Of a DNA stretch of 64,000 nt, positions 1-64,000 are shown in pieces. The notes below the pieces were generated by a model. The model did no database searches and was not told the DNA's origin. It saw only the letters and a list, made by a program, of their open reading frames with translations. Numbering within the stretch: position 1 is the first letter of the stretch; each line of letters opens with the position of its first letter. Made by a program: the position numbers and the translations under genes. This DNA comes from an uncultured bacterium (GTDB lineage: Bacteria; Actinomycetota; Acidimicrobiia; Spongiisociales; UBA5794), in the NCBI GenBank assembly GCA_963844835.1, contig CAWJPT010000002.1:58009-122008 (forward strand), read 5' to 3'.

Positions 1-1287
1 TGAAACGAACGGATCATCTCGGCGACGTCTCGCAACGGAGGGGCCTTGAGCCGCCGCTCGCTGATCGGCCGAGTGTGGTCACCGCTCAGATCCAGCATGT
101 AGAACTCGCCGTCGATCAGGCGCAATTCGTCGAGGCGGTAGTTGCCATGGATGCGGGTGCGTCTGCCACTTGCCGGCACCCGGCGCACCTGATTGATCAC
201 AGTCAGCATCGCCGGCTCCGCTCCGAGCAGAGTCTCGAGGTCGCTGTGCAAGTCGTCCGGTGCCTGGTCGAAATGATTGCGAATCGAAGTCAGCTCCTGT
301 TTCACTCCGGCACGCAGCGATTGATACAGGGAACGCTGATACAGGGTGGTTACCGGAGCCGGGCGGAGCTCGGGCTCCTCTGTCTGGGTAGCGAGAGCCT
401 GATGGAACTCAGCAGTCGTCACGCCGAGCTTCGTTGCGTACGTGAGGGTGGTATCGAGGGCTTCGGATACGTCGGTGGCCGTCCGGGTGCCTTCCACCAT
501 CCAACTCGTTACCGGTACTTCCGCGGGTGCAGGGACGTCACCGATCTGCTCGAGATAGGTGAGGCATAGATCGCGGAACAGCGTCCATGCAGTGATCTCG
601 GGATCGAGATTCTTCTGCATCATGCCGAGGCTGAACGTGTCGCGTGATTGGTATCGAGCGCCCCGTACACCGGAGAGAGGTTGTTGAAGCTGGTGCGATC
701 GGTCAGGTAGCGACGCAATTCCAGATCTGGGTGTGTCCCGGGCTCGATGTTGCGGAATAGCTTGAGAGTCAGATCGGGCCCGTATTGGATGAAGGTCTCG
801 CCCTGTGCCGTCTGCTGGAGGCGAGGCATGGTGTCGGCATCGCCGAGCTCGATATCGGATACCCGGGCGTGGCTCCACACGGCGCCGGTGCGACCGAGCA
901 TCTCCCGACCCTCGACGATCGCCCCGTACAGGGCAAGGCAGAATTCGGGGTCATACACCGCGTCGACGAGACGTTTGGGGCCTTCGCCGTGATCGATGAA
1001 TGCCACCGTCGCTTCGTCGGGCAGCGAATCGTCCTCGGCGGCTCTCATGCTGAGCGGCATCAGATAGCGCTGGGGCGGACCTGTGACGTACTCGATGTCG
1101 AGCAGCACTATCCAACCGACACGCGCTCCTTCGTCGTCTGCGATCGGGATCGCATCGAACGTCGATGCGCTCAGCCGTCTCTTGCCCCGATCGGCGTACC
1201 AAATCTGGTGCTCGGCGTACCTTGGCGAGGTGGCTGGGCAAATGGGTGGTCACTGCTGAAGAGATCCTCGACCGGGCCATTCACCAT
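1..1287 (-). CDS. Maltokinase (Pep2/Mak-like), 3' part off-window, frameshifted; may be fused to upstream TreS
   Basis: ORF 620-1108 has the Mak N-cap/kinase motifs 'LKLFRNIEPGTHPDLELRRYLT' and 'QRYLMPL'; lies directly downstream of treS; reading frame broken by indels. Confidence 0.75.
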
Positions 1288-2967
1288 GAAGTGTTCTCGT
1301 CACCGCTGTCGGTGTCCTGATAGACGATGGAGAACCAGTAGTAGCCGTATGGGCTGAGCGTGAGCAGGTAGGGAAGGTCGCCGATCCGGGGGAAGTCGGT
1401 ATGACCGAGCAGCTCAACGGGGTGGGCGCCTGCGTGCTCCTGGAGGTCGAGCTCGACGAACTGTGCATGCCTGCTCAGGTTGGCTACGACCAGGATGGTC
1501 TCGCCTTCACCCTCACGAATGTACGTGAGAACACGATCGTTCTGTGGCTGCAGGAAGCGTATCGAGCCCCGACCGAAGACGGGATGGCGGCGACGACGCC
1601 TGATCATCCTTCTCGTCCACCAGAGCAGCGAATTCGGATTGGCGTGCTCGGCCTCGACGTTCACCGTCTCGAAGTGATACTGCGGGATCGACTACAACCG
1701 GCAGGTAGAGAGACTGTGGGTTGGCAGACGAGAAACCGGCGTTGCGATCGTTGCTCCACTGCATGGGGGTGCGGACACCGTCGCGGTCGGCGAGGAAGAT
1801 GTTGTCGCCCATGCCCAACTCGTCGCCGTAGTACATGACCGGTGTCCCCGGTAGTGAGAGCAGCAGGCTCATCAACAGCTCGATCCGGCGCTGATCGTTG
1901 CCGAGAAGGGGTGCCAGCCGGCGTCTGATTCCGAGGTTGAGCCTGGCACGACGGTCGGGCGAGTAGGTCCGCCACATCAAGTCCCTTTCTTCCTCGGAGA
2001 CCATCTCGAGGGTCAGCTCGTCGTGGTTGCGGAGGAAGATTGCCCACTGTGCCGACTCTGGGATCGCCGGGGTCTGCTCGAGAATGTCGATGATGGGAAG
2101 GCGGGTCTCTCGTTCGAGGGCGAGGTAGAGGCGGGGCATGAGCGGAAAGTGGAAAGACATGTGGCATTCGTCGCCGTCACCGAAATAGGCGACGGCATCC
2201 TCCGGCCATTGGTTGGCCTCGGCGAGCAACATCCGGTCTCCGTACTTCTCATCGATGTGTGCCCGCAGCATGCGCAGCTCGGCGTGGGTCTCGGGTAGGT
2301 TCTCCCCGTTGGTGCCTTCCCTCTCGTGGAGGTAGGGGATGGCATCGAGTCGAAGCCCGTCAACTCCCATGTCGAGCCAGAAGTCGAGAACATCGACAAC
2401 CGCTTCCCGAACCTCCGGGTTGTTCCAGTTGAGGTCCGGCTGGTGGGAGAAGAATCGATGCCAGTAGTAGGCATCCGCCACAGGGTCCCATGCCCAGTTG
2501 GACGTCTCGGTGTCCTGGAAGATGATCCGGACATCCTGGTACCTCTCGGGGGTGTCGTTCCACACATAGAAGTCGCGCTCGGGTGACCCCGGCTCAGAAC
2601 GTCTGGCGCGCTGGAACCAGGGGTGCTGGTTCGAGGTGTGATTGATGACGAGCTCGGTTATCACGTACATGCCGCGAGCGTGCGCTTCGGCGAGGAAGTG
2701 ACGGAAGTCCTCGAGCGTTCCGTAGCTCGGATGGACGTCGTAATAGTCGGCGATGTCGTAGCCGTCGTCACGCAAGGGCGACGGGTAGAAAGGCAACAGC
2801 CAGATCGCGGTGACCCCGAGCTGTTGCAGATAATCGAGCCTGCTGGTCAAGCCGGTGAAGTCACCGATGCCATCTCCGTTCGAGTCGGCAAAGGCTCTTA
2901 CATGGACTTCATAGATGACCGCGTCTCGGTACCACCCCGGCGGACGATGAATCTCGACATCTGACAT
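1281..2967 (-). CDS. treS: Trehalose synthase (maltose alpha-D-glucosyltransferase), one frameshift near 1680
   Basis: Motifs '[26 protein letters not shown]', '[10 protein letters not shown]', '[13 protein letters not shown]'; C-terminus in ORF 1281-1664. Confidence 0.93.
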
Positions 2968-3057
2968 TCGCCCAAGATTAGGGTCATAGGTCGCGCGGTG
3001 GTCAACACGTGGTTTGAGAGCGCTAGTTTTTAGGGTAGCACGAGTAAGGAGAATGCG

Positions 3058-4637
3058 GTGTTGCAGCTGAACGGTATCGATCTGAAGAACGTCGGCACGG
3101 TGCACCACAATCTGTCTACGCCGGCTCTCTACGAGGAGGCCGTCCGACGCGGTGAGGCGATGCTCGGTCATCTCGGCCCGCTCGTGGTCAGCACCGGCAA
3201 GTACACGGGGCGTTCCGCCAACGACAAGTTCGTCGTTCGAGAGCCATTCACCGAAGACATCATCTGGTGGGGCAAGATCAACAAGCCATTCGATCCGGTC
3301 GACTTCGACAAGGTTCTTTACGGGCTCCGGTCCTATCTGCAGAACAAGGACATCTTCGTTCAGGACGGCTACGCCGGTGCCGACCCGAAGTACCGCATCA
3401 GGGTGCGCGTCATCAGCGAGCATGCCTGGCACAGCCTGTTTGCCCGCAACATGTTCATCCGGGAGTTCGATCCCGAAGTGATTGCGGCGTTCGAGCCTGA
3501 CTACACGGTCATCCACTGTCCGAGCTTCCAGGCGGATCCGGAGCAGGAGCACACCGCGAGCGAGGCCTTCGTCCTGCTCAACCTCGATCGCAAGATGGTG
3601 GTGATCGGTGGGACCAGTTATGCAGGTGAGATCAAGAAGTCGATCTTCACAGTGATGAACTACCTGATGCCTATTCGCGGCGTGCTCAGCCTGCACTCCT
3701 CCGCAAACGTTGGCGTTGCACGGTGATCCGGCGGTGTTCTTTGGGCTGTCCGGCACCGGCAAGACCACGCTCTCGACCGAGGCCGACCGGGCGCTGATCG
3801 GTGACGACGAGCTCGGCTGGAGCGACGAGGGGATCTTCAACTACGAGGGTGGCTGCTACGCCAAGATGATCCGATTGTCCGATGAGTCTGAGCCGGAGAT
3901 CTACCAGACCACTCGCCGTTTCGGGACGGTCCTCGAGAACGTGACCATCGATCCGGCAGACCCGCAGGCTCGATCTCAGCGAGGCATCCACAGAGAACAC
4001 CCGCGGGGCATATCCCATCACTCACATCGACAACATCGTCGAGGGGTCGATGGCGGGGCATCCGAAGAACATCTTCATGCTAACGGCCGACGCGTTCGGG
4101 ATACTCCCGCCGATCGCCCGGCTCGACGAGGCGCAAGCCAGGTACCACTTCATCTCCGGTTACACGGCCAAGGTGGCGGGAACCGAGCGCGGTGTGAAGG
4201 AACCACAAGCAACCTTCTCAGCTTGCTTCGGGGCGCCGTTCATGCCCCTGCATCCCACGGTCTACGCAGACCTGCTCGGCAAGAAGATCCGCGCCCATGA
4301 TGTGCGTGTGTGGCTGGTGAACACCGGCTGGACCGGCGGGCCATACGGGGTCGGGACCCGTTTCAAGATTGCTCACTCCCGGGCAGTGATCCGGGCCGCG
4401 CTCAACGGCGATCTCGATACGGTCGAGTTCCGGCAGGATCCCGTGTTCGGCTTCGAGGTTCCGGTGGAATGCCCCGGGCTGCCCACAGAGCTGTTGACCC
4501 CGAGAGGGACATGGGATGACCCGGAGGCATACGACGCAAGGGCGGAGGAACTAGCGGAGCTCTTCCGCGTCAACTTCGAGGAGTTTGCAGAGCTGGCCGG
4601 TGCCGAGTTGACCGCAGCAGGACCGGTGGCACGGTAA
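3058..4637 (+). CDS. pckA: Phosphoenolpyruvate carboxykinase (ATP), frameshifted near 3715 and 3960
   Basis: '[12 protein letters not shown]', '[10 protein letters not shown]', '[13 protein letters not shown]', 'IGDDE', 'FSACFGAPF' across three consecutive ORFs. Confidence 0.93.
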
Positions 4638-4647
4638 GGCGCCGTCG

Positions 4648-6148
4648 GTGACGAGTGCTTTCGCCGACTACGACTCATTCGACGCAGTTGGCTTGGCTGC
4701 GCTCATCGAGTCGGGCGAGGTGACCGCTGCCGAGCTCATCGAAGCCGCAATTGACAGAGTCGAGGCCATCAACCCGACGATCAATGCGGTCATCGTGAAA
4801 CATTACGAGCGTGCCAGAAGGCGGGCCTCTTCTGGCACGCTGCCCGGGCCGTTCTTCGGAGTCCCATTTCTCACCAAGGATCTCGCCAACGTCGCCGGAG
4901 ATGTGGTGAGCTATGGCTCGGTTTTCTTCCGTGACTATCGGCCGGACACTACGGATGAGTACCAGCTGCGCACGGAGAGAGCAGGTCTGATCTCGATTGG
5001 GCGGACCAACTCGCCGGAGTTCGGGCTGTTGCCGACGACCGAGCCGACATTGCACGGGCCCACGCGCAATCCGTGGGACACGGAGCGGTCTCCGGGTGGC
5101 TCGAGTGGCGGGTCAGCTGCGGCAACTGCTGCGGGCATGGTCCCCATGGCGCATTCGAGTGATGGAGGTGGCTCCATCCGAATCCCTGCAGCCGCATGCG
5201 GAGTCTTCGGTTTCAAGCCGAGCAGGGGGCGCATGCCGCGCTTTCCACCTTCACCTGCCGACTACCTCTCGATAGATCTCGCGGTCAGCCGCTCGGTGCG
5301 CGACAGCGCGGCGCTGCTGGATGTCACCCATGGTGCTGTTGCCGGCTCCGAGTACTACGCCCCACCACCATCTGGTGCTTTTGCCGCTGCAGTGGAGCGG
5401 GAGCCGGATGTGATGCGCATCGCCATCTCGACGGTTGACTTCCGTGGCAGGAACACTGCGCGGGAATGCCGCGATGCGGTGCACGCAACCGCCACTGAGC
5501 TCAGCGATCTTGGTCACAAGGTCGTCGAAGCCAAGCCCGAAATCGACGGTCAGGCCATGGCTGAAGCGTTCTTGATGATCTGGGAATCGCTGGCGGAGTC
5601 GATCTTCAACATCATCATGACCGAGGCGGACAAGACGCGGGTCGGCCATGTGCTGCGGCTCCTGCTGGGCGAGTGGCGGGCTATGAGGTTGATCAGCAGG
5701 ATCGACAAGATGCGAGCGGGCCGCGATGCATTCGAGCCCTTCACCTGGCGGTTGGCGCAACTGTCCCGAAAGCACACTCCGGCACAACTGATCGCGGCAC
5801 GCACCGAGCTGCAACAGGCGTCCTACCATTTTGCCGAGTTCTTCGAAACCTACGACTCGCTGCTGACCCCGACGCTCGGTGGCACCACCACTGCGTCTTG
5901 GCGAGATCGACCAGGAAGCCGCCTGGTCCCGGATCGTCGAGCAGCTTTTCGACTACGTGGCTTTCACGCCGATCGCCAATTTCACCGGGTCGCCGGCTAT
6001 GTCGGTACCGGCGTACTGGACGTCGTCGGGGCTACCGATCGGCGTCCACTTCATGGGGCCGCACGGTGACGAGGAACGAATGCTGTCGTTGGCAGGTCAG
6101 CTGGAACGAGCCATGCCTTGGTCGGGGAGACGGCCGGCTATCGGATGA
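4648..6148 (+). CDS. Amidase-signature family protein, frameshift near 5885
   Basis: '[12 protein letters not shown]', '[16 protein letters not shown]'; C-terminal '[16 protein letters not shown]...GLPIGV' in ORF 5879-6148. Confidence 0.88.
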
Positions 6149-6647
6149 TGGCGGCGTAGGAGCGGCCGAACCTCATGTAGACGTCGACACCCTCGCTCTG
6201 GCGGGCGATTTCAGCTTCGGTGAGCTCACGGACTGGCTTGGCCGGAATTCCCATTGCCAAGGTCCATGCCGGGATGCTCTTGCCTTCGGTCAGGATCGAA
6301 CCGGCCGCCAGCCACGAGCCCTCTCCCATCACCGCACCGTTCAACGCTCTGGCGCCGATACCAACCAGACAATGCGAGCCAACGGTTGCCCCATGCACGA
6401 CCGCGGCATGACCGATAGTCACCCGATTCCCGATGTCGATGGGCAGCCCAGCATCGACGTGAAGCACACTGTTGTCCTGGATGTTGGTCTCTGTGCCGAT
6501 GTGGACCCAATCCAGTTCGGCCCTGATGACGGTGCCGAACATGATCACCGCATCCCGACCAACGGTTATGTCGCCGTAGAGGACGGCAGTGGGGGCGACG
6601 AAGGCGCTCGGGTCGATCGATGGTGTGCCGATGCTGATCTCGCTCAT
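6138..6647 (-). CDS. Gamma carbonic anhydrase family (hexapeptide repeat) protein
   Basis: 'NIQDNSVLH', 'TIGHAAVVHGATVG'. Confidence 0.88.
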   Translation of the reverse strand: MSEISIGTPSIDPSAFVAPTAVLYGDITVGRDAVIMFGTVIRAELDWVHIGTETNIQDNSVLHVDAGLPIDIGNRVTIGHAAVVHGATVGSHCLVGIGARALNGAVMGEGSWLAAGSILTEGKSIPAWTLAMGIPAKPVRELTEAEIARQSEGVDVYMRFGRSYAAIIR

Positions 6648-6813
6648 GGGTCTCCTCGCTGGTGGCTCGCGATTGTCGCAGAATCACAACCGATCACTTG
6701 GAGAGTAGGTAGCGACCTGAGGCGTTGCGTCTCCGGAAGGTTGCCCGTATGCAGACCGGTGAGAGTCGTCCTAGCGCTGCAGTCGAAGTGTGCCGCATGG
6801 GAAACGCTGGAGA

Positions 6814-7272
6814 CTATCGGTGCTCTTCGACGATGGGTGCGGGCACTTTTCCTTCGCGAAGCACGGCATCATCGCTGGCGATCTTGGCGAGCGTAGCGCT
6901 GCGCAGCTGGTCGGAGAATGCATCCTTGGCCGCCATCCAGACCCAGTGGATTGCGCACGCTCTCTCCCAATGGCAGGGTCCACCATCGAGAGCGCAGGCA
7001 GGCTCATCGTTGCGACCCTCGAGTGCCTGGATGATGTCGTGCAGCGTGATGGCTCCGGGGTCCTTTGCCAGCGTGTAACCGCCGGTGCGCCCGGGCTGAG
7101 AGTCGACGAGATCGGCCCGGCCGAGCTCTTGCAGAACCTGACGCAAGAAGCCGACGGGTATGTCCATGTCCTTGGAGATGACCGGTGCGGCGAGGCCATT
7201 TGGATAGCTTTGGGCAAGGGTGATCAAGGCTCGTACGCCGTAGTCCGTGCGGCGGGTGGGAACGATTTTCAT
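6814..7272 (-). CDS. Rrf2 family transcriptional regulator (IscR-like, 3 Cys + His)
   Basis: 'TDYGVRAL', 'GRTGGYTLAKDPGAITLHDII', C-terminal C-x6-C-x5-C-x2-H. Confidence 0.88.
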   Translation of the reverse strand: MKIVPTRRTDYGVRALITLAQSYPNGLAAPVISKDMDIPVGFLRQVLQELGRADLVDSQPGRTGGYTLAKDPGAITLHDIIQALEGRNDEPACALDGGPCHWERACAIHWVWMAAKDAFSDQLRSATLAKIASDDAVLREGKVPAPIVEEHR

Positions 7273-7280
7273 GGATGCCA

Positions 7281-7312
7281 GTGTAGGTCGATAGATAACT
7301 CGACGGCTACAC
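7281..7312. promoter_or_regulatory. Inverted repeat upstream of the Rrf2 gene, candidate operator
   Basis: GTGTAG-GTCGA-tagataac-TCGAC-gg-CTACAC just upstream of the Rrf2 start codon. Confidence 0.45.
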
Positions 7313-7333
7313 ATTTGGTTCGAGTTCCGCGGC

Positions 7334-8369
7334 TCAGCCCAGATGCTCCCAATCGAGAATGACCTTGCCGCACAATCCGGTACGCATGGTGGAAAACGCG
7401 GCTTCGTATTCCTCTGCCGCGAACTCATGGGTGATGACCGGAGAGACATCGAGGCCGGTGTGAAGCATCGCGGTCATCAGATACCAGGTCTCGAACATGC
7501 GTCGCCCATAGATGCCCTTCATGGTGAGACCCTTGAAGATGATCGTGTTCCAGTCCATGGGCGCGTCTTCCGGAGGTATACCGAGCAGCGCCACTGAAGA
7601 CCCGTGATTCATTGTCTCCATCATCTCGTGGAGAGCGATGCGGACTCCGGACATCTCCATGCCGATATCGAAACCTTCGGTCATGCCGAGCTCGTCCATA
7701 GCTTTCCTGAGCGAGGTCCGATTGGTGTTGATGGCGAGGTTGGCACCCATGCCGGCCGCGATGTCGAGCCGAAAATCATTGATGTCGGTGACGACGATAT
7801 AGCGCGCTCCCGCGTGACGGGCGATTGCGGCCGCCATCATCCCGATCGGCCCTGCCCCTGTGATCAGTACGTCTTCGCCGACGAGGTCGAACGAGAGCGC
7901 GGTGTGCGTCGCGTTTCCGAGCGGGTCGAGGATGGTGGCGATGCGGTCCGGGATCTCGTCTGGGACGGGGAACGCGTTGAAGGCAGGGATGGTGAGATAC
8001 TCGGCAAAGGCGCCTGGTCGGTTGACGCCGACGCCGACCGTGTTGCGGCAGAACTGTCTGCGTCCTGCCCGGCAGTTCCGACAGTGCCCACAGGTGACAT
8101 GGCCTTCACCCGAGACTCGTTGACCCACGTGGAAGCCCTGAACCTCCGAGCCGATCGCATCGATGACACCGACGAACTCGTGACCCACTTGCATACCCAA
8201 TCGGGATGGTCTGCTGAGCCCAGGGATCCCAGTTGACGATGTGCAGGTCGGTGCCACACACGGCTGTCTTGACGATCTTGATCCGGACGTCGTTGTGGCC
8301 GACATCGGGAATGGGCACGTCCTCCATCCAGATTCCTGGCTCGCCCTTGGCTTTGACCAGGGCCCTCAT
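7334..8369 (-). CDS. tdh: L-threonine 3-dehydrogenase, frameshift near 8200
   Basis: 'MRALVKAK', 'CGTDLHI', 'GHEFVG', '[10 protein letters not shown]', 'GAGPIG'; adjacent to kbl. Confidence 0.93.
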
Positions 8370-9559
8370 TGGATCACCCCCAGCTCACGGCCGACCTTGG
8401 TGAAGGCAGCGACGGCATGATCGATGTGGGCGTCGGTGTGAGCCGCCGACATCTGCGTGCGGATCCTGGCCTCGCCCCGCGGCACGACTGGGAACGAGAA
8501 CCCGATCACATAGATGCCCTCTGCGAGGAGGCGATCTGCCATCTCGGTGGCGAGCTTGGCATCGCCGAGCATCACCGGAATTATCGGGTGGCCGCCCCCG
8601 GCGAGCGTGAAACCCGCCGCCGTCATCGATTCACGGAACCGGTCGGAATTGTTGCGCAGCCGGGCACGGAGCTCGTCGGAGCTGCGGAGCAGATCGAGCG
8701 CGGCCAACGAGGTAGCTGCGATGGCCGGAGCCAGCGAGTTCGAGAAGAGGTAGGGTCGAGATCGCTGTCGTAGCCAGGCAACGATCTCTTTGCGCCCGGA
8801 CGTGTAGCCGCCTGATGCTCCTCCCAGGGCCTTGCCGAGCGTGCCGGTAATGATGTCGACGCGTCCCATGACGCCGCAGGACTCGGGGGTACCTCTGCCG
8901 CCCTCGCCAACGAAGCCGACAGCATGTGAGTCGTCGACCATGACCAGCGCCCCGTATCGATCGGCGAGATCGCATATTGCGCTCAGGTTGGCGATGATCC
9001 CGTCCATTGAGAAGACGCCGTCAGTGGCAATGATCACGGTGCGGGCCGTTGCCGAAGCCTCTTTCAGCTTCGCCTCCAGATCGGCCATGTCGTTGTTGGC
9101 GTACCGGAGTCGCTGTGCCTTCGAGAGTCGTACCCCGTCGATGATCGACGCATGGTTGAGCGAATCGGAGATGATGGCGTCCTCCGCACCGAGCAACGCC
9201 TCGAACAGCCCGCCGTTGGCGTCGAAGCAGGACGAGTAGAGGATCGTGTCCTCGGTGCCGAGGAAGTCGCTCAGTTCCGCCTCGAGCTTCTTGTGGACGG
9301 TCTGGGTCCCGCAGATGAAGCGGACCGATGACATTCCGTAGCCGTACTCCGTTACCGCCTGCGCCGCCGTCTCCACCAGGAGCGGGTGGTTGGCCAGCCC
9401 GAGGTAGTTGTTGGCACACATGTTGATGACTTGTTTGCCATCTTCGAGAGTGATCACCGCTTGCTGCGGTGATGCGATGATTCGCTCCTCCTTGAACAGC
9501 CCCGATGTGCGGAGCTCGTCGGTTTGGGCTTCGAGTTGCGCGAGAAATGCTGCGTCCAT
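8366..9559 (-). CDS. kbl: Glycine C-acetyltransferase (2-amino-3-ketobutyrate CoA ligase)
   Basis: '[11 protein letters not shown]', '[10 protein letters not shown]', '[14 protein letters not shown]', '[11 protein letters not shown]'. Confidence 0.95.
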
Positions 9560-9578
9560 ATCGCCTCCCGCGCAGATT

Positions 9579-10604
9579 CTATCTGGCGAGAAGCTCGTCT
9601 CCCCTGCGCGCAGCAACTGTCTGAGTGTCGTCTCGCTCGATCGGCTCGGGGAAGACCACCCGGCCATAGCGATCTGTAACCCGTGGCCTCTTCGGCAACG
9701 GCTCGGGCGGAGTCGTCGGAGGGCGGTCGCCGATCACGTCGAGGGGTGCGTCCATCGCGTTCTCCGACGCAGGGGCGGGCGCTGCGGGCGAGCTGAAACT
9801 GAAGTGGTTGCGGCCGATGCGTCGTGATATCTCGATCCGGGTGTCGAGTGCCTGTGCCAGGGCAATAGCGATACGCGGCGGCGTGGTCGGTTCCGGGGCG
9901 TCGTCGGATACGGTGCATACGATGGATGTGCCGTCTCGCGCCGCTGCAACATCAATCTGGCGGCAACCTCGCTCGATTGCGGCGGTGACGAGGCTACGCA
10001 CCAGTACCCGGAACGCGGTCGGATCGGTGTAGGCGAAGTGTCTGGTGCCGGTCTTGGTCACGTCCGCCTCAGGGAATCGGGCGGTGGCCAGATCGATCTG
10101 GTCGCGCAGATCGACAAGGGTGAGTTCGACGGGCGCGGTGTCGCTCTCCAGTCGGATCTGGGTGAGTGTGTCCTCGGTGAGCGCCTCAGCGTCCCGGGCG
10201 TGTGAGGTGAGCAGCCTGACACTGTCGAGAGTCAAGTGGGGATCGGTGATCCCGTCGGCAACGATTTGCTCGCCGATCGTGATGATGCGCTCCAGGATCG
10301 CGGCATGGTCGTTGAGCCTGTCCCGGAATGCTGCACTGTCGGCCCGACGGGCACTCTTCTCCGCATCGACTTGACGTCGCAACACGTTGTGGCGCCTTCG
10401 CGTATGAGCAACGAGTAGTCCGTGATACCCACCGACCAGCATGAGCCAACCCGCCGCCCCGAAGGCGACCAGCCATCCTGCGGGACCGTCTGGGGCAGAC
10501 ATGATCACAACGAGCAACGGTGTTATTGAGATCACACCCACGACGAGGGTGATGAGTGCACCGGCCCGCAATCGTGGGCTCGCCGGCTCCTGTCTCGTTG
10601 CCAT
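9579..10604 (-). CDS. Membrane protein resembling a degenerate sensor histidine kinase
   Basis: Two N-terminal TM helices, coiled coil, HATPase-like '[16 protein letters not shown]...VSDD' lacking canonical H/N/G boxes. Confidence 0.5.
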
Positions 10605-10679
10605 GGTATTGAATCGGCAGGAGGCGTGGAAAACCGCAGAGTCAAATATGGTGCTGCAAGTTGACTAGTCCCGGCGCGA

Positions 10680-11318
10680 TCAGACGATTCTGCGGTCGGA
10701 TGCCCAGCGGGCGAGCTCGTGGCGGCTGGACAGCTGTAGCTTGCGCAGCACGGAGGAAACGTGAGTCTCCACGGTCTTGATCGAGATCGACAGTTTTCGG
10801 GCAACCTGTTTGTAGGCCAGGCCGCGGGCGATCAGACGCATCACCTCTTGCTCGCGTGGGGTGAGCTGATCGAGCTCCGAGTCGGCGGCAGGGGAGATGG
10901 CCCCACCGAAAGCATCGAGCACGAACCCGGCGAGACGTGGCGAGAACACGGCATCGCCATCGGCCACCCGACGCACCGCGTCTGCGAGCTCGTCGGGGGC
11001 GATCGACTTGGTGACGTAGCCACGGGCACCGGCGCGGATCATGGCGATGACGTCGTCGGGAGAATCGGATACTGAGAGAGCGAGGAACCGGGTCTCGGGG
11101 TGAGTCTGCAGCACGCTGGAGATGACGGTGACGCCGCCTCCACCGGGCATATGCACGTCGACGAGCACGACGTCCGGTCCCGCTTGGCGGATCGCGGCGA
11201 TCGCCTCGTCGACATCCCCTGCGACACCGACGATGGGGAAGTGCTCACTGAGCTCGCTCTTCACCCCTGAGAGGAAGAGCTCGTGGTCGTCTACGAGAAA
11301 GAGAGTTGTGTCAGTCAT
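10680..11318 (-). CDS. NarL/LuxR family response regulator
   Basis: 'LVDDHELF', 'DVVLVDVHMPGG', C-terminal 'LTPREQEVMRLIARG...TVETHVSSVLRKL'. Confidence 0.93.
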   Translation of the reverse strand: MTDTTLFLVDDHELFLSGVKSELSEHFPIVGVAGDVDEAIAAIRQAGPDVVLVDVHMPGGGGVTVISSVLQTHPETRFLALSVSDSPDDVIAMIRAGARGYVTKSIAPDELADAVRRVADGDAVFSPRLAGFVLDAFGGAISPAADSELDQLTPREQEVMRLIARGLAYKQVARKLSISIKTVETHVSSVLRKLQLSSRHELARWASDRRIV

Positions 11319-12525
11319 GGTTTCCTCGCGGTAGCTTCAGGCGGACCTCGGTGCCTTCGCCGGGCTCGCTGATGATCTCCGACTCGCCGCCCTGTCGTTT
11401 CATGCGTCCCCTGAGAGAGTTCTCGATACCGTGGTGGCCCTCGGGAATGGACTCCGGATCGAAGCCGCATCCCTGATCGGTGACGAAGACCTCAACGACA
11501 TCATCCCGCACCTCGGCGAAGACGGACACCTTGGCAGACCTCGAGTGCTTTGCGGCGTTGGTCATCGCCTCACCTGCTGCCGCCACCAGAGACGTGGTGC
11601 GCTCCGTCATCGGCATATCACCCACCACAACGACCTCGACAGGAACGTCGTGTCTCGCCTCTACATCGGTCGCCGTTGCCTCCAGCGCCTGGCGGATACC
11701 GATCTCGGTATCACCATTGCGAGGCGCGTAGAGCCAGTTGCGCAAGTCCCGTTCCTGAGCCCGTGCCAGAGTGACCATTCGTTTTGGGTCGTCGGTGCGT
11801 TGGATCAGCGCGAGAGTCTGCAGCACGGAGTCGTGCAAATGGGCCGCCACGTCGGTGCGTTCGTCGGCAAGGATCCGGTTACGTCTCTCCTCTCCGAGGT
11901 CCCGGATCAGCGACGTCACCCAGGGGCCGAAGATGATCATGAAGCCGGCGCCGGTGAGGGCCGCGGCTGTGATCGCCGGGCCGAGTGACTCAATAGAGCC
12001 GATGGCAGATGACAGGCTTGCGATCCCGGCGAGCAGCAGGAGCGCGCCGACCACGATACGTGTGCGGCTCGGGGCAAACCCACCGGAAGCAGGATCGAAG
12101 ATGCTCGTCTTGTCCCACATGGCAGCACCGCCGAATGCCAGTAGCGAGCCCGCCCAGACAACCGTGTCGCCGAACCAGAGATTCAGCCCACGGAAGAGCG
12201 ACATCGTCCCGAGGAGGATCAGAACCAGGCCGATGATCTGCCGTGTGTCCGGTGGGTCGGCAGGCGTTATGTCATCGCTGGGTGAGGCGATGGCGGCACC
12301 AAGCAGATAGAGAATGACACCGGCACCTCCGGCAAGAGACAACGAGATGAAAGCGGCCCGGACATATGCATCGGAGATGCCGAGCCGATCGGCAATGCCC
12401 CCCGCCACGCCCATGATCACCCGGTCGTCGGTGCGTCGCACAATGAGGTTCCTGACGCGGTCGACCTTGCCGGGAGAAGTGGTCTCGGTCTTGGTTTCGG
12501 TCTCCATATCGCCGAATGTTGTCAC
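11311..12525 (-). CDS. PspC-domain sensor histidine kinase
   Basis: N-terminal PspC 'DDRVIMGVAGGIA', H-box 'AAHLHDSVLQTL', 'NAAKHS', 'DQGCGFD'. Confidence 0.9.
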   Translation of the reverse strand: MTTFGDMETETKTETTSPGKVDRVRNLIVRRTDDRVIMGVAGGIADRLGISDAYVRAAFISLSLAGGAGVILYLLGAAIASPSDDITPADPPDTRQIIGLVLILLGTMSLFRGLNLWFGDTVVWAGSLLAFGGAAMWDKTSIFDPASGGFAPSRTRIVVGALLLLAGIASLSSAIGSIESLGPAITAAALTGAGFMIIFGPWVTSLIRDLGEERRNRILADERTDVAAHLHDSVLQTLALIQRTDDPKRMVTLARAQERDLRNWLYAPRNGDTEIGIRQALEATATDVEARHDVPVEVVVVGDMPMTERTTSLVAAAGEAMTNAAKHSRSAKVSVFAEVRDDVVEVFVTDQGCGFDPESIPEGHHGIENSLRGRMKRQGGESEIISEPGEGTEVRLKLPRGNHD

Positions 12526-12544
12526 AGCGGCGGGTGCGGGACAA

Positions 12545-12603
12545 CTAGGGGTCTCCCCGGGCGCCCTGAGGCAGCTTCAGGGTAGGTTCAGGGTATTACC
12601 CGA
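12545..12603. promoter_or_regulatory. Repeat cluster in the divergent promoter, candidate response-regulator binding sites
   Basis: TTCAGGGTA at 12576 and 12587, CCCTGA at 12564, GGGGTCTCCCC palindrome. Confidence 0.5.
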
Positions 12604-12627
12604 TATGGCAGCCCGAGACCAGATGCC

Positions 12628-13860
12628 ATGCTTGAGAACATGGAAACAACACAGTCAACACAACAGCAACCACCACAGCCGGCACAACGCCCACGTCTGG
12701 AGCGACTGCGCAGCGATCGTGTGATCGCAGGTGTCGCTTCAGGATTGGCCCGGCATCTCGGAATCGATGCCGCGTGGGTGCGGATAGCCTTCGTAGTGCT
12801 CTCGCTGTTCGGAGGTGCTGGTGTCCTCGCGTACTTGATCGGTTGGATCGCCATACCTGAGGAGGGCGAGCCGGAGTCGATGCTCACCACCAAGACTCGT
12901 TCGAACTCGCATATCGGAAGTTGGGTCGGCATCGGGCTCATTGGTCTCGCCGTCATGATCCTGATCGGCAATACCGGCCTTGTTGATGGCGACATCGTCT
13001 TCGCTGGCGGGCTCATCGTGCTTGGCATCCTGCTCTACCGCGGTGACCTGGGTGAGTTCGGGAAGCGCAAGGACCACAACCAGTCAGACATGACGGACGA
13101 TGAACAGGTGTCCCCGGTGGTGCCCGCGCCGTATGAACAGAAGTCTGTCGAAACCTCCAGCCACCTCCTCGACCAGCCGCCGATAAGTGCTCCTCCGGTC
13201 GAGACGCCGCCGTTGCCTCCTGCCCCCGCCTTTCAGCCCCGGCCACCCCGTCCTCCCCGCCAGTCATCGGCATTGGGCCGACTCGCCTTTGCCAGCCTGC
13301 TCATCGTCGTAGGCGTCATGGGTGTCGGTCAATCCGTGGGATGGTGGAATCCGCTGGCTCGTCACTACGCAGGTGCGGTATTGGTTGTGCTTGGTGCCGC
13401 GCTAGTAGTCGGAGCGTTCTTGGGGCGGGCGCGATGGCTGATCGTTCTCGGTCTCGTCATGAGCCCGTTGCTCTTTGGTGCCGCGCTGTTGGACGTTCCA
13501 ATCGAGGGCAGTATGGGCAACCCGGTCTACCGGCCGGTCGCCGTTGCCGACCTCTCTCCGGAGTATCGGTTGATTGGCGGCGAGATGATCCTCGACCTGA
13601 CGGATCTCGAACTAGCGACCGGTGAGACATACACAGTGGATGCCAGCGTTGCCTTTGGCACCCTGAAGATCATGGTTCCCGATAGCCTTGGTGTCGCCGT
13701 GGATGCCAAGGTAGATGCAGGCCAGATCGCCATCGACGGCGCAAACGTCGAAGAGGGCTTGCATCTCGACAGCAGCAAAGCGTACGAGGGAGTGGGCATG
13801 ATCGACATCGATGCCCACGTCGGCTTTGGGGAACTCGATATTTACGAAGTGGAGAATTGA
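12628..13860 (+). CDS. PspC domain membrane protein with C-terminal LiaF/DUF2154-like domain
   Basis: 'LRSDRVIAGVASGLARHLGID', TM segments, C-terminal 'GEMILDLTDL...FGTLKIMVP'. Confidence 0.85.
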   Translation: MLENMETTQSTQQQPPQPAQRPRLERLRSDRVIAGVASGLARHLGIDAAWVRIAFVVLSLFGGAGVLAYLIGWIAIPEEGEPESMLTTKTRSNSHIGSWVGIGLIGLAVMILIGNTGLVDGDIVFAGGLIVLGILLYRGDLGEFGKRKDHNQSDMTDDEQVSPVVPAPYEQKSVETSSHLLDQPPISAPPVETPPLPPAPAFQPRPPRPPRQSSALGRLAFASLLIVVGVMGVGQSVGWWNPLARHYAGAVLVVLGAALVVGAFLGRARWLIVLGLVMSPLLFGAALLDVPIEGSMGNPVYRPVAVADLSPEYRLIGGEMILDLTDLELATGETYTVDASVAFGTLKIMVPDSLGVAVDAKVDAGQIAIDGANVEEGLHLDSSKAYEGVGMIDIDAHVGFGELDIYEVEN

Positions 13861-13861
13861 C

Positions 13862-14083
13862 ATGAAGAGCCACCCATTCGATGCAGTCTCGTTCTTCTTC
13901 GGCGCTCTGTTCCTCCTCGGCGGCATTCCTCTCGTGGTCTCTGACTCAGGGTTCGACTTCCTCGGATATCGATGGGTCTTCCCTGCGTTTCTGGTGACGA
14001 TCGGCGTGGTGGTGTTGCTGACGTCGCAGCTCACCGAGAAGCACGATCGGGAAGAGATCAACGACGGCGAGCCAATCCGCTAG
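13862..14083 (+). CDS. Small two-TM membrane protein of the PspC operon
   Basis: ATG immediately after the PspC-gene stop; 'MKSHPFDAVSFFFG' followed by two hydrophobic helices. Confidence 0.7.
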   Translation: MKSHPFDAVSFFFGALFLLGGIPLVVSDSGFDFLGYRWVFPAFLVTIGVVVLLTSQLTEKHDREEINDGEPIR

Positions 14084-14121
14084 ATACCCGAGGCGAGGAG
14101 CGGTTCCGCCATCGGGATCGT

Positions 14122-14721
14122 CTACTCGAGAGGCTCGGTCCCTCTGAATCGGGCCAGATACTCCCGGCCACGCGGTGAGATTCGGTAGCCGACTCGCAGG
14201 CTCAGGGTGAGTCCGAGGTTCTTGAGCTTGCGGATATCGGTCTTGAACGGCTGAGTCTCACGACCGCACATCGCGGCGAGGTCGGGGGCTCGTCTCTCCG
14301 GATTGCTCTCGATCACCTCGAGATAGGCACGAGTCCAGGGCCCGTGGGAGCTGGCCCGATCGAGTCTGGCGAGCCGCCGGGTGATCTCGGCGATGTCGTC
14401 ATCGGTGAGATCTGTGTCGTTCGCCAGCACATCCCTCGGGTCCGGCTCGTTGAGGTAGCGGAACACGATTCGATACACCGGTTGATCGGGCTCACCGCGC
14501 AAGTCCGCGACCAGGCTGGCCGTGCTGGGATAGCCTGCGGCGACAGCGTCCGAATCGTCGATCTCGGTGACATCGACGACGTCGACGGCGGAAACTTGGA
14601 GGCGACCTGCCGGCGAGCGGTACACGCGTCCCGCAACGGCCTGCGGGCGTTTCCAGCGGCGAAACGTCATTGTGACGAGTCCCGTCTGGATCGGCTCCCA
14701 GAATCGTTTCTCGAACAGCAC
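14122..14721 (-). CDS. ASCH-like domain protein with C-terminal wHTH (conserved hypothetical)
   Basis: 'GLVTMTFRRWKRPQAVAG', 'FKTDIRKLKNLGLTLSLRVGYRISPRG'. Confidence 0.7.
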   Translation of the reverse strand: MLFEKRFWEPIQTGLVTMTFRRWKRPQAVAGRVYRSPAGRLQVSAVDVVDVTEIDDSDAVAAGYPSTASLVADLRGEPDQPVYRIVFRYLNEPDPRDVLANDTDLTDDDIAEITRRLARLDRASSHGPWTRAYLEVIESNPERRAPDLAAMCGRETQPFKTDIRKLKNLGLTLSLRVGYRISPRGREYLARFRGTEPLE

Positions 14722-14750
14722 GCCGGCATTGTGGCAGGCCGGGGATCCGA

Positions 14751-15434
14751 TCAGACGCGCGTGACTGTGAGACCGCCCTGTTCCTGGCGTGCCTCCATGG
14801 CGAAGTCGAAGCGGTCGCCAACGGTGCACAGCGCGATGTCGTCAGGATGGGCGAACCATGCGGCGCGGAGCGCGGCGGCACGATCGTGGTCTGCAACACG
14901 CTCGGATGCCGCGGCCACATCGGCATGTCCGGAAAGGAGCAGCTCGGTGATCACGTCTGCGCAGATATCGTCCTCGGCGGCCGGCTCGATGCCTCCGATG
15001 CCTGATGCGACCACCGTGACCTCGGCTGAGTCCGCCAGGGAGCGTGCCGTGGCAGATGCAACGACGAGGCTGGCGACGTAGAGCGGGCCGGCGCCGTTGG
15101 CGAAGGCGATCCTGGCACAGCGAGTGCCCGATGTGCTTCTGTGGACGACCGTCTTGCCTGCCAGGGCTTCCCGGTCGGCCATGATCTCGCCCGGCGAATT
15201 GCCGAGTGCGAACTCGTCAGGCCGGATGCCATCCACTTCGCCCATCAGCACCGCGTTGGGTATCGACCGGGCGAGGGTCGTGGCCTCATCGACTGTCTCG
15301 GCCAGAACGAGTTGTTTCGCACCGGCATCCAACGCGTACGCGGCAGCGGAGAACGCCCGGAACACGTCGATGATCACGGTAGGACCTGTGGCCGCAGCCG
15401 CCCCTGCCATGCCTCGCCGTCTCGTCACGATCAT
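14751..15434 (-). CDS. 2-phosphosulfolactate phosphatase (ComB family)
   Basis: 'VIIDVFRAFS', 'GNSP', 'STSGT', 'EDDICA'. Confidence 0.85.
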   Translation of the reverse strand: MIVTRRRGMAGAAAATGPTVIIDVFRAFSAAAYALDAGAKQLVLAETVDEATTLARSIPNAVLMGEVDGIRPDEFALGNSPGEIMADREALAGKTVVHRSTSGTRCARIAFANGAGPLYVASLVVASATARSLADSAEVTVVASGIGGIEPAAEDDICADVITELLLSGHADVAAASERVADHDRAAALRAAWFAHPDDIALCTVGDRFDFAMEARQEQGGLTVTRV

Positions 15435-15496
15435 GTCCTGAGTATTGTGCGACGAGCCAGGGAACAAAAGCCAGGACCCCCGTGGTTAACACGAAC

Positions 15497-15898
15497 ATGA
15501 CTGATATTGCATCCCTCCTGCATCGAGATGACACCACGGTTGCCATAGTTGGGGCCACCGACAATCCCGGCAAGTACGGCTATGTGATCTACCGGGATCT
15601 CAAGCACAAAGGGTTCGAGGTATATGCCGTGAATCCGGGTAGAGAGACTGTTGACGGTGATCCTGCGTATCGCAGCCTGAGCGATCTCCCGGTGAAGCCG
15701 ACGATCGTGGACATCGTGGTGCCGCCCAAGACGACGCTTGGCGTGCTCGAGAAGGCCAAGGAGTTGGGCTACACGAACGTGTGGGTGCAGCCCGGTGCGG
15801 AGAGCCCTGAGGTGATGTCCTATCTCACCGAGAATGACTTCAACTACCTGGCCAACGCCTGCATCATGGTTCAAAGCCGGGACCGCGCCGCGCGATGA
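15497..15898 (+). CDS. CoA-binding protein (YccU-like)
   Basis: 'VAIVGATDNPGKYG', 'VWVQPGAES', 'ACIMV'. Confidence 0.88.
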   Translation: MTDIASLLHRDDTTVAIVGATDNPGKYGYVIYRDLKHKGFEVYAVNPGRETVDGDPAYRSLSDLPVKPTIVDIVVPPKTTLGVLEKAKELGYTNVWVQPGAESPEVMSYLTENDFNYLANACIMVQSRDRAAR

Positions 15899-16641
15899 CC
15901 GGCCCGGTCGGTCTGGCAACGACGCTGTGGGGGGAAGGTCCAAATCGCGCTTTGCTCTTGCACGGACTTACTTCCGCGGGCACCACCTGGTGGCGGGTTG
16001 GGCCTGCGCTGGCGTCGCTCGGCTACACGGTTGTCGCCCCAGACCTGCGCGGCCACGGCAAGAGCCCGGCGGGTGACGATCTCTCCATCGAGTCCTACCG
16101 GGACGACGTTCTGCTCATGGGCAGCGGTTGGGACCTGCTGCTGGGGCATTCGTTGGGCGGCGCCATCGCGGCATCCCTCATCGAGGCGGACGCTGGTTTC
16201 GCCAGGCGTGTCGTGTACGAGGATCCCGCCGCAGATTGGGAGCTTGCCTCCGAGTTCATCGCTGATTCGCCACAGCGAGTCGGCAAGGCGACGATTGCGG
16301 GCGTTGCCGCCGAGCATCCCGATTGGAGCCGCGACGACGTGAAGTACAAGGTCGAAGCTCTGAACTCGTGTCGACACGACGTGGAGGCGAAGACCGTGTC
16401 CGATGTAGTGCCGCGCGACTTCTGGTCCGGAATGGTGGCGGCGGATTTGCCCAGTCTCGTCATTGCCGCAGATCCCGAAGTTGTCTCCCTCGTCTCGGCC
16501 GATCAGGAGGCTGAGGCCGTGGGCACTTCATTGCGCGTAGTTCGCGTCCGAGGTGCGGGGCATTCGATACACAGGGATGCTCCGGACAGGTTCATGGAGT
16601 TGCTCAGCGAGTTCCTGACGGCGCCGCTGCCGGTGCGGTAG
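15895..16641 (+). CDS. Alpha/beta hydrolase
   Basis: 'LLHG', 'PDLRGHGKS', 'GHSLGG', C-terminal 'GHSIH'. Confidence 0.88.
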   Translation: MTGPVGLATTLWGEGPNRALLLHGLTSAGTTWWRVGPALASLGYTVVAPDLRGHGKSPAGDDLSIESYRDDVLLMGSGWDLLLGHSLGGAIAASLIEADAGFARRVVYEDPAADWELASEFIADSPQRVGKATIAGVAAEHPDWSRDDVKYKVEALNSCRHDVEAKTVSDVVPRDFWSGMVAADLPSLVIAADPEVVSLVSADQEAEAVGTSLRVVRVRGAGHSIHRDAPDRFMELLSEFLTAPLPVR

Positions 16642-16886
16642 GCACGCTGAGCTGAAGAATCGTCAATCCGCCTTCTCTTCGGGCGGTGAGATCCCCGCCC
16701 ATTCGTCGTGCCAATTCCCGCGACACGGTTAGGCCGAGACCGACCGATCCTGTCGTGGTATCGGTGTGGCGGGAACAGGACCTCGTGGCGGATGACCTCG
16801 ACACCGACCTTCACGAGAATGACTGCCGGGATCGTGGTCATCATCAAGATGAGGACGATTCTGTGTGCGCGGTCGATGACCGTCAT
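16604..16886 (-). pseudogene. Histidine kinase remnant (TM start joined to HATPase C-terminus)
   Basis: 'GSVGLGLTVSRELARRMGGDLTA' G2-box segment in ORF 16604-16804; short hydrophobic N-terminus in ORF 16503-16886. Confidence 0.5.
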
Positions 16887-16931
16887 GTCAGCCGTCTTGG
16901 TTGCTTGAAGAAACCTAAGTGTCGACCCTCG

Positions 16932-18386
16932 TCAGCTCGTTATTAGTTGATCTACCGGCGCAAAGTCATCGGTCAACACGACGGCGTTGCCGATGAATTC
17001 ATCGAGACGTGGTCCTCCGAGCACCTCGGCATCGCTTCCCCGCGCGACGAGTGCCTCTTCGATTGAGGAAGCGTGGATCGGGGCATCGGAGGCAACCAGG
17101 ACGTAGTTGCCGCCAGTCTCGCCGGCGAGGTAGTCCGGTGGTGCGATCACGGCGACATGGTTGAAAACGGTTGCGAGAGTGGCGGTCTCTGCCCTGGCGA
17201 AGCCGAGCGGGGGATAGTCGATGAGGTTGAGGAGATAGAAACCGTCGGGCCGGAGACGTTCTGCGAGCTCTTCGACGAACTCGCGGGTCGTGAGGTGCCA
17301 GGGCACGGCCGGCCCACCGAAGGCATCGCCGATGACGACGTCATATGCAGCGGAAGGCGTTTCGCCGAGCGTCATCCTGGCGTCTCCGATACGGATATCG
17401 AGGGTGGCAGGGTCGAGTCCGAGCTCATCCTCGGCAACGTCAACGACGGCAGGGTCGAGCTCGAGCACCGTGTTGGTGCCACCGGGATGGGTGGTGGCGA
17501 CGTAGCGGGGGAAGGTGAAGCCACCGCCACCTACGGACAGCGAATCGACCGGTCCAGCGGGGAGCTGCGAGTCGAGGACCGCTCCGAAGATCTTTGCGTA
17601 GCGAAAGTCGAGGTACTTCGGGTCCTCCAGGTCGACATATGAATGGCGCAGGTTGTCCAGCCTGAGCACCCTTCCCGACGGGCGCGACGGATCAACATCC
17701 ACGTTGAGGCAGTAGTAGGCAGTCTCGTGCTCGCAGGTGGCCGGGGTGGCCGCGGCCACTGTTGTTGAGAGCGCTGCGATCGCCAGCACCGTGAGCAAGG
17801 CGTTTCGGGAGAAGACGTTGGCCCGCAGCGCGGTGGCGAGGCCGACGATGATGGTGATCAGCCCGAGGATGATGGTGATGGAACGGCTCGGCCATGCGGC
17901 AACGAGAACAAAGCCGGCGAAAAAGGTCCCGAAGATTGCCCCCGTGGTGCCGAGAGCGGAGAGTCTGCCGACGACTGTTCCCGTCTCGTCGAGAGTATGT
18001 AGTTGGAGTTTGGTGACCGTGGGCGTCACTGCGGAGAGGACGGCCGCGGGGGCGAAGAAGCTCACGGCGGCGAGGAACACGATCTCGACGGGAGTCGACG
18101 TCACCGATGGTCCGACGAGGCGAATTGCCGGGTAGGTGAACAAGGCAAGCAAGCCGCCCCCGATCAGGACGATTGGGAGCACGCGGCGCGGCGGATAGCG
18201 GTCGGCGAGCCTGCCACCCATCCAGGAGCCAACCGCGATACCGGCGAGGATCGTGCCGATGATGCCGGTCCACGTCTCCAGCGTGTCACCGACGAATGGC
18301 GCCATCATGCGACCCGCCAGGATTTCTAGGACGAGTACCGCAGCGGATGCATAGAACACGAGGGCACGGGCGGCGAGGGTCGACAT
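16932..18386 (-). CDS. Fused membrane domain/spermidine synthase-like methyltransferase
   Basis: Multi-TM N-terminus 'LEILAGRMMAPFVG'; 'VGGGGFTFPRY', 'ELDPAVV', 'GDAF'. Confidence 0.88.
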   Translation of the reverse strand: MSTLAARALVFYASAAVLVLEILAGRMMAPFVGDTLETWTGIIGTILAGIAVGSWMGGRLADRYPPRRVLPIVLIGGGLLALFTYPAIRLVGPSVTSTPVEIVFLAAVSFFAPAAVLSAVTPTVTKLQLHTLDETGTVVGRLSALGTTGAIFGTFFAGFVLVAAWPSRSITIILGLITIIVGLATALRANVFSRNALLTVLAIAALSTTVAAATPATCEHETAYYCLNVDVDPSRPSGRVLRLDNLRHSYVDLEDPKYLDFRYAKIFGAVLDSQLPAGPVDSLSVGGGGFTFPRYVATTHPGGTNTVLELDPAVVDVAEDELGLDPATLDIRIGDARMTLGETPSAAYDVVIGDAFGGPAVPWHLTTREFVEELAERLRPDGFYLLNLIDYPPLGFARAETATLATVFNHVAVIAPPDYLAGETGGNYVLVASDAPIHASSIEEALVARGSDAEVLGGPRLDEFIGNAVVLTDDFAPVDQLITS

Positions 18387-18468
18387 TGGGGCAGGAGTAT
18401 CGCATACATCCCGGCTCCAGTTGCCTTGTGGTTTGGTCGAGAGATTCAATTAGAGTTGCGAACTCTGC

Positions 18469-18542
18469 GGGCGTTTAGCTCAGTTGGCTAGAGCGCCTCC
18501 CTTACAAGGAGGAGGTCACTGGTTCGAGTCCGGTAACGCCCA
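18469..18542 (+). tRNA. tRNA-Val(TAC)
   Basis: Full cloverleaf: acceptor GGGCGTT/AACGCCC, anticodon arm CCTCC-CTTACAA-GGAGG, T-loop TTCGAGT; CCA not encoded. Confidence 0.97.
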
Positions 18543-18544
18543 CG
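18497..18544 (+). repeat. att core, copy within tRNA-Val
   Basis: CTCCCTTACAAGGAGGAGGTCACTGGTTCGAGTCCGGTAACGCCCACG. Confidence 0.92.
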
Positions 18545-18659
18545 ATGAGGAACCCTAGCAATAGGGGGTTTTCTCAATGGTGGCGGGGGATTCGGCGTTG
18601 CTGGGTATTGCTCGACCGGTAGTCCACGATATCGGTAGATATGTCTCAAGTATGCCTGG

Positions 18660-18682
18660 CCCACGGACACTTTGCGGACACC
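18660..18682 (+). repeat. 23-bp direct repeat copy 1, candidate integrase arm site
   Basis: CCCACGGACACTTTGCGGACACC, identical to 25833-25855. Confidence 0.8.
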
Positions 18683-18712
18683 TCGGTGGTATCGGCTATC
18701 GTTGCGAGGACT

Positions 18713-19480
18713 ATGGGTTTTGGAGTTGCCGTCGCGGTTCCTGATGGAGTTGCCGTCGCCGCCGACGAGTCGCGTTTCGGCGTCGGTGAGCGGAGGGCCG
18801 CCCGCGATTATGTCGGATACGCAGCAGAAGATCATCCAGGTATCCAACTATGTTCGCGGTAATCACGATTGAACAGTATCTGTTCAGTCCAGGAGTACAG
18901 GTCAACACACGAGCAATCATCGAGCGTCTGCAGCCTGACATACAGCGAGAGTCGTATCTAGAGGATGTCATCAGTGAGATTCTGGCCGTTTTCGGTCGGC
19001 GGCCGATCTGACCGAAGAGGAGTCTGCAGCTCTCACTCTGCGGGTCGTTGGTTACAGTCAGAGGGACCGGGCTGTGAAAGTGCTCTTGATCGAGGGTCTA
19101 GGTGAGCCGAGACCAATGCACTCAACCGCGATGCGCGGCATCGACTGGTTCGGATACACGAGCATCGCTACGAGAGGGCTTCTCAAGGGGCTTGACGAGT
19201 CACTCGACGCGGATGAGCGAGGACTCGGAGCGGAGTTCATTATCTCGACGCCGCTCATGAGTCTGAATGACGCTCTAGACCTTGCGGAGACCTTTGTCCA
19301 GACAACCGCCACATTCGCGAAGTATGTTCGGGGCATCCAGTTGGCGCACGCAGAGACCGCCGAGCCGGTCGTCGAGTCACTAGCGCTGGTCGTTGGAGGT
19401 GAGGTGCAATCTGCCGTGGTTCGCCCCGGTGGCTTCGAGTGGGTCAAGCGACGCGCTGGGCCGTCAGCCTCTCGGAGACT
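18713..19480 (+). CDS. Proteasome-subunit-like Ntn-hydrolase family protein, frameshifted
   Basis: N-terminus 'MGFGVAVAVPDGVAVAAD(E)SR..SDTQQKII'; C-terminus 'SLNDALDLAETFVQTT...VGGEVQSAVVRPGGFEWVKR'. Confidence 0.55.
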
Positions 19481-19882
19481 AGCTAGCAGCAGCTGCCGTT
19501 GGGGTGGGTGGAGCCGCAATGTGGTGACGGTCAAGAGCGTCTCGTTGGTTTGTTGTCCCACGTTCATCCCACTGATCAGTCACGATCGATCTGGCCCGGA
19601 GGACGTTGTGGCGCGGAGCGCCCAGGCGCCAAGCGCGAGTCCTATGTCGGGTTCTGCCCATGCCGCGCTCGACGCTTCAGACAGGATCCGGCGCGCTTCG
19701 GCAGACTCAGGACGGTCATCGCCCTCGATTCACGATCGGTAGAGAGCGTCCGTCAGAGACTCGAGCGATTTCGTCTTGTCTAGGTACGCAGTTACAAGTG
19801 CGAGGGAGTTCATTGGCATATGCTCCTTCATAGGTACGATTGTATCGCATACTTGAGCGTCGACGCGGCGGATATATAACCA

Positions 19883-20215
19883 ATGGCGAAAGATGTTCCG
19901 CCCATAAGAGCTGTTGACGAATGGGACCTTCGACATCTCTACCGGAAAGAGTGTCTTGCCGAGCGCTTGGCGAGCGGCGGGTTCTACGCCTCGTTGTAGC
20001 AAGCGGTTTGGCGTCGCCGACTTCTAACCAGCCACCGGGTACGACGAGTGAGCTCGTTGCCTATTTTGACCGGTCTCAGGTCGTTGCTGAGGTCCATCAG
20101 TTTGTCCACGCGGACGGCACCATTGGCGGATCTGGCCGTCCAAGTCCCCAAGATGGTGGTGTCCGGTGGTGTCATGTATGTCTTGCGCCCCCCTTGGGGT
20201 CGGACCGCGACCTGA
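19883..20215 (+). CDS. Hypothetical cargo protein, frameshifted
   Basis: Reconstructed 'MAKDVPPIRAVDEWDLR...VAEVHQFVHADGTIGGSGRPSPKMVV'. Confidence 0.45.
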
Positions 20216-20511
20216 GAGGAGAGACGAGCAGAAATCCTTCGGGGAGAAAAAACGCGCCCACAACCCACGCTTGTGCGGTCCCCTGCGAGGGGGGGTCCCC
20301 CCCACCCCTGTTTGCTCTCAGGTCGCATGTAGAGGGCCGTAAACGGTTGCTGGTGTGGTTGCTGTAGGCCGTTTAGCGCTTGTGTGTGCGTGACTGTGGG
20401 GCCGTGGGGGCCTGGCCTGGGGTCTGGGGTGCTGCTGTTTCAACATTCGATACTGCTGTGCCTGTAGCGTCGTGCATCTGGCCCCATTCGTCGAATAGGA
20501 TCGTGCGGCCT

Positions 20512-20880
20512 TTATGCGTCGCACATGGCAGCCGGTACCATCCGCTGCCGTCGCTGTAGGCTTCTCTGCGTTTCGCGCCTTCCACTGGTACGCATCGGGG
20601 CATGTCCGGCTCTGATGCTGCGGAGCGACGGTCGCCTTTTTGTTGGTTGCATCGAAGATGCGACCCAGGCGCAGTTCTCATCGGTGTCGGGTCCGCCCAT
20701 CGCAACCGGGATGACATGATCTATCGACCATGACCCGGGGTGCGGGAATCTCAATGAGGGGTCGATTTCTTGGCCGCAGAGGTGGCAGATCGTCGGATCG
20801 CCGATCTCGCGGAGTTGACGCCGTTTGATCCGGGCCGATCGTTGCCGCGTGTACTCGCCGCTTGGCCGTCTAGTCCCCAT
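20512..20880 (-). CDS. HNH endonuclease, frameshifted near the C-terminus
   Basis: 'CHLCGQEID...SIDHVIPVAMGGPDTDENC' continuing in another frame as 'HLRCNQQKGDR'. Confidence 0.8.
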   Translation of the reverse strand: MGTRRPSGEYTRQRSARIKRRQLREIGDPTICHLCGQEIDPSLRFPHPGSWSIDHVIPVAMGGPDTDENCAWVASSMQPTKRRPSLRSIRAGHAPMRTSGRRETQRSLQRRQRMVPAAMCDA

Positions 20881-20883
20881 TGT

Positions 20884-21219
20884 TCACCGGGGGTCGATCT
20901 CAAAGCATGGTCCGGGTCGGTAGCCACGCTGTGGCCGGTACAGACGGTGCTTCTTGGTGAGCTTGAGGATCTCGGCCAATGATGCGAGCCTGTAGTTGTC
21001 TCGGAATGGTGCGATGGCGAGGATGTCTCCCACCCTGCCGTCTCGAACCTTGAGGTCGGCGACGAGTTGCGGATCGATCCAGACATGCGACGCCGCCGGG
21101 CCGGGTCGGGTGTGAACTCCTGCTTCGAGGTCGGTCGGGTCGCGGCTTGCTGACTGCCATCCGGTAGACCCGCATCCAGCCTGCCGGCGAAGATCCTCGA
21201 GTTGCTGGTCTGAGGTCAC
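20884..21219 (-). CDS. Hypothetical protein of the element
   Basis: 111-aa ORF co-oriented with and directly upstream of the HNH gene. Confidence 0.4.
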   Translation of the reverse strand: MTSDQQLEDLRRQAGCGSTGWQSASRDPTDLEAGVHTRPGPAASHVWIDPQLVADLKVRDGRVGDILAIAPFRDNYRLASLAEILKLTKKHRLYRPQRGYRPGPCFEIDPR

Positions 21220-21439
21220 GTGAGGATTGCCACGCTTTCAGAGTGTGTTGGCGTTGCCGGTGGCGATGATCTTGCTGGCGTCGAATTGGGGATAGTAGTC
21301 GGCCAATGTCTCGGCTGGCTTCTCGGCTGCTTCGAGGATCTCGGCCACCGCGTCCCTGATCGGGCCCTCGATCAGTCACATCGCAGTTTTCGGTGAGCCA
21401 TTCAGTGATTCGCCGGCGCAAACGATGTCGGCCGCTTGA

Positions 21440-21872
21440 TTTAAGCGGCGCCGGATCTGTGGCTGTCGGCGTGCACCTTGGCTTCGGCCACCTCCCGGCG
21501 AGCTTCCTGCAGGGTGCGTCCGGACATCACCAGATCGGCCGGTTCCGGGATGCGCACTGTCTGCCCGCTTCATCTTGCCGATCTCGGCTTGCCGATCGAG
21601 CAGGTTGGCCAAGGTCGTCGGGAATGTCGATCTGCTTGAGCATTGCCGGCAATGACGGCGGTCGATTTTGCGTCTCAACTTGTCGACCCCCAGGATGTTG
21701 TCAACGATGCGCTTGGGTTTGTGCGTGTTCGGCCTCGGCGGTGGCGAAAATGTCGGCCAGCTCGGTGGCCTCCGTTCATCGGTTTCGGCCATCACCACCA
21801 AGGCCCTGGCGTCGGACAGCGAGATCCCGCCTCCTTTGCGATTTTGGCTGCCTCCTTCGAGTCAATCGCCAT
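21440..21872 (-). CDS. Hypothetical helical protein, frameshifted; 3' end approximate
   Basis: RBS-like sequence (AAAGGAAA) then 'MAIDSKEAAKIAKEAG...ARALVVMAETDE...RIVDNILGVDKLRRKID'. Confidence 0.35.
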
Positions 21873-21941
21873 TCGAGTTTCCTTTCGAGGAGGGGAACCC
21901 GAGGGAATGCACACTCCCCCTGGGGTCCCAGCCATGGCTGC

Positions 21942-22421
21942 TCAGGTCACTGTGGCTTTTCGCGCTTTTCGTGTTGCGTCCCATCGGCAACGATCGGAGC
22001 AATACAGCCTCGGCCGGCCACGTCGGTTTCTGTGTGATCGGTGCCCCGCACCGTTGACATGTTTCCGGGTGTGGCACTCGGTCCAGCGACGAGGACTCTG
22101 CAGATATCGGGTTGCTGCTGGCCTGACTGACGGCGGTAGATAGTCGTCAACGAGTGCGAGCAGATCACGGGCTGCTTTGATGTGTTCGCTCCCCACCATC
22201 ATGTCATCGCACCACTCGCGGATCCGCCGCCACCACTTGGCCAGCACACGGCGCAATGTCGCCTCGGGACAGTGGTGCGGCCCGTCTATCTCGATGACCT
22301 GCTGCCGGAGGTGGTCAAGTAGATGCTCATCGAGCTGGTCGGCGTCAACGGTGCGTCGACACTCGCTGCATGTCCATGGTGGACCGCCTTCGATCGCTGC
22401 TGTCGGAACGTAGAGCTTCAC
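21942..22421 (-). CDS. One or two small zinc-finger hypothetical proteins
   Basis: 'CSECRR...HLLDH' and 'CQRCGAPI...GRPRLYCSDRCR' motifs; start overlaps the helicase stop. Confidence 0.5.
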   Translation of the reverse strand: MKLYVPTAAIEGGPPWTCSECRRTVDADQLDEHLLDHLRQQVIEIDGPHHCPEATLRRVLAKWWRRIREWCDDMMVGSEHIKAARDLLALVDDYLPPSVRPAATRYLQSPRRWTECHTRKHVNGAGHRSHRNRRGRPRLYCSDRCRWDATRKARKATVT

Positions 22422-23872
22422 TGGTGTGTCCCCCCTTCGATGATCTCGCCGCCGAGCATCTCGGTGATGTTGACGAGCGCCTCCGATTCGGTGACTGGTT
22501 CGAGTGCGTTGAGCGACTCACTGTCAGGGTCTGCGTCTGGAGTGTGTGCGTGTGCGTTCTCTACAAACGCACTGACGCACTCACCACTACTGCGTTGACG
22601 CACTGGCAACGCACTGGAACGCACTGACGCACTGACGGTGTGAAGATGACTATTTTGGGGTCCGGTTGTCCGGTCGATGACGCCCGCCTCTATGCCGCGT
22701 CTGAGAGCATCCCGGATAGTCTTCTGCGTATGGTCACTGTCATCTAGTGCCCTTTCAATGGCCCGTCCCGATAGGCCAACGTCGGATGCTGTGAGCACTT
22801 CGATAATGGCGTCGAGGGCCTCATCGGTGGCCGTGTCATGTCGACTGCCGCCACCGATTGTGTAGTGGTGGTTCTCAGGGTCGAACACAATCAATTGCTC
22901 AGACTGGTCGACGTCCCGCCCGTACGCTTTGATGTAGCACGGGGATGCCAAGTCATCGGCGTCTGCCTTAACCAATTTCCATTCGGCGTCTGGCCAATCA
23001 CGCCACCGGGAGTCACCTCGGGGTCGCTCTTTACTTCGTCCACCGGTATCGGCCTGGTGGCCCATATGGTGGCAAACAATGATCTCAGAGACACTTGTGT
23101 GCGCCCGTAGTTCGTCCAGCCGTGCTAGCCACCGACCCACGTCCCGGTTCTCATCGAGTCCCGCAGCATCAAGGCATGGCCGTGCCGGGTCGACGATAAG
23201 CATGGCGCATCGGTCCTCATCGAGTACTGCGACCCAATACCAGAACGTCTGCTCGTCCATGATGTTGAACGCTCCAGCGCATCCGCGGAGATCCACCAGT
23301 TTGACGGCGTCAACGTTTCGGATGCCTTGCAACTTCAACCAGCGTTCGTCTAGTCCCCGCCCGTTTTCGAGCGATAGGACATAGACGGTGTGGCCGGGGT
23401 GGATAGGTTCAACCGGGTATTGCCCAAGCCACGGGTCACCGTCAACAACACTCCGCACTAGGTTGTTGCGAGCTGTTGACTTCCCCGCTTTAGCCTGTGA
23501 CGACAACACGCCGTTTCCACCCTTCGGTAGCCACCCTGCGATACGTGCCGGGGTCTCCCGGTACGGGTTGTGGATCATTTCGGCGAGCGAAATTGCTGCG
23601 GGGATCTCATCAGGTCGGAATTGCTCGGCGTTGAATTGCTCGAGTGCTGCCTGCCGGACTCGCATCCGTTCAACTTCGATCTGTACCTGCCACGAATCGG
23701 GTCGGTGCTCCACCGGGGGTGTAATGATCGACGCCACCCGTTGCTGTTCGGCACAGGTCAATGGCCGCGGTACGTCCCAATCATCAGACGGGCTAAACGG
23801 TTCGACCTTCGATGCTTTTCTTTGATCTCCTCGTCGTGGCGCTGCCGCGGCGTCGGCTGCTCCCGAACCCAT
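22418..23872 (-). CDS. RepA-like AAA_25 helicase (replication protein); true start may be at 23988
   Basis: 'IAGWLPKGGNGVLSSQAKAGKST' Walker A, 'MLIVDP' Walker B, 'VCHHMG', 'PRGDS', C-terminal wHTH. Confidence 0.8.
   Translation of the reverse strand: MGSGAADAAAAPRRGDQRKASKVEPFSPSDDWDVPRPLTCAEQQRVASIITPPVEHRPDSWQVQIEVERMRVRQAALEQFNAEQFRPDEIPAAISLAEMIHNPYRETPARIAGWLPKGGNGVLSSQAKAGKSTARNNLVRSVVDGDPWLGQYPVEPIHPGHTVYVLSLENGRGLDERWLKLQGIRNVDAVKLVDLRGCAGAFNIMDEQTFWYWVAVLDEDRCAMLIVDPARPCLDAAGLDENRDVGRWLARLDELRAHTSVSEIIVCHHMGHQADTGGRSKERPRGDSRWRDWPDAEWKLVKADADDLASPCYIKAYGRDVDQSEQLIVFDPENHHYTIGGGSRHDTATDEALDAIIEVLTASDVGLSGRAIERALDDSDHTQKTIRDALRRGIEAGVIDRTTGPQNSHLHTVSASVRSSALPVRQRSSGECVSAFVENAHAHTPDADPDSESLNALEPVTESEALVNITEMLGGEIIEGGTHQ
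22567..22633 (+). repeat. Six ACGCACT iteron-like repeats
   Basis: Copies at 22567, 22575, 22598, 22609, 22619 and 22627, with inverted GTGCGT copies just upstream. Confidence 0.75.
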
Positions 23873-23984
23873 TCGCCATCGACCATTACCTGTCCGGGAT
23901 CGGCGCTATCCTGTCGCGCTATCGCTGCCCGGCGATTTATCAGGACCCCGCCCCCCGTTAGGCGGGGTTTCTGCATTCTGGGGG

Positions 23985-24190
23985 TCATTCCGCGGCTGCT
24001 TCCCTGGTCCCGGTGCGGGTCTGGTCGTTGAGCCACGCCTCGATGTCGCTGCGCCGGTATCGCACATGTCGACCGACCTTGACGAAAGCTGGCCCTTTAC
24101 CATCGATGAGCCGCCACTGAGCGAGCGTGATCGGGTGTATCCCGAGCTTGGCTGCAAGCGCGTCGGTGTGATTAGCGGGTTAATGGTCAT
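23985..24190 (-). CDS. Excisionase/AlpA-like HTH protein, frameshifted
   Basis: Reconstructed 'DALAAKLGIHPITLAQWR..GKGPAFVKVGRHVRYRRSDIEAWL'. Confidence 0.75.
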
Positions 24191-24287
24191 TGTGATCCTC
24201 GGTTGATACCGCTTGACCCGATAGTCCCACTAGGTGTACGATATGGGAAGAATGTGTCCACGTTGGCAAAACGAAAGCGAGAGACTG

Positions 24288-24787
24288 ATGACACTGGATG
24301 AAGTGATAGCAGAGAACGTGAAGCGGATAAGAAAGATTCGACGACTGTCGATCGAGCACTGGCACGGAGACTCGGGTTGAACCGCTATGTGGTCTACGAG
24401 TTTAAGGGTAGGCGCCGTGATCGACAGCAACGACCGTTTCGGTGGGTGGAGCTGGTGGACCTGTGCGCGGCTTTGCAAGTCAGCCTGTTTGAGCTAGTGT
24501 CTGCCTCAACGGGAGAAGAGATCGATCGGCCGGGGCTAGTACAGGAGTTGTGGCCGACGGACCGCGGACGCGAACTGGCAAGGACACAGGCTGCGCAGTC
24601 GCCTGGATGGATGCTGTTCGACATGGATGGGAACAAGCTAGACCAGAACACGCTGGCACGTTCGCAAGGCTTCGGAAGCGAGAGGATGACGAGATGCTCG
24701 GCGGGATAACGAGTTAATCGGGCCGATGGTGGAGCGAATTCGGCACGACTTGGAGCTTCAGCGCACTCAAGGCAGAGATGCAACTGA
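24288..24787 (+). CDS. XRE-like HTH repressor, frameshifted
   Basis: 'MTLDEVIAENVKRIRKIRRLS...LARRLGLNRYVVYE...ELVDLCAALQVSLFELV'; divergent from the excisionase. Confidence 0.65.
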
Positions 24788-24799
24788 GGAGGACAGCTA

Positions 24800-25830
24800 A
24801 TGGCGCACGTACGCAAACACCCGAAGTCGGGACGGTGGCAGGTTCGATACCGTGACCCGTCCGGCCGGGAACGCTCAAAGACGTTCGGTCGGCAAGATCG
24901 ACGCGGACCGGTACGCGGCGACCGTGGTCGCCGATGTGGTGCGGCGGCCAGTTCATCGACCCGCAACTCGGAAAGGCGACCGTGGCCGAGATGGCCGAAC
25001 GGTGGCTACAGACCAGGCAACATCTCGCGCCGGCGACCCGCAACCAGGACCGCTACATGCTGTCCGTTGCGCTGGAAAGGTTCGGGTCGCGACCGATAGC
25101 GTCGGTGCGAAAGTCTGAGGTTGCCGCGTGGTTGTCGGGGTTGACTGTCGCGCCGGCGACCGCGGGGAAGATGGTGCAGAAGCTGTCGGCAGTGTTCGCC
25201 CTGGCCGTGGATGACGGTGCGATCAAGTGAAACCCTTGTGACGGGGTGCCCGCCCGTCGCAGGCATCGAAACGAACCGGACGGGCATTGACTGACGGTGA
25301 GATACAGACGGTGCTCGATGCCGCGAACAGGTAGACGAACGAGCCGCCACGCTGGTTTGGGTGAAGGCTCGTGCGGTCTGCACGTGGGAGAAGCGCTCGG
25401 GCGGCGCGCGGCGATATCGAGGGGACGACGTTGCGCGTCGGCGTAGTATCGGCAAGGACGGTTCTGTGCGTCCCGTCAAGGGTCGCAACCGTGACGGTAG
25501 GTCTATTCCTATCCCGACCGATCTCGCTGGCCGTCTGAGTCGTCACATAGCGTCACAAACGGTGATGCCGTTGGAGGGGTGGCTGTTCTGCGCCCCGCAG
25601 GGTGGCCGGTTGCGTTATGACAATAGGCGTAGCCGGGTGTGGAGCCGGATTGTCGAGGTTGCCGGGATCGGTGAGGTTCGCCCGCACGATCTGCGCCACA
25701 CGATGGCGACCCGGCTGTTTATGCCGACGGATGGTCGGTGCCGCAGGTGCAAACGTACCTCGGACACATCGAACCGGCGTTAACACTTCGGGTCTATACG
25801 CACATGCGCTGCGGAGCAGCTCCCGCAGCC
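24800..25830 (+). pseudogene. Tyrosine integrase, disrupted (several frameshifts and an in-frame TGA at 25228)
   Basis: Arm-binding N-terminus 'GRWQVRYRDPSGRERSKTF', 'AVDDGAIK*NPC', 'RPHDLRHT', 'LGH...TLRVY'; adjacent to att. Confidence 0.85.
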
Positions 25831-25832
25831 GT

Positions 25833-25855
25833 CCCACGGACACTTTGCGGACACC
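25833..25855 (+). repeat. 23-bp direct repeat copy 2, candidate integrase arm site
   Basis: Identical to 18660-18682. Confidence 0.8.
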
Positions 25856-25915
25856 CTCGAGGGTTGATAGGTCGAATAGCCCGTATTCATTAGAGGATTC
25901 GGGGCTATATACCTA

Positions 25916-25963
25916 CTCCCTTACAAGGAGGAGGTCACTGGTTAGAGTCCGGTAACACCCACG
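25916..25963 (+). repeat. att core, duplicated tRNA-Val 3' half
   Basis: 46/48 identical to 18497-18544. Confidence 0.92.
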
Positions 25964-26334
25964 CGGACCTGCTGGGGCAGGTCCGTTGACAGTTCCCTGT
26001 GGAAACTGCATCGTTGCCAGGCGTCTCAGTTCAGGGACTGTCCTGCCGGGCCCACTGAGCTTCGCTGAGTGGGTTGGAGTTGCTGCGCAACTCTGGCCCT
26101 CGCAGATCTGCCGGGGCAGGCCTACTGGCAGTTTCCTATCTGCTCAAATGACGCGCGCCAGGATCTGGCCCGCAGACGAAAGTGGACTAGACAACAGACA
26201 TCGTCTGCCGCTGTAGCGCTGAACATGTGGCTGAGAAGTCGTGGCTGAGCCAGCTGATGTTGCGCTGCTCCTGGGGTTTGGTGCTGACCCGGAAGCGAAC
26301 CCCGGGATACCGGGCGCACATGTCTTCTGTCGGA

Positions 26335-27083
26335 TCATCCTCCGGAGGACGCAGGCTCGTCCCACATGGATCGAGCCTCGACAACTACGTCTGGTCCCGG
26401 CGAGCGCAGCTCGAGCTGCTGTATCGCCTCTCCGACATTCTCGATGTCGTCTCGCTCAACCTGAACGATGACCAGTTGCCGGATCTCATCGACAAGAACG
26501 GCGCTGCGGGAGTCGCAACGTCCGTCCACAGCGGCAGCGACCCGCGCCGCCTCGTCGAGCCGTGTACGCAGATCCTCCATCGTGTACTCGACGTCCCTAT
26601 ACACGATCTCGAGATCGCTCTCGTAGGCGCCGGCAACGTTCTCGAACAAGTCCCTTGGTGCTCGGGTTGGTCTCAGAACCACAACTCTGAAACTGGGGAC
26701 ATGCTCAAAGACAACACCCGCATACCAGTCTCCGGTCGCTTCGGTCAGTCGACGGTGGAACTCCGCCGCCAGCTCCTGCTGTCTGAGCTGCAGCTCCGCT
26801 TGTTGCGGGTCGATCCCGAATGTTTCGGCGTAGGCCTGGATTGCACCCGCTTCGATCTCTGTCACGTCGCCAGAGCCGACCGAGCTCGAAGCAGCCGTCT
26901 CCACCGTTGCTGTGGGACCTGCGAACACGGGAGAGCTGGTCTCGGCGCTGACCGCTGTTGTGGTGACCTCCTCGGCAGGCGAGTCACCGGTTTCGGCGGC
27001 GCATCCCGCGAAGGAGGACCAGCGCGACGGGCGCGATCAGGGTCGTCGGGAGTGATGATGAGCGTGCTGCGTGGTTGCACCAT
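26335..27083 (-). CDS. Putative lipoprotein, frameshifted in the signal region
   Basis: Reconstructed lipobox 'LVLLAGC', Thr/Ser-rich linker, 'AYAETFGIDPQQAELQLRQQE' helical domain. Confidence 0.5.
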
Positions 27084-27215
27084 CGGCCAAGCATTGTGTC
27101 CTGTGTCCCCTCGAGGAACTCGTCTCAGCCCTTTGACGTTGCCGGACGTTGCCAAGGTTCCCCGGTTGCCGTCACTCACGATCTCCCGTTCAGCCCGACG
27201 CTGCTTGCATTTCGA

Positions 27216-28218
27216 TCAGACACCAGTGTCGGCGCCATCGCCAGGCTGCGGTTCCTGGGGCCACCAGCTGCGTCGGCCGCGTGGTTTCCCGAAGCTCTCG
27301 GGCCACGATTCTCCGGCGAGGTCGCCTGCCATGTCTCGATCTGCGTGCTCGAGCAGCGAATCGAGGTCGAAGCTGTGGTCGTCGATCGTCTCCATCAAAT
27401 CGCCTCGCTCCTCATACCGTGCGGCAAAACCGACCATCGGAAAGTCTGCGAGCTCGGCCTCCGGTACCTCATCCCAGGTCAGTGGAGCAGAGACCCATCC
27501 GGTGGGACGTACCGAGTATGCGCTGGCGACGGTGCGGTCACGGCTGTTCTGGTTGTAGTCGATGAAAACACCGTGGCGATTCTCTTTCCACCACTGTGTG
27601 GTGACGATGTCGGGCCTGCGGCGCTCGACCTCGCGGCCGAGCGCGAGGGCCGCCTTTCGCATCTCGAGAAACGTGTATCGAGGCTCGACCCTGACGTAGA
27701 TGTGAATGCCTTTCGACCCGGATGTCTTGGGAAAGCCAACCAGACCGAAGTCGGTGAGCACCTGCCTTGACCTGCAGAGCCACCTGTTGCACATCGGCCC
27801 AAACCGCCTGTGGCGTGGGATCCAAGTCGATGCGGAGCTCGTCCGGGCTCTCTACGTGCTCTGCCCGCGATGGCCACGGATTGAGGTCGACACAGTTGAG
27901 CTGGGCCATCCAGACGACGTCGGAAGGTGACCTGGGCACGAAGTAGCCGGCGGTCCGTCCCGAGGGGAACTTCACGAAGTATCGCTCGCCCGCTGAAGCC
28001 GGCGCTCGTTTCCGGAAGTACGGCCTCTCTCCGACTCCCCTGGGAAAGCACTTCAGCATGGTCGGTCTGCCGAATACCCCGGTTAGGGCACCGTCGGCGC
28101 ACGCCACGTAGTGCTCGACCAGGTCGAGCTTGGTCCACCCTTGCTCGGGGAACATCACCTTCTCAGGGTGGGTCACCTCGATCTCATCACCGTCGATCGA
28201 GAATCGTGCTTTCTCCAT
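27216..28218 (-). CDS. LigD-type primase-polymerase domain protein, frameshift near 27770
   Basis: 'VTHPEKVMFP', 'PDELRIDLDP', 'KTSGSKGIHIYV', 'FIDYNQNSRDRTVASAYSVR'. Confidence 0.88.
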
Positions 28219-28262
28219 GCGTCGATTCTGCCAGCGTGGTTGGCCTGTCGCCTGCGACGCGC

Positions 28263-28757
28263 TCAGTCGGCGCGGTGCATCACGAGGCATTCTTCGATGC
28301 CGAACAGCCGCTGGGCGCGCAACTCGGCGGGTGGGAAAGCGTGGCGCATCGTGGTCACCGGCACGACCCGCGGTTGATCGACCACAACGGTCTCGCCTTC
28401 GTAATCCAACGTCGCAGAACCGGCGGCGATGAAGTTGCGCAGCCAATCGGTTTCGGCACCGTACGGGAGACCGGTCACAAAAGTATCGTCGACGCGTGTC
28501 ACCCCGATGGGTGTCACATACGGCTTTCCGGACTTCCTGCCAGTGTGATGGAGCACCGCGGCATATGCGCCGGGCTTGCCCGCAGTCTCGAGCTGCCGCG
28601 GATTCATGTACTTCCTGTTCATGCGCCTCACCCCGTTCACTACGAACGGCACTCTGAAGCGCATGCCGAGCAGAAATGCGGCGGCGGCAGTGCCCAATAC
28701 GGCAACCGGAATCATGAGGAGTCTGCTGACTCGGTGGGTACTCGTATCACCGCACAT
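28263..28757 (-). CDS. Deazaflavin-dependent nitroreductase family protein
   Basis: 'HTGRKSGKPYVTPI', 'LPYGAETDWLRN'. Confidence 0.8.
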   Translation of the reverse strand: MCGDTSTHRVSRLLMIPVAVLGTAAAAFLLGMRFRVPFVVNGVRRMNRKYMNPRQLETAGKPGAYAAVLHHTGRKSGKPYVTPIGVTRVDDTFVTGLPYGAETDWLRNFIAAGSATLDYEGETVVVDQPRVVPVTTMRHAFPPAELRAQRLFGIEECLVMHRAD

Positions 28758-28870
28758 TTTGCTTCTCCTTCTCGCGAGATCCTTTCATCATGGCAAATGT
28801 GGCGGGCGGCTGAAAATGGACATTTGGCCGTAGTCGGGCGTGGCTTCTTTGGACAAGATGAACGGGAGTC

Positions 28871-29176
28871 ATGAGAGGAGCGGGAGTGAGCGAGGCGAGA
28901 GAGAGCACACCGGAAGAGCGGGCACAGAGGCGTGTCAAGAGGTTCACCGATGTCATGTGGCACCTGGCCACCTTCATCATCATCAACGGATTTCTTTGGT
29001 TCATCGACTTGCGCCGCGGTGGGCTCGAGTGGGCCTACTGGGTGACGATTGTCTGGGGGATTGGCCTTGCGTTCCATGTCGCTGATGCGTTCATCGGCGA
29101 TGAGGGCGCCAAGAATCGTCGCTATCGGAAGATCCTCGAGGAAGAGCGTCGTAGCGACACAGGTAGTTCTGAGTAG
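28871..29176 (+). CDS. 2TM domain protein
   Basis: 'WHLATFIIINGFLWFI...WGIGLAFH'. Confidence 0.8.
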   Translation: MRGAGVSEARESTPEERAQRRVKRFTDVMWHLATFIIINGFLWFIDLRRGGLEWAYWVTIVWGIGLAFHVADAFIGDEGAKNRRYRKILEEERRSDTGSSE

Positions 29177-29208
29177 CGGGCTGGTGTCTTCGGTGAAGGA
29201 GAGACGAA

Positions 29209-30132
29209 ATGAGCTGGAGCACTGCTGACATCCCAGACCTCACCAGCAAGGTGGCCGTTGTCACCGGCGCAAACGGCGGGCTCGGGTTTGAATCAGCGAA
29301 GGCGCTCGGAGGAGCGGGCGCACATGTTGTCATGGCAGCACGTGACCAGTTGAAGGCTCGAAGCGCCTACGACACGATCAAGGCCGCATATCCGGATGCA
29401 TCACTCGAGATCGTCCAGCTCGACCTGGGCTCGCTCTCATCGGTGCGCACTGCGACTGCTGAGATAGCGGGGAATCATCCGCAGATCGACATCCTGCTCA
29501 ACAACGCCGGGGTGATGGCGATGCCGGAGCGAAGGACCGAGGATGGCTTCGAGCTGCAGTTCGGTGTCGACCACCTCGGTCACTGGGTGTTCACCTGCGG
29601 CTTGCTGAAATCGCTCCTCGCTGCGAACCAGGCGCGAGTGGTCACGGTCACTAGCACGGCGCACCACATCGGCAGGAGTGTGAACCCGGAGAACCCGAAC
29701 CTCGACGGCGCGTACGGGCCCTGGAAGGCATACGGGCAGGCAAAGCTGGCCAACTATCACTTCGCCATCGGTCTCCAGCGCGAGTTCGAGAGCAGGGGCC
29801 TCGCCGCGATGAGCCTCGCGGCCCATCCAGGTCTTGCTCACACGAATCTCCAGGTGCGCTCGGTCGAGGAGGGTGGTGGTGGAAGAAGTGCGCCCATGTG
29901 GGCTTGGTTCGCCGCCCACATGGGCATGAAGCCGTCCGGCGGGGCACTGCCACAGCTGCGGGCCGCGACGGATCCCGCCGCACAGGGAGGCCAGCTCTAT
30001 GCTCCCCGCTTCATCAACAACGGGCCGCCGGTGCGCCGGCCGATCCTGCGGCGCATCGGGCTGCGAAGGGCTATCGAGAATCTCTGGGACATCTCTGAGA
30101 GGATGACGGACACCAGGCTCGACTTCGGGTAG
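29209..30132 (+). CDS. SDR family oxidoreductase
   Basis: 'VTGANGGLG', 'NNAGVM', 'YGQAK'. Confidence 0.92.
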   Translation: MSWSTADIPDLTSKVAVVTGANGGLGFESAKALGGAGAHVVMAARDQLKARSAYDTIKAAYPDASLEIVQLDLGSLSSVRTATAEIAGNHPQIDILLNNAGVMAMPERRTEDGFELQFGVDHLGHWVFTCGLLKSLLAANQARVVTVTSTAHHIGRSVNPENPNLDGAYGPWKAYGQAKLANYHFAIGLQREFESRGLAAMSLAAHPGLAHTNLQVRSVEEGGGGRSAPMWAWFAAHMGMKPSGGALPQLRAATDPAAQGGQLYAPRFINNGPPVRRPILRRIGLRRAIENLWDISERMTDTRLDFG

Positions 30133-30454
30133 CCGCCTGGTAAGCAGCGATAGCGGCCTCATAGTCGGATTGGTCGGCCTCAACCGAGATTTCGTGGACC
30201 TCGTCTTCGGTGAGGAACGATGACATGCCCGCCGAGTCGGCGGACGCTGCGCTGCTCACAGCATCATCTGCGGCGGCGATACCACACGCTGCCAGGAGGA
30301 CCGCAAAGCCGTGGTCAGGATGAGGAGGGGCACGGGCAGGGCACGGCGTCGAGTCATCATATCGACATGTCACCAGGCATTCATGGGAGCTGACTGGGGG
30401 GAGCCTTCGAGTCTCCTGTGAGTCGCCATCGGCAGGCACTAGTAGGGTCCTCAC

Positions 30455-30952
30455 ATGCGCAACGACTACATCGACTCTTCGATCGAGGCGTGGGAGTCGG
30501 AGAAACCGGGGCTCGACGTGGCACCGGTCGCGGTGTTCGGCCGGATCCGCAGAGCGGCTACCTTGATCGACGAGCGGATCACCTCGGTGCTCGCCCGTTT
30601 CGGAATTCGGAACACGGGGGATTTCGACACGATGGCGACGCTGCGGCGGGAAGGTGTGCCCTTCCAATTAGCACCGAAGGAGCTCTCGGTACGACTGCTG
30701 GTCACATCGGCGGGGCTCTCCGGTAGGCTCGATCGCCTCGAGGCCTCGGGATGGATCGAACGCGCCCCGCACCCAGAGGACGGCAGGGCAACCATCGTCA
30801 GTCTCACCAATGCGGGCCGGGAGATAGTCGATGCGGTACACAGGCACATTCTCGACGAATACCGCAACTCACTCAGCGGTATGACCCTCGAGGATCGTGG
30901 CGAATTGGCGACGCTACTGCGGGCGGTCCTGGTCAATCTCGGGGATTCCTGA
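30455..30952 (+). CDS. MarR family transcriptional regulator
   Basis: 'FDTMATLRREG', 'RLDRLEASGWIER.PHPEDGR..IVSLT..G'. Confidence 0.88.
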   Translation: MRNDYIDSSIEAWESEKPGLDVAPVAVFGRIRRAATLIDERITSVLARFGIRNTGDFDTMATLRREGVPFQLAPKELSVRLLVTSAGLSGRLDRLEASGWIERAPHPEDGRATIVSLTNAGREIVDAVHRHILDEYRNSLSGMTLEDRGELATLLRAVLVNLGDS

Positions 30953-31026
30953 GCACCAGAAAACGCCTTGCTAGCTAACTACTGATCAACTAGCTTGTCT
31001 CGAGCGGCATGGTGCCACGCGCCCCG

Positions 31027-31251
31027 TTTTCGGGCATGAGAGAAAGGCTGCGCATGGGTCGCAGATTGGACCCCGCCTACTTCGCAGAAGACGAAGAGGG
31101 TTGGGATCAACCCCGCCACGGCGGACAGGGCATTGACGGCCAGCCCAAGGGGGGCTCGAACAGGCGTCGAACTAGTAGCAAGAACGCATACCACGGTAGA
31201 GGTAAGCGTTCCCGTCGCAACCGCGACGGCTGGGATCGATTCGACGACTGA
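31027..31251 (+). CDS. Small hydrophilic hypothetical protein
   Basis: Short charged, low-complexity ORF in an otherwise unexplained intergenic gap; no recognisable domain. Confidence 0.35.
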   Translation, partial: FSGMRERLRMGRRLDPAYFAEDEEGWDQPRHGGQGIDGQPKGGSNRRRTSSKNAYHGRGKRSRRNRDGWDRFDD

Positions 31252-31335
31252 GACCTCGCAATCTGTGAGCCGGCGTTCCGGCTCCTATCCATGAATCGGG
31301 CGACGACGCCCCCGGCATCTCGAGAAAGAGAAACC

Positions 31336-31503
31336 ATGTCAGGTGTAGCCAAGGTACGCACCACAAAGGTCCGCCAGCAGCACAGCGCAGTCAAGCAAAC
31401 CAAGCCGGGCAAGCCGGTGAATGGCGCCAACCTCGTGAATCAGCGTGAAGGATCGACCAAGAAGGCAGCGCGGAAGCAAACGGCGTCACATCGCGCCAAA
31501 TAG
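31336..31503 (+). CDS. Small very basic hypothetical protein (55 aa)
   Basis: Purine-rich RBS-like GAGAAAGAGAAACC before ATG; K/R-rich; followed by a hairpin. Confidence 0.5.
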   Translation: MSGVAKVRTTKVRQQHSAVKQTKPGKPVNGANLVNQREGSTKKAARKQTASHRAK

Positions 31504-31518
31504 CGACGCCAAGTCAGT

Positions 31519-31542
31519 CCGGGAGGGGTGGCACCCTCCCGG
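31519..31542. terminator. GC-rich hairpin between convergent genes
   Basis: CCGGGAGGG-gtggca-CCCTCCCGG. Confidence 0.6.
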
Positions 31543-31544
31543 CA

Positions 31545-32012
31545 TCACCCTCGAATCCGCAGCGCCAAATAGACGTGGTAGAACGTCAACAGGCTGTAGC
31601 CGAACAACACCAGCAGCGACACCTCGAGAGTGCGGCGATAGCGGCGCAGCGCCAGCAGAACGAGGGCTACCGCACCGGCGCTGAGAAGCTTCACCAGAGC
31701 CGCGGTTTCCCATCCCATCGAGAAGAGCCAACTCATCACAGGATTGAGCTCAACGCCACCTTCTCCCAGGACCCGAATCGTCATGACGTAGTCGATGAAG
31801 TTGAAGACGATGATGGATGCCAGCACCAGAGGGAACGCCAACCGGCTGCTCGCATACCTGCGTAGGTCAGCCTGATAGCGACCACGCCAACCCGCCGGAT
31901 CCCGACGGTCGAATCCGCTGCGCCGTTCTGGGAAGCGGAAGGGCAGCCGGGTGGCGCGCCGCTCGCGGCGACGCCTCCTGAGGGAAGACCCGTCTGTGGT
32001 CTGTGCCGACAT
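31545..32012 (-). CDS. DUF5658-like membrane protein
   Basis: 'ERRSGFDRR' motif then 'FNFIDYVMT...GGVELNPVM'. Confidence 0.7.
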   Translation of the reverse strand: MSAQTTDGSSLRRRRRERRATRLPFRFPERRSGFDRRDPAGWRGRYQADLRRYASSRLAFPLVLASIIVFNFIDYVMTIRVLGEGGVELNPVMSWLFSMGWETAALVKLLSAGAVALVLLALRRYRRTLEVSLLVLFGYSLLTFYHVYLALRIRG

Positions 32013-32072
32013 AGTCTCTCGCTTGGGTGTTCTGAACATAGTGGATTGGTGGCGCCGCAAGAGACGACTAGC

Positions 32073-33578
32073 TCATGATGTGCCGGCAACGAAGGCGCGC
32101 AGGTCACCGGCGAGCTTGGCCAGCGACGCGATGTGGACGTACATCATGTGCCCTGCGTCGTAGTACTCCATCGTCACGTTGTCGCGTAGGCTCTGGTCGA
32201 GCCCGAGGTGGTTGAACGTGTACTCGGTGGCGAAATACGGCGTTGCCAGGTCGAGATAGCCGTTGGCAACGAAGACCTTCATGAACTGGTTGCGGCTCAT
32301 CGTGCTCCGCAGCGTCTCTGAGACATCCACATAGGCATTCTTGAAGTCTTCGTAGTCCCAGTTCTGCCATGTCTCCGAGCTCAGGATCTCGTATGGGAGG
32401 TCGCTCTCGTATTCGAGCTCGTCGCGCATGTAGGCATTGAGCGCCGATGTGTACACACCCATCGTGGCGTCCATCGAAGGGTCCGACTCGAATGCGTCGC
32501 CATCGACGAACCTGTCGATTCCGGTATAGCGAGAATCGATCCTGCCGACCGTCCTACCGTCCTCCCGGAGCAACTCCTTGCAGAAACGCAGGATCTCGAC
32601 TCGCAGGTCGTAGCGGCTGACGTAGGTCTCGGAGAGGCCCGTGTAGCGTGCGACCCGCTTGGCGATCTTCCTGAATTGGCCCTCCGGCAGGGCCGCGCCC
32701 TGGAAGAGCGCAAGTGCATATTCTGTGGCCGCGAACTCCTCCACTTCGTCGAGGAGTTCGCGCAGCTCCCGCTTCTGGTCCTTTGGCCCTAGCTTTCCGT
32801 GATACCACGCGGTAGCCGCATAGGACGGCAGGAATACGACATAGGGCAGGTCGTTACCGCGCCGGAACGTGCCGGTAGCGCCGTCGAAGCCCGCAGTCTG
32901 GAAATTGAGTATCGACGAGATCAACATCAGCCCGTTGAAGGTGATCCCGTGCCGCTCATAGAGGTGGCCGGCGAGGCCGGCTGACCGGGTGGTGCCGTAT
33001 GATTCGCCTGCTAGAAACTTCGGGGATGCCCAGCGCTTGTGCCGCGTCAGGTATAGGCGAATGAACTCTCCGACCGCCTCGATGTCCTTCTTGAAATGGT
33101 GATAAGCCTTGGCTTCCTCATTGGGGATGGCGCGCGAGAAGCCGGTGCCGATCGGGTCGATGAACACCAGGTCGGCAATATCGAGCAGCGAGTACTCGTT
33201 GTCGACGAGCCTTCCCGGTGGGGGATAGGGCATTCCGTCGTCGTCCATGAGCACCCGACGTGGGCCGAACACCCCCAGATGGAGCCACACCGATGAGGAA
33301 CCGGGACCGCCGTTGAACGCAAACACGATCGGCCTTTGCGAAAGGTCGGCGACGTCGTTTCTCGTGTACGACACGAAGAAGAACGATGCTTTCTTCTTGC
33401 CTTCTTCCTCTGTGAGCAGCAGCCGCCCCGCGGTGGCGGTGTACTCGACCCCCGTCCCGTTGATCTCGACCGTATGGGTGGATTCGGTCGAGATCTCCTC
33501 ATGATGGGGTGGTGGCGGTAGTTCCTTGGAGTCGTCGGTCTTCTCTTTGGCTTTGCCGGCCGTTTCGTTGTCCGCCAT
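32073..33578 (-). CDS. Peptidase S10 (serine carboxypeptidase-like)
   Basis: 'FNGGPGSSSVWLH', 'GESYGT', 'GYLDLATP', 'AGHMMY'. Confidence 0.93.
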   Translation of the reverse strand: MADNETAGKAKEKTDDSKELPPPPHHEEISTESTHTVEINGTGVEYTATAGRLLLTEEEGKKKASFFFVSYTRNDVADLSQRPIVFAFNGGPGSSSVWLHLGVFGPRRVLMDDDGMPYPPPGRLVDNEYSLLDIADLVFIDPIGTGFSRAIPNEEAKAYHHFKKDIEAVGEFIRLYLTRHKRWASPKFLAGESYGTTRSAGLAGHLYERHGITFNGLMLISSILNFQTAGFDGATGTFRRGNDLPYVVFLPSYAATAWYHGKLGPKDQKRELRELLDEVEEFAATEYALALFQGAALPEGQFRKIAKRVARYTGLSETYVSRYDLRVEILRFCKELLREDGRTVGRIDSRYTGIDRFVDGDAFESDPSMDATMGVYTSALNAYMRDELEYESDLPYEILSSETWQNWDYEDFKNAYVDVSETLRSTMSRNQFMKVFVANGYLDLATPYFATEYTFNHLGLDQSLRDNVTMEYYDAGHMMYVHIASLAKLAGDLRAFVAGTS

Positions 33579-33620
33579 CAGTTCACTCCGTTGTCGTGAA
33601 CGGCCGACTCTACCGCGCTC

Positions 33621-34262
33621 TCAGGTAGCGAGGCCGATCGGGCATGAGACGCCCGTACCGCCGATACCGCAGTAGCCGTTCGGGTTCTTGGCGAGGTACT
33701 GCTGGTGGTACTCCTCGGCGTAGTAGAACTTGGGCGCTTCTTCGATCTCGGTGGTGATGGCGTCGTAGCCGGCTTTGCGCAGCACATCGGCGTATCGGCC
33801 CTTACTGGCGATCGCCGCGGACCGTTGGGCTTCGCTTGTCGTGTATATGGCGGATCGGTACTGGGTGCCTACGTCGTTGCCTTGCCGCATTCCCTGGGTG
33901 GGATCGTGACCCTCCCAGAAGACGCGCAGCAGTTCCTCGTAGGTGACCCGAGCAGGGTCGAAAGCCACCATCACCACTTCGGAATGACCGGTGCGACCGG
34001 TGCAAACCTCCTCGTAGGTGGCGTTCGGAGTAAAGCCACCCTGATAGCCGACGGCGGTGGAGAAGACCCCGGGGGTCTGCCAGAAAATGCGCTCTGCGCC
34101 CCAGAAGCAACCCATCGCGAAGTATGCGATCTGGATGCCTTCCGGGAACGGCGCCACCATCGTGTTGCCATTTACGTAGTGCACACCGCTGATGGGTATG
34201 GCGTCCTCGTGACCGCGCAATGCTGTATCGGGCGTTGGCATGTCAACCTTCTTCAACCACAT
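33621..34262 (-). CDS. msrA: Peptide-methionine (S)-S-oxide reductase
   Basis: 'GCFWGAE', '[11 protein letters not shown]', 'AEEYHQQYL'. Confidence 0.95.
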
Positions 34263-34427
34263 CGTGATTTCCTCCGGTTCATAGAAGCAAAGATAGGCAG
34301 GCAAAGTGGGTGTTCTCGACGATCCTCCCAACACCCAGTCGTAGAGGCAACCAAACGAACTATTAACGCTTCTGGATGCTCGGCGTGCCAATTGGGTATC
34401 CTGGGTGGGCGCCAACCGGGAGAGAAC

Positions 34428-35369
34428 ATGGCCGAGGACATGAGCGAGACGATGGAATCGACGCTCGAGGAGGCTGGCGGGGGTGAGGTCGGCAAGCCGG
34501 TTCACTCCCTCACGGAGCCCGCTGAGGTCGAGGTGAGATCATCGATCCTCGACTCTGTCCTCAATCCCAATGAGGAGCCGGAGACACCACGCAAGAAGCT
34601 CAACCGGAAGTTCTACGAGCAGGAGTTGCAGCGTCTTCAGATGGAGCTCGTCAAGCTCCAGGAGTGGGTGAAGGCGGAGGGGCTCAAGGTCGTGGTCATA
34701 TTCGAGGGTCGGGACGCCGCCGGCAAGGGCGGTGTCATCAAGCGCATCACGGAACGGCTCAATCCACGCGTCTGCCGGGTCGCCGCGCTGGGGACACCAA
34801 CAGAGCGGGAGAAGACGCAATGGTGGTTCCAGCGGTACGTGGCACAACTACCGGCGGCCGGGGAGATCGTGTTGTTCGACCGCAGCTGGTACAACCGGGC
34901 TCTCGTCGAACCGGTGATGGGCTTCTGCACAGAACAGCAATATCAGGAGTTCCTGCGCACGTGCCCGGAATTCGAGCGGATGCTGGTGCGTAGCGGCATC
35001 ATCCTGGTGAAGTATTGGTTCTCGGTGGCCGACGAGGAACAGGAGCGGCGATTCCGTTCCAGGATCAAAGATCCGCGCAAGCGTTGGAAGCTGAGCCCCA
35101 TGGATATGGAGTCCCGGGGTCGGTGGGTCGAGTACTCGCGGGCCAAGGACATCATGTTCGCCCACACCGATATCAAACAGGCCCCCTGGTATGTCGTCAA
35201 CGCAGACGACAAGCGGCGGGCCCGGCTCAACTGCATCAGCCATCTTCTCAGCGTCATTCCCTACGACGATCTGACCCCTCAGGAGATCGAGCTGCCACCG
35301 CGTCAGGAGAATGAGGGCTACGTGCGGCCGCCCATGTCCGATCAGACGTTTGTTCCCGAGGCTTACTGA
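34428..35369 (+). CDS. ppk2: Polyphosphate kinase 2
   Basis: '[11 protein letters not shown]', 'FDRSWYNRA', 'WKLSPMD'. Confidence 0.95.
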
Positions 35370-35456
35370 TTCCTCGACACGGCCGACTCGATAGGTAGCG
35401 AGTGCGAGCAATGTGCTTGCTATTGCAAGCGGCATGCTTACAATGGTGTTATCACT

Positions 35457-35999
35457 ATGACTATCCCACTTCAACCAAGCGCCGGAATTCCTACCGGCTA
35501 CCCATTCGACTACGAGCGTCGGGTCGTCCTGCGCAATGGGCGTACGGTCCATTTTCGCCCGGTCGTGCCTGGGGACGTCGACGTTCTCGCCAGGGAGGTG
35601 GCGGCCGCCGATTCCGACACTCTCTATCACAGGTTCTTCAACCCTGCGATCAGGCTGAACGAGAAGAGGCTCAGGTTTCTCACCGAGGTCGATTACCGGC
35701 GGCGGTTTGCGCTCGTCGGCTTCGTCGATGGCGAGGCCATCGCCATAGGTCGCTTCGAGCCCGCCGGGGAGGAGGCAGCCGAGGTAGCGGTCGTCGTCAA
35801 GCCGGAGTGGCGCCGGATGGGCATTGCCACCGAGATGCTGGAGATCCTCGAGGAGGCCGCCGTGGAACGGGGTTTCACCGAGTTCGAGGCGATGTATCTT
35901 CCCAGCAACCACGCCATCGAACATGTGCTCGTCAAGCGCGCCTTCGGCAAGCCGACCGTGCAATCGGGGGTTGCGAGAGTGACTAAGAGCATCGCCTGA
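35457..35999 (+). CDS. GNAT family N-acetyltransferase
   Basis: 'TLYHRFF', 'AEVAVVVKPEWRRMGIAT'. Confidence 0.85.
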   Translation: MTIPLQPSAGIPTGYPFDYERRVVLRNGRTVHFRPVVPGDVDVLAREVAAADSDTLYHRFFNPAIRLNEKRLRFLTEVDYRRRFALVGFVDGEAIAIGRFEPAGEEAAEVAVVVKPEWRRMGIATEMLEILEEAAVERGFTEFEAMYLPSNHAIEHVLVKRAFGKPTVQSGVARVTKSIA

Positions 36000-36048
36000 C
36001 GGCTTGCCGGGCAACGTGTGATCGAACCGGTCGCGGTAGCATCCTTTG

Positions 36049-37138
36049 ATGGCACCGCAGCAGACTGTAGGCACTCTCGCGGCCCGGTTGGGGGAGGTGT
36101 TCAACCTGGGAAAGGCCGCAGGCTGGGATCCTGTCGGTCTGCAACTCGGTGACCCGGAGGGCCCGGTCGAATCGATAGCGGTCTGTCACGAGTTGACCCC
36201 GGATGTCGTGGAACGGCTGATCGACGCAGAGGTCGGCCTCGTTGTCTCATACCACCCGCTCGTGTTCCGACCGACCCGGTCGTTGATTGCTGGAACCGAC
36301 CCGGCGGGCCGCGCCTTCCGTCTTATCTCCGCCGGGATCGCCGTGCTGGTAGCGCATACCGCGTTCGACGTCGCTCCGGGCGGAACCGCCGACAGCCTCG
36401 CCAGGGCGGTGGGCCTTACCGAGAGCACAGGATTTGCCCCCGCCTGGGGCCCAGAGACCAGCAAGGTCGTATCTTTTGCGCCCCCCGAGGCGGTCGCCCC
36501 GATCATCCGAGCAATGGCTGCCGCGGGTGCAGGCACGATCGGGCGGTACCGCAATTGCTCGTACCGCAACGATGGGATGGGAGCGTTCTTGCCGGGTGTG
36601 GGGGCCACTCCTGCGGTTGGTGAGATCGACGTTATCAACGATGTTCCGGAGACACGATTCGAGATGATCGCGCCGACCTCGCGTCTGGAGGATGTGGTCG
36701 CCGCTTTGGTCGCCGCTCACCCATACGAGGAGCCTGCCTACGACGTGATCGCCACCCGTTCCAACGCCGGGTTCATCGGTCGGGGCGGGCGTCTCGAGCA
36801 GCCGGTCGACGGTTGCCGAGTTGGCACAGCCGCGTTGCGGAGCGGCTCGGTGGGGTGGTGCGAGTCGCCGGAGCAAGGCAAGGTGCGAACTGTCGCGGTC
36901 ATCCCCGGATCAGGGGGGTCGATGCTCGGCGCCGTCGATGCCGATGTGCTCGTTACGGGGGACATGAGGCATCATCAGGCCCGGGATGCAGTGGCGAGGG
37001 GAGTGGCTGTGATCGATCCGGGTCATGCGGCGACGGAACGACCCGGGCGTGCAATCGTTGTACGCTGCGGTCGCACAATTGGCAGGTGATGCGATTGACA
37101 TGACCGATATCGACGCCGACCCGTGGAAGGAACGGTGA
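36049..37138 (+). CDS. Nif3-like dinuclear metal center protein, frameshifted
   Basis: 'WDPVGLQLGD', 'YHPLVF', 'AHTAFD', 'AHPYEEPAYD', 'TGDMRHH', 'GHAATE'. Confidence 0.88.
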
Positions 37139-37140
37139 GC

Positions 37141-37851
37141 ATGGAGGAGTTACGCAGTCTGGCCGACCTGCTCGATCTGCAAGAAGTCGACCTCCAGATA
37201 GACCGATTGCTCCACGAACGCCAGTCGCTCCCCGAGCTCGAAGAGTATCGGAAGGCCCACGAGCACAACGAGACATTGAAGGCAGAACTGGCGAGTGCAG
37301 AGGAGACGCTGCAGACGACTTCACTAGATCTCGACAAGACAGAAGGAGAGCTGGAGATCACCGGGCAGCGTCTCGAGGCCGAGCAGAATCGGCTCTATGC
37401 CGGGGGAATGGGCGCCCGAGATGCCGAGTATCTGCGGCGTGAGGTCGAGATGCTGCAGAGAAAGCGCAGCGACGCCGAGGACAAAGTGCTGGAGCTGATG
37501 GAGAGTCGCGACCAGCAGGATGGCATCGTGGCGGATCTGCAGGAGCGACAGCAGCAAGCAGACTCGGCAAAGAGCCAGATCGAGGGCGTGATCAAGCACG
37601 CATGGGCGGGCATCGATGCTCAGCTGGCAACGAAAGAGGCCAGGAAGGCTGAGATCGTTCCCCGCATCGAACAGGATCTGATCGATCTATACGAGCAACT
37701 GCGTGACAGCAAAGACGGGGTTGCGGTAGGAGCTCTCGCCGACGACACGTGTGGTGGCTGTCATCTCAAACTCACCGCGGCCGAAGTGATCGAGGCGAAG
37801 CGGTCGGAGCCGCCTCGCTGTATCCACTGCCGCCGCATTCTCGTCGTCTGA
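37141..37851 (+). CDS. Coiled-coil protein with C4-type zinc ribbon
   Basis: Long coiled coil then 'CGGCH...CIHCRRIL'; usual neighbour of nif3. Confidence 0.9.
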   Translation: MEELRSLADLLDLQEVDLQIDRLLHERQSLPELEEYRKAHEHNETLKAELASAEETLQTTSLDLDKTEGELEITGQRLEAEQNRLYAGGMGARDAEYLRREVEMLQRKRSDAEDKVLELMESRDQQDGIVADLQERQQQADSAKSQIEGVIKHAWAGIDAQLATKEARKAEIVPRIEQDLIDLYEQLRDSKDGVAVGALADDTCGGCHLKLTAAEVIEAKRSEPPRCIHCRRILVV

Positions 37852-37857
37852 GGGTCC

Positions 37858-38400
37858 ATGCTTTTCTGGCATGCCGGTGCCACGATCGCCATCGCTCGCT
37901 ACACCTTTCGCGACGATCGCATGGACTTGCGTATGTTGCTGCTGGGAGCGTTGCTCCCAGATCTGATCGACACGCCGATCGGGCTCATTTTCTACGGAAG
38001 GTTGCACAGCGTGCGATTGTTCACCCACAGTCTCCTGTTCGCCGCGGTGGTGATGCTCGCGGTGGTGCGGTTGACCAGGCGTGGCCGTCCCCGCAAGATG
38101 TGGATGCCGCTCGCCATCGGGCTGCTGCTTCATCTGCTTCTCGACGCTATGTGGCTCGATCCCGAGACGTTGTGGTGGCCTCTGCTGGGATGGGGGTTCT
38201 CGCCGGCCGGTGCCGGAGACGTCTCCGGCTACATCGGCTCGGTGTTGAGCGACTGGAAAATGTGGCTCGGCGAGGCTCTCGGTCTCGTGTATCTCACTTA
38301 CCTCTGGTTTGCCGCCAAATTGGCGGATCCGGAGAAACGCAAGACGCTGTTGCATACGGGACGCGTTGATGTCCCGATCGAGGGCGAAGCTACCTGTTGA
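37858..38400 (+). CDS. Membrane-bound metal-dependent hydrolase (YdjM-like)
   Basis: 'GALLPDLID', 'FTHSLL', 'HLLLD'. Confidence 0.8.
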   Translation: MLFWHAGATIAIARYTFRDDRMDLRMLLLGALLPDLIDTPIGLIFYGRLHSVRLFTHSLLFAAVVMLAVVRLTRRGRPRKMWMPLAIGLLLHLLLDAMWLDPETLWWPLLGWGFSPAGAGDVSGYIGSVLSDWKMWLGEALGLVYLTYLWFAAKLADPEKRKTLLHTGRVDVPIEGEATC

Positions 38401-38746
38401 ACATCCTGATTGCGACGATCACGAGCACCGCGGCGAACAACCGGCGCAACAACTCGGCGGGAAGGCGCAGAGCGAGGATCGACCCGGCGACTCCACCGAT
38501 TATCCCGCCTGCTCCCATGAGCAGCGCCGTACGCCAATGCACGCGGCCCCGCTTGCTGTGGAGATAGGCGGCAACAATCGCGGTCGGGACGATGACGGCA
38601 AGTGATGTGCCCTGAGCGATGTGTTGCGAGAAGGCGAAGAAGACCACCAGCATCGGTACGTAGATGAATCCTCCACCGAGGCCGAGCGTGGAGGCAACGA
38701 ATCCCGCAAAGAGCCCGAGCAGGATCAGGGCAGCCACATGGACCAT
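38390..38746 (-). CDS. TauE/SafE family half-size transporter (118 aa)
   Basis: 'LGLGGGFIYVP', 'AQGTSL'; ATG overlaps the upstream stop (TGATG). Confidence 0.8.
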   Translation of the reverse strand: MVHVAALILLGLFAGFVASTLGLGGGFIYVPMLVVFFAFSQHIAQGTSLAVIVPTAIVAAYLHSKRGRVHWRTALLMGAGGIIGGVAGSILALRLPAELLRRLFAAVLVIVAIRMFNR

Positions 38747-39102
38747 CAGATCGCCATCCTGATCGCGGCAATCGTGACGACTACCGCAAAGGCTCGGGAG
38801 AGGACCTTGGCCGGAATGCGATGGAGAACGCGGGTCCCGATCAAAGCCCCGGTGAGGGCGCCGATGGCGATCAATCCTGCGGCCTGCCAATCAACGGATC
38901 CGTCGATAGCGAACGAGACGAGGGCAGATCCTGAGGTGGCGATGACGGCCGTCAGTGAGGTGCCCGAGGCTTCGTGTTGGTTGAACCCGAGCCAGAGCAC
39001 GAGGCCGGGGATGATGACGATCCCGCCGCCGATGCCGAGCAGACCGGCGAGGGTTCCGGCAAGCAAACCGAGGGTCAGGGCCCGATAGGGACTAACAGAC
39101 AT
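38746..39102 (-). CDS. TauE/SafE family half-size transporter (118 aa)
   Basis: 'LLGIGGGIVIIP', 'ASGTSL'. Confidence 0.8.
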   Translation of the reverse strand: MSVSPYRALTLGLLAGTLAGLLGIGGGIVIIPGLVLWLGFNQHEASGTSLTAVIATSGSALVSFAIDGSVDWQAAGLIAIGALTGALIGTRVLHRIPAKVLSRAFAVVVTIAAIRMAI

Positions 39103-39154
39103 CCGGCGAGTGTAGGGGGTTTGCCTATTCCCAGGGTTCATTAGCCTATTGGGC

Positions 39155-39817
39155 ATGCAGCGCTTGGTCTTGATCGTGTTGGTCGTGCTCTTGGGTGCCT
39201 GTGGAGGTGCCGCAAACGAGACATCGACGACTATCAGCGAAGCCGGCCCGGGCGAGGTCGCCACGGCTTGGTTCGATGCGATAAACGGGTCCGATGCTGC
39301 CGTAATCGAGCCACTGGTCGAGCCGGTGGGTCTTGCGATTGTCGCTGCAGTGGAGAACAACCTGAGGTCCGATGAATTGGTTGGGCTACTCGAGAGCGGC
39401 ATGAGCCGCGAGTTGGCGAGCGAGTACTGGACGGGTTTCCGGGATGATTTCGGTGCGATTCAGGGAGAATCGCTTGCAGAGGTGTCCGTCGGCGAGCCGA
39501 TTCAGATCCCGGATAGTCGCGAATACACCGCAGTGTCGATCGGCACCGGCGGAGCTGAGGGCAGAGTGATCTTGCTCAGCACCGACGAAGGGTGGAAGGT
39601 CGACTTCGCTGCGACGATCGGCCCTGCTCTGGTCGGTCCGTTGGGTCAGTATCTGGCCGCGGCATTGGAAGGAGATAACGCCGGGACGATTGCAGCGGCC
39701 TATGCCGAGTCGATCGTGCCTGCCCTCGACGCGGCGGCGGCTCTCGACGGAGGAAACTCAAACCTGGAATTCGAGACCGAGTACATACGCCAACTCGCCG
39801 CATCGTATTCCGAGTGA
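39155..39817 (+). CDS. Putative lipoprotein
   Basis: Signal peptide with lipobox 'LLGAC'. Confidence 0.65.
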   Translation: MQRLVLIVLVVLLGACGGAANETSTTISEAGPGEVATAWFDAINGSDAAVIEPLVEPVGLAIVAAVENNLRSDELVGLLESGMSRELASEYWTGFRDDFGAIQGESLAEVSVGEPIQIPDSREYTAVSIGTGGAEGRVILLSTDEGWKVDFAATIGPALVGPLGQYLAAALEGDNAGTIAAAYAESIVPALDAAAALDGGNSNLEFETEYIRQLAASYSE

Positions 39818-39836
39818 TTTCTCCGAACGCAGAGCC

Positions 39837-40823
39837 TCACGCCAGCTCGCGCAAGGCAGGCAATACCTCGGCACCAAGCATCTCAATCGTCCCGGTCTGG
39901 TCGAGCGAAGTCGTCTGAATGGTCACTATGTCAGCGTGAACCTCTGTGATCAACGGTCGGTACTGCTCGATGTAGTCATCCGCCGTCGACACTCGCGAGT
40001 ACTTGCTGAGCACCTCGTCCCGGTCCATGGAATCGGCCCGCTCTCGCAGTACCTGTGGGTCAACGGCCTCCAACCTGCCGGGAGCGCGCAAGCCACGCCA
40101 TGCCAACAAAGCCTCCCAGGCGTCGTCGTCGTTGTCGGCCCGCACCGACCATCGGGACGCCATCACGGGCAGTGGGCTCCTCCCGCCGGCCGCTGTTGCA
40201 GCCCTGGCCGGGTCGATCACCTTCTCGAAGGTGTCTGCGGGAACCTTGACGCTCGTGATGATCCCGTCGGCGAGCTCGGCGGCGAGCCCGGCCGATTTCG
40301 GCCCGCCCGCGGCGAGCCAGATCGGTACCGGGCCGAACGGAGGGCTGTAAAGGCAGGCGCTGTGGGTCTGGTAGAAATCGCCATCAAAATCTAGTTTTTC
40401 CCCATCGAGCAGCCGGCGCATGATCTGAAGAGCCTCGCGCATCCTCAGCGCGCGCTCGGCGTACTTGGGAAACGGATATCCGAGGGGGCCTTCGTTCAGA
40501 TTCTCGCCTGTGCCGACGCCGAGATGGAACCTGCCTCCTGACAGCCGATCCATGGTGGCAGCAGCCTGGGCCACCACCGCAGGGTGATAGCGGAAGAGGG
40601 GTGTTGTCACTCCGGTTGCGATTTGCACTCGTTCCGTTGCACGCGCCATCGCTCCGATGGTGGAGAAGGCGTACCCGGACGCAGATGCGTCATCGACCCA
40701 CGGGTGGAAGTGCTCGGAGACCACCACGAAGTCGAAACCAGCCTGCTCGGCGAGCACGGCGTGCTCTACCAGAACCTCAGGCTGCCACTGCTCGTGTCCG
40801 CAGAAGTAGGCGAATTGGGTCAC
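39837..40823 (-). CDS. F420-dependent LLM-class oxidoreductase (G6PDH-like)
   Basis: 'GHEQW', 'SEHFHPW', 'RYHPAVVAQAAAT', 'GVGTGENLNE'. Confidence 0.88.
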   Translation of the reverse strand: MTQFAYFCGHEQWQPEVLVEHAVLAEQAGFDFVVVSEHFHPWVDDASASGYAFSTIGAMARATERVQIATGVTTPLFRYHPAVVAQAAATMDRLSGGRFHLGVGTGENLNEGPLGYPFPKYAERALRMREALQIMRRLLDGEKLDFDGDFYQTHSACLYSPPFGPVPIWLAAGGPKSAGLAAELADGIITSVKVPADTFEKVIDPARAATAAGGRSPLPVMASRWSVRADNDDDAWEALLAWRGLRAPGRLEAVDPQVLRERADSMDRDEVLSKYSRVSTADDYIEQYRPLITEVHADIVTIQTTSLDQTGTIEMLGAEVLPALRELA

Positions 40824-41056
40824 GGCGTTCCTTTCTTGCCTGATGGAGCATCGATCGCCTCCATACTTGCAGACTTGCCCGGGGCGACCGTCGGTGCTCC
40901 GGCTACGGATGCCGTCAGAAGCAGTATTGTCGATCTGAGAACGGTGGCTTGTCTGGGTTGTTGTGGCAGATGCGTCCAACGATTCCACTACTCCTCAAGG
41001 CAAGAGCGGAAACGGCCGAATCACCGAGAGGCGCATATCTGCGGAGGGCCTGGACG

Positions 41057-41926
41057 ATGGAACAAGACAAGACGAGCGGGGGGCCACCGGATCTGCTTGT
41101 GGTCGAGGACAACACGCTCCACGCGCGTCTCGTGCTGACCATGCTCAGCGAGGCATGGGGCGACGAGGCTCCCGTTCGTCACGTCAAGAGGTTGGAGTCT
41201 GCTCTGGAGGCGATTGCCGAGTCGGCGCCGGACTGCGTGCTCCTGGATCTCGTGTTGCCTGACGCAGATGGCCTCGAGGCGGTCGACTCGATGCTGCTCA
41301 ACGCCCCGCACGTTCCCATTGTCGTGCTCAGCGCCCACAAGGACGACCATCTGGCGTTGCGAGCTGTGCGTCGGGGAGCACAGGACTATCTGGTCAAGGG
41401 CACCGTCACCGCGGATGCTCTCGCCCGATAGTGTGCAGCTAGCCATCCAGCGTCATCAGCGCCGAGAATCGTGCCGACCGACGGCGAGCGGAAGCGATCT
41501 CGAGCCGATGCGCGGTAATCCCAGATGAAGCCGTCTCTACAGCCGAGGGCCCGACGGCAGTTGCCATCCTCGACAGCGACGGTGCGCGTCATGTTCGCTG
41601 AAGAGGCCGCGGCGGACATGCTCGGGCTGCCACTCAGCGAGGTGATCGGGGTTCCGCTTGTTGCGATGTGCCATCCCGCCGATATGGAGCGGTGGCGCAG
41701 TGCGATCGAGAAGGAAGACGAGGATCTCGAAGAGGTGATGGTCCGCTTTGTCCACCCGTCGGGTGCGGAGCTGCGGGTCGGTATCACGCTGGAGCCACTC
41801 TCCAATGGCCAGGATGCCGCGCGCTGCTTTCCTCGCTATGTTTCAGCATCACTCCGACGAAGGCACCGGGTCCTCCGGTGCCTACGCGGTGGTGAGTGGC
41901 TGGGGAGACGGAGATCAGATCTATAG
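41057..41926 (+). CDS. Receiver (REC) plus PAS domain protein, frameshifted
   Basis: 'LVVEDN', 'VLLDLVLPD', 'GAQDYLVK'; downstream PAS-like 'AADMLG...CHPAD'. Confidence 0.7.
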
Positions 41927-41944
41927 CTGGCGGAGAAGTGCGAG

Positions 41945-41968
41945 GGGCCCCCGGGATGCCGGGGGCCC
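41945..41968. terminator. Hairpin between the REC-PAS gene and rnpB
   Basis: GGGCCCCCGG-gatg-CCGGGGGCCC. Confidence 0.6.
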
Positions 41969-41974
41969 TTCCTG

Positions 41975-42366
41975 TGAGCCCGGTTGTAAGCCGGATTCTG
42001 TATCCGGTCATCCGGTGTGAGGCCGGCGATCGGCGACGACCATCTATCTGGGCCCGCCATTGCTGGACGGGCTCGTGCGGCCTACCTGGGATTGACGAGC
42101 GGGCAGCTCGCTCCCTGCTTGGCCTTGCTCCTGGTGGGGTTTGCCGAGCCGCCCCGGTCACCCGGGGCGCTGGTGGTCTCTTACACCACCGTTTCACCCT
42201 TGCCTGTGCCGTGCGGCTCCATCGGCGGTCTGCTCTCTGTTGCACTTTCCGTCGGGTCGCCCCGCCTGGGTGTTACCCAGCACCATGCCCTGCGGAGTCC
42301 GGACTTTCCTCGGTCGGTGTCGCCGAACAGGTCGGCGGTGCCGAACGCGGCCGTCGGCCGGGCTCG
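41975..42366 (-). ncRNA. rnpB: RNase P RNA (type A)
   Basis: Minus strand has GAGGAAAGTCCGG, GGAAAGTGCAACAGA, GGTAAGAG, GGCAAACCCC and ACAGAATCCGGCTTAC; P1 helix GAGCCCGG/CCGGGCTC. Confidence 0.96.
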
Positions 42367-42398
42367 TCGCATGAATGGTAATGCTCGGCGACGCCCGC

Positions 42399-42796
42399 TC
42401 AGCCGGCGAGGGCGTCTCGGCACGCGCTGCGAGCTTGCGCCTCACCTCGGCGGCGATCTCGGCGATGCCCTCCGTCTCGACGAGTGTGAGCACTGCCGCC
42501 GGGATCCATGAACTCGACGGTGACCTCGTCTCCGTCCTGCTCGCAGCACGACGTTGCAGGGGAGCAGGACACCGATGCTCGGGATCGGCGCTGAGCGCTT
42601 GGTGGGCGAGCGGAGGGTTGCACGCCCCGAGGATCAGGTACGGGTCGACATCGACGTCGAGCTTCTTCTTCAGGTCGCCTGCGACGTCGATCTCGGTGAG
42701 GATGCCGAAACCCTCCGTCGCCAGGGCGGCGGCGACCTTCTCCCGGGCGGCATCGAGCGGCCCTGCGACGGTGGTCGAGAACGAGTAGTCGGCCAT
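42399..42796 (-). CDS. DUF302 domain protein, frameshifted
   Basis: 'EGFGILTEIDV', 'YLILGACNPPLA'. Confidence 0.85.
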
Positions 42797-42872
42797 GACA
42801 GCATCTCCTAATCGCAAAGACGGGGCCCGGTAGGTCCCGCTCAGTCTGGTCGATTCTTGCTGGCTTCAGAAC

Positions 42873-43384
42873 TCAGGTGAATATGATCTGGGCGCCGTCC
42901 GACAGCTCGATGAAGTCGGTTGCAGAGATGATGTCCTCGACCTCAGGGATCATGTCGTCCTTGGTGAGGCCCATCATGTCGACGGACATCTTGCACGCCC
43001 ACAGATGCCCGCCGGCGTCTGCGATCATCTGGACGAACTCGGGGACCTCGGGCACGTCGAGATCGGCGATCTGCTTCTTCATCATCTTGGTGGCCATGGC
43101 GGTCATGCCCGGAAGCCCGGCCATGCCCTGGGGCATGTGCATGGTCGGCCGGGGGGTGCATCGCCGTATTGCCCATCCAGGTGAACTGGAGGTTGTCCAT
43201 GTGCTTCTTGGTGATGATGTCCATGCCCCAGAACGTGAAGAAGATGTGGGTCTCGATGCCTTCGCCGAGGGCGGCGTTGGCCATCACCAGGGACGGATAC
43301 ACCATGTCGAGAGTGCCCTTGGATGCGATGAAGCAGATCTTGCGATCGCTGGCAGTCGTCTCCGAAGTCGGGAACGAATGTCAT
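42873..43384 (-). CDS. DsrE2-like (DsrE/DsrF/DrsH family) protein, frameshifted
   Basis: 'IFFTFWGMD', 'LWACKMSVDMMGL', 'GAQIIFT'. Confidence 0.85.
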
Positions 43385-43418
43385 TGCAGCTTCTCCTCTG
43401 CTCGTGGTCGTTGTGGTC

Positions 43419-43736
43419 CTAGACGCAGCCCTGCGGCTTGGGAACGCCCGCGATGTAGGCCATCTTCTTGGCCGGCTTCTTCGGGAACAGCTGGAACAGC
43501 TCCTTGGTGGGAACGCCGCCGACGTTGGAGACCCGCCGCAGCATCGGGGTCTCGCCCTGCTCCTTGTAGTCCTCACGCAGGAACTTGACGACCTGCCAGT
43601 GGGCATCGGTCATCTCGATCCCGATGTTGGACGGCAAGCTCCTTGGCGATGTCCTCGTTCCACTGGTCGGTATTCGGTCATGAAGCCTTCGTCATCGACG
43701 TCGATTTCGCTTCCGGCGATCTGTGATTGCGGGCAT
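43419..43736 (-). CDS. TusE/DsrC family sulfur relay protein, frameshifted
   Basis: 'DDEGF', 'HWQVVKFLR', 'LFP..PAKKMAYIAGVPKPQGCV' (only the terminal Cys). Confidence 0.88.
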
Positions 43737-43748
43737 TTGTTGTACCTC

Positions 43749-44482
43749 CTATGGCTTCTTGGTCTTGTTAGTGACGGGTTGTCTGGTATCGGCCTCCGCT
43801 ACCGCACCCAGGGTGTCGAGCGCACGGTTCATGCCGCGGCGCACCTCCGGGTCGCGGAGGCGTCTTGCGAGCCGGAACAGGCTCGGGGGCTTCTCGGGCT
43901 CACTCGACATCTGGGCTTGCTGACGCTGGACCGCTTCGATCATGTTGTGGAGGGCAGCCATCATCTCGGGCTGCGTCACCGACTTGACCGTCTCCAGGAT
44001 CAGCACGATGTTGTCGCCGAGTGCCTCTACGTCGTCCTCGTTGAACTCGGTGACGATCCGATCGATGACGTGCCAGCCACTCTTCACGAAGCCGAAATAG
44101 CCCTTCTGATCGAGATCGACGAGGTTGTCGGTCACGACATCCATGGCTTGCTCACTGAGTGGCATCAGATCTTTCACCAGGTCGCCGAACATCTCGAGAT
44201 AGACGAGGGCCTGGTCCAGAATGGGCGCTACCCGAATCAGGCGTCGCAGCAGGTCTGCGAAGTCGCCAAGCTGGACGTCGGCGCTGAGCTCGTCCAGCTC
44301 ACGCTCGATGACCTGGAGGAAGTCGCCTGCGATGGGCATCACATCGGACTGGAGCTCGGTCCAGACCTCACGGCGCCGTCTGGCCTGCTCCGCCTCCTGG
44401 GTGAGGAAGGCGACCTGCTCGGTCGAGGGCGTCGATCTTCGCCTCGAGCGTCGGCGGTGGCGGCAGGGGAGATGGTCGTCAT
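43749..44482 (-). CDS. DUF1641 domain protein, frameshifted near the N-terminus
   Basis: Helical protein ending 'SLFRLARRLRDPEVRRGM'; between sqr and tusE. Confidence 0.8.
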
Positions 44483-45723
44483 TGCAGGTCCTCACGGATC
44501 TTGCCTGCCATCGACATCAGCGCCGGGATAGGCATGGCCCTTCCCTCGAGGAGGACGTTCCAGTAGATCCACTTGAACATCAGCTTGCCCCAGTGGTTCG
44601 CCTCGGTCTCCTGGAGCAGCGAGAAGGGGCCGATGCCGGGGAGCGGGTACTTGCCGGGGAGCGGCTCGGTGTCGTAGTTGAAGTCGATCAGCATGCCCTT
44701 GCCGTTGCCGGACTCGATGAAGCAGTTGGCGTGCCCGTCGAACTTCGCTCGCATCGGTCTGTCCCTCGATGTAGTCGAGGAAGTTCTCGGTGAAGATGTC
44801 GATGGCGAAGTGGGCAACCGAGCCGGCCTTCGATGTCGGCAGCGCGGCCGCGTCGCCGAGAGCGAAGATGTTGTCGTGCTCGGTCGACAGGAAGTTGTGC
44901 TTGTCGACCGGGACGTGCCGGTAGTCGTCACCGAGACCGGAGCGGGCGATGTACTCGGCGCCCATGTTGACCGGGATGGTCACCAGCAGGTCGTAGTCGA
45001 CCGTGCGCTCGTCGTAGGAGACGAGCTTCCTGTTCTCGGTGTCGACCCGTTCCAGGTAGAAGTCGGGCTCCAGCTTGATCTTGCGATCGTCGAGCATGTC
45101 CCCGAGGTAGCGAGCGGCCACCGGCTTGGTGAACGCGCCCGGCAGCGGTGTCACAAATTCGAGCTGGACTGCGTCTCGCATGCCGCGCTCGTGGAAGTAC
45201 GAGTCGGCGAGGAAGATGAACTCGAGCGGTGCCACCGGGCACTTGATCGGCATCTCGATGATGTTGAGTACGAGCTTGCCGCCCTCCCAGGTCTCCAGCT
45301 TGGCCTTCGAGTGCCTCGGCACCGTCGATCGTGTAGAAGTCGAATACCGACTTGCGCCACTCATCGTCACCGAGCCCCGGTGTCTCCGAAGGTGTCGGAT
45401 GGGTGCCTGTGGCGATGACGAGGTAGTCATAGGAGAGCTCGGTCCCGTCGGCCAGCTTGACCTGGTTCTTCTCGGGCTCGACAAGATCGATCTCGCCCAT
45501 CAGCAGCTCGACGCCGTGCGGGATGAACCTGCGCTTCGGCTTTTCCAGTTCCTCGCGCTTGTAGCCACCGAAGGGGAGGAACAGGAACCCGGGTTGGTAG
45601 TAGTGAGTCTCGTTCTGGTCGACCAGGGTGATCTTCCAGTCCCGCTCGTCGAGTATCGGGGCGGAGCTTGTTGGCCACCATGGTGCCTGCGGTCCCGGCT
45701 CCCAGGACTAGCAATCGCTTCAC
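44479..45723 (-). CDS. sqr: Sulfide:quinone oxidoreductase-like FAD-dependent oxidoreductase, frameshifted
   Basis: 'VLGAGTAG', 'YQPG', 'PIKCPVAPLEF', 'FDGHANCFIE', 'NHWGK..FKWIYW'. Confidence 0.8.
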
Positions 45724-45742
45724 TGTCTTTCTCCTTGCGTTT

Positions 45743-46512
45743 CTAAGAGGCTGCTCCGGCGAGAGCAGCAATCGAGTCGAGCTTCTTGACGAGTTTCCCG
45801 TGGCCGTCTGCGAGCAGTGAGATGAGATCGCTGACGCGGGAGAGGTTCCTGACGATCCAGTCCTGGTGGGCCTTGTCGATCCAGTAGACCTCGTTGATGT
45901 GCGCCTCGATCGTCTCGATCGGGGTACCGGTCTCGGTGGCAACCGCCTCGATCTCGCTCGCCGAAGGCGGCCATGCTCCGGGGCGACGCCGCCGACGATG
46001 ACCATGCCGGCCAGTGTCGCGCCGATCCGGATGAACGAACGTGCGCAGAGGAACCCGAGATGGCTGGGCAGGAAGTGCGGCTCGAGGTCGATCTCCTCGC
46101 CGAGCTTGCGCCAGCCTGCCGAGCATCGATCCGGGGTGTACACCGCATTGAACACGGCATTGAAGTAGCCGCACGGGTTGGAGACGGTGGTGAGTGCATG
46201 GCCGGACATGTCGGTGACAACGGCCATGACCCCGAAGAGGTCGGCGGCAAGATCGGCGACTGCCTGCGCCGTGTCAGGGGGGAGTACCCGCTCGAGCACC
46301 GCGGCCCGCTCGGCGAGTTCGATCCGAGCTGGGGACCGGTGGTGCCGAATTGGCCTCGGCGCCCGAGCAGATTGGTGACCTGATCGGACGGGAAAACGCC
46401 ATTGTCTGCCGACCTTGACGGCAGGGAGGCGTCCGTCTTCGGCCATGCGATAGATCGTGGACCTATCGACCTGGAAGAGCTCTTGGACTTGTTTCGTGGT
46501 GAGCAGTGTCAT
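45743..46512 (-). CDS. Excisionase-type HTH plus PocR ligand-binding domain regulator, frameshifted
   Basis: 'LTTKQVQELFQVDRSTIYRM..GRLPAVKVGRQWRF'; PocR-like 'SNPCGYF', 'SHLGF', 'IVGG'. Confidence 0.8.
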
Positions 46513-46692
46513 TGTGCCGCCGATGCATCTGATGCATATCTATGAGTACTCTGCAGCTATGCCCACTCATGCAGATGCAAATAGGGTCAGAAGTCCCTTC
46601 TGAGCTGGGAATCAGAGCGAAACGGTCACCGTATCCGTTCTTGCGGGAACATGTCCGAAATGCCATACGGGTTCCAGCTGCGAACAGGATTG

Positions 46693-47084
46693 GCTATCGG
46701 TCTCGAGGCTCTGCTTGTGCCAGCGGGCGAGGACGCCGCCGGCGGAGCCGAGCACCGCGGCCACGACAGTGAGCGTGATGAGACCAATGCGGCGACCCCG
46801 CCGTTTGTGATTGAGATCAGGCCGGAGATGAGGGCTCCGAGCAGGGCGGCAAGGCCACCGTGTACCTCGGGCGCGTCCGATAGCCTGCCCCCGACATAGC
46901 CGGCGACCACCAGTGACAGGAACTGGATGAAGAGCAGGATGATGTCACCGCGCCCTGGTGCGATCAACCCGGTGACTCCGAGGAAGATGAAGGCGAGCAG
47001 CGCAACGACCAGACCGGCCATGGCCCCGATAGCGACGGCACCCCACCGAATTGCCGGCCACGGGGACGGATCATGCACCGGCAT
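46693..47084 (-). CDS. Small multi-TM membrane protein; 3' end approximate
   Basis: 'IRWGAVAIGA', 'VAGYVGGRLS...HGGLAAL'. Confidence 0.6.
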
Positions 47085-47090
47085 GGCCGG

Positions 47091-47559
47091 TCAGGCGCTC
47101 TCGAGGTGTTCCTCGAGGCCGGCGATCCATCCGAACGGCAGGCTCCAGTGCTTCGAGCCATCCACCATCAACCGGAGATACTCCGCCGACGGGCGACTCG
47201 ACCCGTTGCCGTTGGTCGATGCCTCGCCGTCGAGGAGATGCACTAGTACTTGATGCCGTCTTCCGTTGCGGTCCATCGCCTCGACCGTCTGCGCCGTTCT
47301 CTGCTCGGCGGCCTCGACCTCGTTGAGGCTGAGCAGGTCGTTGTCGGAGATCTCGTATACGGCTCCCCAGACCGTTGATCCGACTTCAGGCTTGACTGCA
47401 GGAAGAGCACCGCCCCAGGAGTCGTTTGCGATCGGGAATTCGAGGCCCCATTCCGGCAGATGCGCAATGAACTGGAACTGGGCGTGGGGTGCGACCTCGG
47501 TCATCTCTTCCGGCGAGATCCGTGCGTTGTATGCGAAGTAAAGCAGGGGCTTCTCCCAC
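47091..47559 (-). CDS. Gamma-glutamylcyclotransferase-like protein
   Basis: 'LYFAY', 'VWGAVYEI', 'PSAEYLRLMVDG'. Confidence 0.75.
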
Positions 47560-47717
47560 CTTGCGTGTCCTTGTTTAGAAGCCGGATTGTAGTGCCGACG
47601 TCATCACGCTGTTGCTGCGGCCACGAGGGCTCGGGAACCAAATGTGATCGAGAAAACGTCTTAACGGGTGTGCTGCCGAGATCCGGTGGCACCGCACCTC
47701 GTGGAGGTGGCCCGAAC

Positions 47718-47990
47718 ATGAATGACATTTTTGATGAGATGCGTTCGGCACTGACCGTTCCGATAACCGACGAGCGGCCCTGGGCAGCATTTGCTGCGTG
47801 CCGTGATCGTGACCCCGAGTTGTTCTTCTCCGTCACCCCGGAAGGAGAGGCAGAAGCCATCCGCATTTGCAGCGGATGCGCGGTGAGCATCGACTGTCTC
47901 GAGTTTGCGCTGGAGGCACGTATCCGCTTCGGGGTATGGGGCGGCATGACCGAGAAACAACGACGTAATCTCACCCGGCGTATCGCTTAA
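47718..47990 (+). CDS. WhiB family Fe-S transcriptional regulator
   Basis: 'AACR..DPELFF', 'CSGCAV..DCLEFAL', 'FGVWGG'. Confidence 0.92.
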   Translation: MNDIFDEMRSALTVPITDERPWAAFAACRDRDPELFFSVTPEGEAEAIRICSGCAVSIDCLEFALEARIRFGVWGGMTEKQRRNLTRRIA

Positions 47991-48114
47991 GAGAGCGGCG
48001 TTCAATCACGGCGAATGCCTCGCCTTCGGTGAGGTGTGAGCGCGTGTGTTCAGCACACTCCCGGTACCGAACGCCGACTTCGTGAGCAGCCCTGCCTGGT
48101 GCTAGCGTCGCGGC

Positions 48115-49138
48115 ATGGCACCTATCACCTGGCCGGACGTCTTTGAGGACCTGCTCGAAGGCAGGGACCTCTCGCAAGCGCGCTCGAGGGAAGTCATGGC
48201 CTCGATCATGGCGGGCGAGGCCACCGAGGCGCAGATCGCCGCCTTCCTGACGATGCTGCGAAGCAAGGGAGAGACCTCCGCGGAGATGACCGGGTTTGTC
48301 GAGGCGATGCGTGCCGCGGCGCGGACTGTGACGGTGGCTGCCCCAGTTGTCGATCTCGTCGGGACCGGTGGCGATCGGTCCGGGACATTCAACATCTCGA
48401 CGACGGCGGCCTTCATCGCTGCCGGCGCCGGGGTGAAGATTGCCAAGCATGGCAACAGGGCTGCGTCATCGAAGACGGGATCAGCAGACCTGCTCGAAGC
48501 GCTTGGCATCGATCTCGAGATGGCTCCGGAGCGGACCGTCGCCATGATCGATGAGGTGGGATTCGGGTTCTTCTTCGCCCCGCACTATCACCCGGCGATG
48601 CGACACGCAGGACCGGTGCGGCGACAGCTTGGTTTCCGTACCGTGTTCAATTTTCTTGGTCCTCTCTGTAACCCTGCAGGAGCGAAGCATTACGCCCTCG
48701 GTGTCTCCGAGGCGCGGATGGCGCGGCTGATGATCGAGGTGCTCGCCAATCTCGGTGCCGAGTCGGCATTTGTGTTCTACGGTGAGGACGGGCTCGATGA
48801 GCTGACGACGACTGGGCCTTCCTTCATCTACAGGCTCAAGGGCGGTGAGATCACCCACGCAGAGTTCACCCCTGAGGACTTCCGGGTGCCACGAGCCCAG
48901 CTCGCCGACCTACTGGGTGGTGACGCGGCCGAGAACGTGTCGATCACACGCCACATTCTCGATGGGGCGCACGGGGCCGAAACGTGACATCGCCCTCGTC
49001 AACGCCGCCCCTGCGATCGTTTCGGCTGGCCTCGCTGAAGGTTTTGTCGAGGCAATGTCCGTAGCCGAGGACTCGGTCGACACCGGGAAGGCCGCCAGTG
49101 TGTTGGAGGCTGCGATCGCATTCTCGTCGAGAGGGTGA
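48115..49138 (+). CDS. trpD: Anthranilate phosphoribosyltransferase, frameshift near 48975
   Basis: 'GTGGD', 'FNIST', 'KHGNR', 'DGLDE'. Confidence 0.93.
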
Positions 49139-50859
49139 GTCCGTTGGATGGCACTAGACCATGGCAAGCGTTCTACCAGCAGGGTGTCCCTGCCGAGGTG
49201 GACTGGCCGGACGGCCCGCTCGACAGCCTCCTGCGTAGGTCTGCAAGCCAGTTCGCAGACAAGAGTGCGCTCGTCTTCTTCGACCATGAGATCACCTATG
49301 CAGAGCTCGACCGCCTCGTGGACAGCCTGGCGGCGGGTCTCCAAGACCTCGGTCTGCGCAAGGGAGATCGAGTATCGCTCTACATGCCCAACTGTCCTCA
49401 GGCAGTCATCGCCTACGAGGCTGTGTGGCGTTGCGGGGGAGTCGCCGTCCCGTCCAATCCCCTCTACACCTCTGCCGAATTCGCACATCAGGCCCGCGAC
49501 GCAGGGAGCCGCTTCGCCATCGTCATTTCGATGAACTACGAGAGGGTGAAGGCTGCCAGGGACAACACCCCGCTCGAACACGTGATTGTCACGAACATCA
49601 AGGAGTACTTCAAGGGCCCCTTGAAACTCCTGTTCACGCTGCTTCGCGAGAAGAAGGACGGCCATCGTGTCGATATCGGTGCCGATGCCGATACCCACGA
49701 GTGGTCGGACGTGCTTGCCGACCACGAGCCTGCCGAGGTCGTGGTGACGGCAGACGACCTCGCCGTGCTGATGTACACCGGAGGAACGACGGGGGTGCCC
49801 AAGGGGGCGATGTTGACTCATCGCAACATGATGGCGAACGCCCACCAGGTCAGGGCGTGGAGCCCGGAGGCGGTTGCCGGGGCCGAGGTGATGATGACGG
49901 CGTTGCCGCTCACGCACAGCTACTCGGTGACGGTTTCGATGAACCACTCGATGGCTGCCGGCTACAAGCAGATATTGGTTCCCGATGCCCGCGATCTCGG
50001 TGCGTTGCTCAAGGTCATCGATACACACAAGCCGACCTACTTCCCCGGTGTTCCCACTCTGTACTCGGCGATCGCCCGTCACCGGCACGTCAAGAGCGGC
50101 AAGTACGACGTGTCATCGATCAGGTGGTGTCTCTCCGGGGCGGCGGCGCTTCCCCCCGAGGTGAAGCGCAACTTCGAGGAGCTCAGCGGCGGCTTTCTTG
50201 TTGAGGGATACGGTTTGAGCGAGGCTTCACCAGTTACCCACGCGGTGCCGCTGGATGGCTCGGGGCGCGCTGGCTCGATCGGCTTTCCGATCTCGAGCAC
50301 AGACTGCAGGATCGTCGACGAGGACACCGAGACAGAGGTGATGGGCATCGGCGAGCGCGGTGTTCTCTGTGTGAGCGGTCCCCAGGTGATGCAGGGTTAC
50401 TGGAACATGCCGGAAGCAACGGCAGATGTGTTGCGCACCGATGAGCAAGGAACGGTGTGGCTGCACACGGGGGATATCGCGGTCATGGACGAGGATGGCC
50501 GCGTCGCCATCGTGGATCGCAAGAAAGACATGATCCTCGCCGCAGGCGGTTTCAACGTGTATCCCCGTGAGGTAGAGGATGCGCTCTTCGAGCATCCAGA
50601 CGTTGTAGATGTCGGCGTCATCGGCGTTCCGGTAGGCAGCCCAGACCAGAGAGTGAAGGCGTTTGTCGTTCTCGAAGATGGGAAGACGGTCGGCGAATCT
50701 GATCTGATCGAATTCTGTCGGGATCGGCTTGCCCGGTACAAGGTGCCCCGTACCATCGAGTTTCGTGATGAGCTTCCGAAGACGTTCGTCGGCAAGGTGC
50801 TACGTCGGGAGCTCATGCAAGAAGAGGTCGAGAGGCAGGCAGCGGGCGACACCGTGTGA
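49135..50859 (+). CDS. Long-chain fatty acid-CoA ligase
   Basis: 'YTGGTTGVPKG', 'EGYGLSE', 'HTGDIA', 'LPKTFVGK'. Confidence 0.92.
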   Translation: MSPLDGTRPWQAFYQQGVPAEVDWPDGPLDSLLRRSASQFADKSALVFFDHEITYAELDRLVDSLAAGLQDLGLRKGDRVSLYMPNCPQAVIAYEAVWRCGGVAVPSNPLYTSAEFAHQARDAGSRFAIVISMNYERVKAARDNTPLEHVIVTNIKEYFKGPLKLLFTLLREKKDGHRVDIGADADTHEWSDVLADHEPAEVVVTADDLAVLMYTGGTTGVPKGAMLTHRNMMANAHQVRAWSPEAVAGAEVMMTALPLTHSYSVTVSMNHSMAAGYKQILVPDARDLGALLKVIDTHKPTYFPGVPTLYSAIARHRHVKSGKYDVSSIRWCLSGAAALPPEVKRNFEELSGGFLVEGYGLSEASPVTHAVPLDGSGRAGSIGFPISSTDCRIVDEDTETEVMGIGERGVLCVSGPQVMQGYWNMPEATADVLRTDEQGTVWLHTGDIAVMDEDGRVAIVDRKKDMILAAGGFNVYPREVEDALFEHPDVVDVGVIGVPVGSPDQRVKAFVVLEDGKTVGESDLIEFCRDRLARYKVPRTIEFRDELPKTFVGKVLRRELMQEEVERQAAGDTV

Positions 50860-50941
50860 CGTGATCAGCTAGTTGTGAACGTCCGGTGAAATATGCCCGG
50901 ACGCCCTGCTATTCGAGGACGCTCGCCGGTACTGTCGCCCC

Positions 50942-51484
50942 ATGCGCAGACTGCTCGGGCTCATCGTCATGGCACTCCTCATCACCTCGTGTGGTGACGC
51001 CGGTGCGGAATCGGTGACGACGGCGTCGACGCTTGCAGACACAACGACGCAACCTGCGCCGACGAGCACAACCATCGACGATTTGGGCCCGGCAGCGCCT
51101 GATTTTACGCTCGAGCTCGCCGACGGTTCTACCTTCACACTCTCAGAGGCGCAGCACCCGGTATACCTGGTGTTCTGGGCTGAGTGGTGACCGGTCTGCC
51201 AACGGGAGCTTCCCGTTGTCGACGCAGTTGCGGCGGATTACCAGGACAGCATCACCTTTGTTGCGGTTGCGGGCCGTGCCGGCATCGAGGCGACTCGGGA
51301 ACGTGCCCCGACACTGTTCTCCGACAATCTCTTGTGGGGTCTCGACGAGTCCATCTGGGACCTGTACGGCATCGTGGGCCAGCCGGCGACGGTGCTGATC
51401 AAGGACGGTGTGATTATCGACCGCTGGTACGGGGCAGTCGGCGAGGCGGAGTTGCGAGTGCGGCTAGATGGACTAGCGGGATAG
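50942..51484 (+). CDS. TlpA/redoxin-like lipoprotein, probable selenoprotein (UPVC motif)
   Basis: Lipobox 'LITSC', 'APDFTL', 'FWAEW-TGA-PVC'; the same frame stays open after TGA (51188-51190) through 'LYGIVGQPATVLI' to TAG at 51482-51484. Confidence 0.82.
51200..51218 (+). promoter_or_regulatory. Candidate bacterial SECIS hairpin
   Basis: CAACGGGA-gct-TCCCGTTG, beginning 10 nt after the in-frame TGA. Confidence 0.55.
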
Positions 51485-51493
51485 AGCAAAGTG

Positions 51494-51523
51494 GAGGGCC
51501 GGGCCACATCAGACCCGGCCCTC
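51494..51523. terminator. Hairpin between convergent genes
   Basis: GAGGGCCGGG...CCCGGCCCTC. Confidence 0.6.
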
Positions 51524-51525
51524 AT

Positions 51526-52520
51526 CTACGGTTTGTCGTCGGCTGCTACGAGTCCAAGGCAGCCTTTATCTCCGGGAGCCGAGCCGCAATGTCCGGGTCG
51601 ACCGCCGCAAGATTGTCGGCGATCTGACCCAATGTGATGATTGGCGGCATGATGATGATGAACGGGCCATTGCCACTGCCTGATATCTGGATGGAACTCG
51701 GCAACAAGAGTTCCCTGATCAAAGGTGGCGTTGGCGAGAAGAACCGCTACGTCGAGATTGATCGTGTAGGTCGTCCCACCTGCGGCATAGAATCCCGCGG
51801 TCGTCGAACAGCTTCTGATGTCGCTGTCCACAACACTGTTGGACATCTGCGATCCATCGAGGATGTCCGCGCCGGGGTTGCCGTCAATGTCGTCGACGGA
51901 GACCTCGCAGAACGAGGCTCCTACGGTGGCGTTTCCAATGATCCCCGTCGTGCCGTTCACTGTTATCCATCCGTTGATCGGTGCCGTCATCTCCACCGTC
52001 ATCAGCGTGTCAACCGCGACGAGACCGGACGATAGCGTGATGCCGTCACCGCTCTCGTCAATGGTGTATGCCATCCGAGTCAACTCATTGGCGTCGTAGT
52101 TGTCGACGGTATCGGCGTTGGTCGCACTGTCGGCATCGGTTGCATGGTCGGCTTCGGTAGCATGGTCGGCTTCGGCAGGGGTCCCGTCCTCTGCGTCGAT
52201 GTATTGGGCAAATCGCTGCATGAACGCAGCCATCTGGCCCCGAGTCACGTTGTCAGTCGGGCAGAACAGTGTGTTGTCGGGAGGATTACAGCCCTTGGTG
52301 ACGCCGGCACGACGCCAACCACTCAATGTTTGACTCGAAGATCGAGTCGTCGTCGTCGGTGAATGTGCCGCCGGCCGCGATAACGGCAACGGGAGCGACA
52401 GGCTACAACCAGTGCGAGAACCAGGGCAGATGTCAAAGACTGCGGTGATTACGGCAATGACCAAGAGTCTCAATCTTGAAATGGCCGGCCGCGAGTGCTT
52501 CGTGCGCTTTATCCAAAAGA
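51526..52520 (-). CDS. S-layer homology (SLH) domain secreted protein, frameshifted
   Basis: 'FTDDDDSIFESNIEWLA' plus 'GVTKGCNPPDNTLFCPTDNVTRGQMAAF'; 'ADHATEADHATDADSATNAD' 6-residue repeats. Confidence 0.75.
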
Positions 52521-52537
52521 TGGGATCTCCTTCCCAG

Positions 52538-53494
52538 TCAGCTCGAACTACGAGGATGCGAGATTGAAACATGTTTGAACAGACGTCCCTGATGAGAGCA
52601 CGATCGGAACGGCGTGATACGCCTTTCGAGAGAATCGCAGACATTTCCGATCCATCCCCACATCCTGCAGCCCAACCTAATCACTATTGCTGGCACTTGG
52701 GTGGATGCTCTGCGTGTTTTCTGTAGGAAACGATCGCCAATCGTCGGCAAGGGGGTCGAACCAGGAGAGCTCAGCTGCCGGGAGGGGTCGGTGTCGTCTC
52801 TGGTTTCGTAGCCTGATCCGGCGTGAACCGACCAAATGATCAGGGCAATACCGAGTGCCATCCCGACCAGATACCATTCCACCGGTCCGCCACCAAGTGT
52901 CGGGCGGAGCGGCTCGGTCACGAGCCGTACGAGTGCCGCATAAGCCAGCGCTGACCCGGCAGCGACACCCGGTTTCAGCAGGCTCCTGGAGCGCAGCACG
53001 GCCAACACGATCGCACCGGCAAGCAGGGCGAGGGCTGCGTAGATCTCAACGGGATGCCGGGTGATATCGCTGCCGCTCTGCGCAAACGCCCAGGGGAGAT
53101 CGCTGGGAGTGCCTAGGCAGGTGCCCCGCACCAGGCATCCGCCGTGCCATCCGGCAAGGCCGGCGAGCGCGGCAGGCGCCAAACCGTCGACCACCGCAAA
53201 GAGCTCGGAGCGGCCCAGCCACGCCACGGTCGCCAGGGCCGCTAGCGCTGCGGGGCCCGTGGCGACACCACCGCGGACGATGAGGATGTCGAAGGGGTGC
53301 GTGATCGGGTTGACCCCGGCGCCGATCATGGCGGTGAGCCGGCCGACGACGAGGCCGGCCATCGCCGCGGTGAGCCCGATATCCCACAAGTCGCGGGTGC
53401 ATGACGCGGCGTTGCCCCGTCTCGCCTCCCAGTACAGAACGAGATAGAAGGGGACGATGCCCATAGCTACCGCTCCGACGAGGGTGAATTCCAT
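52538..53494 (-). CDS. Prolipoprotein diacylglyceryl transferase-like protein; C-terminal extension uncertain
   Basis: 'GCLVRGTCLGTPSDLPWA', 'RHPVEIY', 'RLVTEPLR'. Confidence 0.75.
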   Translation of the reverse strand: MEFTLVGAVAMGIVPFYLVLYWEARRGNAASCTRDLWDIGLTAAMAGLVVGRLTAMIGAGVNPITHPFDILIVRGGVATGPAALAALATVAWLGRSELFAVVDGLAPAALAGLAGWHGGCLVRGTCLGTPSDLPWAFAQSGSDITRHPVEIYAALALLAGAIVLAVLRSRSLLKPGVAAGSALAYAALVRLVTEPLRPTLGGGPVEWYLVGMALGIALIIWSVHAGSGYETRDDTDPSRQLSSPGSTPLPTIGDRFLQKTRRASTQVPAIVIRLGCRMWGWIGNVCDSLERRITPFRSCSHQGRLFKHVSISHPRSSS

Positions 53495-53980
53495 CAGCGG
53501 GAGCTGATTTCGTCGATCTGCAGAGCCAGAGTGCGCTCGTCGATGACACCTGCGTGGAGGTTGACCAGTTCACCGCCTGGGGCGAAGAAGAACGTCATCG
53601 GGACGCCTCGTGTGCCACCGAGCGCAACAGGAACATCACCGCCGGCGTCGAAGAGGTAATCGATGGGGGCGTCTCCGAAGAACTCGGCGATGAAGCCCCT
53701 AGCCCCGTCTTGATCGTCCTGGACGTTGAGGGCGATGAACCGAACGCCGTCGCTGGCCCGGGCCGCCTGGTTGAGCAGAGGAGCTTCGGACCGGCACGGA
53801 ACACACCACGAAGCCCACACGTTGACCACGACCGGCTGAGTCGAATCGGCCAACAGCGTCTCCAATTGCTCAGCTGTTGTAGTCGGAAGCTCGGGCACGG
53901 CCGAGATGTCTACCTGGCTGCCGCCGCATGCGGCCAGGGACAGCATCAGGACCGCAATCGGGGAGGATACGACGCATCAT
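53494..53980 (-). CDS. TlpA family disulfide reductase lipoprotein
   Basis: Lipobox 'LAAC', 'VNVWASWCVPCRSEAP', 'GVPMTFF'. Confidence 0.85.
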
Positions 53981-53987
53981 TCCTTGG

Positions 53988-54593
53988 CTACTTGGCTCGC
54001 TTGGCCAACTCGGCAACCACCTCGGACGCGGGGATATTCCGCTCCGCCAGGAGCGCGAGCAGGTGATAGAGGACATCGGCTGCTTCTTCCACGACACGAA
54101 TACGCTCGTCCCCGTTTGCGTGATTCTTGGCTGCGATCAGCGTCTCAGTTGCCTCCTCCACCAGCTTGCGACCGGTCAAATCTGGTCCCGCCTCTGCCAG
54201 CTGCACCGTGTATGAGCCGGGTATCGGGTTGGCAATGCGATCGGTGATGGTGGACCACAGGCTCTCGAGCGCCGCAAACCCCTGGCCGGGTGGCTCATCG
54301 CTGAAACAGGTGGTCGACCCGGTATGACACGTTGGCCCTTCCGGGACGGCCTCGATGAGCAGTGCGTCGCCGTCGCAGTCTTCGCGGATCGAGACCAGGT
54401 CGAGATAGTTGCCGCTGGTCGCACCCTTCTCCCAAAGCTCGCTTCGGGACCGGCTCCAGAAGTGCACGTGCCCCGTCTCCCTGGTCAGGGCGAGACTCTG
54501 CTCGTTGAGATAGCCGACCATGAGGACCGCGCCGGTGCCGGCATCCTGGACCACACCGACGATGAGGCCGTTGTCATCGAAGTGGATTGTCAT
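53988..54593 (-). CDS. hisIE: Bifunctional phosphoribosyl-AMP cyclohydrolase/phosphoribosyl-ATP pyrophosphatase
   Basis: '[16 protein letters not shown]', 'DCDGDA', 'CHTG', 'EAADVLYH'. Confidence 0.93.
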
Positions 54594-55354
54594 CGTGTCG
54601 TCCTCGCCGGGATTCCTGCCGCAGCCAGTCCCTCCTTGAGATCTTCGATCTCGATCTCCTTGCGGTGGAAGATCGATGCGGCCAGCACTGCATCGGCACG
54701 TCCTTCCTCGAGGGCTTCGACGCAGTGGGCGATCGTGCCTGCGCCTCCCGAGGCGATCACCGGCACCGACACCGCACGCCGCACCGCCTCGAGCAGCGGT
54801 AGGTCATACCCATTCTTGGTGCCGTCCCGATCCATCGACGTGAGCAGGATCTCCCCGGCACCACGGGAGACGGCCTCGGTGATCCAGGCAACGGCGTCAT
54901 TCCCGGTCGGGGTGCGGCCACCGTGGATATACACCTCCCATTGATCAATGCCAACCTGCTTGGCGTCGACGGCGAGGACAACACACTGGGCGCCGAAGGC
55001 AGCGGCGCATTCGTTGATCAGCTGTGGATTGAGCACGGCCGCGGTATTGACCGACACCTTGTCCGCACCGGCCCGTAAAGCCGCCCGCATATCGGCAACG
55101 CTGCGTACCCCGCCCCCGACTGTGAGCGGCACGAAGACATGCTCGGCGGTGCGGCGGACTACGTCGAGCATGGTGTCACGGTTGTCGCTGGAAGCAGTGA
55201 TGTCGAGGAAACAGATCTCATCTGCACCTTCGGCGACATAGCGTTCGGCTAGCTCGACGGGGTCTCCCTCATCGGTCAGATTCACGAAGTTGACGCCCTT
55301 GACTACCCGGCCTTCCGTGACATCGAGACACGGGATAACGCGCTTACGCAGCAT
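54590..55354 (-). CDS. hisF: Imidazole glycerol phosphate synthase cyclase subunit
   Basis: 'RVIPCLDV', 'VVKGVNF', '[13 protein letters not shown]'. Confidence 0.96.
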
Positions 55355-55958
55355 CGGACGCCTCCTCACACTCGGCGACGAAGTTCGCCAACATTCGCAG
55401 CCCCGCCGCACCCGATCGCTCCGGATGGAACTGGACGCCGATTCGATTGCCTACCCGGGCGCCCGCAACGAACGGCTTGCCGTACTCGGTGGTCGCCACC
55501 ACCACGCTTTCATCTTCCGGTACACCGGCAAATGAGTGGACGAAGTAGAAGGTGGCATCAGGGTCAATACCAGCAAAGATCGGGTCGGGGCCGAAGGTAA
55601 CGTCGTTCCATCCGATGTGGGGGAGCAGCGGTGCTCCCTCGAGCAGCTTCACCCGACCGGGGATGATTCCCAGAGCGTCGGTGCCGTCCTCCTCGGAATG
55701 ATCGAAGAACAACTGGAGGCCGACGCAGATACCGAGCAGGGGCTTCTCCCAATCACGCAGTGGCCCAACGAGCCCTGCCTTCAGGAGTCGATCCATGGCG
55801 GCTCCTGTGGTGCCGACCCCGGGGAGCACGATGCCGGCGGCGTCGCCGATGTCACCCGGATTGTCCACGACATCCACTGTGGCGCCGGCGCGGCTCAGGC
55901 CCTGGGCGATCGACACCAGGTTGCCTGCTCCGTGATCGATGACGACGATTCGGGTCAT
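55344..55958 (-). CDS. hisH: Imidazole glycerol phosphate synthase glutamine amidotransferase subunit
   Basis: 'GAGNL', 'LGICVGLQ', 'PHIGWN', 'QFHPERS'. Confidence 0.95.
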
Positions 55959-56539
55959 GTCGAGCCCTTGGTGGAGGCGAGACCGCTGCGGCGAGGATCG
56001 ATCTCGACGGCGGTGCGCACGGCATAGGCGAGCGCCTTGAAGGCGGCCTCGGCGATGTGATGATCGTTGCGCCCCGTTGCGGTGATGTGCAAGGTACAAC
56101 CTGCGGTCCTTGCGAACGCTTCGAGTGCGTGGGGAATCATCTGGGTGCCGAGAGCGCCCATGCGCTCGGTGGTGAAAGGCAGATCGATCACGGCGTAGGG
56201 GCGGCCCCCGATGTCGACGACGGCGGTGGCGATCGCCTCGTCCATCGGTATCGTCGCCGTCCCGTAGCGACGGATACCGGCCCGATCGCCGAGCGCCTCG
56301 GCAAACGCCGATCCCAGAACGAGCGCAGTGTCCTCGACGGTGTGGTGCTCGTCGACATGGAGGTCACCCTTGGTCGTGATGCTGAGGTCGAAGAGACCGT
56401 GGTGCCCGAAGGCCGTGAGCATGTGGTCGTAGAAGCCGACGCCCGTGCTCACCGAGACCTCGCCGCTGCCGTCGAGGTCGAGGGTGATGGAGACATCGGT
56501 TTCGAGCGTGTTGCGCTCGACGGACGCCGTTCTGGTCAT
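55955..56539 (-). CDS. hisB: Imidazoleglycerol-phosphate dehydratase
   Basis: 'DHML', 'DEHHTVED', 'NDHHIAEAAFKA'. Confidence 0.96.
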   Translation of the reverse strand: MTRTASVERNTLETDVSITLDLDGSGEVSVSTGVGFYDHMLTAFGHHGLFDLSITTKGDLHVDEHHTVEDTALVLGSAFAEALGDRAGIRRYGTATIPMDEAIATAVVDIGGRPYAVIDLPFTTERMGALGTQMIPHALEAFARTAGCTLHITATGRNDHHIAEAAFKALAYAVRTAVEIDPRRSGLASTKGST

Positions 56540-57593
56540 GGGAGATACCTTTCGAGTGTCTTGATCAAACGTGAGTTGGCTTCAGCGGAACGAACCGTGA
56601 AGCGGAGATAGCCGGCAAGCGGGCCATCAGCGGCGAACCGTGCGCACCACGAGGCCATGACCCATGAGCTGCTCGCTCAATCGGTGGGCGTCGCTCCCGA
56701 CCTCGCACAGGACGAAGTTGGTCTCAGAGGGAAGTACCCGCAAACCAAGCCGGGCGAGCGCGTCGCCCAGTGACTCTCGCAGTTGCCGGATCTTGCGCAC
56801 ATTTACGGCCATTATCTCGGGTCGTTTCAGAGCAGCGACAGCGATCTCGACGGAGATCGACGAGATGCTGCCGGGGGGTCGAATCCCGTCGACGGCTGCA
56901 ACCAGGCTGGGGTGAGCCATCGCATATCCGACTCGTGCCCCTGCTATCCCGAACGCCTTCGAAAGGGTTCGCAATACCATGGCGTTGTGATGACGGTCGA
57001 CGAGGTTCGACCAGTCGCTGTCTCCAAACTCTGCGTAGGCGGCATCCACGACAACAAGCCCGTCTGTCGCCGCGATCAGGGCCTCCACGGCGTCGGGGGC
57101 CACTGCATTCCCGATGGGGTTGCTGGGCGCGCACACCCAAACCAGATCGGCATCGCGAGCTGCTCGGATCATCGCGTCGGCGGGATAGGCAAACTCGGGG
57201 GCGGCAGCGGGCACCGGCTGGAACACCGCCCCGACCTGTGCCGTCGCGATTTCATAGAGCGGATACGTTGGCGTTGCCGCCACGGCCGTGTCGCCCCGAT
57301 CCGAGAAAGGCGCGGGCGGCGAGCAGGATCAGCTCGTCGACACCTGCGCCAGGGACGATCTGGTCGGGTTGCAGACCGGTCAGTTCGGCCGCAGCCTCGC
57401 GTATCGGTCTGTAGCTGGCCCCCGGGTACTCGTTGACCCGGCGCAGTGAGTCGGTGGCAATGTCGATCAGCCCAGTCGGTGCGGAATGGCGAGGTGTTGT
57501 GGTCGAAGCTCTCCACCTCATTCGACTCGCAGCCCGGTACGTGGCTGCGATCTCGGCGGTGGTGGGCTGCCACTGGTAGCGCGGGGCGCTCAT
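56536..57593 (-). CDS. hisC: Histidinol-phosphate aminotransferase, frameshifted
   Basis: 'GAGVDELI', 'PSNPIG', 'DAAYAEF', '[15 protein letters not shown]'. Confidence 0.88.
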
Positions 57594-58908
57594 GGCTCTT
57601 CCTCGAACCGAATCTCGGCGGCGAGCTTGTGTGCGGTGAGACCCTCGGCGTCGGCAAGGGCCGCGATGGTGGGACGAAGTGCGGCGAGGCCTTCCTCGGT
57701 CAGCGTCTGCACCTGTCGCCACGAGCCGAAGTCCTCGACACTGAGCGGGCCGTACGCCGCAGCCAGCCCGCCGGTGGGGAGAACGTGGTTGGCTGCCGGT
57801 GGCGTAGTCGCCGGCCGACTCGGGAGCCCAATGGCCGACGAAGACCGACCCGGCCGCGGTGGTGCGCAGCGCGTCTCGCTCCGAGTCTCGAGTGTGCACG
57901 GTGAGGTGCTCGGGGGCGTACTCGTTGGCGAAGGCGATGGCCTCGTCGATGAGTCTCGGTGATGACGATGAGCCCGTGATCGCCGAGTGCGCTCTGTACG
58001 ATCTCGCTGCGCTCGAGCCGGGGGAGGAGCGCGTTGATCTGCTGCGAGCACCGTCGCCGCGAAGCGGCATCGGCGAGTGACGAGGGCCACCGGCGATTCC
58101 GGGCCGTGCTCGGCCTGGCACATCATGTCGGCGGCGATGATCCGCGGATCGGCGGATCGTCGGCGAGCACGAGGGCCTCGCTGGGGCCGGCGGGCAGGTC
58201 GACCCCGGTGTCACCGTAGACGGCGAGCTTGGCCGGCGGTGACCCAGGCGTTGCCGGGCCCGACGATCTTCTCGACGGGACGGATCGTCTCGGTGCCGTA
58301 GGCGAGCGCGCCGACCGCCTGGGCGCCTCCGGTGATGTAGACCTCGTCGACGCCGAGCATCGCCGGCTGCTGCCAGCATCGCCTGCGAGACATTGCCGCT
58401 CTCGTCGGCGGGGCTGGTCACGACGATCTCCTGCACACCCGCCACCTGTGCGGGGATGACGCCCATCAGCAGGCTCGACGGGTAGGCGGCGCGGCCTCCC
58501 GGGACGTATACGCCGACGCGCCGCAGCGGTGTCCAGCGGCGATCGATACGGACGCCGGGGACCGTCTCGACGGTCTCGTCGACTGGGGTCGCTGCGGGCG
58601 AGTGGGCTCGTCGGATGTTGCTTGCGGCATTCTCCAGGGCGATCCGCACCTCGGGGTCGAGTGTCGCAAGTGCCTCTGGTGAGGCGACGCGGCGTCGACG
58701 CGGAGCGTGCCGTCGGCGTTGCCGCCGCCGTATGCGGCAGTTGGCAGTCGCGCAGCGCCGCATCGCCACCGGTCCGGATCTCGTGTGACGATGGCGGCCG
58801 CGGCAAGTCGCATGCTCAGGGTCGGGGACCGCCGAGCGCTGCAGCACCGCCCGTCTTCTCGGCAGGCGACGAGTCGACGAGGATGATGGTGTTGATCTTC
58901 ATGGTCAT
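57590..58908 (-). CDS. hisD: Histidinol dehydrogenase, multiply frameshifted
   Basis: '[14 protein letters not shown]', '[10 protein letters not shown]', 'PAGPSE', 'QAEHG', 'YAPEHL', 'NHVLPT'. Confidence 0.9.
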
Positions 58909-59759
58909 CGCGATGAGTTGGTCGATGGGCAGTACCAGGATCCCGCTGGCCCCTGCTTCCTTCAGCTCGGGGAGTACCCGGCCGAGTCGGGCCGAGTCGA
59001 CTACCGAGTGCACCGCAACCATGCCGTCGTGGGCGAATGGGATGACGGTCGGTGCTTCGAAACCGGGGATCAGCTCTTCGATGGTGGCGTACGGCATCGG
59101 CGGGCGCGTTCATCATGACGTAGCGCTTGCGGCGGGCGGCGACGACCGAGCGGATCGGTCACGATCACCTGGCCGATGGTGCCGTTCGATTCCGACATGC
59201 CCGGTCTGCCGACCAGTACCGCCTGTGACTCGAGGATGTCGGCGATGGGCCGGAGGCCGTTGATCAGCATCGTGGAGCCGCTCGAGACCAGATCGACGAC
59301 GGCATCGGCGATGTCGAGCTTTGGGGCAACCTCGACCGATCCGCTCAGCGGCACGGTGGTGACTGCGATGCCCCGTTCGTCGAAGAACCGCTGGGTGGTG
59401 GCTGGATGGGAGGTGGCGATCCGGGCGCCTTCGAGCGCCTCGAGCGAATCGATCTCTGAGATCCGGGGCACGGCGGCGGTGAGCCTGCAGTGGCCGTAGC
59501 CGAGTTGCTCGATGATCTCGAGTTGCTGTCCGCCCTCAGTGAGCAGGTCGATGCCGGTGATGCCGAGGTCGGCGACCCCGTCTGCGACGAACTCGGCGAC
59601 GTCATCGGTGCGCACGAAGAGCACCTCGAGGTCCATGTTGCGCACCGGCACGGCGAGGGCTCGCTCGGTCTTCTCGTACGAGAATCCACCCTGTTCGAGC
59701 ATGGTCGCGGTTGGTTGCTGGAGCCGTCCTTTGTTGGGAACGGCGAGTCGGATGGTCAT
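58905..59759 (-). CDS. hisG: ATP phosphoribosyltransferase (long form), frameshifted
   Basis: 'LAVPNKGRL', 'DLGITG', 'GSVEVAP', 'DLVSSGST', C-terminal 'LKEAGASGILVLPI'. Confidence 0.92.
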
Positions 59760-60076
59760 TGCTTCTCCTGGCCGGTGTGAAGCCGTTGAGGCGATCGAGC
59801 ATTGCTTGGTAGCCGCCCGTCCCGTGTCGCAGCCACTGGTTGATGCGAACGATGGTGGCGGTGGAAACGCCGGTTTCGGTGGCGATCTCACGGTAGGGGC
59901 GGCCCTCGGCGAGCTTGCGCACAACCGCCCAGCGTTGCGACATCTCTTCGAGCTCACGGCGGGTGCACAGGTCGCGGAAGAAGTGCGCCGCGTCCTCCCG
60001 GGTGTCCAGGGAGACGATGGCGTCGAAGAGGGCCGCGGTGGCGTCGTTGCGCCAGTCCTCGGTTTCGCGTCACCAT
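59756..60076 (-). CDS. YerC/YecD (TrpR-related) regulator, frameshifted
   Basis: 'FFRDLCT..ELEEMSQRWAVVRKL..G.PYREIATETGVSTATIVRINQWLRHGTGGY'. Confidence 0.88.
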
Positions 60077-60109
60077 GATCGCCTCCTTTCGCTATCATCG
60101 GCAATATGC

Positions 60110-60134
60110 GCTAGTGTTTTAGCACGTTAGCACA
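60110..60134. promoter_or_regulatory. Candidate YerC/TrpR-type operator in the divergent his promoter
   Basis: GCTAGTGT-TTTAGCAC-GTTAGCAC 8-bp periodic repeats; imperfect palindrome TGTnnTA-N6-TAnnACA. Confidence 0.55.
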
Positions 60135-60160
60135 GAAATACAAAAGTCTGGAGCAAGAGC

Positions 60161-60890
60161 GTGTATGTGATTCCGGCGGTCGACATGCTCGACGGGCAAG
60201 GTGGTTCGGCTGCGCCGCGGCCGGTACGACGACGTCACCGTGTACGGGGACGATCCGGCCCGGCAGCTGCTGCTCGTGGGGCGAGCAGGGTGCCGGATCG
60301 TGCACGTCGTCGATCTGGCCGGTGCCCGGGACGGCACCGGCGATCGGGACACGTGGCGGCGGCTCGGTGAGACCGGGGTGCCCTTCCAGATCGGAGGCGG
60401 TATCCGCACCGTCGCCGCCGCCGAAGCGGCGTCGAGTCGGGTGCCGCCCGGGTGGTGCTCGGCACTGCCGCGGTTTGGGAGCCGGGGACGTGGTCGGCAG
60501 CGATGGTCGCCGCGATCGGTGCCGAGCGGGTCGTGGCGGCGATCGACGTGCGCGCGGGCAAGGCGACCGGCGCCGGATGGCTCGACGAGGGTCGGGAGCT
60601 CGGCGATGTCCTCGCCGACCTCAGCCGCAGCGGGAGTGGTGCGGGCGCTGGCGACCGGGCATCGCAACCGACGGGACGCTTGCCGGGTCCCGACCTCGAG
60701 CTGCTGCGTGCCGTGATCGAGCATGGCGCCCGATCTGGCGCTGATCGCGTCCGGGGGCGTTGGCGGTCCTCGACGACATCGCGGCGGTGGCCGGTCTCGA
60801 ATGTCGAGGCGGCCATCGTCGGTCGAGCTCTCTACGACGGCAGGTTCACATTCCCTGAGGCTCAGGCGGCCGCTCGGCCTCCTCGGATGC
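60161..60890 (+). CDS. hisA: HisA/PriA-type isomerase, multiply frameshifted
   Basis: 'VIPAVDMLDG', 'VHVVDLAGA', 'QIGGGIRT', 'IASGG', 'AIVGRALY'. Confidence 0.85.
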
Positions 60891-62908
60891 TCGCCGGAGA
60901 TCGTCCCTCAGCCGTTCTGTCCCGGAGATGGCTGATCGCCGCGTCGAGGTCGGCGCTGGTGACAGCAAGAGCGCTCGAATCTCTGCGCAACGCACCAAGC
61001 GCTGCCTCACGGAGCAGACCGGAGAGGTCGGCGAACGACATACCGTCGGTGCTTCTCGATGAGCTCCTCGACGTCGACGTCTTCGGCGAGCGGGACATCG
61101 GAGATGTCGAAGAACGCCCGTCGTGACTCCGGACGCGGGCAGCCCCAGGAACAGGTGGGTCTCGAGGCGCCCCGGTCGAAGCAGCGCCGGATCGACCAGG
61201 TCGCGGCGGTTGGTGGCTCCGATGGCGAACACGTCGCCACGGTCGGCGACGCCGTCGAGCTCGGTGAGCAGGGCCGCCACCACCGAGTCGGTCACCGAGT
61301 TGGTCGAGTTGCCGCGCACCGGGGCGAGTGCGTCGATCTCGTCGAAGAAGAGGATCGATGGGGCCACAGCACGTGCCCTGGCGAACACCTCCCGCACCGC
61401 CCTCTCCGACTCACCCACGTACTTGTCGAGCAGCTCGGCGCCCTTGATGGGGAAGAAGGCGGCGCCGCTCTCGTGGGCGAGGGCACGGATCACAAACGTC
61501 TTGCCGGTCCCCGGTGGCCCGTACAGCAGGATCCCGCGTGGTGGCTCGATGCCGAGCCTGGTGAAGCGCTCCGGTTCCTTCATCTGCCAGATCACCGATT
61601 CGGTGAGGCGTTGCTTCACCTCCTCGAGATTGGCGACCCGTTCGAAGCCGTAGCTGGGCATCTCCCCAAGCGATGCTGTGCCCAGCGACGGTGTCGTCTC
61701 CTCGATCGCCCTTCCCAGCAGCTCGACCGGTGACCACGCCACCGTCCTGGGCCACCAGGGCCGATGCGTGCACAACGGCGGCCAGCACGTCCGCACCGGA
61801 GAATCCGGCGGTGCGGGCTGCGAGTGCGCCGTAGTCGATGTCGGCATTGGGGACCTTGGCCAGAGCTGCCTCGAACAGCAGCGCGCGCCGCTCCAGGTCG
61901 GGCGGCGGGATCGTGAGCGTCCTCGGCAGGAACGCCGACTTGGCGACTGCCTCAGGCAGACGTGACACCGCGGAGACACCGAGGACACAGGCGAGGCGCG
62001 GGCGCTCGGCAACGGCATCGAGGAACCAGCGCATGATGGCGGCCACCTGGTTGCGGAACAGGGCGTCATCGCCGACGACGGCATCGAGCCTGTCGAGGAA
62101 GATCACCGCGGGGCGAGCTGGGTTGTTGACCGCCTTCTCCAGCAGCTCGAGCAACTTCTGCGGCTTGAACACCAGCTCCAGGGATACCTCGCGTACCGGG
62201 GTGCCGACTGCGTCGGCGGCCGCGGCAACGATCTCGGACTTGCCGCAACCGGCCGGGCCCTCCAGCAACACCCCGGCTACCTTGGGCAGATCCCCAGGCT
62301 TCGGGGAGGTCAACCTCCGAGGTGAGCAGCGACAGCCAGCCGGTCATCACCTCGACCTCGGTCTGCGAGGCCGGCGAGCAGCGCTCGTGCCGTGGTCAGC
62401 TCCTCACCCGACGGCGCCCCGGCGGGTTGGGCGACTACGTCCTCCGTGTCTTCGCCGGTTTCGTGAACGACAGTTGCGCTGCCGACGACTGCGTGCGGTC
62501 CCGGGGTCACCGCGGTGATCCTGGACTTCGACACCCTGGGCGGTCGCTGTCCTTTCCGTAGCCGACCTTGACGGCGACCCGATCACCTTCGGAGACGGGT
62601 ATACCCTGTAGCGACCGTGCCAGGTGCCGGGCGTCGATCTCAATGTCGATCGGGGAGATGACAACGCGGCGTGCCGGCGGCAGCAGAGCACGCTTCACGT
62701 CGACGGTGTCGCCAACGGAGACGGATGCATTGGCCATAGTGAGTTCGCCGAGCATGATCGCGGTCGGGGATGACGTCTCTCCCGGGCTCACCATCACATG
62801 GGTCTTCCCGAGGGACACGATGCCACCGCCCGGGAGGCCGAGTGCGGTGAGCAGTGACGGATCTGCCTTGCCGACCGGGTCTGTTCCCTTGCGCACGATG
62901 AATTTCAT
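60860..62908 (-). CDS. Cdc48/VCP-like AAA+ ATPase with two AAA modules, frameshifted; 3' end approximate
   Basis: D1 'GPAGCGKS'; D2 'GPPGTGKT', 'FFDEID', 'ATNRRDLVDPALLRPGRL'. Confidence 0.85.
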
Positions 62909-62958
62909 GGCAGCAGGGTAATCCGAGCCGCGTGCCGGCAGGGGAGGGCCGTCTCTGG

Positions 62959-64000
62959 TCACGCTCCCAGTGACGACAGCACCGGCACCGGCTCACGTGG
63001 GGTCGCCAGGGGCCGGGTGGACTCGACGATGCGCACCCCGGGGCGATCAAGCCACCGCCACAGCAAGCGAGCCTCCTCGGCATCCGCTACCGAGGCGGGG
63101 ACGTCGGCTGGGTCGATCGGCGCCGAACTGGTGGCAGCGCAGCGGAGATTGTTGCGACTGGCGTCCAGGACGCGATCAGCCTGCCGTTCTCGATGAGGAC
63201 GCTGTCGCCTGACCCATCCTCCGCCCACAGCATCCCGGCGCCGCGCAGCACCAGCCAATTGCGACGATCCTCGAGCGCGCGGCGTCAGCGCGCGATGCCG
63301 ATCCCGTAGCTCGGCCGCCTCTTCGAACCGGGCCGTGCGAGCGTACTCCCGGATTCTGGTGACCAGCGGCTCGAGCAGGGCGGCGGGCTCGGCCTCCACG
63401 CCATGTCGTAGACGCTGCACCACGGATCGGTATTCGGCATGGCCGACGGTCCCGTCGCACGGGCACAAGGCAACGCCCAGCTGGGCGAACGTGCACGCAG
63501 GGCTCTTTTGCCGGACCTCGTGTTGCAGCGCCTGATCGGTACCGCGTCCCACAAGGCATGGACCACCGTGGTTGCCGTGCGCCGGCTGCGGAATGGCCCG
63601 AGGTAGAGGCAGCCGTCGTCGCGTCTGGTGCGCACCACCGACAGCCTCGGGAACTCTTCGGCGGTCAGCTTGACGTACTGCGGGGAGCGTGGGGGGCGAG
63701 ATCTACGGTTGTACCGGGGCGCATTGCCGTGGATCATGCGCAACTCGGTGACTTCGGCTTCGATCTCGGTTTGACACACGATGTGGTCGATGGCGGCGAG
63801 ATCTCGCAGCATCTGTGCCACCGAGCTCCTGCTGTCGCCGTAGAAGTAGGAGCGGACCCTGGTGCGCAGGTTCTTCGCCTTGCCGACGTAGATCACGTTG
63901 CCGTCGCGGTCCCGGAACATGTAGACGCCGGGCCGTCGCGGCAGAGCCTTCGTGAGCTCGATCTTCGAGTAGTGCGGCGAGCCCTTTGCGGTAGGCAGCC
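62959..64000 (-). CDS. GIY-YIG/UvrC-like nuclease (probably the C-terminal part of a DEDD exonuclease fusion); 5' part off-window
   Basis: 'PGVYMFRD..G.VIYVGKAKNLRTRVRSYF', UVR motif 'RFEEAAELRDR'. Confidence 0.85.

Follow-up and report, generated by a model that had tools for sequence, protein, structure and literature searches.

An Acidimicrobiia-type soil bacterium carries, in the 3' end of its tRNA-Val(TAC) gene, a 7.4-kb insertion bracketed by a 48-nt direct repeat. We read it as an integrative, self-replicating island that most likely (with a probability of roughly one half) spreads as a helper-dependent, minimalist cos-type phage satellite: to judge from its genes and sites it is probably able to excise and to replicate itself, and it may travel in the particles of another phage. 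The features are collected in Table 1; positions are those of the window, that is, the whole 64-kb stretch of DNA that was analyzed.

Table 1. Features of the island and its integration site, in window coordinates
Feature	Position	Strand	Remarks
tRNA-Val (anticodon TAC), integration target	18469..18543	+	ARAGORN; Rfam RF00005, 71.8 bits
attL core, 48 nt	18497..18544		every position agrees with the native tRNA 3' end in G005 (same genus)
Putative arm-type repeat P'	18660..18682	+	23-mer, 2x CGGACAC with 11-nt spacing; 116 nt inside attL
Cargo gene, rare family, predicted proteasome-beta-like fold	18713..19490	+	at least 3 frames in assembly; adjoins attL
Stretch without recognizable gene, ~0.9 kb	19491..20372		directly downstream of HNH
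HNH endonuclease, phage packaging (cos-proximal) type	20373..20880	-	PF01844 4.4e-5; phrog_338 3.5e-15
Two or three small genes, function not assigned, several frames	20884..21941	-	three-frame reading; no family matches
159-aa protein, C-terminal zinc-binding motif	21942..22421	-	start overlaps helicase stop (ATGA)
Stand-alone AAA_25 replicative helicase/initiator, 484 aa	22418..23872	-	PF13481 2.1e-20
Putative iteron origin	22540..22640	-	inside helicase 3' coding end; TRF + sequence
Excisionase/AlpA-like HTH_17 protein	23985..24190	-	frame break just past start codon
Divergent control region, xis/XRE	24191..24288		~100 bp between the two genes
XRE/Cro-C1-type regulator, two frames	24289..24709	+	HTH_26 E 0.014, 16 bits, below Pfam cut-off
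Tyrosine integrase	24800..25893	+	Phage_int_M 2.8e-8, Phage_integrase 1.1e-6, phrog_1, on separate pieces
Putative arm-type repeat P	25833..25855	+	exact copy of P' 23-mer; 61 nt before attR, within integrase 3' end
attR core, 48 nt	25916..25963		46/48 vs attL; mismatches C>A and G>A

The case for an insertion is made by an empty site: in a genome of the same genus (G005) the tRNA-Val gene is followed directly by the sequence found after position 25963 in the window, so that the 7.4 kb is inserted DNA, and core DNA shared by relatives is ruled out. The attL core contains the 3' 47 nt of the tRNA gene, and both att mismatches sit in attR. A sequence-only reading of this DNA had proposed a discrete integrative element, with a 48-bp att duplication carrying two mismatches, in an Acidimicrobiia-like host, and had suggested looking for an empty tRNA-Val site in relatives; all of this has held up (one of the host's peptidases shares 82% identity with proteins from MAGs bearing that name). 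No second copy was found in the host genome, and no close relative of the island was found anywhere.

The order integrase, repressor, excisionase, replication gene is as that reading had given it, with the XRE gene divergent from the excisionase gene and cargo at the far end. Its gene content stands as well, with one correction: integrase, excisionase, helicase, HNH and cargo genes are present and the XRE regulator is weakly recognizable, but all except the helicase (integrase, XRE, xis, HNH, zinc-binding protein, small ORFs and cargo gene) are split over at least two frames. The integrase, whose 3' end points at attR, is broken by about seven frame changes and one in-frame stop; tblastn with the integrase of a related locus (L092) as query matches it in frames 1, 2 and 1. 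For the excisionase, the piece 23988-24179 matches PF12728 (HTH_17, MerR/AlpA-like; 7.8e-9, 36.1 bits against a cut-off of 27) and phrog_66 (1.1e-7). A sigma-70-like site in the control region, at 24213-24242 (+), is graded weak because three such sites are found where 1.8 are expected in shuffled sequence. The 23-mer repeat inside each end of the island has only two exact copies in the 64 kb, and its placement suggests integrase arm-type binding sites.

The helicase is the sole island gene in one open frame. Its relatives (n=75) are at most 46% identical to it, and every column that is invariant among them is kept; the nearest viral ones (44% identity) lie in 49-52-kb phage contigs, others in 66-68-kb Mycobacterium prophages, and the gene is present in 3 of 301 genomes of the host order, this one included. 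Its matches to phrog_2597 and phrog_906, two phage primase/helicase families, fall in their helicase part, and no primase domain is found in it, whereas relatives have Prim-Pol, Toprim or DnaB_N domains. SaPI-type origins consist of iterons beside or within the replication protein gene; the island is alike in this respect, its putative replication origin comprising six AGTGCGT[CT] repeats followed by TGTAGAG and an inverted copy. The layout is nearly colinear with that of a related locus (L022). Clusters of at least four copies within 120 nt lie at the helicase 3' end in 42 of 133 related loci, and in none of the 133 elsewhere in or around the gene. Across these loci the hexamer AGTG[CT]G occurs 93, 86, 65 and 55 times in the bins for helicase residues 400-499, against a background of at most 9 per bin upstream or in the gene core and at most 20 just downstream.

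The HNH gene reads over two frames (phrog_338 positions 183-249, then an H-N-H tail, positions 251-267, in ORF 20373-20717) and matches 307 phage records; in an even sample of 60 of these, 41 matches lie within ~1.1 kb of a genome end, and in the prophage prophiGD17-1 the homologue stands two small genes before terminase and portal. This supports an HNH of the type found at the cos end of actinophage genomes. No homologue of the island's HNH or small ORFs was found in ~150 related loci. Downstream, the gene-free stretch gives no Pfam or PHROG match in any stop-to-stop piece and no DNA match in phage records, its codon-position GC pattern is not convincing, and it is a candidate position for a cos/packaging site. 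Upstream, the zinc-binding motif (read by eye) is split over two frames; the match of the piece 21865-22146 to PF24331, a zinc-binding domain of mycobacterial phages, does not reach the cut-off (E 0.0086).

The cargo gene has no Pfam family and seven relatives (phmmer, 1.84 billion representatives); its profile match, 18768-19490, contains three in-frame TGA codons and a second-frame piece. When an AF2 model of one relative (P0079; pLDDT 76.3) is compared by Foldseek, 20S proteasome beta chains are matched at E 3.8e-9, so that a proteasome-beta-like product is predicted.

Pfam and PHROG searches of every island ORF and stop-to-stop piece give no match to capsid, portal, terminase, tail or FtsK genes, in line with the sequence-only reading's finding of no recognizable capsid, portal, large terminase or tail genes in 7.4 kb, and no holin or head-tail connector gene was detected. 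The same searches give no match for a capsid-morphogenesis gene (nor does tblastn with the L092 capsid protein find anything in the island) or for terS, a search made less powerful by the broken frames and by how diverse terS is. No lysis, conjugation, relaxase or other transfer genes were found in the island, nor PF01580, which the genome matches at four places, all of them on contigs C7 and C21. With 7.4 kb between its att sites and no terminase, portal, capsid, tail or lysis genes, the island is not an intact temperate prophage. The host assembly, which is 67.7% complete, has no match to capsid PF05065, TerL PF03354 or portal PF04860, and no helper phage was identified in it.

The following way of life is proposed: 1) Int and Xis would recombine attL with attR, generating a circle with an attP in which the paired 23-nt repeats (two CGGACAC each) flank the core as arm-type sites. 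2) The helicase would bind the iteron cluster in its own 3' end, and replication of the circle would start there; for want of a primase domain in the island, priming would fall to the host or a helper phage. 3) HNH, being of the kind that acts with the terminase at actinophage cos sites, and a site in the adjoining 0.9 kb would allow the helper terminase to cut the island DNA and to package it, possibly in multimeric form. The gene by attL would be carried along as cargo.

The considerations on the two sides are these. Counted for the satellite reading are the att insertion, the gene modules, the arm repeats, the origin, the HNH type, the compactness and the lack of any structural or conjugation gene; so are known satellites without terS or capsid-remodelling genes (PICMI and the cos-type SaPIs) and the packaging genes carried by further small islands or circles that have a helicase of this family. 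Thus a 9.8-kb island at tRNA-Glu (L027) has terS (phrog_1496, 8.7e-16), two further loci (L031 and L078) have an HNH gene, L092 has a major head protein, and pDJL3, a 15.9-kb circular record, has a terminase and a tape measure protein. Counted against it are the want of an identified terS, capsid-morphogenesis gene, cos site or helper; the single copy, the lack of close relatives and the size of the phage contigs with the nearest viral helicases; the density of frame breaks; the derivation of arm-site, origin and cos functions from sequence alone; and the gene order integrase-repressor-xis-replication-HNH, which a temperate cos phage without its late genes would show as well.

Might the island then be precisely that: what deletions have left of a temperate cos-type actinophage (int, immunity, xis, helicase and HNH), its late genes from terS to lysis gone together with much of the early region, and this copy now decaying and immobile? 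We consider this somewhat unlikely. The gene order is indeed that of a prophage up to the HNH/cos boundary (prophiGD17-1), the nearest helicases are those of the large phage contigs and Mycobacterium prophages already mentioned, there are no related copies, and attR has diverged at two of 48 positions. Frame breaks are also denser in the island: ~3 per kb (counted by eye) versus ~0.5 per kb in host genes (G005 orthologues), and, by a heuristic measure, a long open frame is lacking in 76 of 122 sliding windows inside the island and in 124 of 935 outside it. This makes real decay possible. The host genes are broken as well: of the ~60 G005 ORFs with matches in the window, 15 are spread over several frames, and the neighbouring LigD gene is split, so that the breaks can be either decay or assembly error; moreover, an Illumina-derived contig (run X1, the one public run holding parts of the stretch, as contigs without att joints) differs from the window by two indels within 336 nt of island. 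Much of the frame damage is therefore probably assembly error. Other points also speak against a remnant: the early region is about fivefold shorter than in real prophages (~7 genes between integrase and HNH, as compared with 48 genes before HNH in prophiGD17-1) and would require several separate deletions; the 0.9 kb beyond HNH holds no trace of late phage genes; and the two att sites, the pair of arm repeats and the origin have all stayed intact.

Independence of phages altogether is quite unlikely. An AICE-like or mobilizable island, or an integrated plasmid, would move by conjugative mobilization, vesicles or transformation, its HNH serving as a selfish or defence nuclease. The same helicase family is indeed represented at L075, an AICE-like locus that also has FtsK/SpoIIIE and GntR, and in islands without a recognizable phage gene (L070, L058), and integrase, xis, a replication gene and cargo are what islands at tRNA genes generally have. 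Against this stand the island's lack of transfer genes, FtsK/SpoIIIE and relaxase included (PF01580 being matched elsewhere in the genome), the actinophage-end family of the HNH, and the weak resemblance of the zinc-binding motif to a mycobacteriophage domain. An assembly artefact, whether a chimera or mis-binned foreign DNA, is very improbable, many indel errors and an incomplete bin notwithstanding, given the tRNA-derived 48-mer at both junctions in correct orientation, flanks colinear with G005 across the insertion site, a GC content of 56-65% against 58-66% in the flanks, and independent short contigs of run X1 that cover both flanks (0-1 differences) and a piece of the island.

If the island is a satellite, is it a PICI, the type for which the sequence-only reading took such a gene order with helper dependence to be characteristic? 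Scored by Pfam/PHROG matches on the feature list given for the SatelliteFinder model (PMC10085698), it has three of five core features: an integrase (Phage_int_M, Phage_integrase, phrog_1; frame-broken); a regulation module (alpA, merR or stl homologue), represented by HTH_17 (7.8e-9) and the weak XRE piece; and, more doubtfully, the primase-replicase module, of which it has the AAA_25 helicase but no primase domain. The small terminase and the capsid-morphogenesis gene are missing, while tail, holin, portal and head-tail connector genes are absent, as the model requires. Three of five components make a "Type C", which its authors are described as treating as ambiguous (PMC10085698). As neither of the two hijacking features by which PICIs are defined turned up in the searches, we do not regard the island as a member. 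The suggestion of a possible new family fares no better, no second member having been found. A broader formulation is offered tentatively, and we think it doubtful: the island would be the first representative of a family of minimalist cos-type satellites in Acidimicrobiia, with its own packaging HNH and cos site, no terS or capsid gene and an iteron origin in the helicase 3' end, and the origin layout (AGTGCGYC repeats, TATA-like center, inverted copy) would be a shared, so far undescribed cis element that, across Actinomycetota and Acidobacteriota, connects satellite-like islands with phages and AICE-like elements.

With PICIs (median size given as 9.5 kb; PMC10085698) the island shares small size, a terminal integrase gene, a regulator opposed to an AlpA/Xis-type gene and the lack of tail, holin and portal genes; it differs in lacking terS, a capsid-morphogenesis gene and a primase domain on its helicase, in carrying HNH, which is described as a core gene of cfPICIs and only occasional in PICIs (PMC10085698), and in having no sequence in common with known PICIs beyond generic domains. 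HNH is also its only gene of cfPICI type: it has no capsid, portal, protease, head-tail adaptors, terL or terS of its own. The mechanism proposed here is that of the cos-type SaPIs (SaPIbov4, SaPIbov5), which, as reported, lack terS and need a cos site cut by the helper terminase and HNH, with HNH in the helper phage and a capsid-size gene, ccm, in SaPIbov5 (PMC5052747); here HNH is in the island, there is no capsid gene, and for the cos site there is only a candidate position. The PICMIs, described as ~6-kb elements with a core of integrase, AlpA-type regulator and replication protein and no packaging or capsid-remodelling genes (PMC10803314), are likewise very small and have a similar core; by the same account they sit next to fis in Vibrionaceae, have a primase and are packaged headfully as concatemers (PMC10803314), while the island has a tRNA-Val site, an AAA_25 helicase, HNH and an Acidimicrobiia-like host, and is not one of them.

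Among Actinomycetota, phiRv1 and phiRv2 of mycobacteria and the EPIPs of Mycolicibacterium are reported as small phage-derived islands with satellite-like scores (PMC10085698; PMC12822802). They resemble the island in size, host phylum and the combination of an integrase with phage genes, but are described as having capsid, terS, adaptors and serine integrases (EPIPs also a tape measure), where the island has none of these genes and a tyrosine integrase. The marine Tycheposons and VEIMEs (tyrosine recombinase and primase/helicase) are alike in recombinase, replication module and cargo at a tRNA, and in a vehicle, phage particles, that is suspected or shown for them and proposed for the island; going by their descriptions they are set apart by other hosts and unrelated proteins. 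AICEs, at roughly 9-24 kb, integrate at tRNA genes with int and xis and have their own replication protein. The island shares these properties, and a relative of its helicase (L075) stands in such a context, but having no FtsK/SpoIIIE-type translocase, Kor/GntR regulator or spread genes, it is not an AICE. New here are an HNH of the cos-end actinophage type, paired 23-nt repeats, probably arm-type, inside both island ends, and a putative iteron origin within the 3' end of the helicase gene, where relatives have the same layout.

Is the 7.4 kb between the two att repeats truly an insertion? Its point of entry is the only tRNA gene of the window (see the table below), and a search of 40 related genomes finds the corresponding uninterrupted locus in one congener, G005: there the left flank runs up to the tRNA, directly followed by the right flank. 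BLAST and alignment agree that attL equals the 3' end of the G005 tRNA and that the bases past attR equal the bases past the G005 tRNA. Two genomes flagged as unpublished, G027 and G038, support none of the conclusions. Because the G005 flanks are joined at the tRNA, the 7.4 kb is a true insertion, missing from one congener, and the compact integrative island is real. The sequence-only reading had described a 48-bp att duplication with 2 mismatches and had named an empty tRNA-Val site in relatives as one thing to look for; the duplication stands, and the empty site exists within the genus.

The tRNA-Val site is variable within that genus (G005, G011 and G003 compared with the window). In G011, tRNA-Val is directly followed by another tyrosine integrase, about 34% identical, and by an xis gene (L005, G011:C1:70700-75228), in an island of opposite orientation that is interrupted by the contig end. 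A locus of G003 (L015, G003:C9:62000-80000) was considered as an island at the same site and rejected: its 13.4 kb between the tRNA and LigD consists of ordinary host genes (a two-component system, MMPL, MFS and GH10) without an integrase. A same-genus contig (L167, G010:C253:1474-4730) has an xis-like gene whose DNA matches the xis gene of the window at 88% over 57 nt and, beside it, a 915-aa protein whose N-terminus is relaxase-like by eye alone. It was set aside as a related island, only the xis-like gene being in common with the window; it is a different element, probably conjugative or mobilisable. Beyond attR lies a hairpin-rich repeat of about 95-130 bp that is missing from the empty site of G005. 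Copies at 84-89% identity are found at G000:C2:8773-8867 and G005:C7:1493-1593, G002 has tandem copies after tRNA-Val, and the sequence resembles an intergenic repeat of the REP or MITE type.

Features of the island and its borders (window coordinates; E-values as reported by the domain searches)
Feature	Position	Strand	Remarks
tRNA-Val(TAC)	18469-18543		single tRNA in window; ARAGORN, Rfam concurs
att direct repeat, 48 nt	18497-18544 and 25916-25963		46/48 identical
Exact 23-mer	18660-18682 and 25833-25855		two copies only in 64 kb
Cargo gene	18713-19490	+	family rare and unnamed, members of about 230-320 aa
HNH nuclease	end of the excisionase-helicase-159-aa-small genes series		PF01844 4.4e-5; phrog_338 3.5e-15
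Small genes, about 1 kb	between 159-aa protein and HNH		
159-aa zinc-motif protein	after helicase		start overlaps helicase stop
AAA_25 helicase, 484 aa	22418-23872	-	single long open frame; Pfam 2.1e-20
Putative origin	22540-22640		six AGTGCGT[CT] copies, TGTAGAG centre, inverted copy; last 80 helicase codons
Putative origin iteron repeats	AGTGCGTC		within helicase gene 3' end
HTH_17 excisionase	divergent from XRE gene		7.8e-9; phrog_66
XRE-type regulator	upstream of integrase		weak match, HTH_26 E 0.014
Tyrosine integrase pieces	near attR	+	Phage_int_M, Phage_integrase, phrog_1
Extra 132 bp	25964-26095, just outside attR		short repeats, other copies in G000 and G005; outside island

Pfam and PHROG matches (weak for XRE) bear out the gene order first proposed, an integrase and an XRE gene divergent from a series of xis, helicase, small ORFs and HNH, and likewise the absence of capsid, portal, terminase and tail genes: among the island's ORFs and stop-to-stop pieces there is no match to any of these, nor to lysis or FtsK genes. 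The island has modules for recombination, regulation and replication, together with a packaging-type nuclease, and is without particle or mating-channel genes of its own. A scan for promoters and terminators yields counts close to those of shuffled sequence.

Reading in three frames finds about seven frame changes and one in-frame stop in the integrase gene, and splits the XRE, xis, HNH, zinc-motif and small genes likewise; the helicase core has zero. Should these breaks be taken as proof of a decayed remnant? That argument was withdrawn because the host genes of the window are broken in the same way. When long G005 ORFs were translated over 60 kb of synteny and compared with the window, 15 of the approximately 60 that match it mapped in more than one frame (two to six), the worst cases being a 1127-aa protein in six pieces and a 568-aa protein in five. 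The primase-polymerase gene LigD, which adjoins the island, is intact in G005 and G003; in the window it breaks at about 27764, where there is one base more than in G005. Frame-broken host genes occur window-wide (e.g., at 3-3110, 27216-28446, 44482-46184 and 61082-62935). The only public run with parts of the stretch is X1, a DNA run available as contigs (7% of words); RNA runs with such parts were not found. Aligned to the stretch, X1 shows no joints; an X1 contig derived from short reads has 0-1 differences from the flanks, and two indels and four substitutions in the 336 nt that are the sole part of the island covered. The split host genes, the extra base in LigD and the X1 indels together indicate that the assembly has many indel errors, and in so error-rich a window any finding that depends on frameshifts, pseudogenes or short ORFs needs caution. 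(Frame errors may also explain the 67.7% completeness of this 26-contig genome.) The density of breaks differs: host coding sequence has about 26 frame changes over about 48 kb (0.5 per kb), the island roughly 18-20 over 6.5 kb (about 3 per kb, a count made partly by eye). The excess may represent real decay or a poorer consensus in a mixed population.

The most reusable result is a conserved putative origin within the AAA_25 helicase family. Over the 133 loci that encode helicase relatives, AGTG[CT]G hexamers number 93, 86, 65 and 55 in the bins for residues 400-499; elsewhere the counts are at most 9 per bin upstream of the gene or inside its core, and at most 20 just downstream. Clusters of at least four copies within 120 nt lie at the helicase 3' end in 42 of the 133 loci, and elsewhere in or around the gene in none. 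The spacing of the iterons is no multiple of three, and the conserved "EC" of the helicase alignment is the GAG TGC of the repeat. We infer from this pattern that the cluster may be an origin to which the helicase binds. Clusters of this layout, with AGTGCGYC repeats, an inverted copy and a TATA-like centre, lie within the 3' ends of AAA_25 genes in phages, AICE-like elements and islands of Actinomycetota and Acidobacteriota, among them L022, L027, L029, L075 and other loci. Two 16-nt double-repeat iteron strings are absent from the literature searched, the 9-mer matches there concerning unrelated subjects. The putative origin provides a testable handle on the replication of many actinobacterial mobile elements, and could serve as a marker for finding them.

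A second kind of repeat lies near the ends of the island: each copy of the 23-mer is made up of two CGGACAC units, 11 nt apart, and in an excised circle the att core would have one copy on either side. The arm-type integrase sites of phage attP flank the att core, and the 23-mers are candidates for such sites.

The company that the helicase keeps elsewhere is varied. Its closest relatives are 46% identical at most, and the family is present in 3 of 301 genomes of the host order, this one counted. It is found in full phages and prophages (L023, L029, L097, L099 and Mycobacterium prophages), usually with a Prim-Pol domain; in an AICE-like locus with FtsK and GntR (L075); and in small tRNA islands with perfect att repeats (L027, 9.8 kb; L058, 7.9 kb; L070, 10.0 kb; L078, 11.9 kb). 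Packaging-type genes occur in several of the small elements: L031 and L078 carry HNH genes, and L092, from the same order, has a major head protein. L092 is without att repeats and runs to a contig end. The window's small genes, HNH and cargo are in none of these helicase-bearing elements, nor do they have relatives among the 150+ helicase loci.

Three of these loci merit separate mention. L027:52-9945, on a Nitriliruptoraceae MAG contig (JBJHAX010000064.1), is a tRNA-Glu island whose 48-nt att repeat is perfect. Its small terminase (phrog_1496, 8.7e-16) accompanies an integrase, XRE and a DnaB_N plus AAA_25 helicase, which gives an actinobacterium outside the mycobacteria four of the five core features of PICIs. 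Rhodococcus qingshengii pDJL3 (L161, NZ_CP025962.1; 15,865 bp, circular, deposited as a non-mobilisable plasmid) encodes an integrase, an AAA_25-family helicase, DnaB_N, a protein of the terminase family and a tape measure protein of 1439 aa; its annotation lists no capsid. The record may represent a satellite-like element in circular form, and recalls the EPIPs of PMC12822802. In the host order, a helicase relative that is 44% identical (L091, G289:C18:5188-6889) stands alone beside tRNA-Arg, with no integrase nearby; a sulfatase gene and then an IS110 transposase come after it, and the locus seems to be what remains of a similar island.

How might the island move? Its HNH has matches in 307 phage records. 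Of 60 records sampled evenly from these, 41 have the match within about 1.1 kb of a genome end, as last or first gene of cos-type actinophages, and the other 19 were mostly submitted as prophages; prophiGD17-1 has its homologue two small genes ahead of terminase and portal. The most likely way of working is as follows: 1) Int and Xis would excise the island; 2) the helicase would fire the internal origin; 3) the terminase of a helper phage, with the island's HNH, would cut in the gene-free 0.9 kb beside the HNH gene, and packaging would follow. DNA of 19450-20900 has no match in phage records, no cos site or helper phage was found for the island, and capsid, TerL and portal are without a match in the 67.7%-complete host genome. 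Satellites without terS and capsid genes do exist, as reported for PICMI (PMC10803314) and cos-type SaPIs (PMC5052747), and a satellite lifestyle is plausible for the island. The main rival is that it is instead what is left of a phage. The gene order fits a remnant, but its early region has about a fifth of the length found in a real prophage (prophiGD17-1 has 48 genes before its HNH), and no trace of late genes is left.

The cargo gene has 7 relatives (the P0078-P0084 family) among 1.84 billion representatives, and 2 of the 401 genomes searched in the class, this one counted, have a member of its family. It belongs to no Pfam family; a word-based protein search returns the window's own protein alone, the ESM Atlas only unnamed clusters, and a metagenome scan nothing. 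The modelled structure of one relative (pLDDT 76.3) has matches to 20S proteasome beta subunits (Foldseek E 3.8e-9, TM 0.5-0.7), and the predicted fold of the family is proteasome-beta-like; the aligned members are without the usual N-terminal catalytic threonine and have an invariant H-S-T motif. A capsid remnant in this region was considered and rejected, since tblastn searches with proteins of islands, the L092 capsid among them, were negative; the stop-to-stop pieces of the region have no Pfam or PHROG match.

Proteobacteria and Firmicutes have well-described phage satellites; those known from Actinomycetota come mainly from mycobacteria and Streptomyces. The Acidimicrobiia, abundant and uncultured in soil and water, are not mentioned in the satellite literature covered by a limited search. 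Where, then, does the island belong? The sequence-only reading had likened its gene order to that of PICI-type satellites and had inferred a satellite, possibly of a new family. The PICI model, as set out in PMC10085698, has five core components: integrase and regulator are present here, a replication module arguably so, and terS and capsid morphogenesis were not found. The same paper calls such a set "Type C" and excludes it, since these may be defective PICIs, other elements or chance aggregates. The island is therefore not a PICI member; nor is it a member of the cfPICIs, PICMIs or AICEs. As a single copy, poorly assembled in an error-rich window, it has at present the value of a lead. If it is a satellite, a cos-type HNH of its own without a terminase or capsid gene would constitute a new hijacking layout. 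PICI-type hits in mycobacteria are reported in PMC10085698, and the EPIPs, 11-kb satellites of Mycolicibacterium (PMC12822802), carry capsid, terS and tape measure genes, unlike the island, which in its possible way of working resembles the minimalist and the cos-type satellites.

Follow-up and report, generated by a model that had tools for sequence, protein, structure and literature searches.

A probable lipid-anchored selenoprotein of the TlpA/ResA/DsbE type, with a W-U-P-V-C active site read through an in-frame TGA, in an uncultured member of the Acidimicrobiia

The stretch of DNA analysed here (hereafter the window, 64,000 nucleotides in length) belongs to an uncultured bacterium of the Acidimicrobiia and contains, on its plus strand, a reading frame interrupted by a single TGA in the context LVFWAEW-TGA-PVC. 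The triplet stands in frame at 51188-51190, at the first cysteine position of a TlpA motif, and the frame beyond it remains open for 97 codons, up to a TAG at 51482-51484. A previous examination of the letters alone (the sequence-only reading) had pointed to this placement and to the open frame, as well as to a GQPAT segment, read as the cis-Pro loop of a thioredoxin fold, and a perfect 8-bp hairpin with a G-containing loop, and each of these is found in the sequence. The features of the locus are as follows.

50942..51484, plus strand: coding sequence as read with selenocysteine (Sec), 180 codons and a TAG stop, the TGA at 51188-51190 being taken as Sec
50942..50992, plus strand: predicted lipoprotein signal peptide, MRRLLGLIVMALLITS-C, read from the translation, with lipobox ITSC and Cys17 as the predicted lipidation site
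50993..51076, plus strand: Thr/Ser/Ala/Pro-rich low-complexity linker (approximately residues 18-45) between lipid anchor and fold, of low pLDDT and poor conservation
51077..51481, plus strand: TlpA/ResA/DsbE-like thioredoxin-fold domain (approximately residues 46-180), from the AF2 model, Foldseek and phmmer
51188..51190, plus strand: in-frame TGA, predicted Sec83, the attacking residue of U-P-V-C, at the first-Cys position of the W-C-x-x-C redoxin motif
51197..51199, plus strand: TGC, Cys86, predicted resolving cysteine of UxxC, the same residue in 123 of 123 aligned sequences
51200..51218, plus strand: SECIS-like hairpin within the coding sequence (codons 87-93), arms 51200-51207 and 51211-51218, 8 bp, 100% complementary, loop GCU
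51383..51385, plus strand: CCG, Pro148, presumed cis-proline in GQPAT, kept in 123 of 123 sequences, aligned with QQPA of DsbF and just before strand 149-154
51494..51523, no strand assigned: inverted repeat, perfect over 10 bp, loop of 10 nt, between the redoxin stop and the stop of a convergent ORF (51526-52644, minus strand)

The last of these is possibly a two-way terminator, albeit one devoid of a T run, and a consensus terminator scan made no call at 51494-51523.

Read through its TGA, the protein is matched by three related Pfam models, namely AhpC-TSA (47.5 bits, cut-off 26), Redoxin (40 bits, cut-off 26.6) and Thioredoxin (34.2 bits, cut-off 23.5). The AF2 model of the read-through product reaches a pLDDT of approximately 94-98 over residues 51-180, against 57-69 over residues 1-50, and Foldseek returns DsbF, ResA, DsbE, StoA, Etrx1/2 and SdbA with a probability of 1.00 and TM scores on target of 0.72-0.89. 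As modelled, both halves of the frame form one thioredoxin fold that spans the TGA: residue 83 falls between a strand (74-79) and a helix (84-97), and U83 and C86 are both placed at the start of that helix. This bears directly on the possibility of a split gene, in which UGA would be a true stop, the product an 82-residue lipoprotein, and the C-terminal part either separate or never made. Gene callers do annotate products of this description, as is evident in 20 database entries that end at FWAEW. Yet such a stop would lie within the active-site motif and interrupt one compact domain, so that neither half would be expected to fold alone. Moreover, no start codon follows the TGA closely (the next in-frame ORF with a start begins at 51332 and comprises only 50 codons), the spacing from TGA to the downstream cysteine is fixed, and the Cys-bearing relatives are single polypeptides. 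We therefore regard a split gene as very unlikely.

The closest solved relatives by sequence are DsbF (3ios) and DsbE/MPT53 (1lu4) of Mycobacterium tuberculosis (phmmer, 3e-15 and 1.9e-10), and DsbF is also the top Foldseek match (TM on target 0.86, 34% identity). Both are actinobacterial and extracytoplasmic, a location predicted for the window protein as well, with a W-C-P-x-C motif and a conserved Pro loop, but they carry Cys rather than Sec and are only about one-third identical to the window protein. Bacillus subtilis ResA shares the fold (chains with TM on target of 0.80-0.89). Together with the proteobacterial CcmG/DsbE and TlpA, and with Etrx1/Etrx2, the latter being exposed surface lipoproteins of Streptococcus pneumoniae according to their PDB titles, ResA belongs to a set of membrane-tethered extracytoplasmic reductants that carry Cys, not Sec. 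Narrower assignments were considered and set aside. The model for ResA proper (NF002854) scores 48.7 bits against a cut-off of 170, and neither ccdA nor resB or resC, the partners of ResA, adjoins the window gene. The selenoprotein family NF041054 (WAxxUGC_long) is similarly ResA/TlpA-like and has its Sec preceded by W-A-x-x, as in the W-A-E-W-U of the window, but the protein matches only part of the 354-position model (31.8 bits, cut-off 300) and its motif is U-P-V-C, not U-G-C. Peroxiredoxins, finally, carry PxxxTxxC/U around the peroxidatic residue (PMC13188914); the window protein has no Thr at -3 before U83 (L-V-F-W-A-E-W), and its second cysteine lies at +3, as in redoxins.

At the other end of the protein, a lipobox-like signal recognised by a relaxed pattern of our own devising is present in 81 of 81 genes, and Cys17 is nearly invariant in the ortholog alignment (A1). 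The linker behind it is estimated by script to vary from 9 to 87 residues among orthologs, with a median of 47. The lipoprotein signal peptide is predicted to be processed.

Related loci were collected with the pattern [YF]LVFWAEW, which was built mainly from Sec-form sequences, and the best 80 of 155 confirmed stretches, nearly all from MAGs of Acidimicrobiia/Actinomycetota, were retained. Among these best 80 of 155, the codon after FWAEW is TGA in 74, TGC in five and TGT in one, the alternation that the sequence-only reading had suggested looking for among orthologs; the share of TGA reflects biased sampling, because the scan pattern was mostly Sec-derived and only the best 80 were kept. TGA is thus kept across 74 species-level relatives. 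In 73 of these TGA loci the downstream frame has 97-106 open codons; in the remaining one (L026) it runs off the end of its contig. Of 63 homologs from a protein search, 43 have W-C-x-x-C and full length, and the other 20 are gene calls of only 103-198 aa, every one of them ending at FWAEW. Across 123 aligned sequences, W82, C/U83, C86 and P148 do not vary. The distance from the TGA to the downstream cysteine is likewise fixed, and the codon of that cysteine in 75 Sec forms is TGT in 48 and TGC in 27. UGA/Cys alternation at the nucleophile of a redox motif is the signature by which bacterial selenoproteins are defined.

The sequence beyond the TGA also evolves as protein, under purifying selection, as its substitution pattern shows. 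Differences at codon positions 1, 2 and 3 number 14,810, 11,350 and 33,845 over 645 Sec-form pairs, the third position dominating. Likewise, the 97 codons past the TGA differ between the window and its closest relative (L001) by 18 synonymous and 12 non-synonymous codon changes, and the two proteins are 79% identical over residues 1-180 in a single frame throughout.

These comparisons weigh heavily against a mundane explanation, in which the TGA arose as an error of sequencing or assembly or by a recent nonsense mutation, TGC or TGT is the true or ancestral codon, and the gene is either an ordinary Cys redoxin or dead. A single substitution converts TGC or TGT to TGA, and the base-level quality of the assembly is imperfect, given the frameshifts in other genes: compared with the intact TrpD of two related loci (L024 and L013), the trpD of the window is frameshifted near 48965-48975, and of the 19 L001 ORFs with a match in the window, seven have that match spread over more than one frame. 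These other defects, however, are frame switches of the indel type rather than substitutions, and the redoxin itself can be aligned with L001 from residue 1 to residue 180 without a change of frame. The same TGA recurs in 74 of the best 80 of 155 loci, in independent assemblies of different species, and 20 independent database gene calls end at this codon. Given in addition the purifying selection downstream and a hairpin and synonymous-site pattern specific to the TGA forms, an error or pseudogene is highly improbable.

The hairpin merits closer consideration, since in bacteria the element that specifies selenocysteine is expected immediately 3' of the UGA. According to the legend of Figure 2 in PMC13188914, a bacterial SECIS (bSECIS) has a loop of 3-9 nt on a stem of 4-16 bp, a G in the first two loop positions, 16-37 nt between UGA and loop, and an MFE of -7.5 kcal/mol or lower. 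In the window, the base of the stem lies 9 nt past the UGA, the loop 17 nt past it, and the MFE is -16.2 kcal/mol. We dropped folding energy of the single sequence as evidence, as z is only -1.26 (22 of 200 shuffles fold as well or better), which is ordinary for G+C-rich sequence. The orthologs provide a firmer basis. Their RNAalifold consensus has a 6-bp core stem and the loop AGUUG; individual stems are of 6-7 bp, with the loop 16 nt from the UGA. With the window included, the stem-loop starts 9-10 nt past the UGA. Compensatory changes occur in two of the six stem pairs, pair 20-36 being GC in 60, AU in nine and GU in four sequences and pair 23-33 being GC in 69, AU in four and GU in one. 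Over the shared stem, 94% of cells are paired, against 38-75% when the partners are slid. Cells with double changes number 13 against 2.1 expected, a value reached in none of 500 shuffles, a statistic that is inflated by the kinship of the sequences. Synonymous sites are near-frozen over the stem (CGG at Arg+5 in 70 of 70, TTG at Leu+7 in 66 of 75, CCC at Pro+8 in 70 of 75); at Leu-7, off the stem, TTG occurs in only two of 75, and the six Cys forms show mixed codons at the stem Arg, Leu and Pro positions. The stem overlaps a conserved R-E-L-P-V peptide, so that its conservation is partly a protein-level matter. Nevertheless, the comparative evidence taken together (the kept TGA, the pairing, the double changes and the frozen synonymous sites) places the hairpin beyond chance.

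All four bSECIS features are found in the window, in 70 of the 75 Sec forms and in one of the six Cys forms; the other five Sec forms depart from the model on their MFE fold, and the closest relative, L001, has the loop ACU, lacking the required G. Like the bSECIS consensus, the window and ortholog elements are stem-loops situated just 3' of the UGA. They differ in that the window element is very small and has a spacing near the permitted minimum, and its binding by SelB is a prediction. Rfam, searched over the whole window, matched RNase P RNA and tRNA-Val only; no SECIS family was matched, and it holds no model for this hairpin. Rfam has poor coverage of bacterial SECIS elements, as a preprint notes (10.64898/2026.04.03.716425).

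Whether the organism possesses the means to decode such a signal was approached through the window and its flanks. ARAGORN found no tRNA-Sec in the window and 80 flanks, the sole tRNA being tRNA-Val, and there was no Pfam match to SelA, SelB or SelD in the same sequences. A tblastn search with the E. coli K-12 SelA, SelB and SelD proteins against 1.33 Mb (the 64-kb window and 1.27 Mb of flanks) returned nothing at E <= 1e-3, and short SelB and SelA motifs were likewise without a match in six frames of window and flanks. Because these searches covered the window and flanks, they show only that sel genes are unlinked to the redoxin. Genes for the Sec machinery are usually unlinked to their targets, and their absence from the flanks accordingly says little.

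Such results do nonetheless lend something to a second interpretation, in which UGA is read through by a programmed mechanism independent of selenium: the hairpin would stimulate near-cognate decoding (as Trp, Cys or Arg) or some other recoding in a host devoid of Sec machinery. In addition to the empty searches of the window and its 1.27 Mb of flanks, the L001 loop without the G of the SECIS model is in keeping with this, and hairpins near stops can in general promote read-through. Against it, UGA alternates specifically with Cys, and the site is that of the nucleophile in a redox motif; 70 of 75 Sec forms have a hairpin whose geometry agrees with the bSECIS model; and although Trp or Arg in this place would inactivate a CxxC enzyme, purifying selection acts on the rest of the domain. 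Sec machinery is, moreover, documented in a sister order (see below). Taking both sides together, we consider read-through of this kind unlikely. Still less can be said for reassignment, a change of code throughout the lineage by which UGA would specify a standard amino acid, as it does in genetic codes 4 and 25. Many related genomes do tolerate a UGA in frame, as reassignment would predict, but UGA is otherwise a normal stop, both in the window and at the ends of many redoxin genes. TGA ends 27 of the 33 Pfam-supported ORFs of the window (a few of these ends are perhaps frameshift artefacts), and 41 of 74 complete Sec-form genes themselves stop at a TGA, roughly 100 codons past the recoded one. 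A window-wide screen for in-frame TGA gave 62 rows past a GC3 filter, the redoxin included; the other 61 all lack the context of a redox motif, and most of them lie in frames that overlap a longer ORF or run through two adjacent ORFs of one frame. Reassignment is therefore extremely improbable.

With these alternatives weighed, the reading originally proposed, of a hidden UxxC selenoprotein that is also a lipoprotein redoxin, is supported on several sides: Sec/Cys alternation, the retention of both TGA and frame, a covarying hairpin of bSECIS type, one fold across the TGA, and the lipobox-like signal in all 81 genes. We conclude that 50942-51484 very probably encodes a 180-residue selenoprotein, a lipid-anchored and exported thiol-disulfide oxidoreductase of the TlpA/ResA/DsbE type with the active site W-U-P-V-C. 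The source organism would, by implication, be one that decodes selenocysteine.

Selenoproteins of the UxxC redoxin kind have been predicted for about two decades. That such redoxins exist, as the sequence-only reading had noted, is borne out by Table 1 of PMC13188914, in which UxxC TlpA-like selenoproteins are already catalogued among predicted families. As described there, these share with the window protein a thioredoxin-fold domain of the TlpA/redoxin type, Sec as the first residue of UxxC, the existence of Cys homologs and a SECIS immediately 3' of the UGA, and the same Pfam models match the window protein. The comparison is one of descriptions (e.g., PF08534, "Redoxin family protein"), and in those descriptions a lipoprotein signal, Acidimicrobiia and the present hairpin go unmentioned. 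The further claim, that few actinobacteria employ selenocysteine, should be softened: Peng et al., 2016 (PMC5029168) name actinobacteria that use Sec, and a 2026 preprint (10.64898/2026.04.03.716425) describes selA, selC and selD, with a divergent selB, in all 84 complete genomes of Actinomarina, which represents another order of Acidimicrobiia. Among the papers listed in our literature search, this preprint was the only one to tie Acidimicrobiia to Sec, and a search joining selenoprotein, SECIS, thiol disulfide and Actinobacteria found none.

How the redoxin might operate can be outlined from what is understood of bacterial Sec decoding and of its Cys-bearing counterparts. The stem-loop would act as a SECIS that binds SelB-GTP-Sec-tRNASec, so that Sec is brought to the UGA, where release factor 2 competes for the codon. 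The preprotein would then be exported unfolded, lipidated at Cys17 and relieved of its signal peptide, leaving the domain tethered through its flexible linker to the outer face of the cytoplasmic membrane. There Sec83 would attack substrate disulfides (or sulfenates), and Cys86 would resolve the intermediate to a selenenylsulfide. As to the direction of electron flow, we incline slightly toward a reductant in the manner of TlpA, ResA and Etrx, re-reduced by a membrane electron carrier of the CcdA/DsbD type. The alternative is an oxidase, the role reported for the mycobacterial DsbE and DsbF. No CcdA/DsbD-type neighbour was present among the genes scanned, and neighbourhoods differ between loci. 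Among the best 80 of 155, trpD lies upstream in 42, an AIG2-like gene nearby in 67 and lgt within 10 kb in 36, and the fadD of the window recurs in only six. A ccmF-ccmH cluster lies 2-6 kb from the redoxin in two loci (L037 and L056); the cluster of L056 includes a separate redoxin gene, and the matching position of L037 is occupied by a Pfam-negative ORF. As no electron-donor or substrate gene is consistently adjacent, the neighbourhood assigns no function.

The redoxin thus adds to a known kind of selenoprotein and opens no new kind of system. What it does expose is a matter of annotation: in a collection of 5.8 billion proteins, all 20 of the Sec-form gene calls found end at the UGA and lack any domain, so that a whole orthologous group is mis-annotated and the redox and selenium metabolism of uncultured Acidimicrobiia is under-counted. 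As predicted from its translation, the protein would also place selenocysteine in a lipid-anchored enzyme outside the actinobacterial cell membrane. Furthermore, the 75 variants of a compact natural SECIS constitute a dataset for studying the mutual constraints of an RNA signal and a protein sequence.

A broader proposition may be advanced with appropriate caution. It is possible, though we would not yet call it probable, that the Sec form is the usual and perhaps ancestral state of this lipoprotein redoxin across much of the non-marine, G+C-rich Acidimicrobiia. One minimal and near-invariant SECIS within the frame, made up of a 6-bp stem and the loop AGUUG at 16 nt from the UGA, would then impose the peptide C-x-R-E-L-P-V. 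A quick tree of the 123 domain sequences needs at least nine changes between Sec and Cys, of which well-supported branches force only one; every row was kept in this tree, the DNA scan having supplied the Sec rows and the protein search most of the Cys rows. Were the proposition correct, the Cys clades would be secondary losses, and one Cys form (L047) does still fold a SECIS-like hairpin. Sec decoding would then be widespread, though hitherto unreported, in these actinobacteria, which abound in soil and sediment, and the redoxin would be the hallmark exported selenoprotein of these Acidimicrobiia, cut short in essentially all public annotation.

We consider it very probable that the redoxin gene of the window is a real selenoprotein gene, in which a TGA is read as selenocysteine at residue 83. 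The features on which this reading turns are the following.

50942-51484, + strand: redoxin ORF, beginning MRRLLGLIVMALLITSCG in direct translation
51188-51190, + strand: in-frame TGA, with PVYLVFWAEW before it and PVCQRELPVVD after it
51200-51207 and 51211-51218: perfect 8-nt hairpin arms with 3 nt between them, found by repeat search
51482, + strand: TAG that closes the frame, 97 codons past the TGA

The sequence-only reading had placed the TGA at the first Cys of a redoxin motif (FWAEW-TGA-PVC), with 97 open codons beyond it and a perfect 8-bp hairpin with a G in its loop following, and each of these observations held up. When the protein collection was searched with the read-through product, 63 matches were returned: 43 are full length with W-C-x-x-C at the motif, and 20 are short (103-198 aa), lack a Pfam domain and, every one of them, end exactly in ...FWAEW, so that independent gene callers had halted at the identical codon in diverged organisms. 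A genome scan with the pattern [YF]LVFWAEW matched 165 stretches; confirmation left 155, and the analysis used the best 80 of the 155, nearly all of them from contigs whose titles name Acidimicrobiia or Actinomycetota MAGs. The codon after ...FWAEW is TGA in 74 of the 80 (Sec forms) and TGC in five or TGT in one (Cys forms), which bears out the predicted alternation of TGA and Cys among orthologs, and 74/80 is not an unbiased Sec:Cys ratio because the scan pattern was derived mostly from Sec forms. Past the TGA the frame is open for 97-106 codons in all TGA loci of this set save one (L026), where it runs off the contig. In a quick tree the Sec and Cys forms are interleaved, but resolution is poor.

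A TGA within a reading frame might also arise by sequencing error or pseudogene formation, and indel-type frameshifts are indeed present elsewhere in the window, outside the redoxin gene. This explanation is rejected on the recurrence of the TGA in 74 of the best 80 of 155 loci and on the behaviour of the downstream frame. Judged by sequence comparison, the half of the ORF 3' of the TGA evolves as protein, since W82, C86 and P148 are invariant across 123 aligned sequences and the pooled differences at codon positions 1, 2 and 3 of this half number 14,810, 11,350 and 33,845; the gene aligns to the window's closest relative, L001, in a single frame across all 180 residues. An altered genetic code is likewise rejected, TGA being an ordinary stop that terminates 27 of the 33 Pfam-supported ORFs in the window and 41 of the 74 Sec-form redoxin genes themselves.

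The frame-broken genes of the window lie at 48115-49135 (trpD), 44482-46184 and 56531-59984. Near 48965-48975 the trpD gene leaves frame 1 for frame 2, as compared with the intact 340/341-aa TrpD of two related loci (L024 and L013); a 568-aa L001 ORF, the counterpart of an HTH/PocR-type gene of the window, is found as five pieces over three frames; and the hisC/hisD region switches frame too. Seven of the 19 window-matching L001 ORFs match in more than one frame. These breaks are either assembly indel errors or real pseudogenes, and part of them may be located in L001.

The window hairpin (8-bp stem, loop GCU, 17 nt spacing, -16.2 kcal/mol) conforms on all four points to the published bSECIS model (PMC13188914, Fig. 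2 legend), as do 70 of the 75 Sec forms, the window included, and one of the six Cys forms. The folding energy of the window hairpin by itself is nothing unusual (z = -1.26). RNAalifold on the 75 aligned TGA forms gives a stem of 6 bp, closed by the loop AGUUG, that begins 10 nt past the UGA; its pair 20-36 is GC in 60, AU in 9 and GU in 4 forms, and pair 23-33 is GC in 69, AU in 4 and GU in 1. In a 7-pair version of the stem 94% of cells are paired, against 38-75% with the partners slid, and two-sided changes occupy 13 cells against 2.1 in shuffles, with 0 of 500 shuffles as high, figures that are inflated by relatedness. Pairing aside, codon usage in the Sec forms indicates that synonymous sites are frozen exactly across the stem: Arg+5 is CGG in 70 of 70, Glu+6 GAG in 73 of 75, Pro+8 CCC in 70 of 75 and Leu+7 TTG in 66 of 75, while TTG encodes the Leu seven codons before the TGA in 2 of 75. 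Mixed codons and other residues occupy +5 to +8 in the six Cys forms.

Two relatives keep the TGA and open frame with a departing hairpin: in L001 (10247-10291) GAA replaces GAG in the loop, which leaves that loop (ACU) without the G that bSECIS requires, and L003 (10127-10171) has a 5-bp stem, differently placed. The sole Cys form counted as conforming to the model, L047 (709-753), folds into a hairpin (6 bp, loop GAG) 15 nt past the Cys codon, which may be a fossil SECIS after a recent Sec-to-Cys change. A separate inverted repeat (51494-51523; perfect 10-bp arms, 10-nt loop) sits between the stop of the redoxin gene and that of a convergent ORF at 51526-52644 (- strand); it has no T run, and the terminator scan made no call there.

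The read-through product scores above the Pfam cut-offs for AhpC-TSA (47.5 bits), Redoxin and Thioredoxin, and its best NCBIfam match is the ResA subfamily, at a score far under the model cut-off. AlphaFold2, run with the 123-sequence alignment, gave a single domain (residues 51-180, pLDDT about 94-98) in which residue 83 sits between a strand (74-79) and a helix (84-97). The top structural match is M. tuberculosis DsbF (3ios; TM on target 0.86, 34% identity), also best by sequence (3e-15), and B. subtilis ResA, DsbE, StoA and the pneumococcal lipoprotein thioredoxins Etrx1/2 are among the top matches as well. The suspected lipoprotein nature agrees with a predicted export signal: the window has the lipobox ITSC, a relaxed pattern picks out a lipobox-like signal in 81 of 81 genes, and a low-complexity linker of variable length comes next. 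Peroxiredoxin identity was rejected (no Thr at -3 of U83), as was membership of the TlpA selenoprotein family of UGC type, where the protein scores 31.8 bits and the cut-off is 300.

Elsewhere in the window the following features were recorded.

1513-3840: alpha-amylase gene, on the strand opposite the next entry and in the expected place of its N-terminal part
4050-4637, + strand: ORF whose match to the Pfam profile of ATP-dependent PEP carboxykinase is confined to the C-terminal third (positions 319-465 of 465); it is the leftover of a gene, the result of a rearrangement or an assembly error
18469-18543: tRNA-Val
18469-30667: the tRNA-Val, then about 12 kb of ORFs with third-position G+C of 0.50-0.64 (0.70-0.80 elsewhere) and almost no Pfam matches, the exception being an AAA_25 ATPase (22418-23872); it looks like a mobile element integrated at the tRNA gene
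41971-42366, - strand: bacterial RNase P RNA class A, full length, 255 bits
49135-50859, + strand: AMP-binding (fatty-acid-CoA-ligase-like) gene between trpD and the redoxin gene
52538-53494, - strand: prolipoprotein diacylglyceryl transferase (lgt), about 1 kb downstream of the redoxin gene

Among the best 80 of 155 loci, trpD lies upstream of the redoxin gene in 42, usually abutting it, 67 have an AIG2-like gene in the vicinity, and 36 have an lgt homolog within 10 kb, a proximity that may be coincidental. The AMP-binding gene occupies its position in only six and is probably a lineage-specific insertion common to the window and L001. In two loci, L037 (12461-16154, - strand) and L056 (12546-16160, - strand), the system I cytochrome c maturation genes ccmF-ccmH form a cluster on the strand opposite the Sec redoxin gene, 2-6 kb downstream of it. 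The third gene of the L056 cluster encodes a 199-aa AhpC-TSA/Redoxin protein, and the 202-aa ORF at the matching position in L037 has no Pfam match. The L056 genome thus encodes two or more TlpA-like redoxins in close proximity, and the cluster's own redoxin argues against the Sec protein being the cytochrome c maturation reductase. Gene context does not decide the role of the redoxin.

Neither tRNA-Sec nor SelA, SelB or SelD was found in the 64-kb window or in the flanking sequence of related loci, 1.27 Mb in length. Sec machinery has been reported for Actinomarina, of the Acidimicrobiia, in a preprint (10.64898/2026.04.03.716425), the one relevant report among the papers listed for Acidimicrobiia with selenoprotein or selenocysteine. 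UxxC selenoproteins of the TlpA-like (cd02966), Redoxin (PF08534) and AhpC-TSA (PF00578) families are already tabulated (PMC13188914, Table 1), and the GOS survey includes similar groups (PMC2398784); the window redoxin is of the same general kind as the tabulated groups.

Of the mechanism, the analysis shows the recoding of the UGA, the hairpin that follows it, a single modelled fold and a lipobox-like export signal. Sec would be inserted at the UGA in a SelB-dependent manner, the product would be exported and lipidated at Cys17, and Sec83 would act as nucleophile with Cys86 as the resolving residue, giving a selenenylsulfide. By analogy with TlpA, ResA and Etrx, we lean slightly towards the redoxin acting as a reductant.
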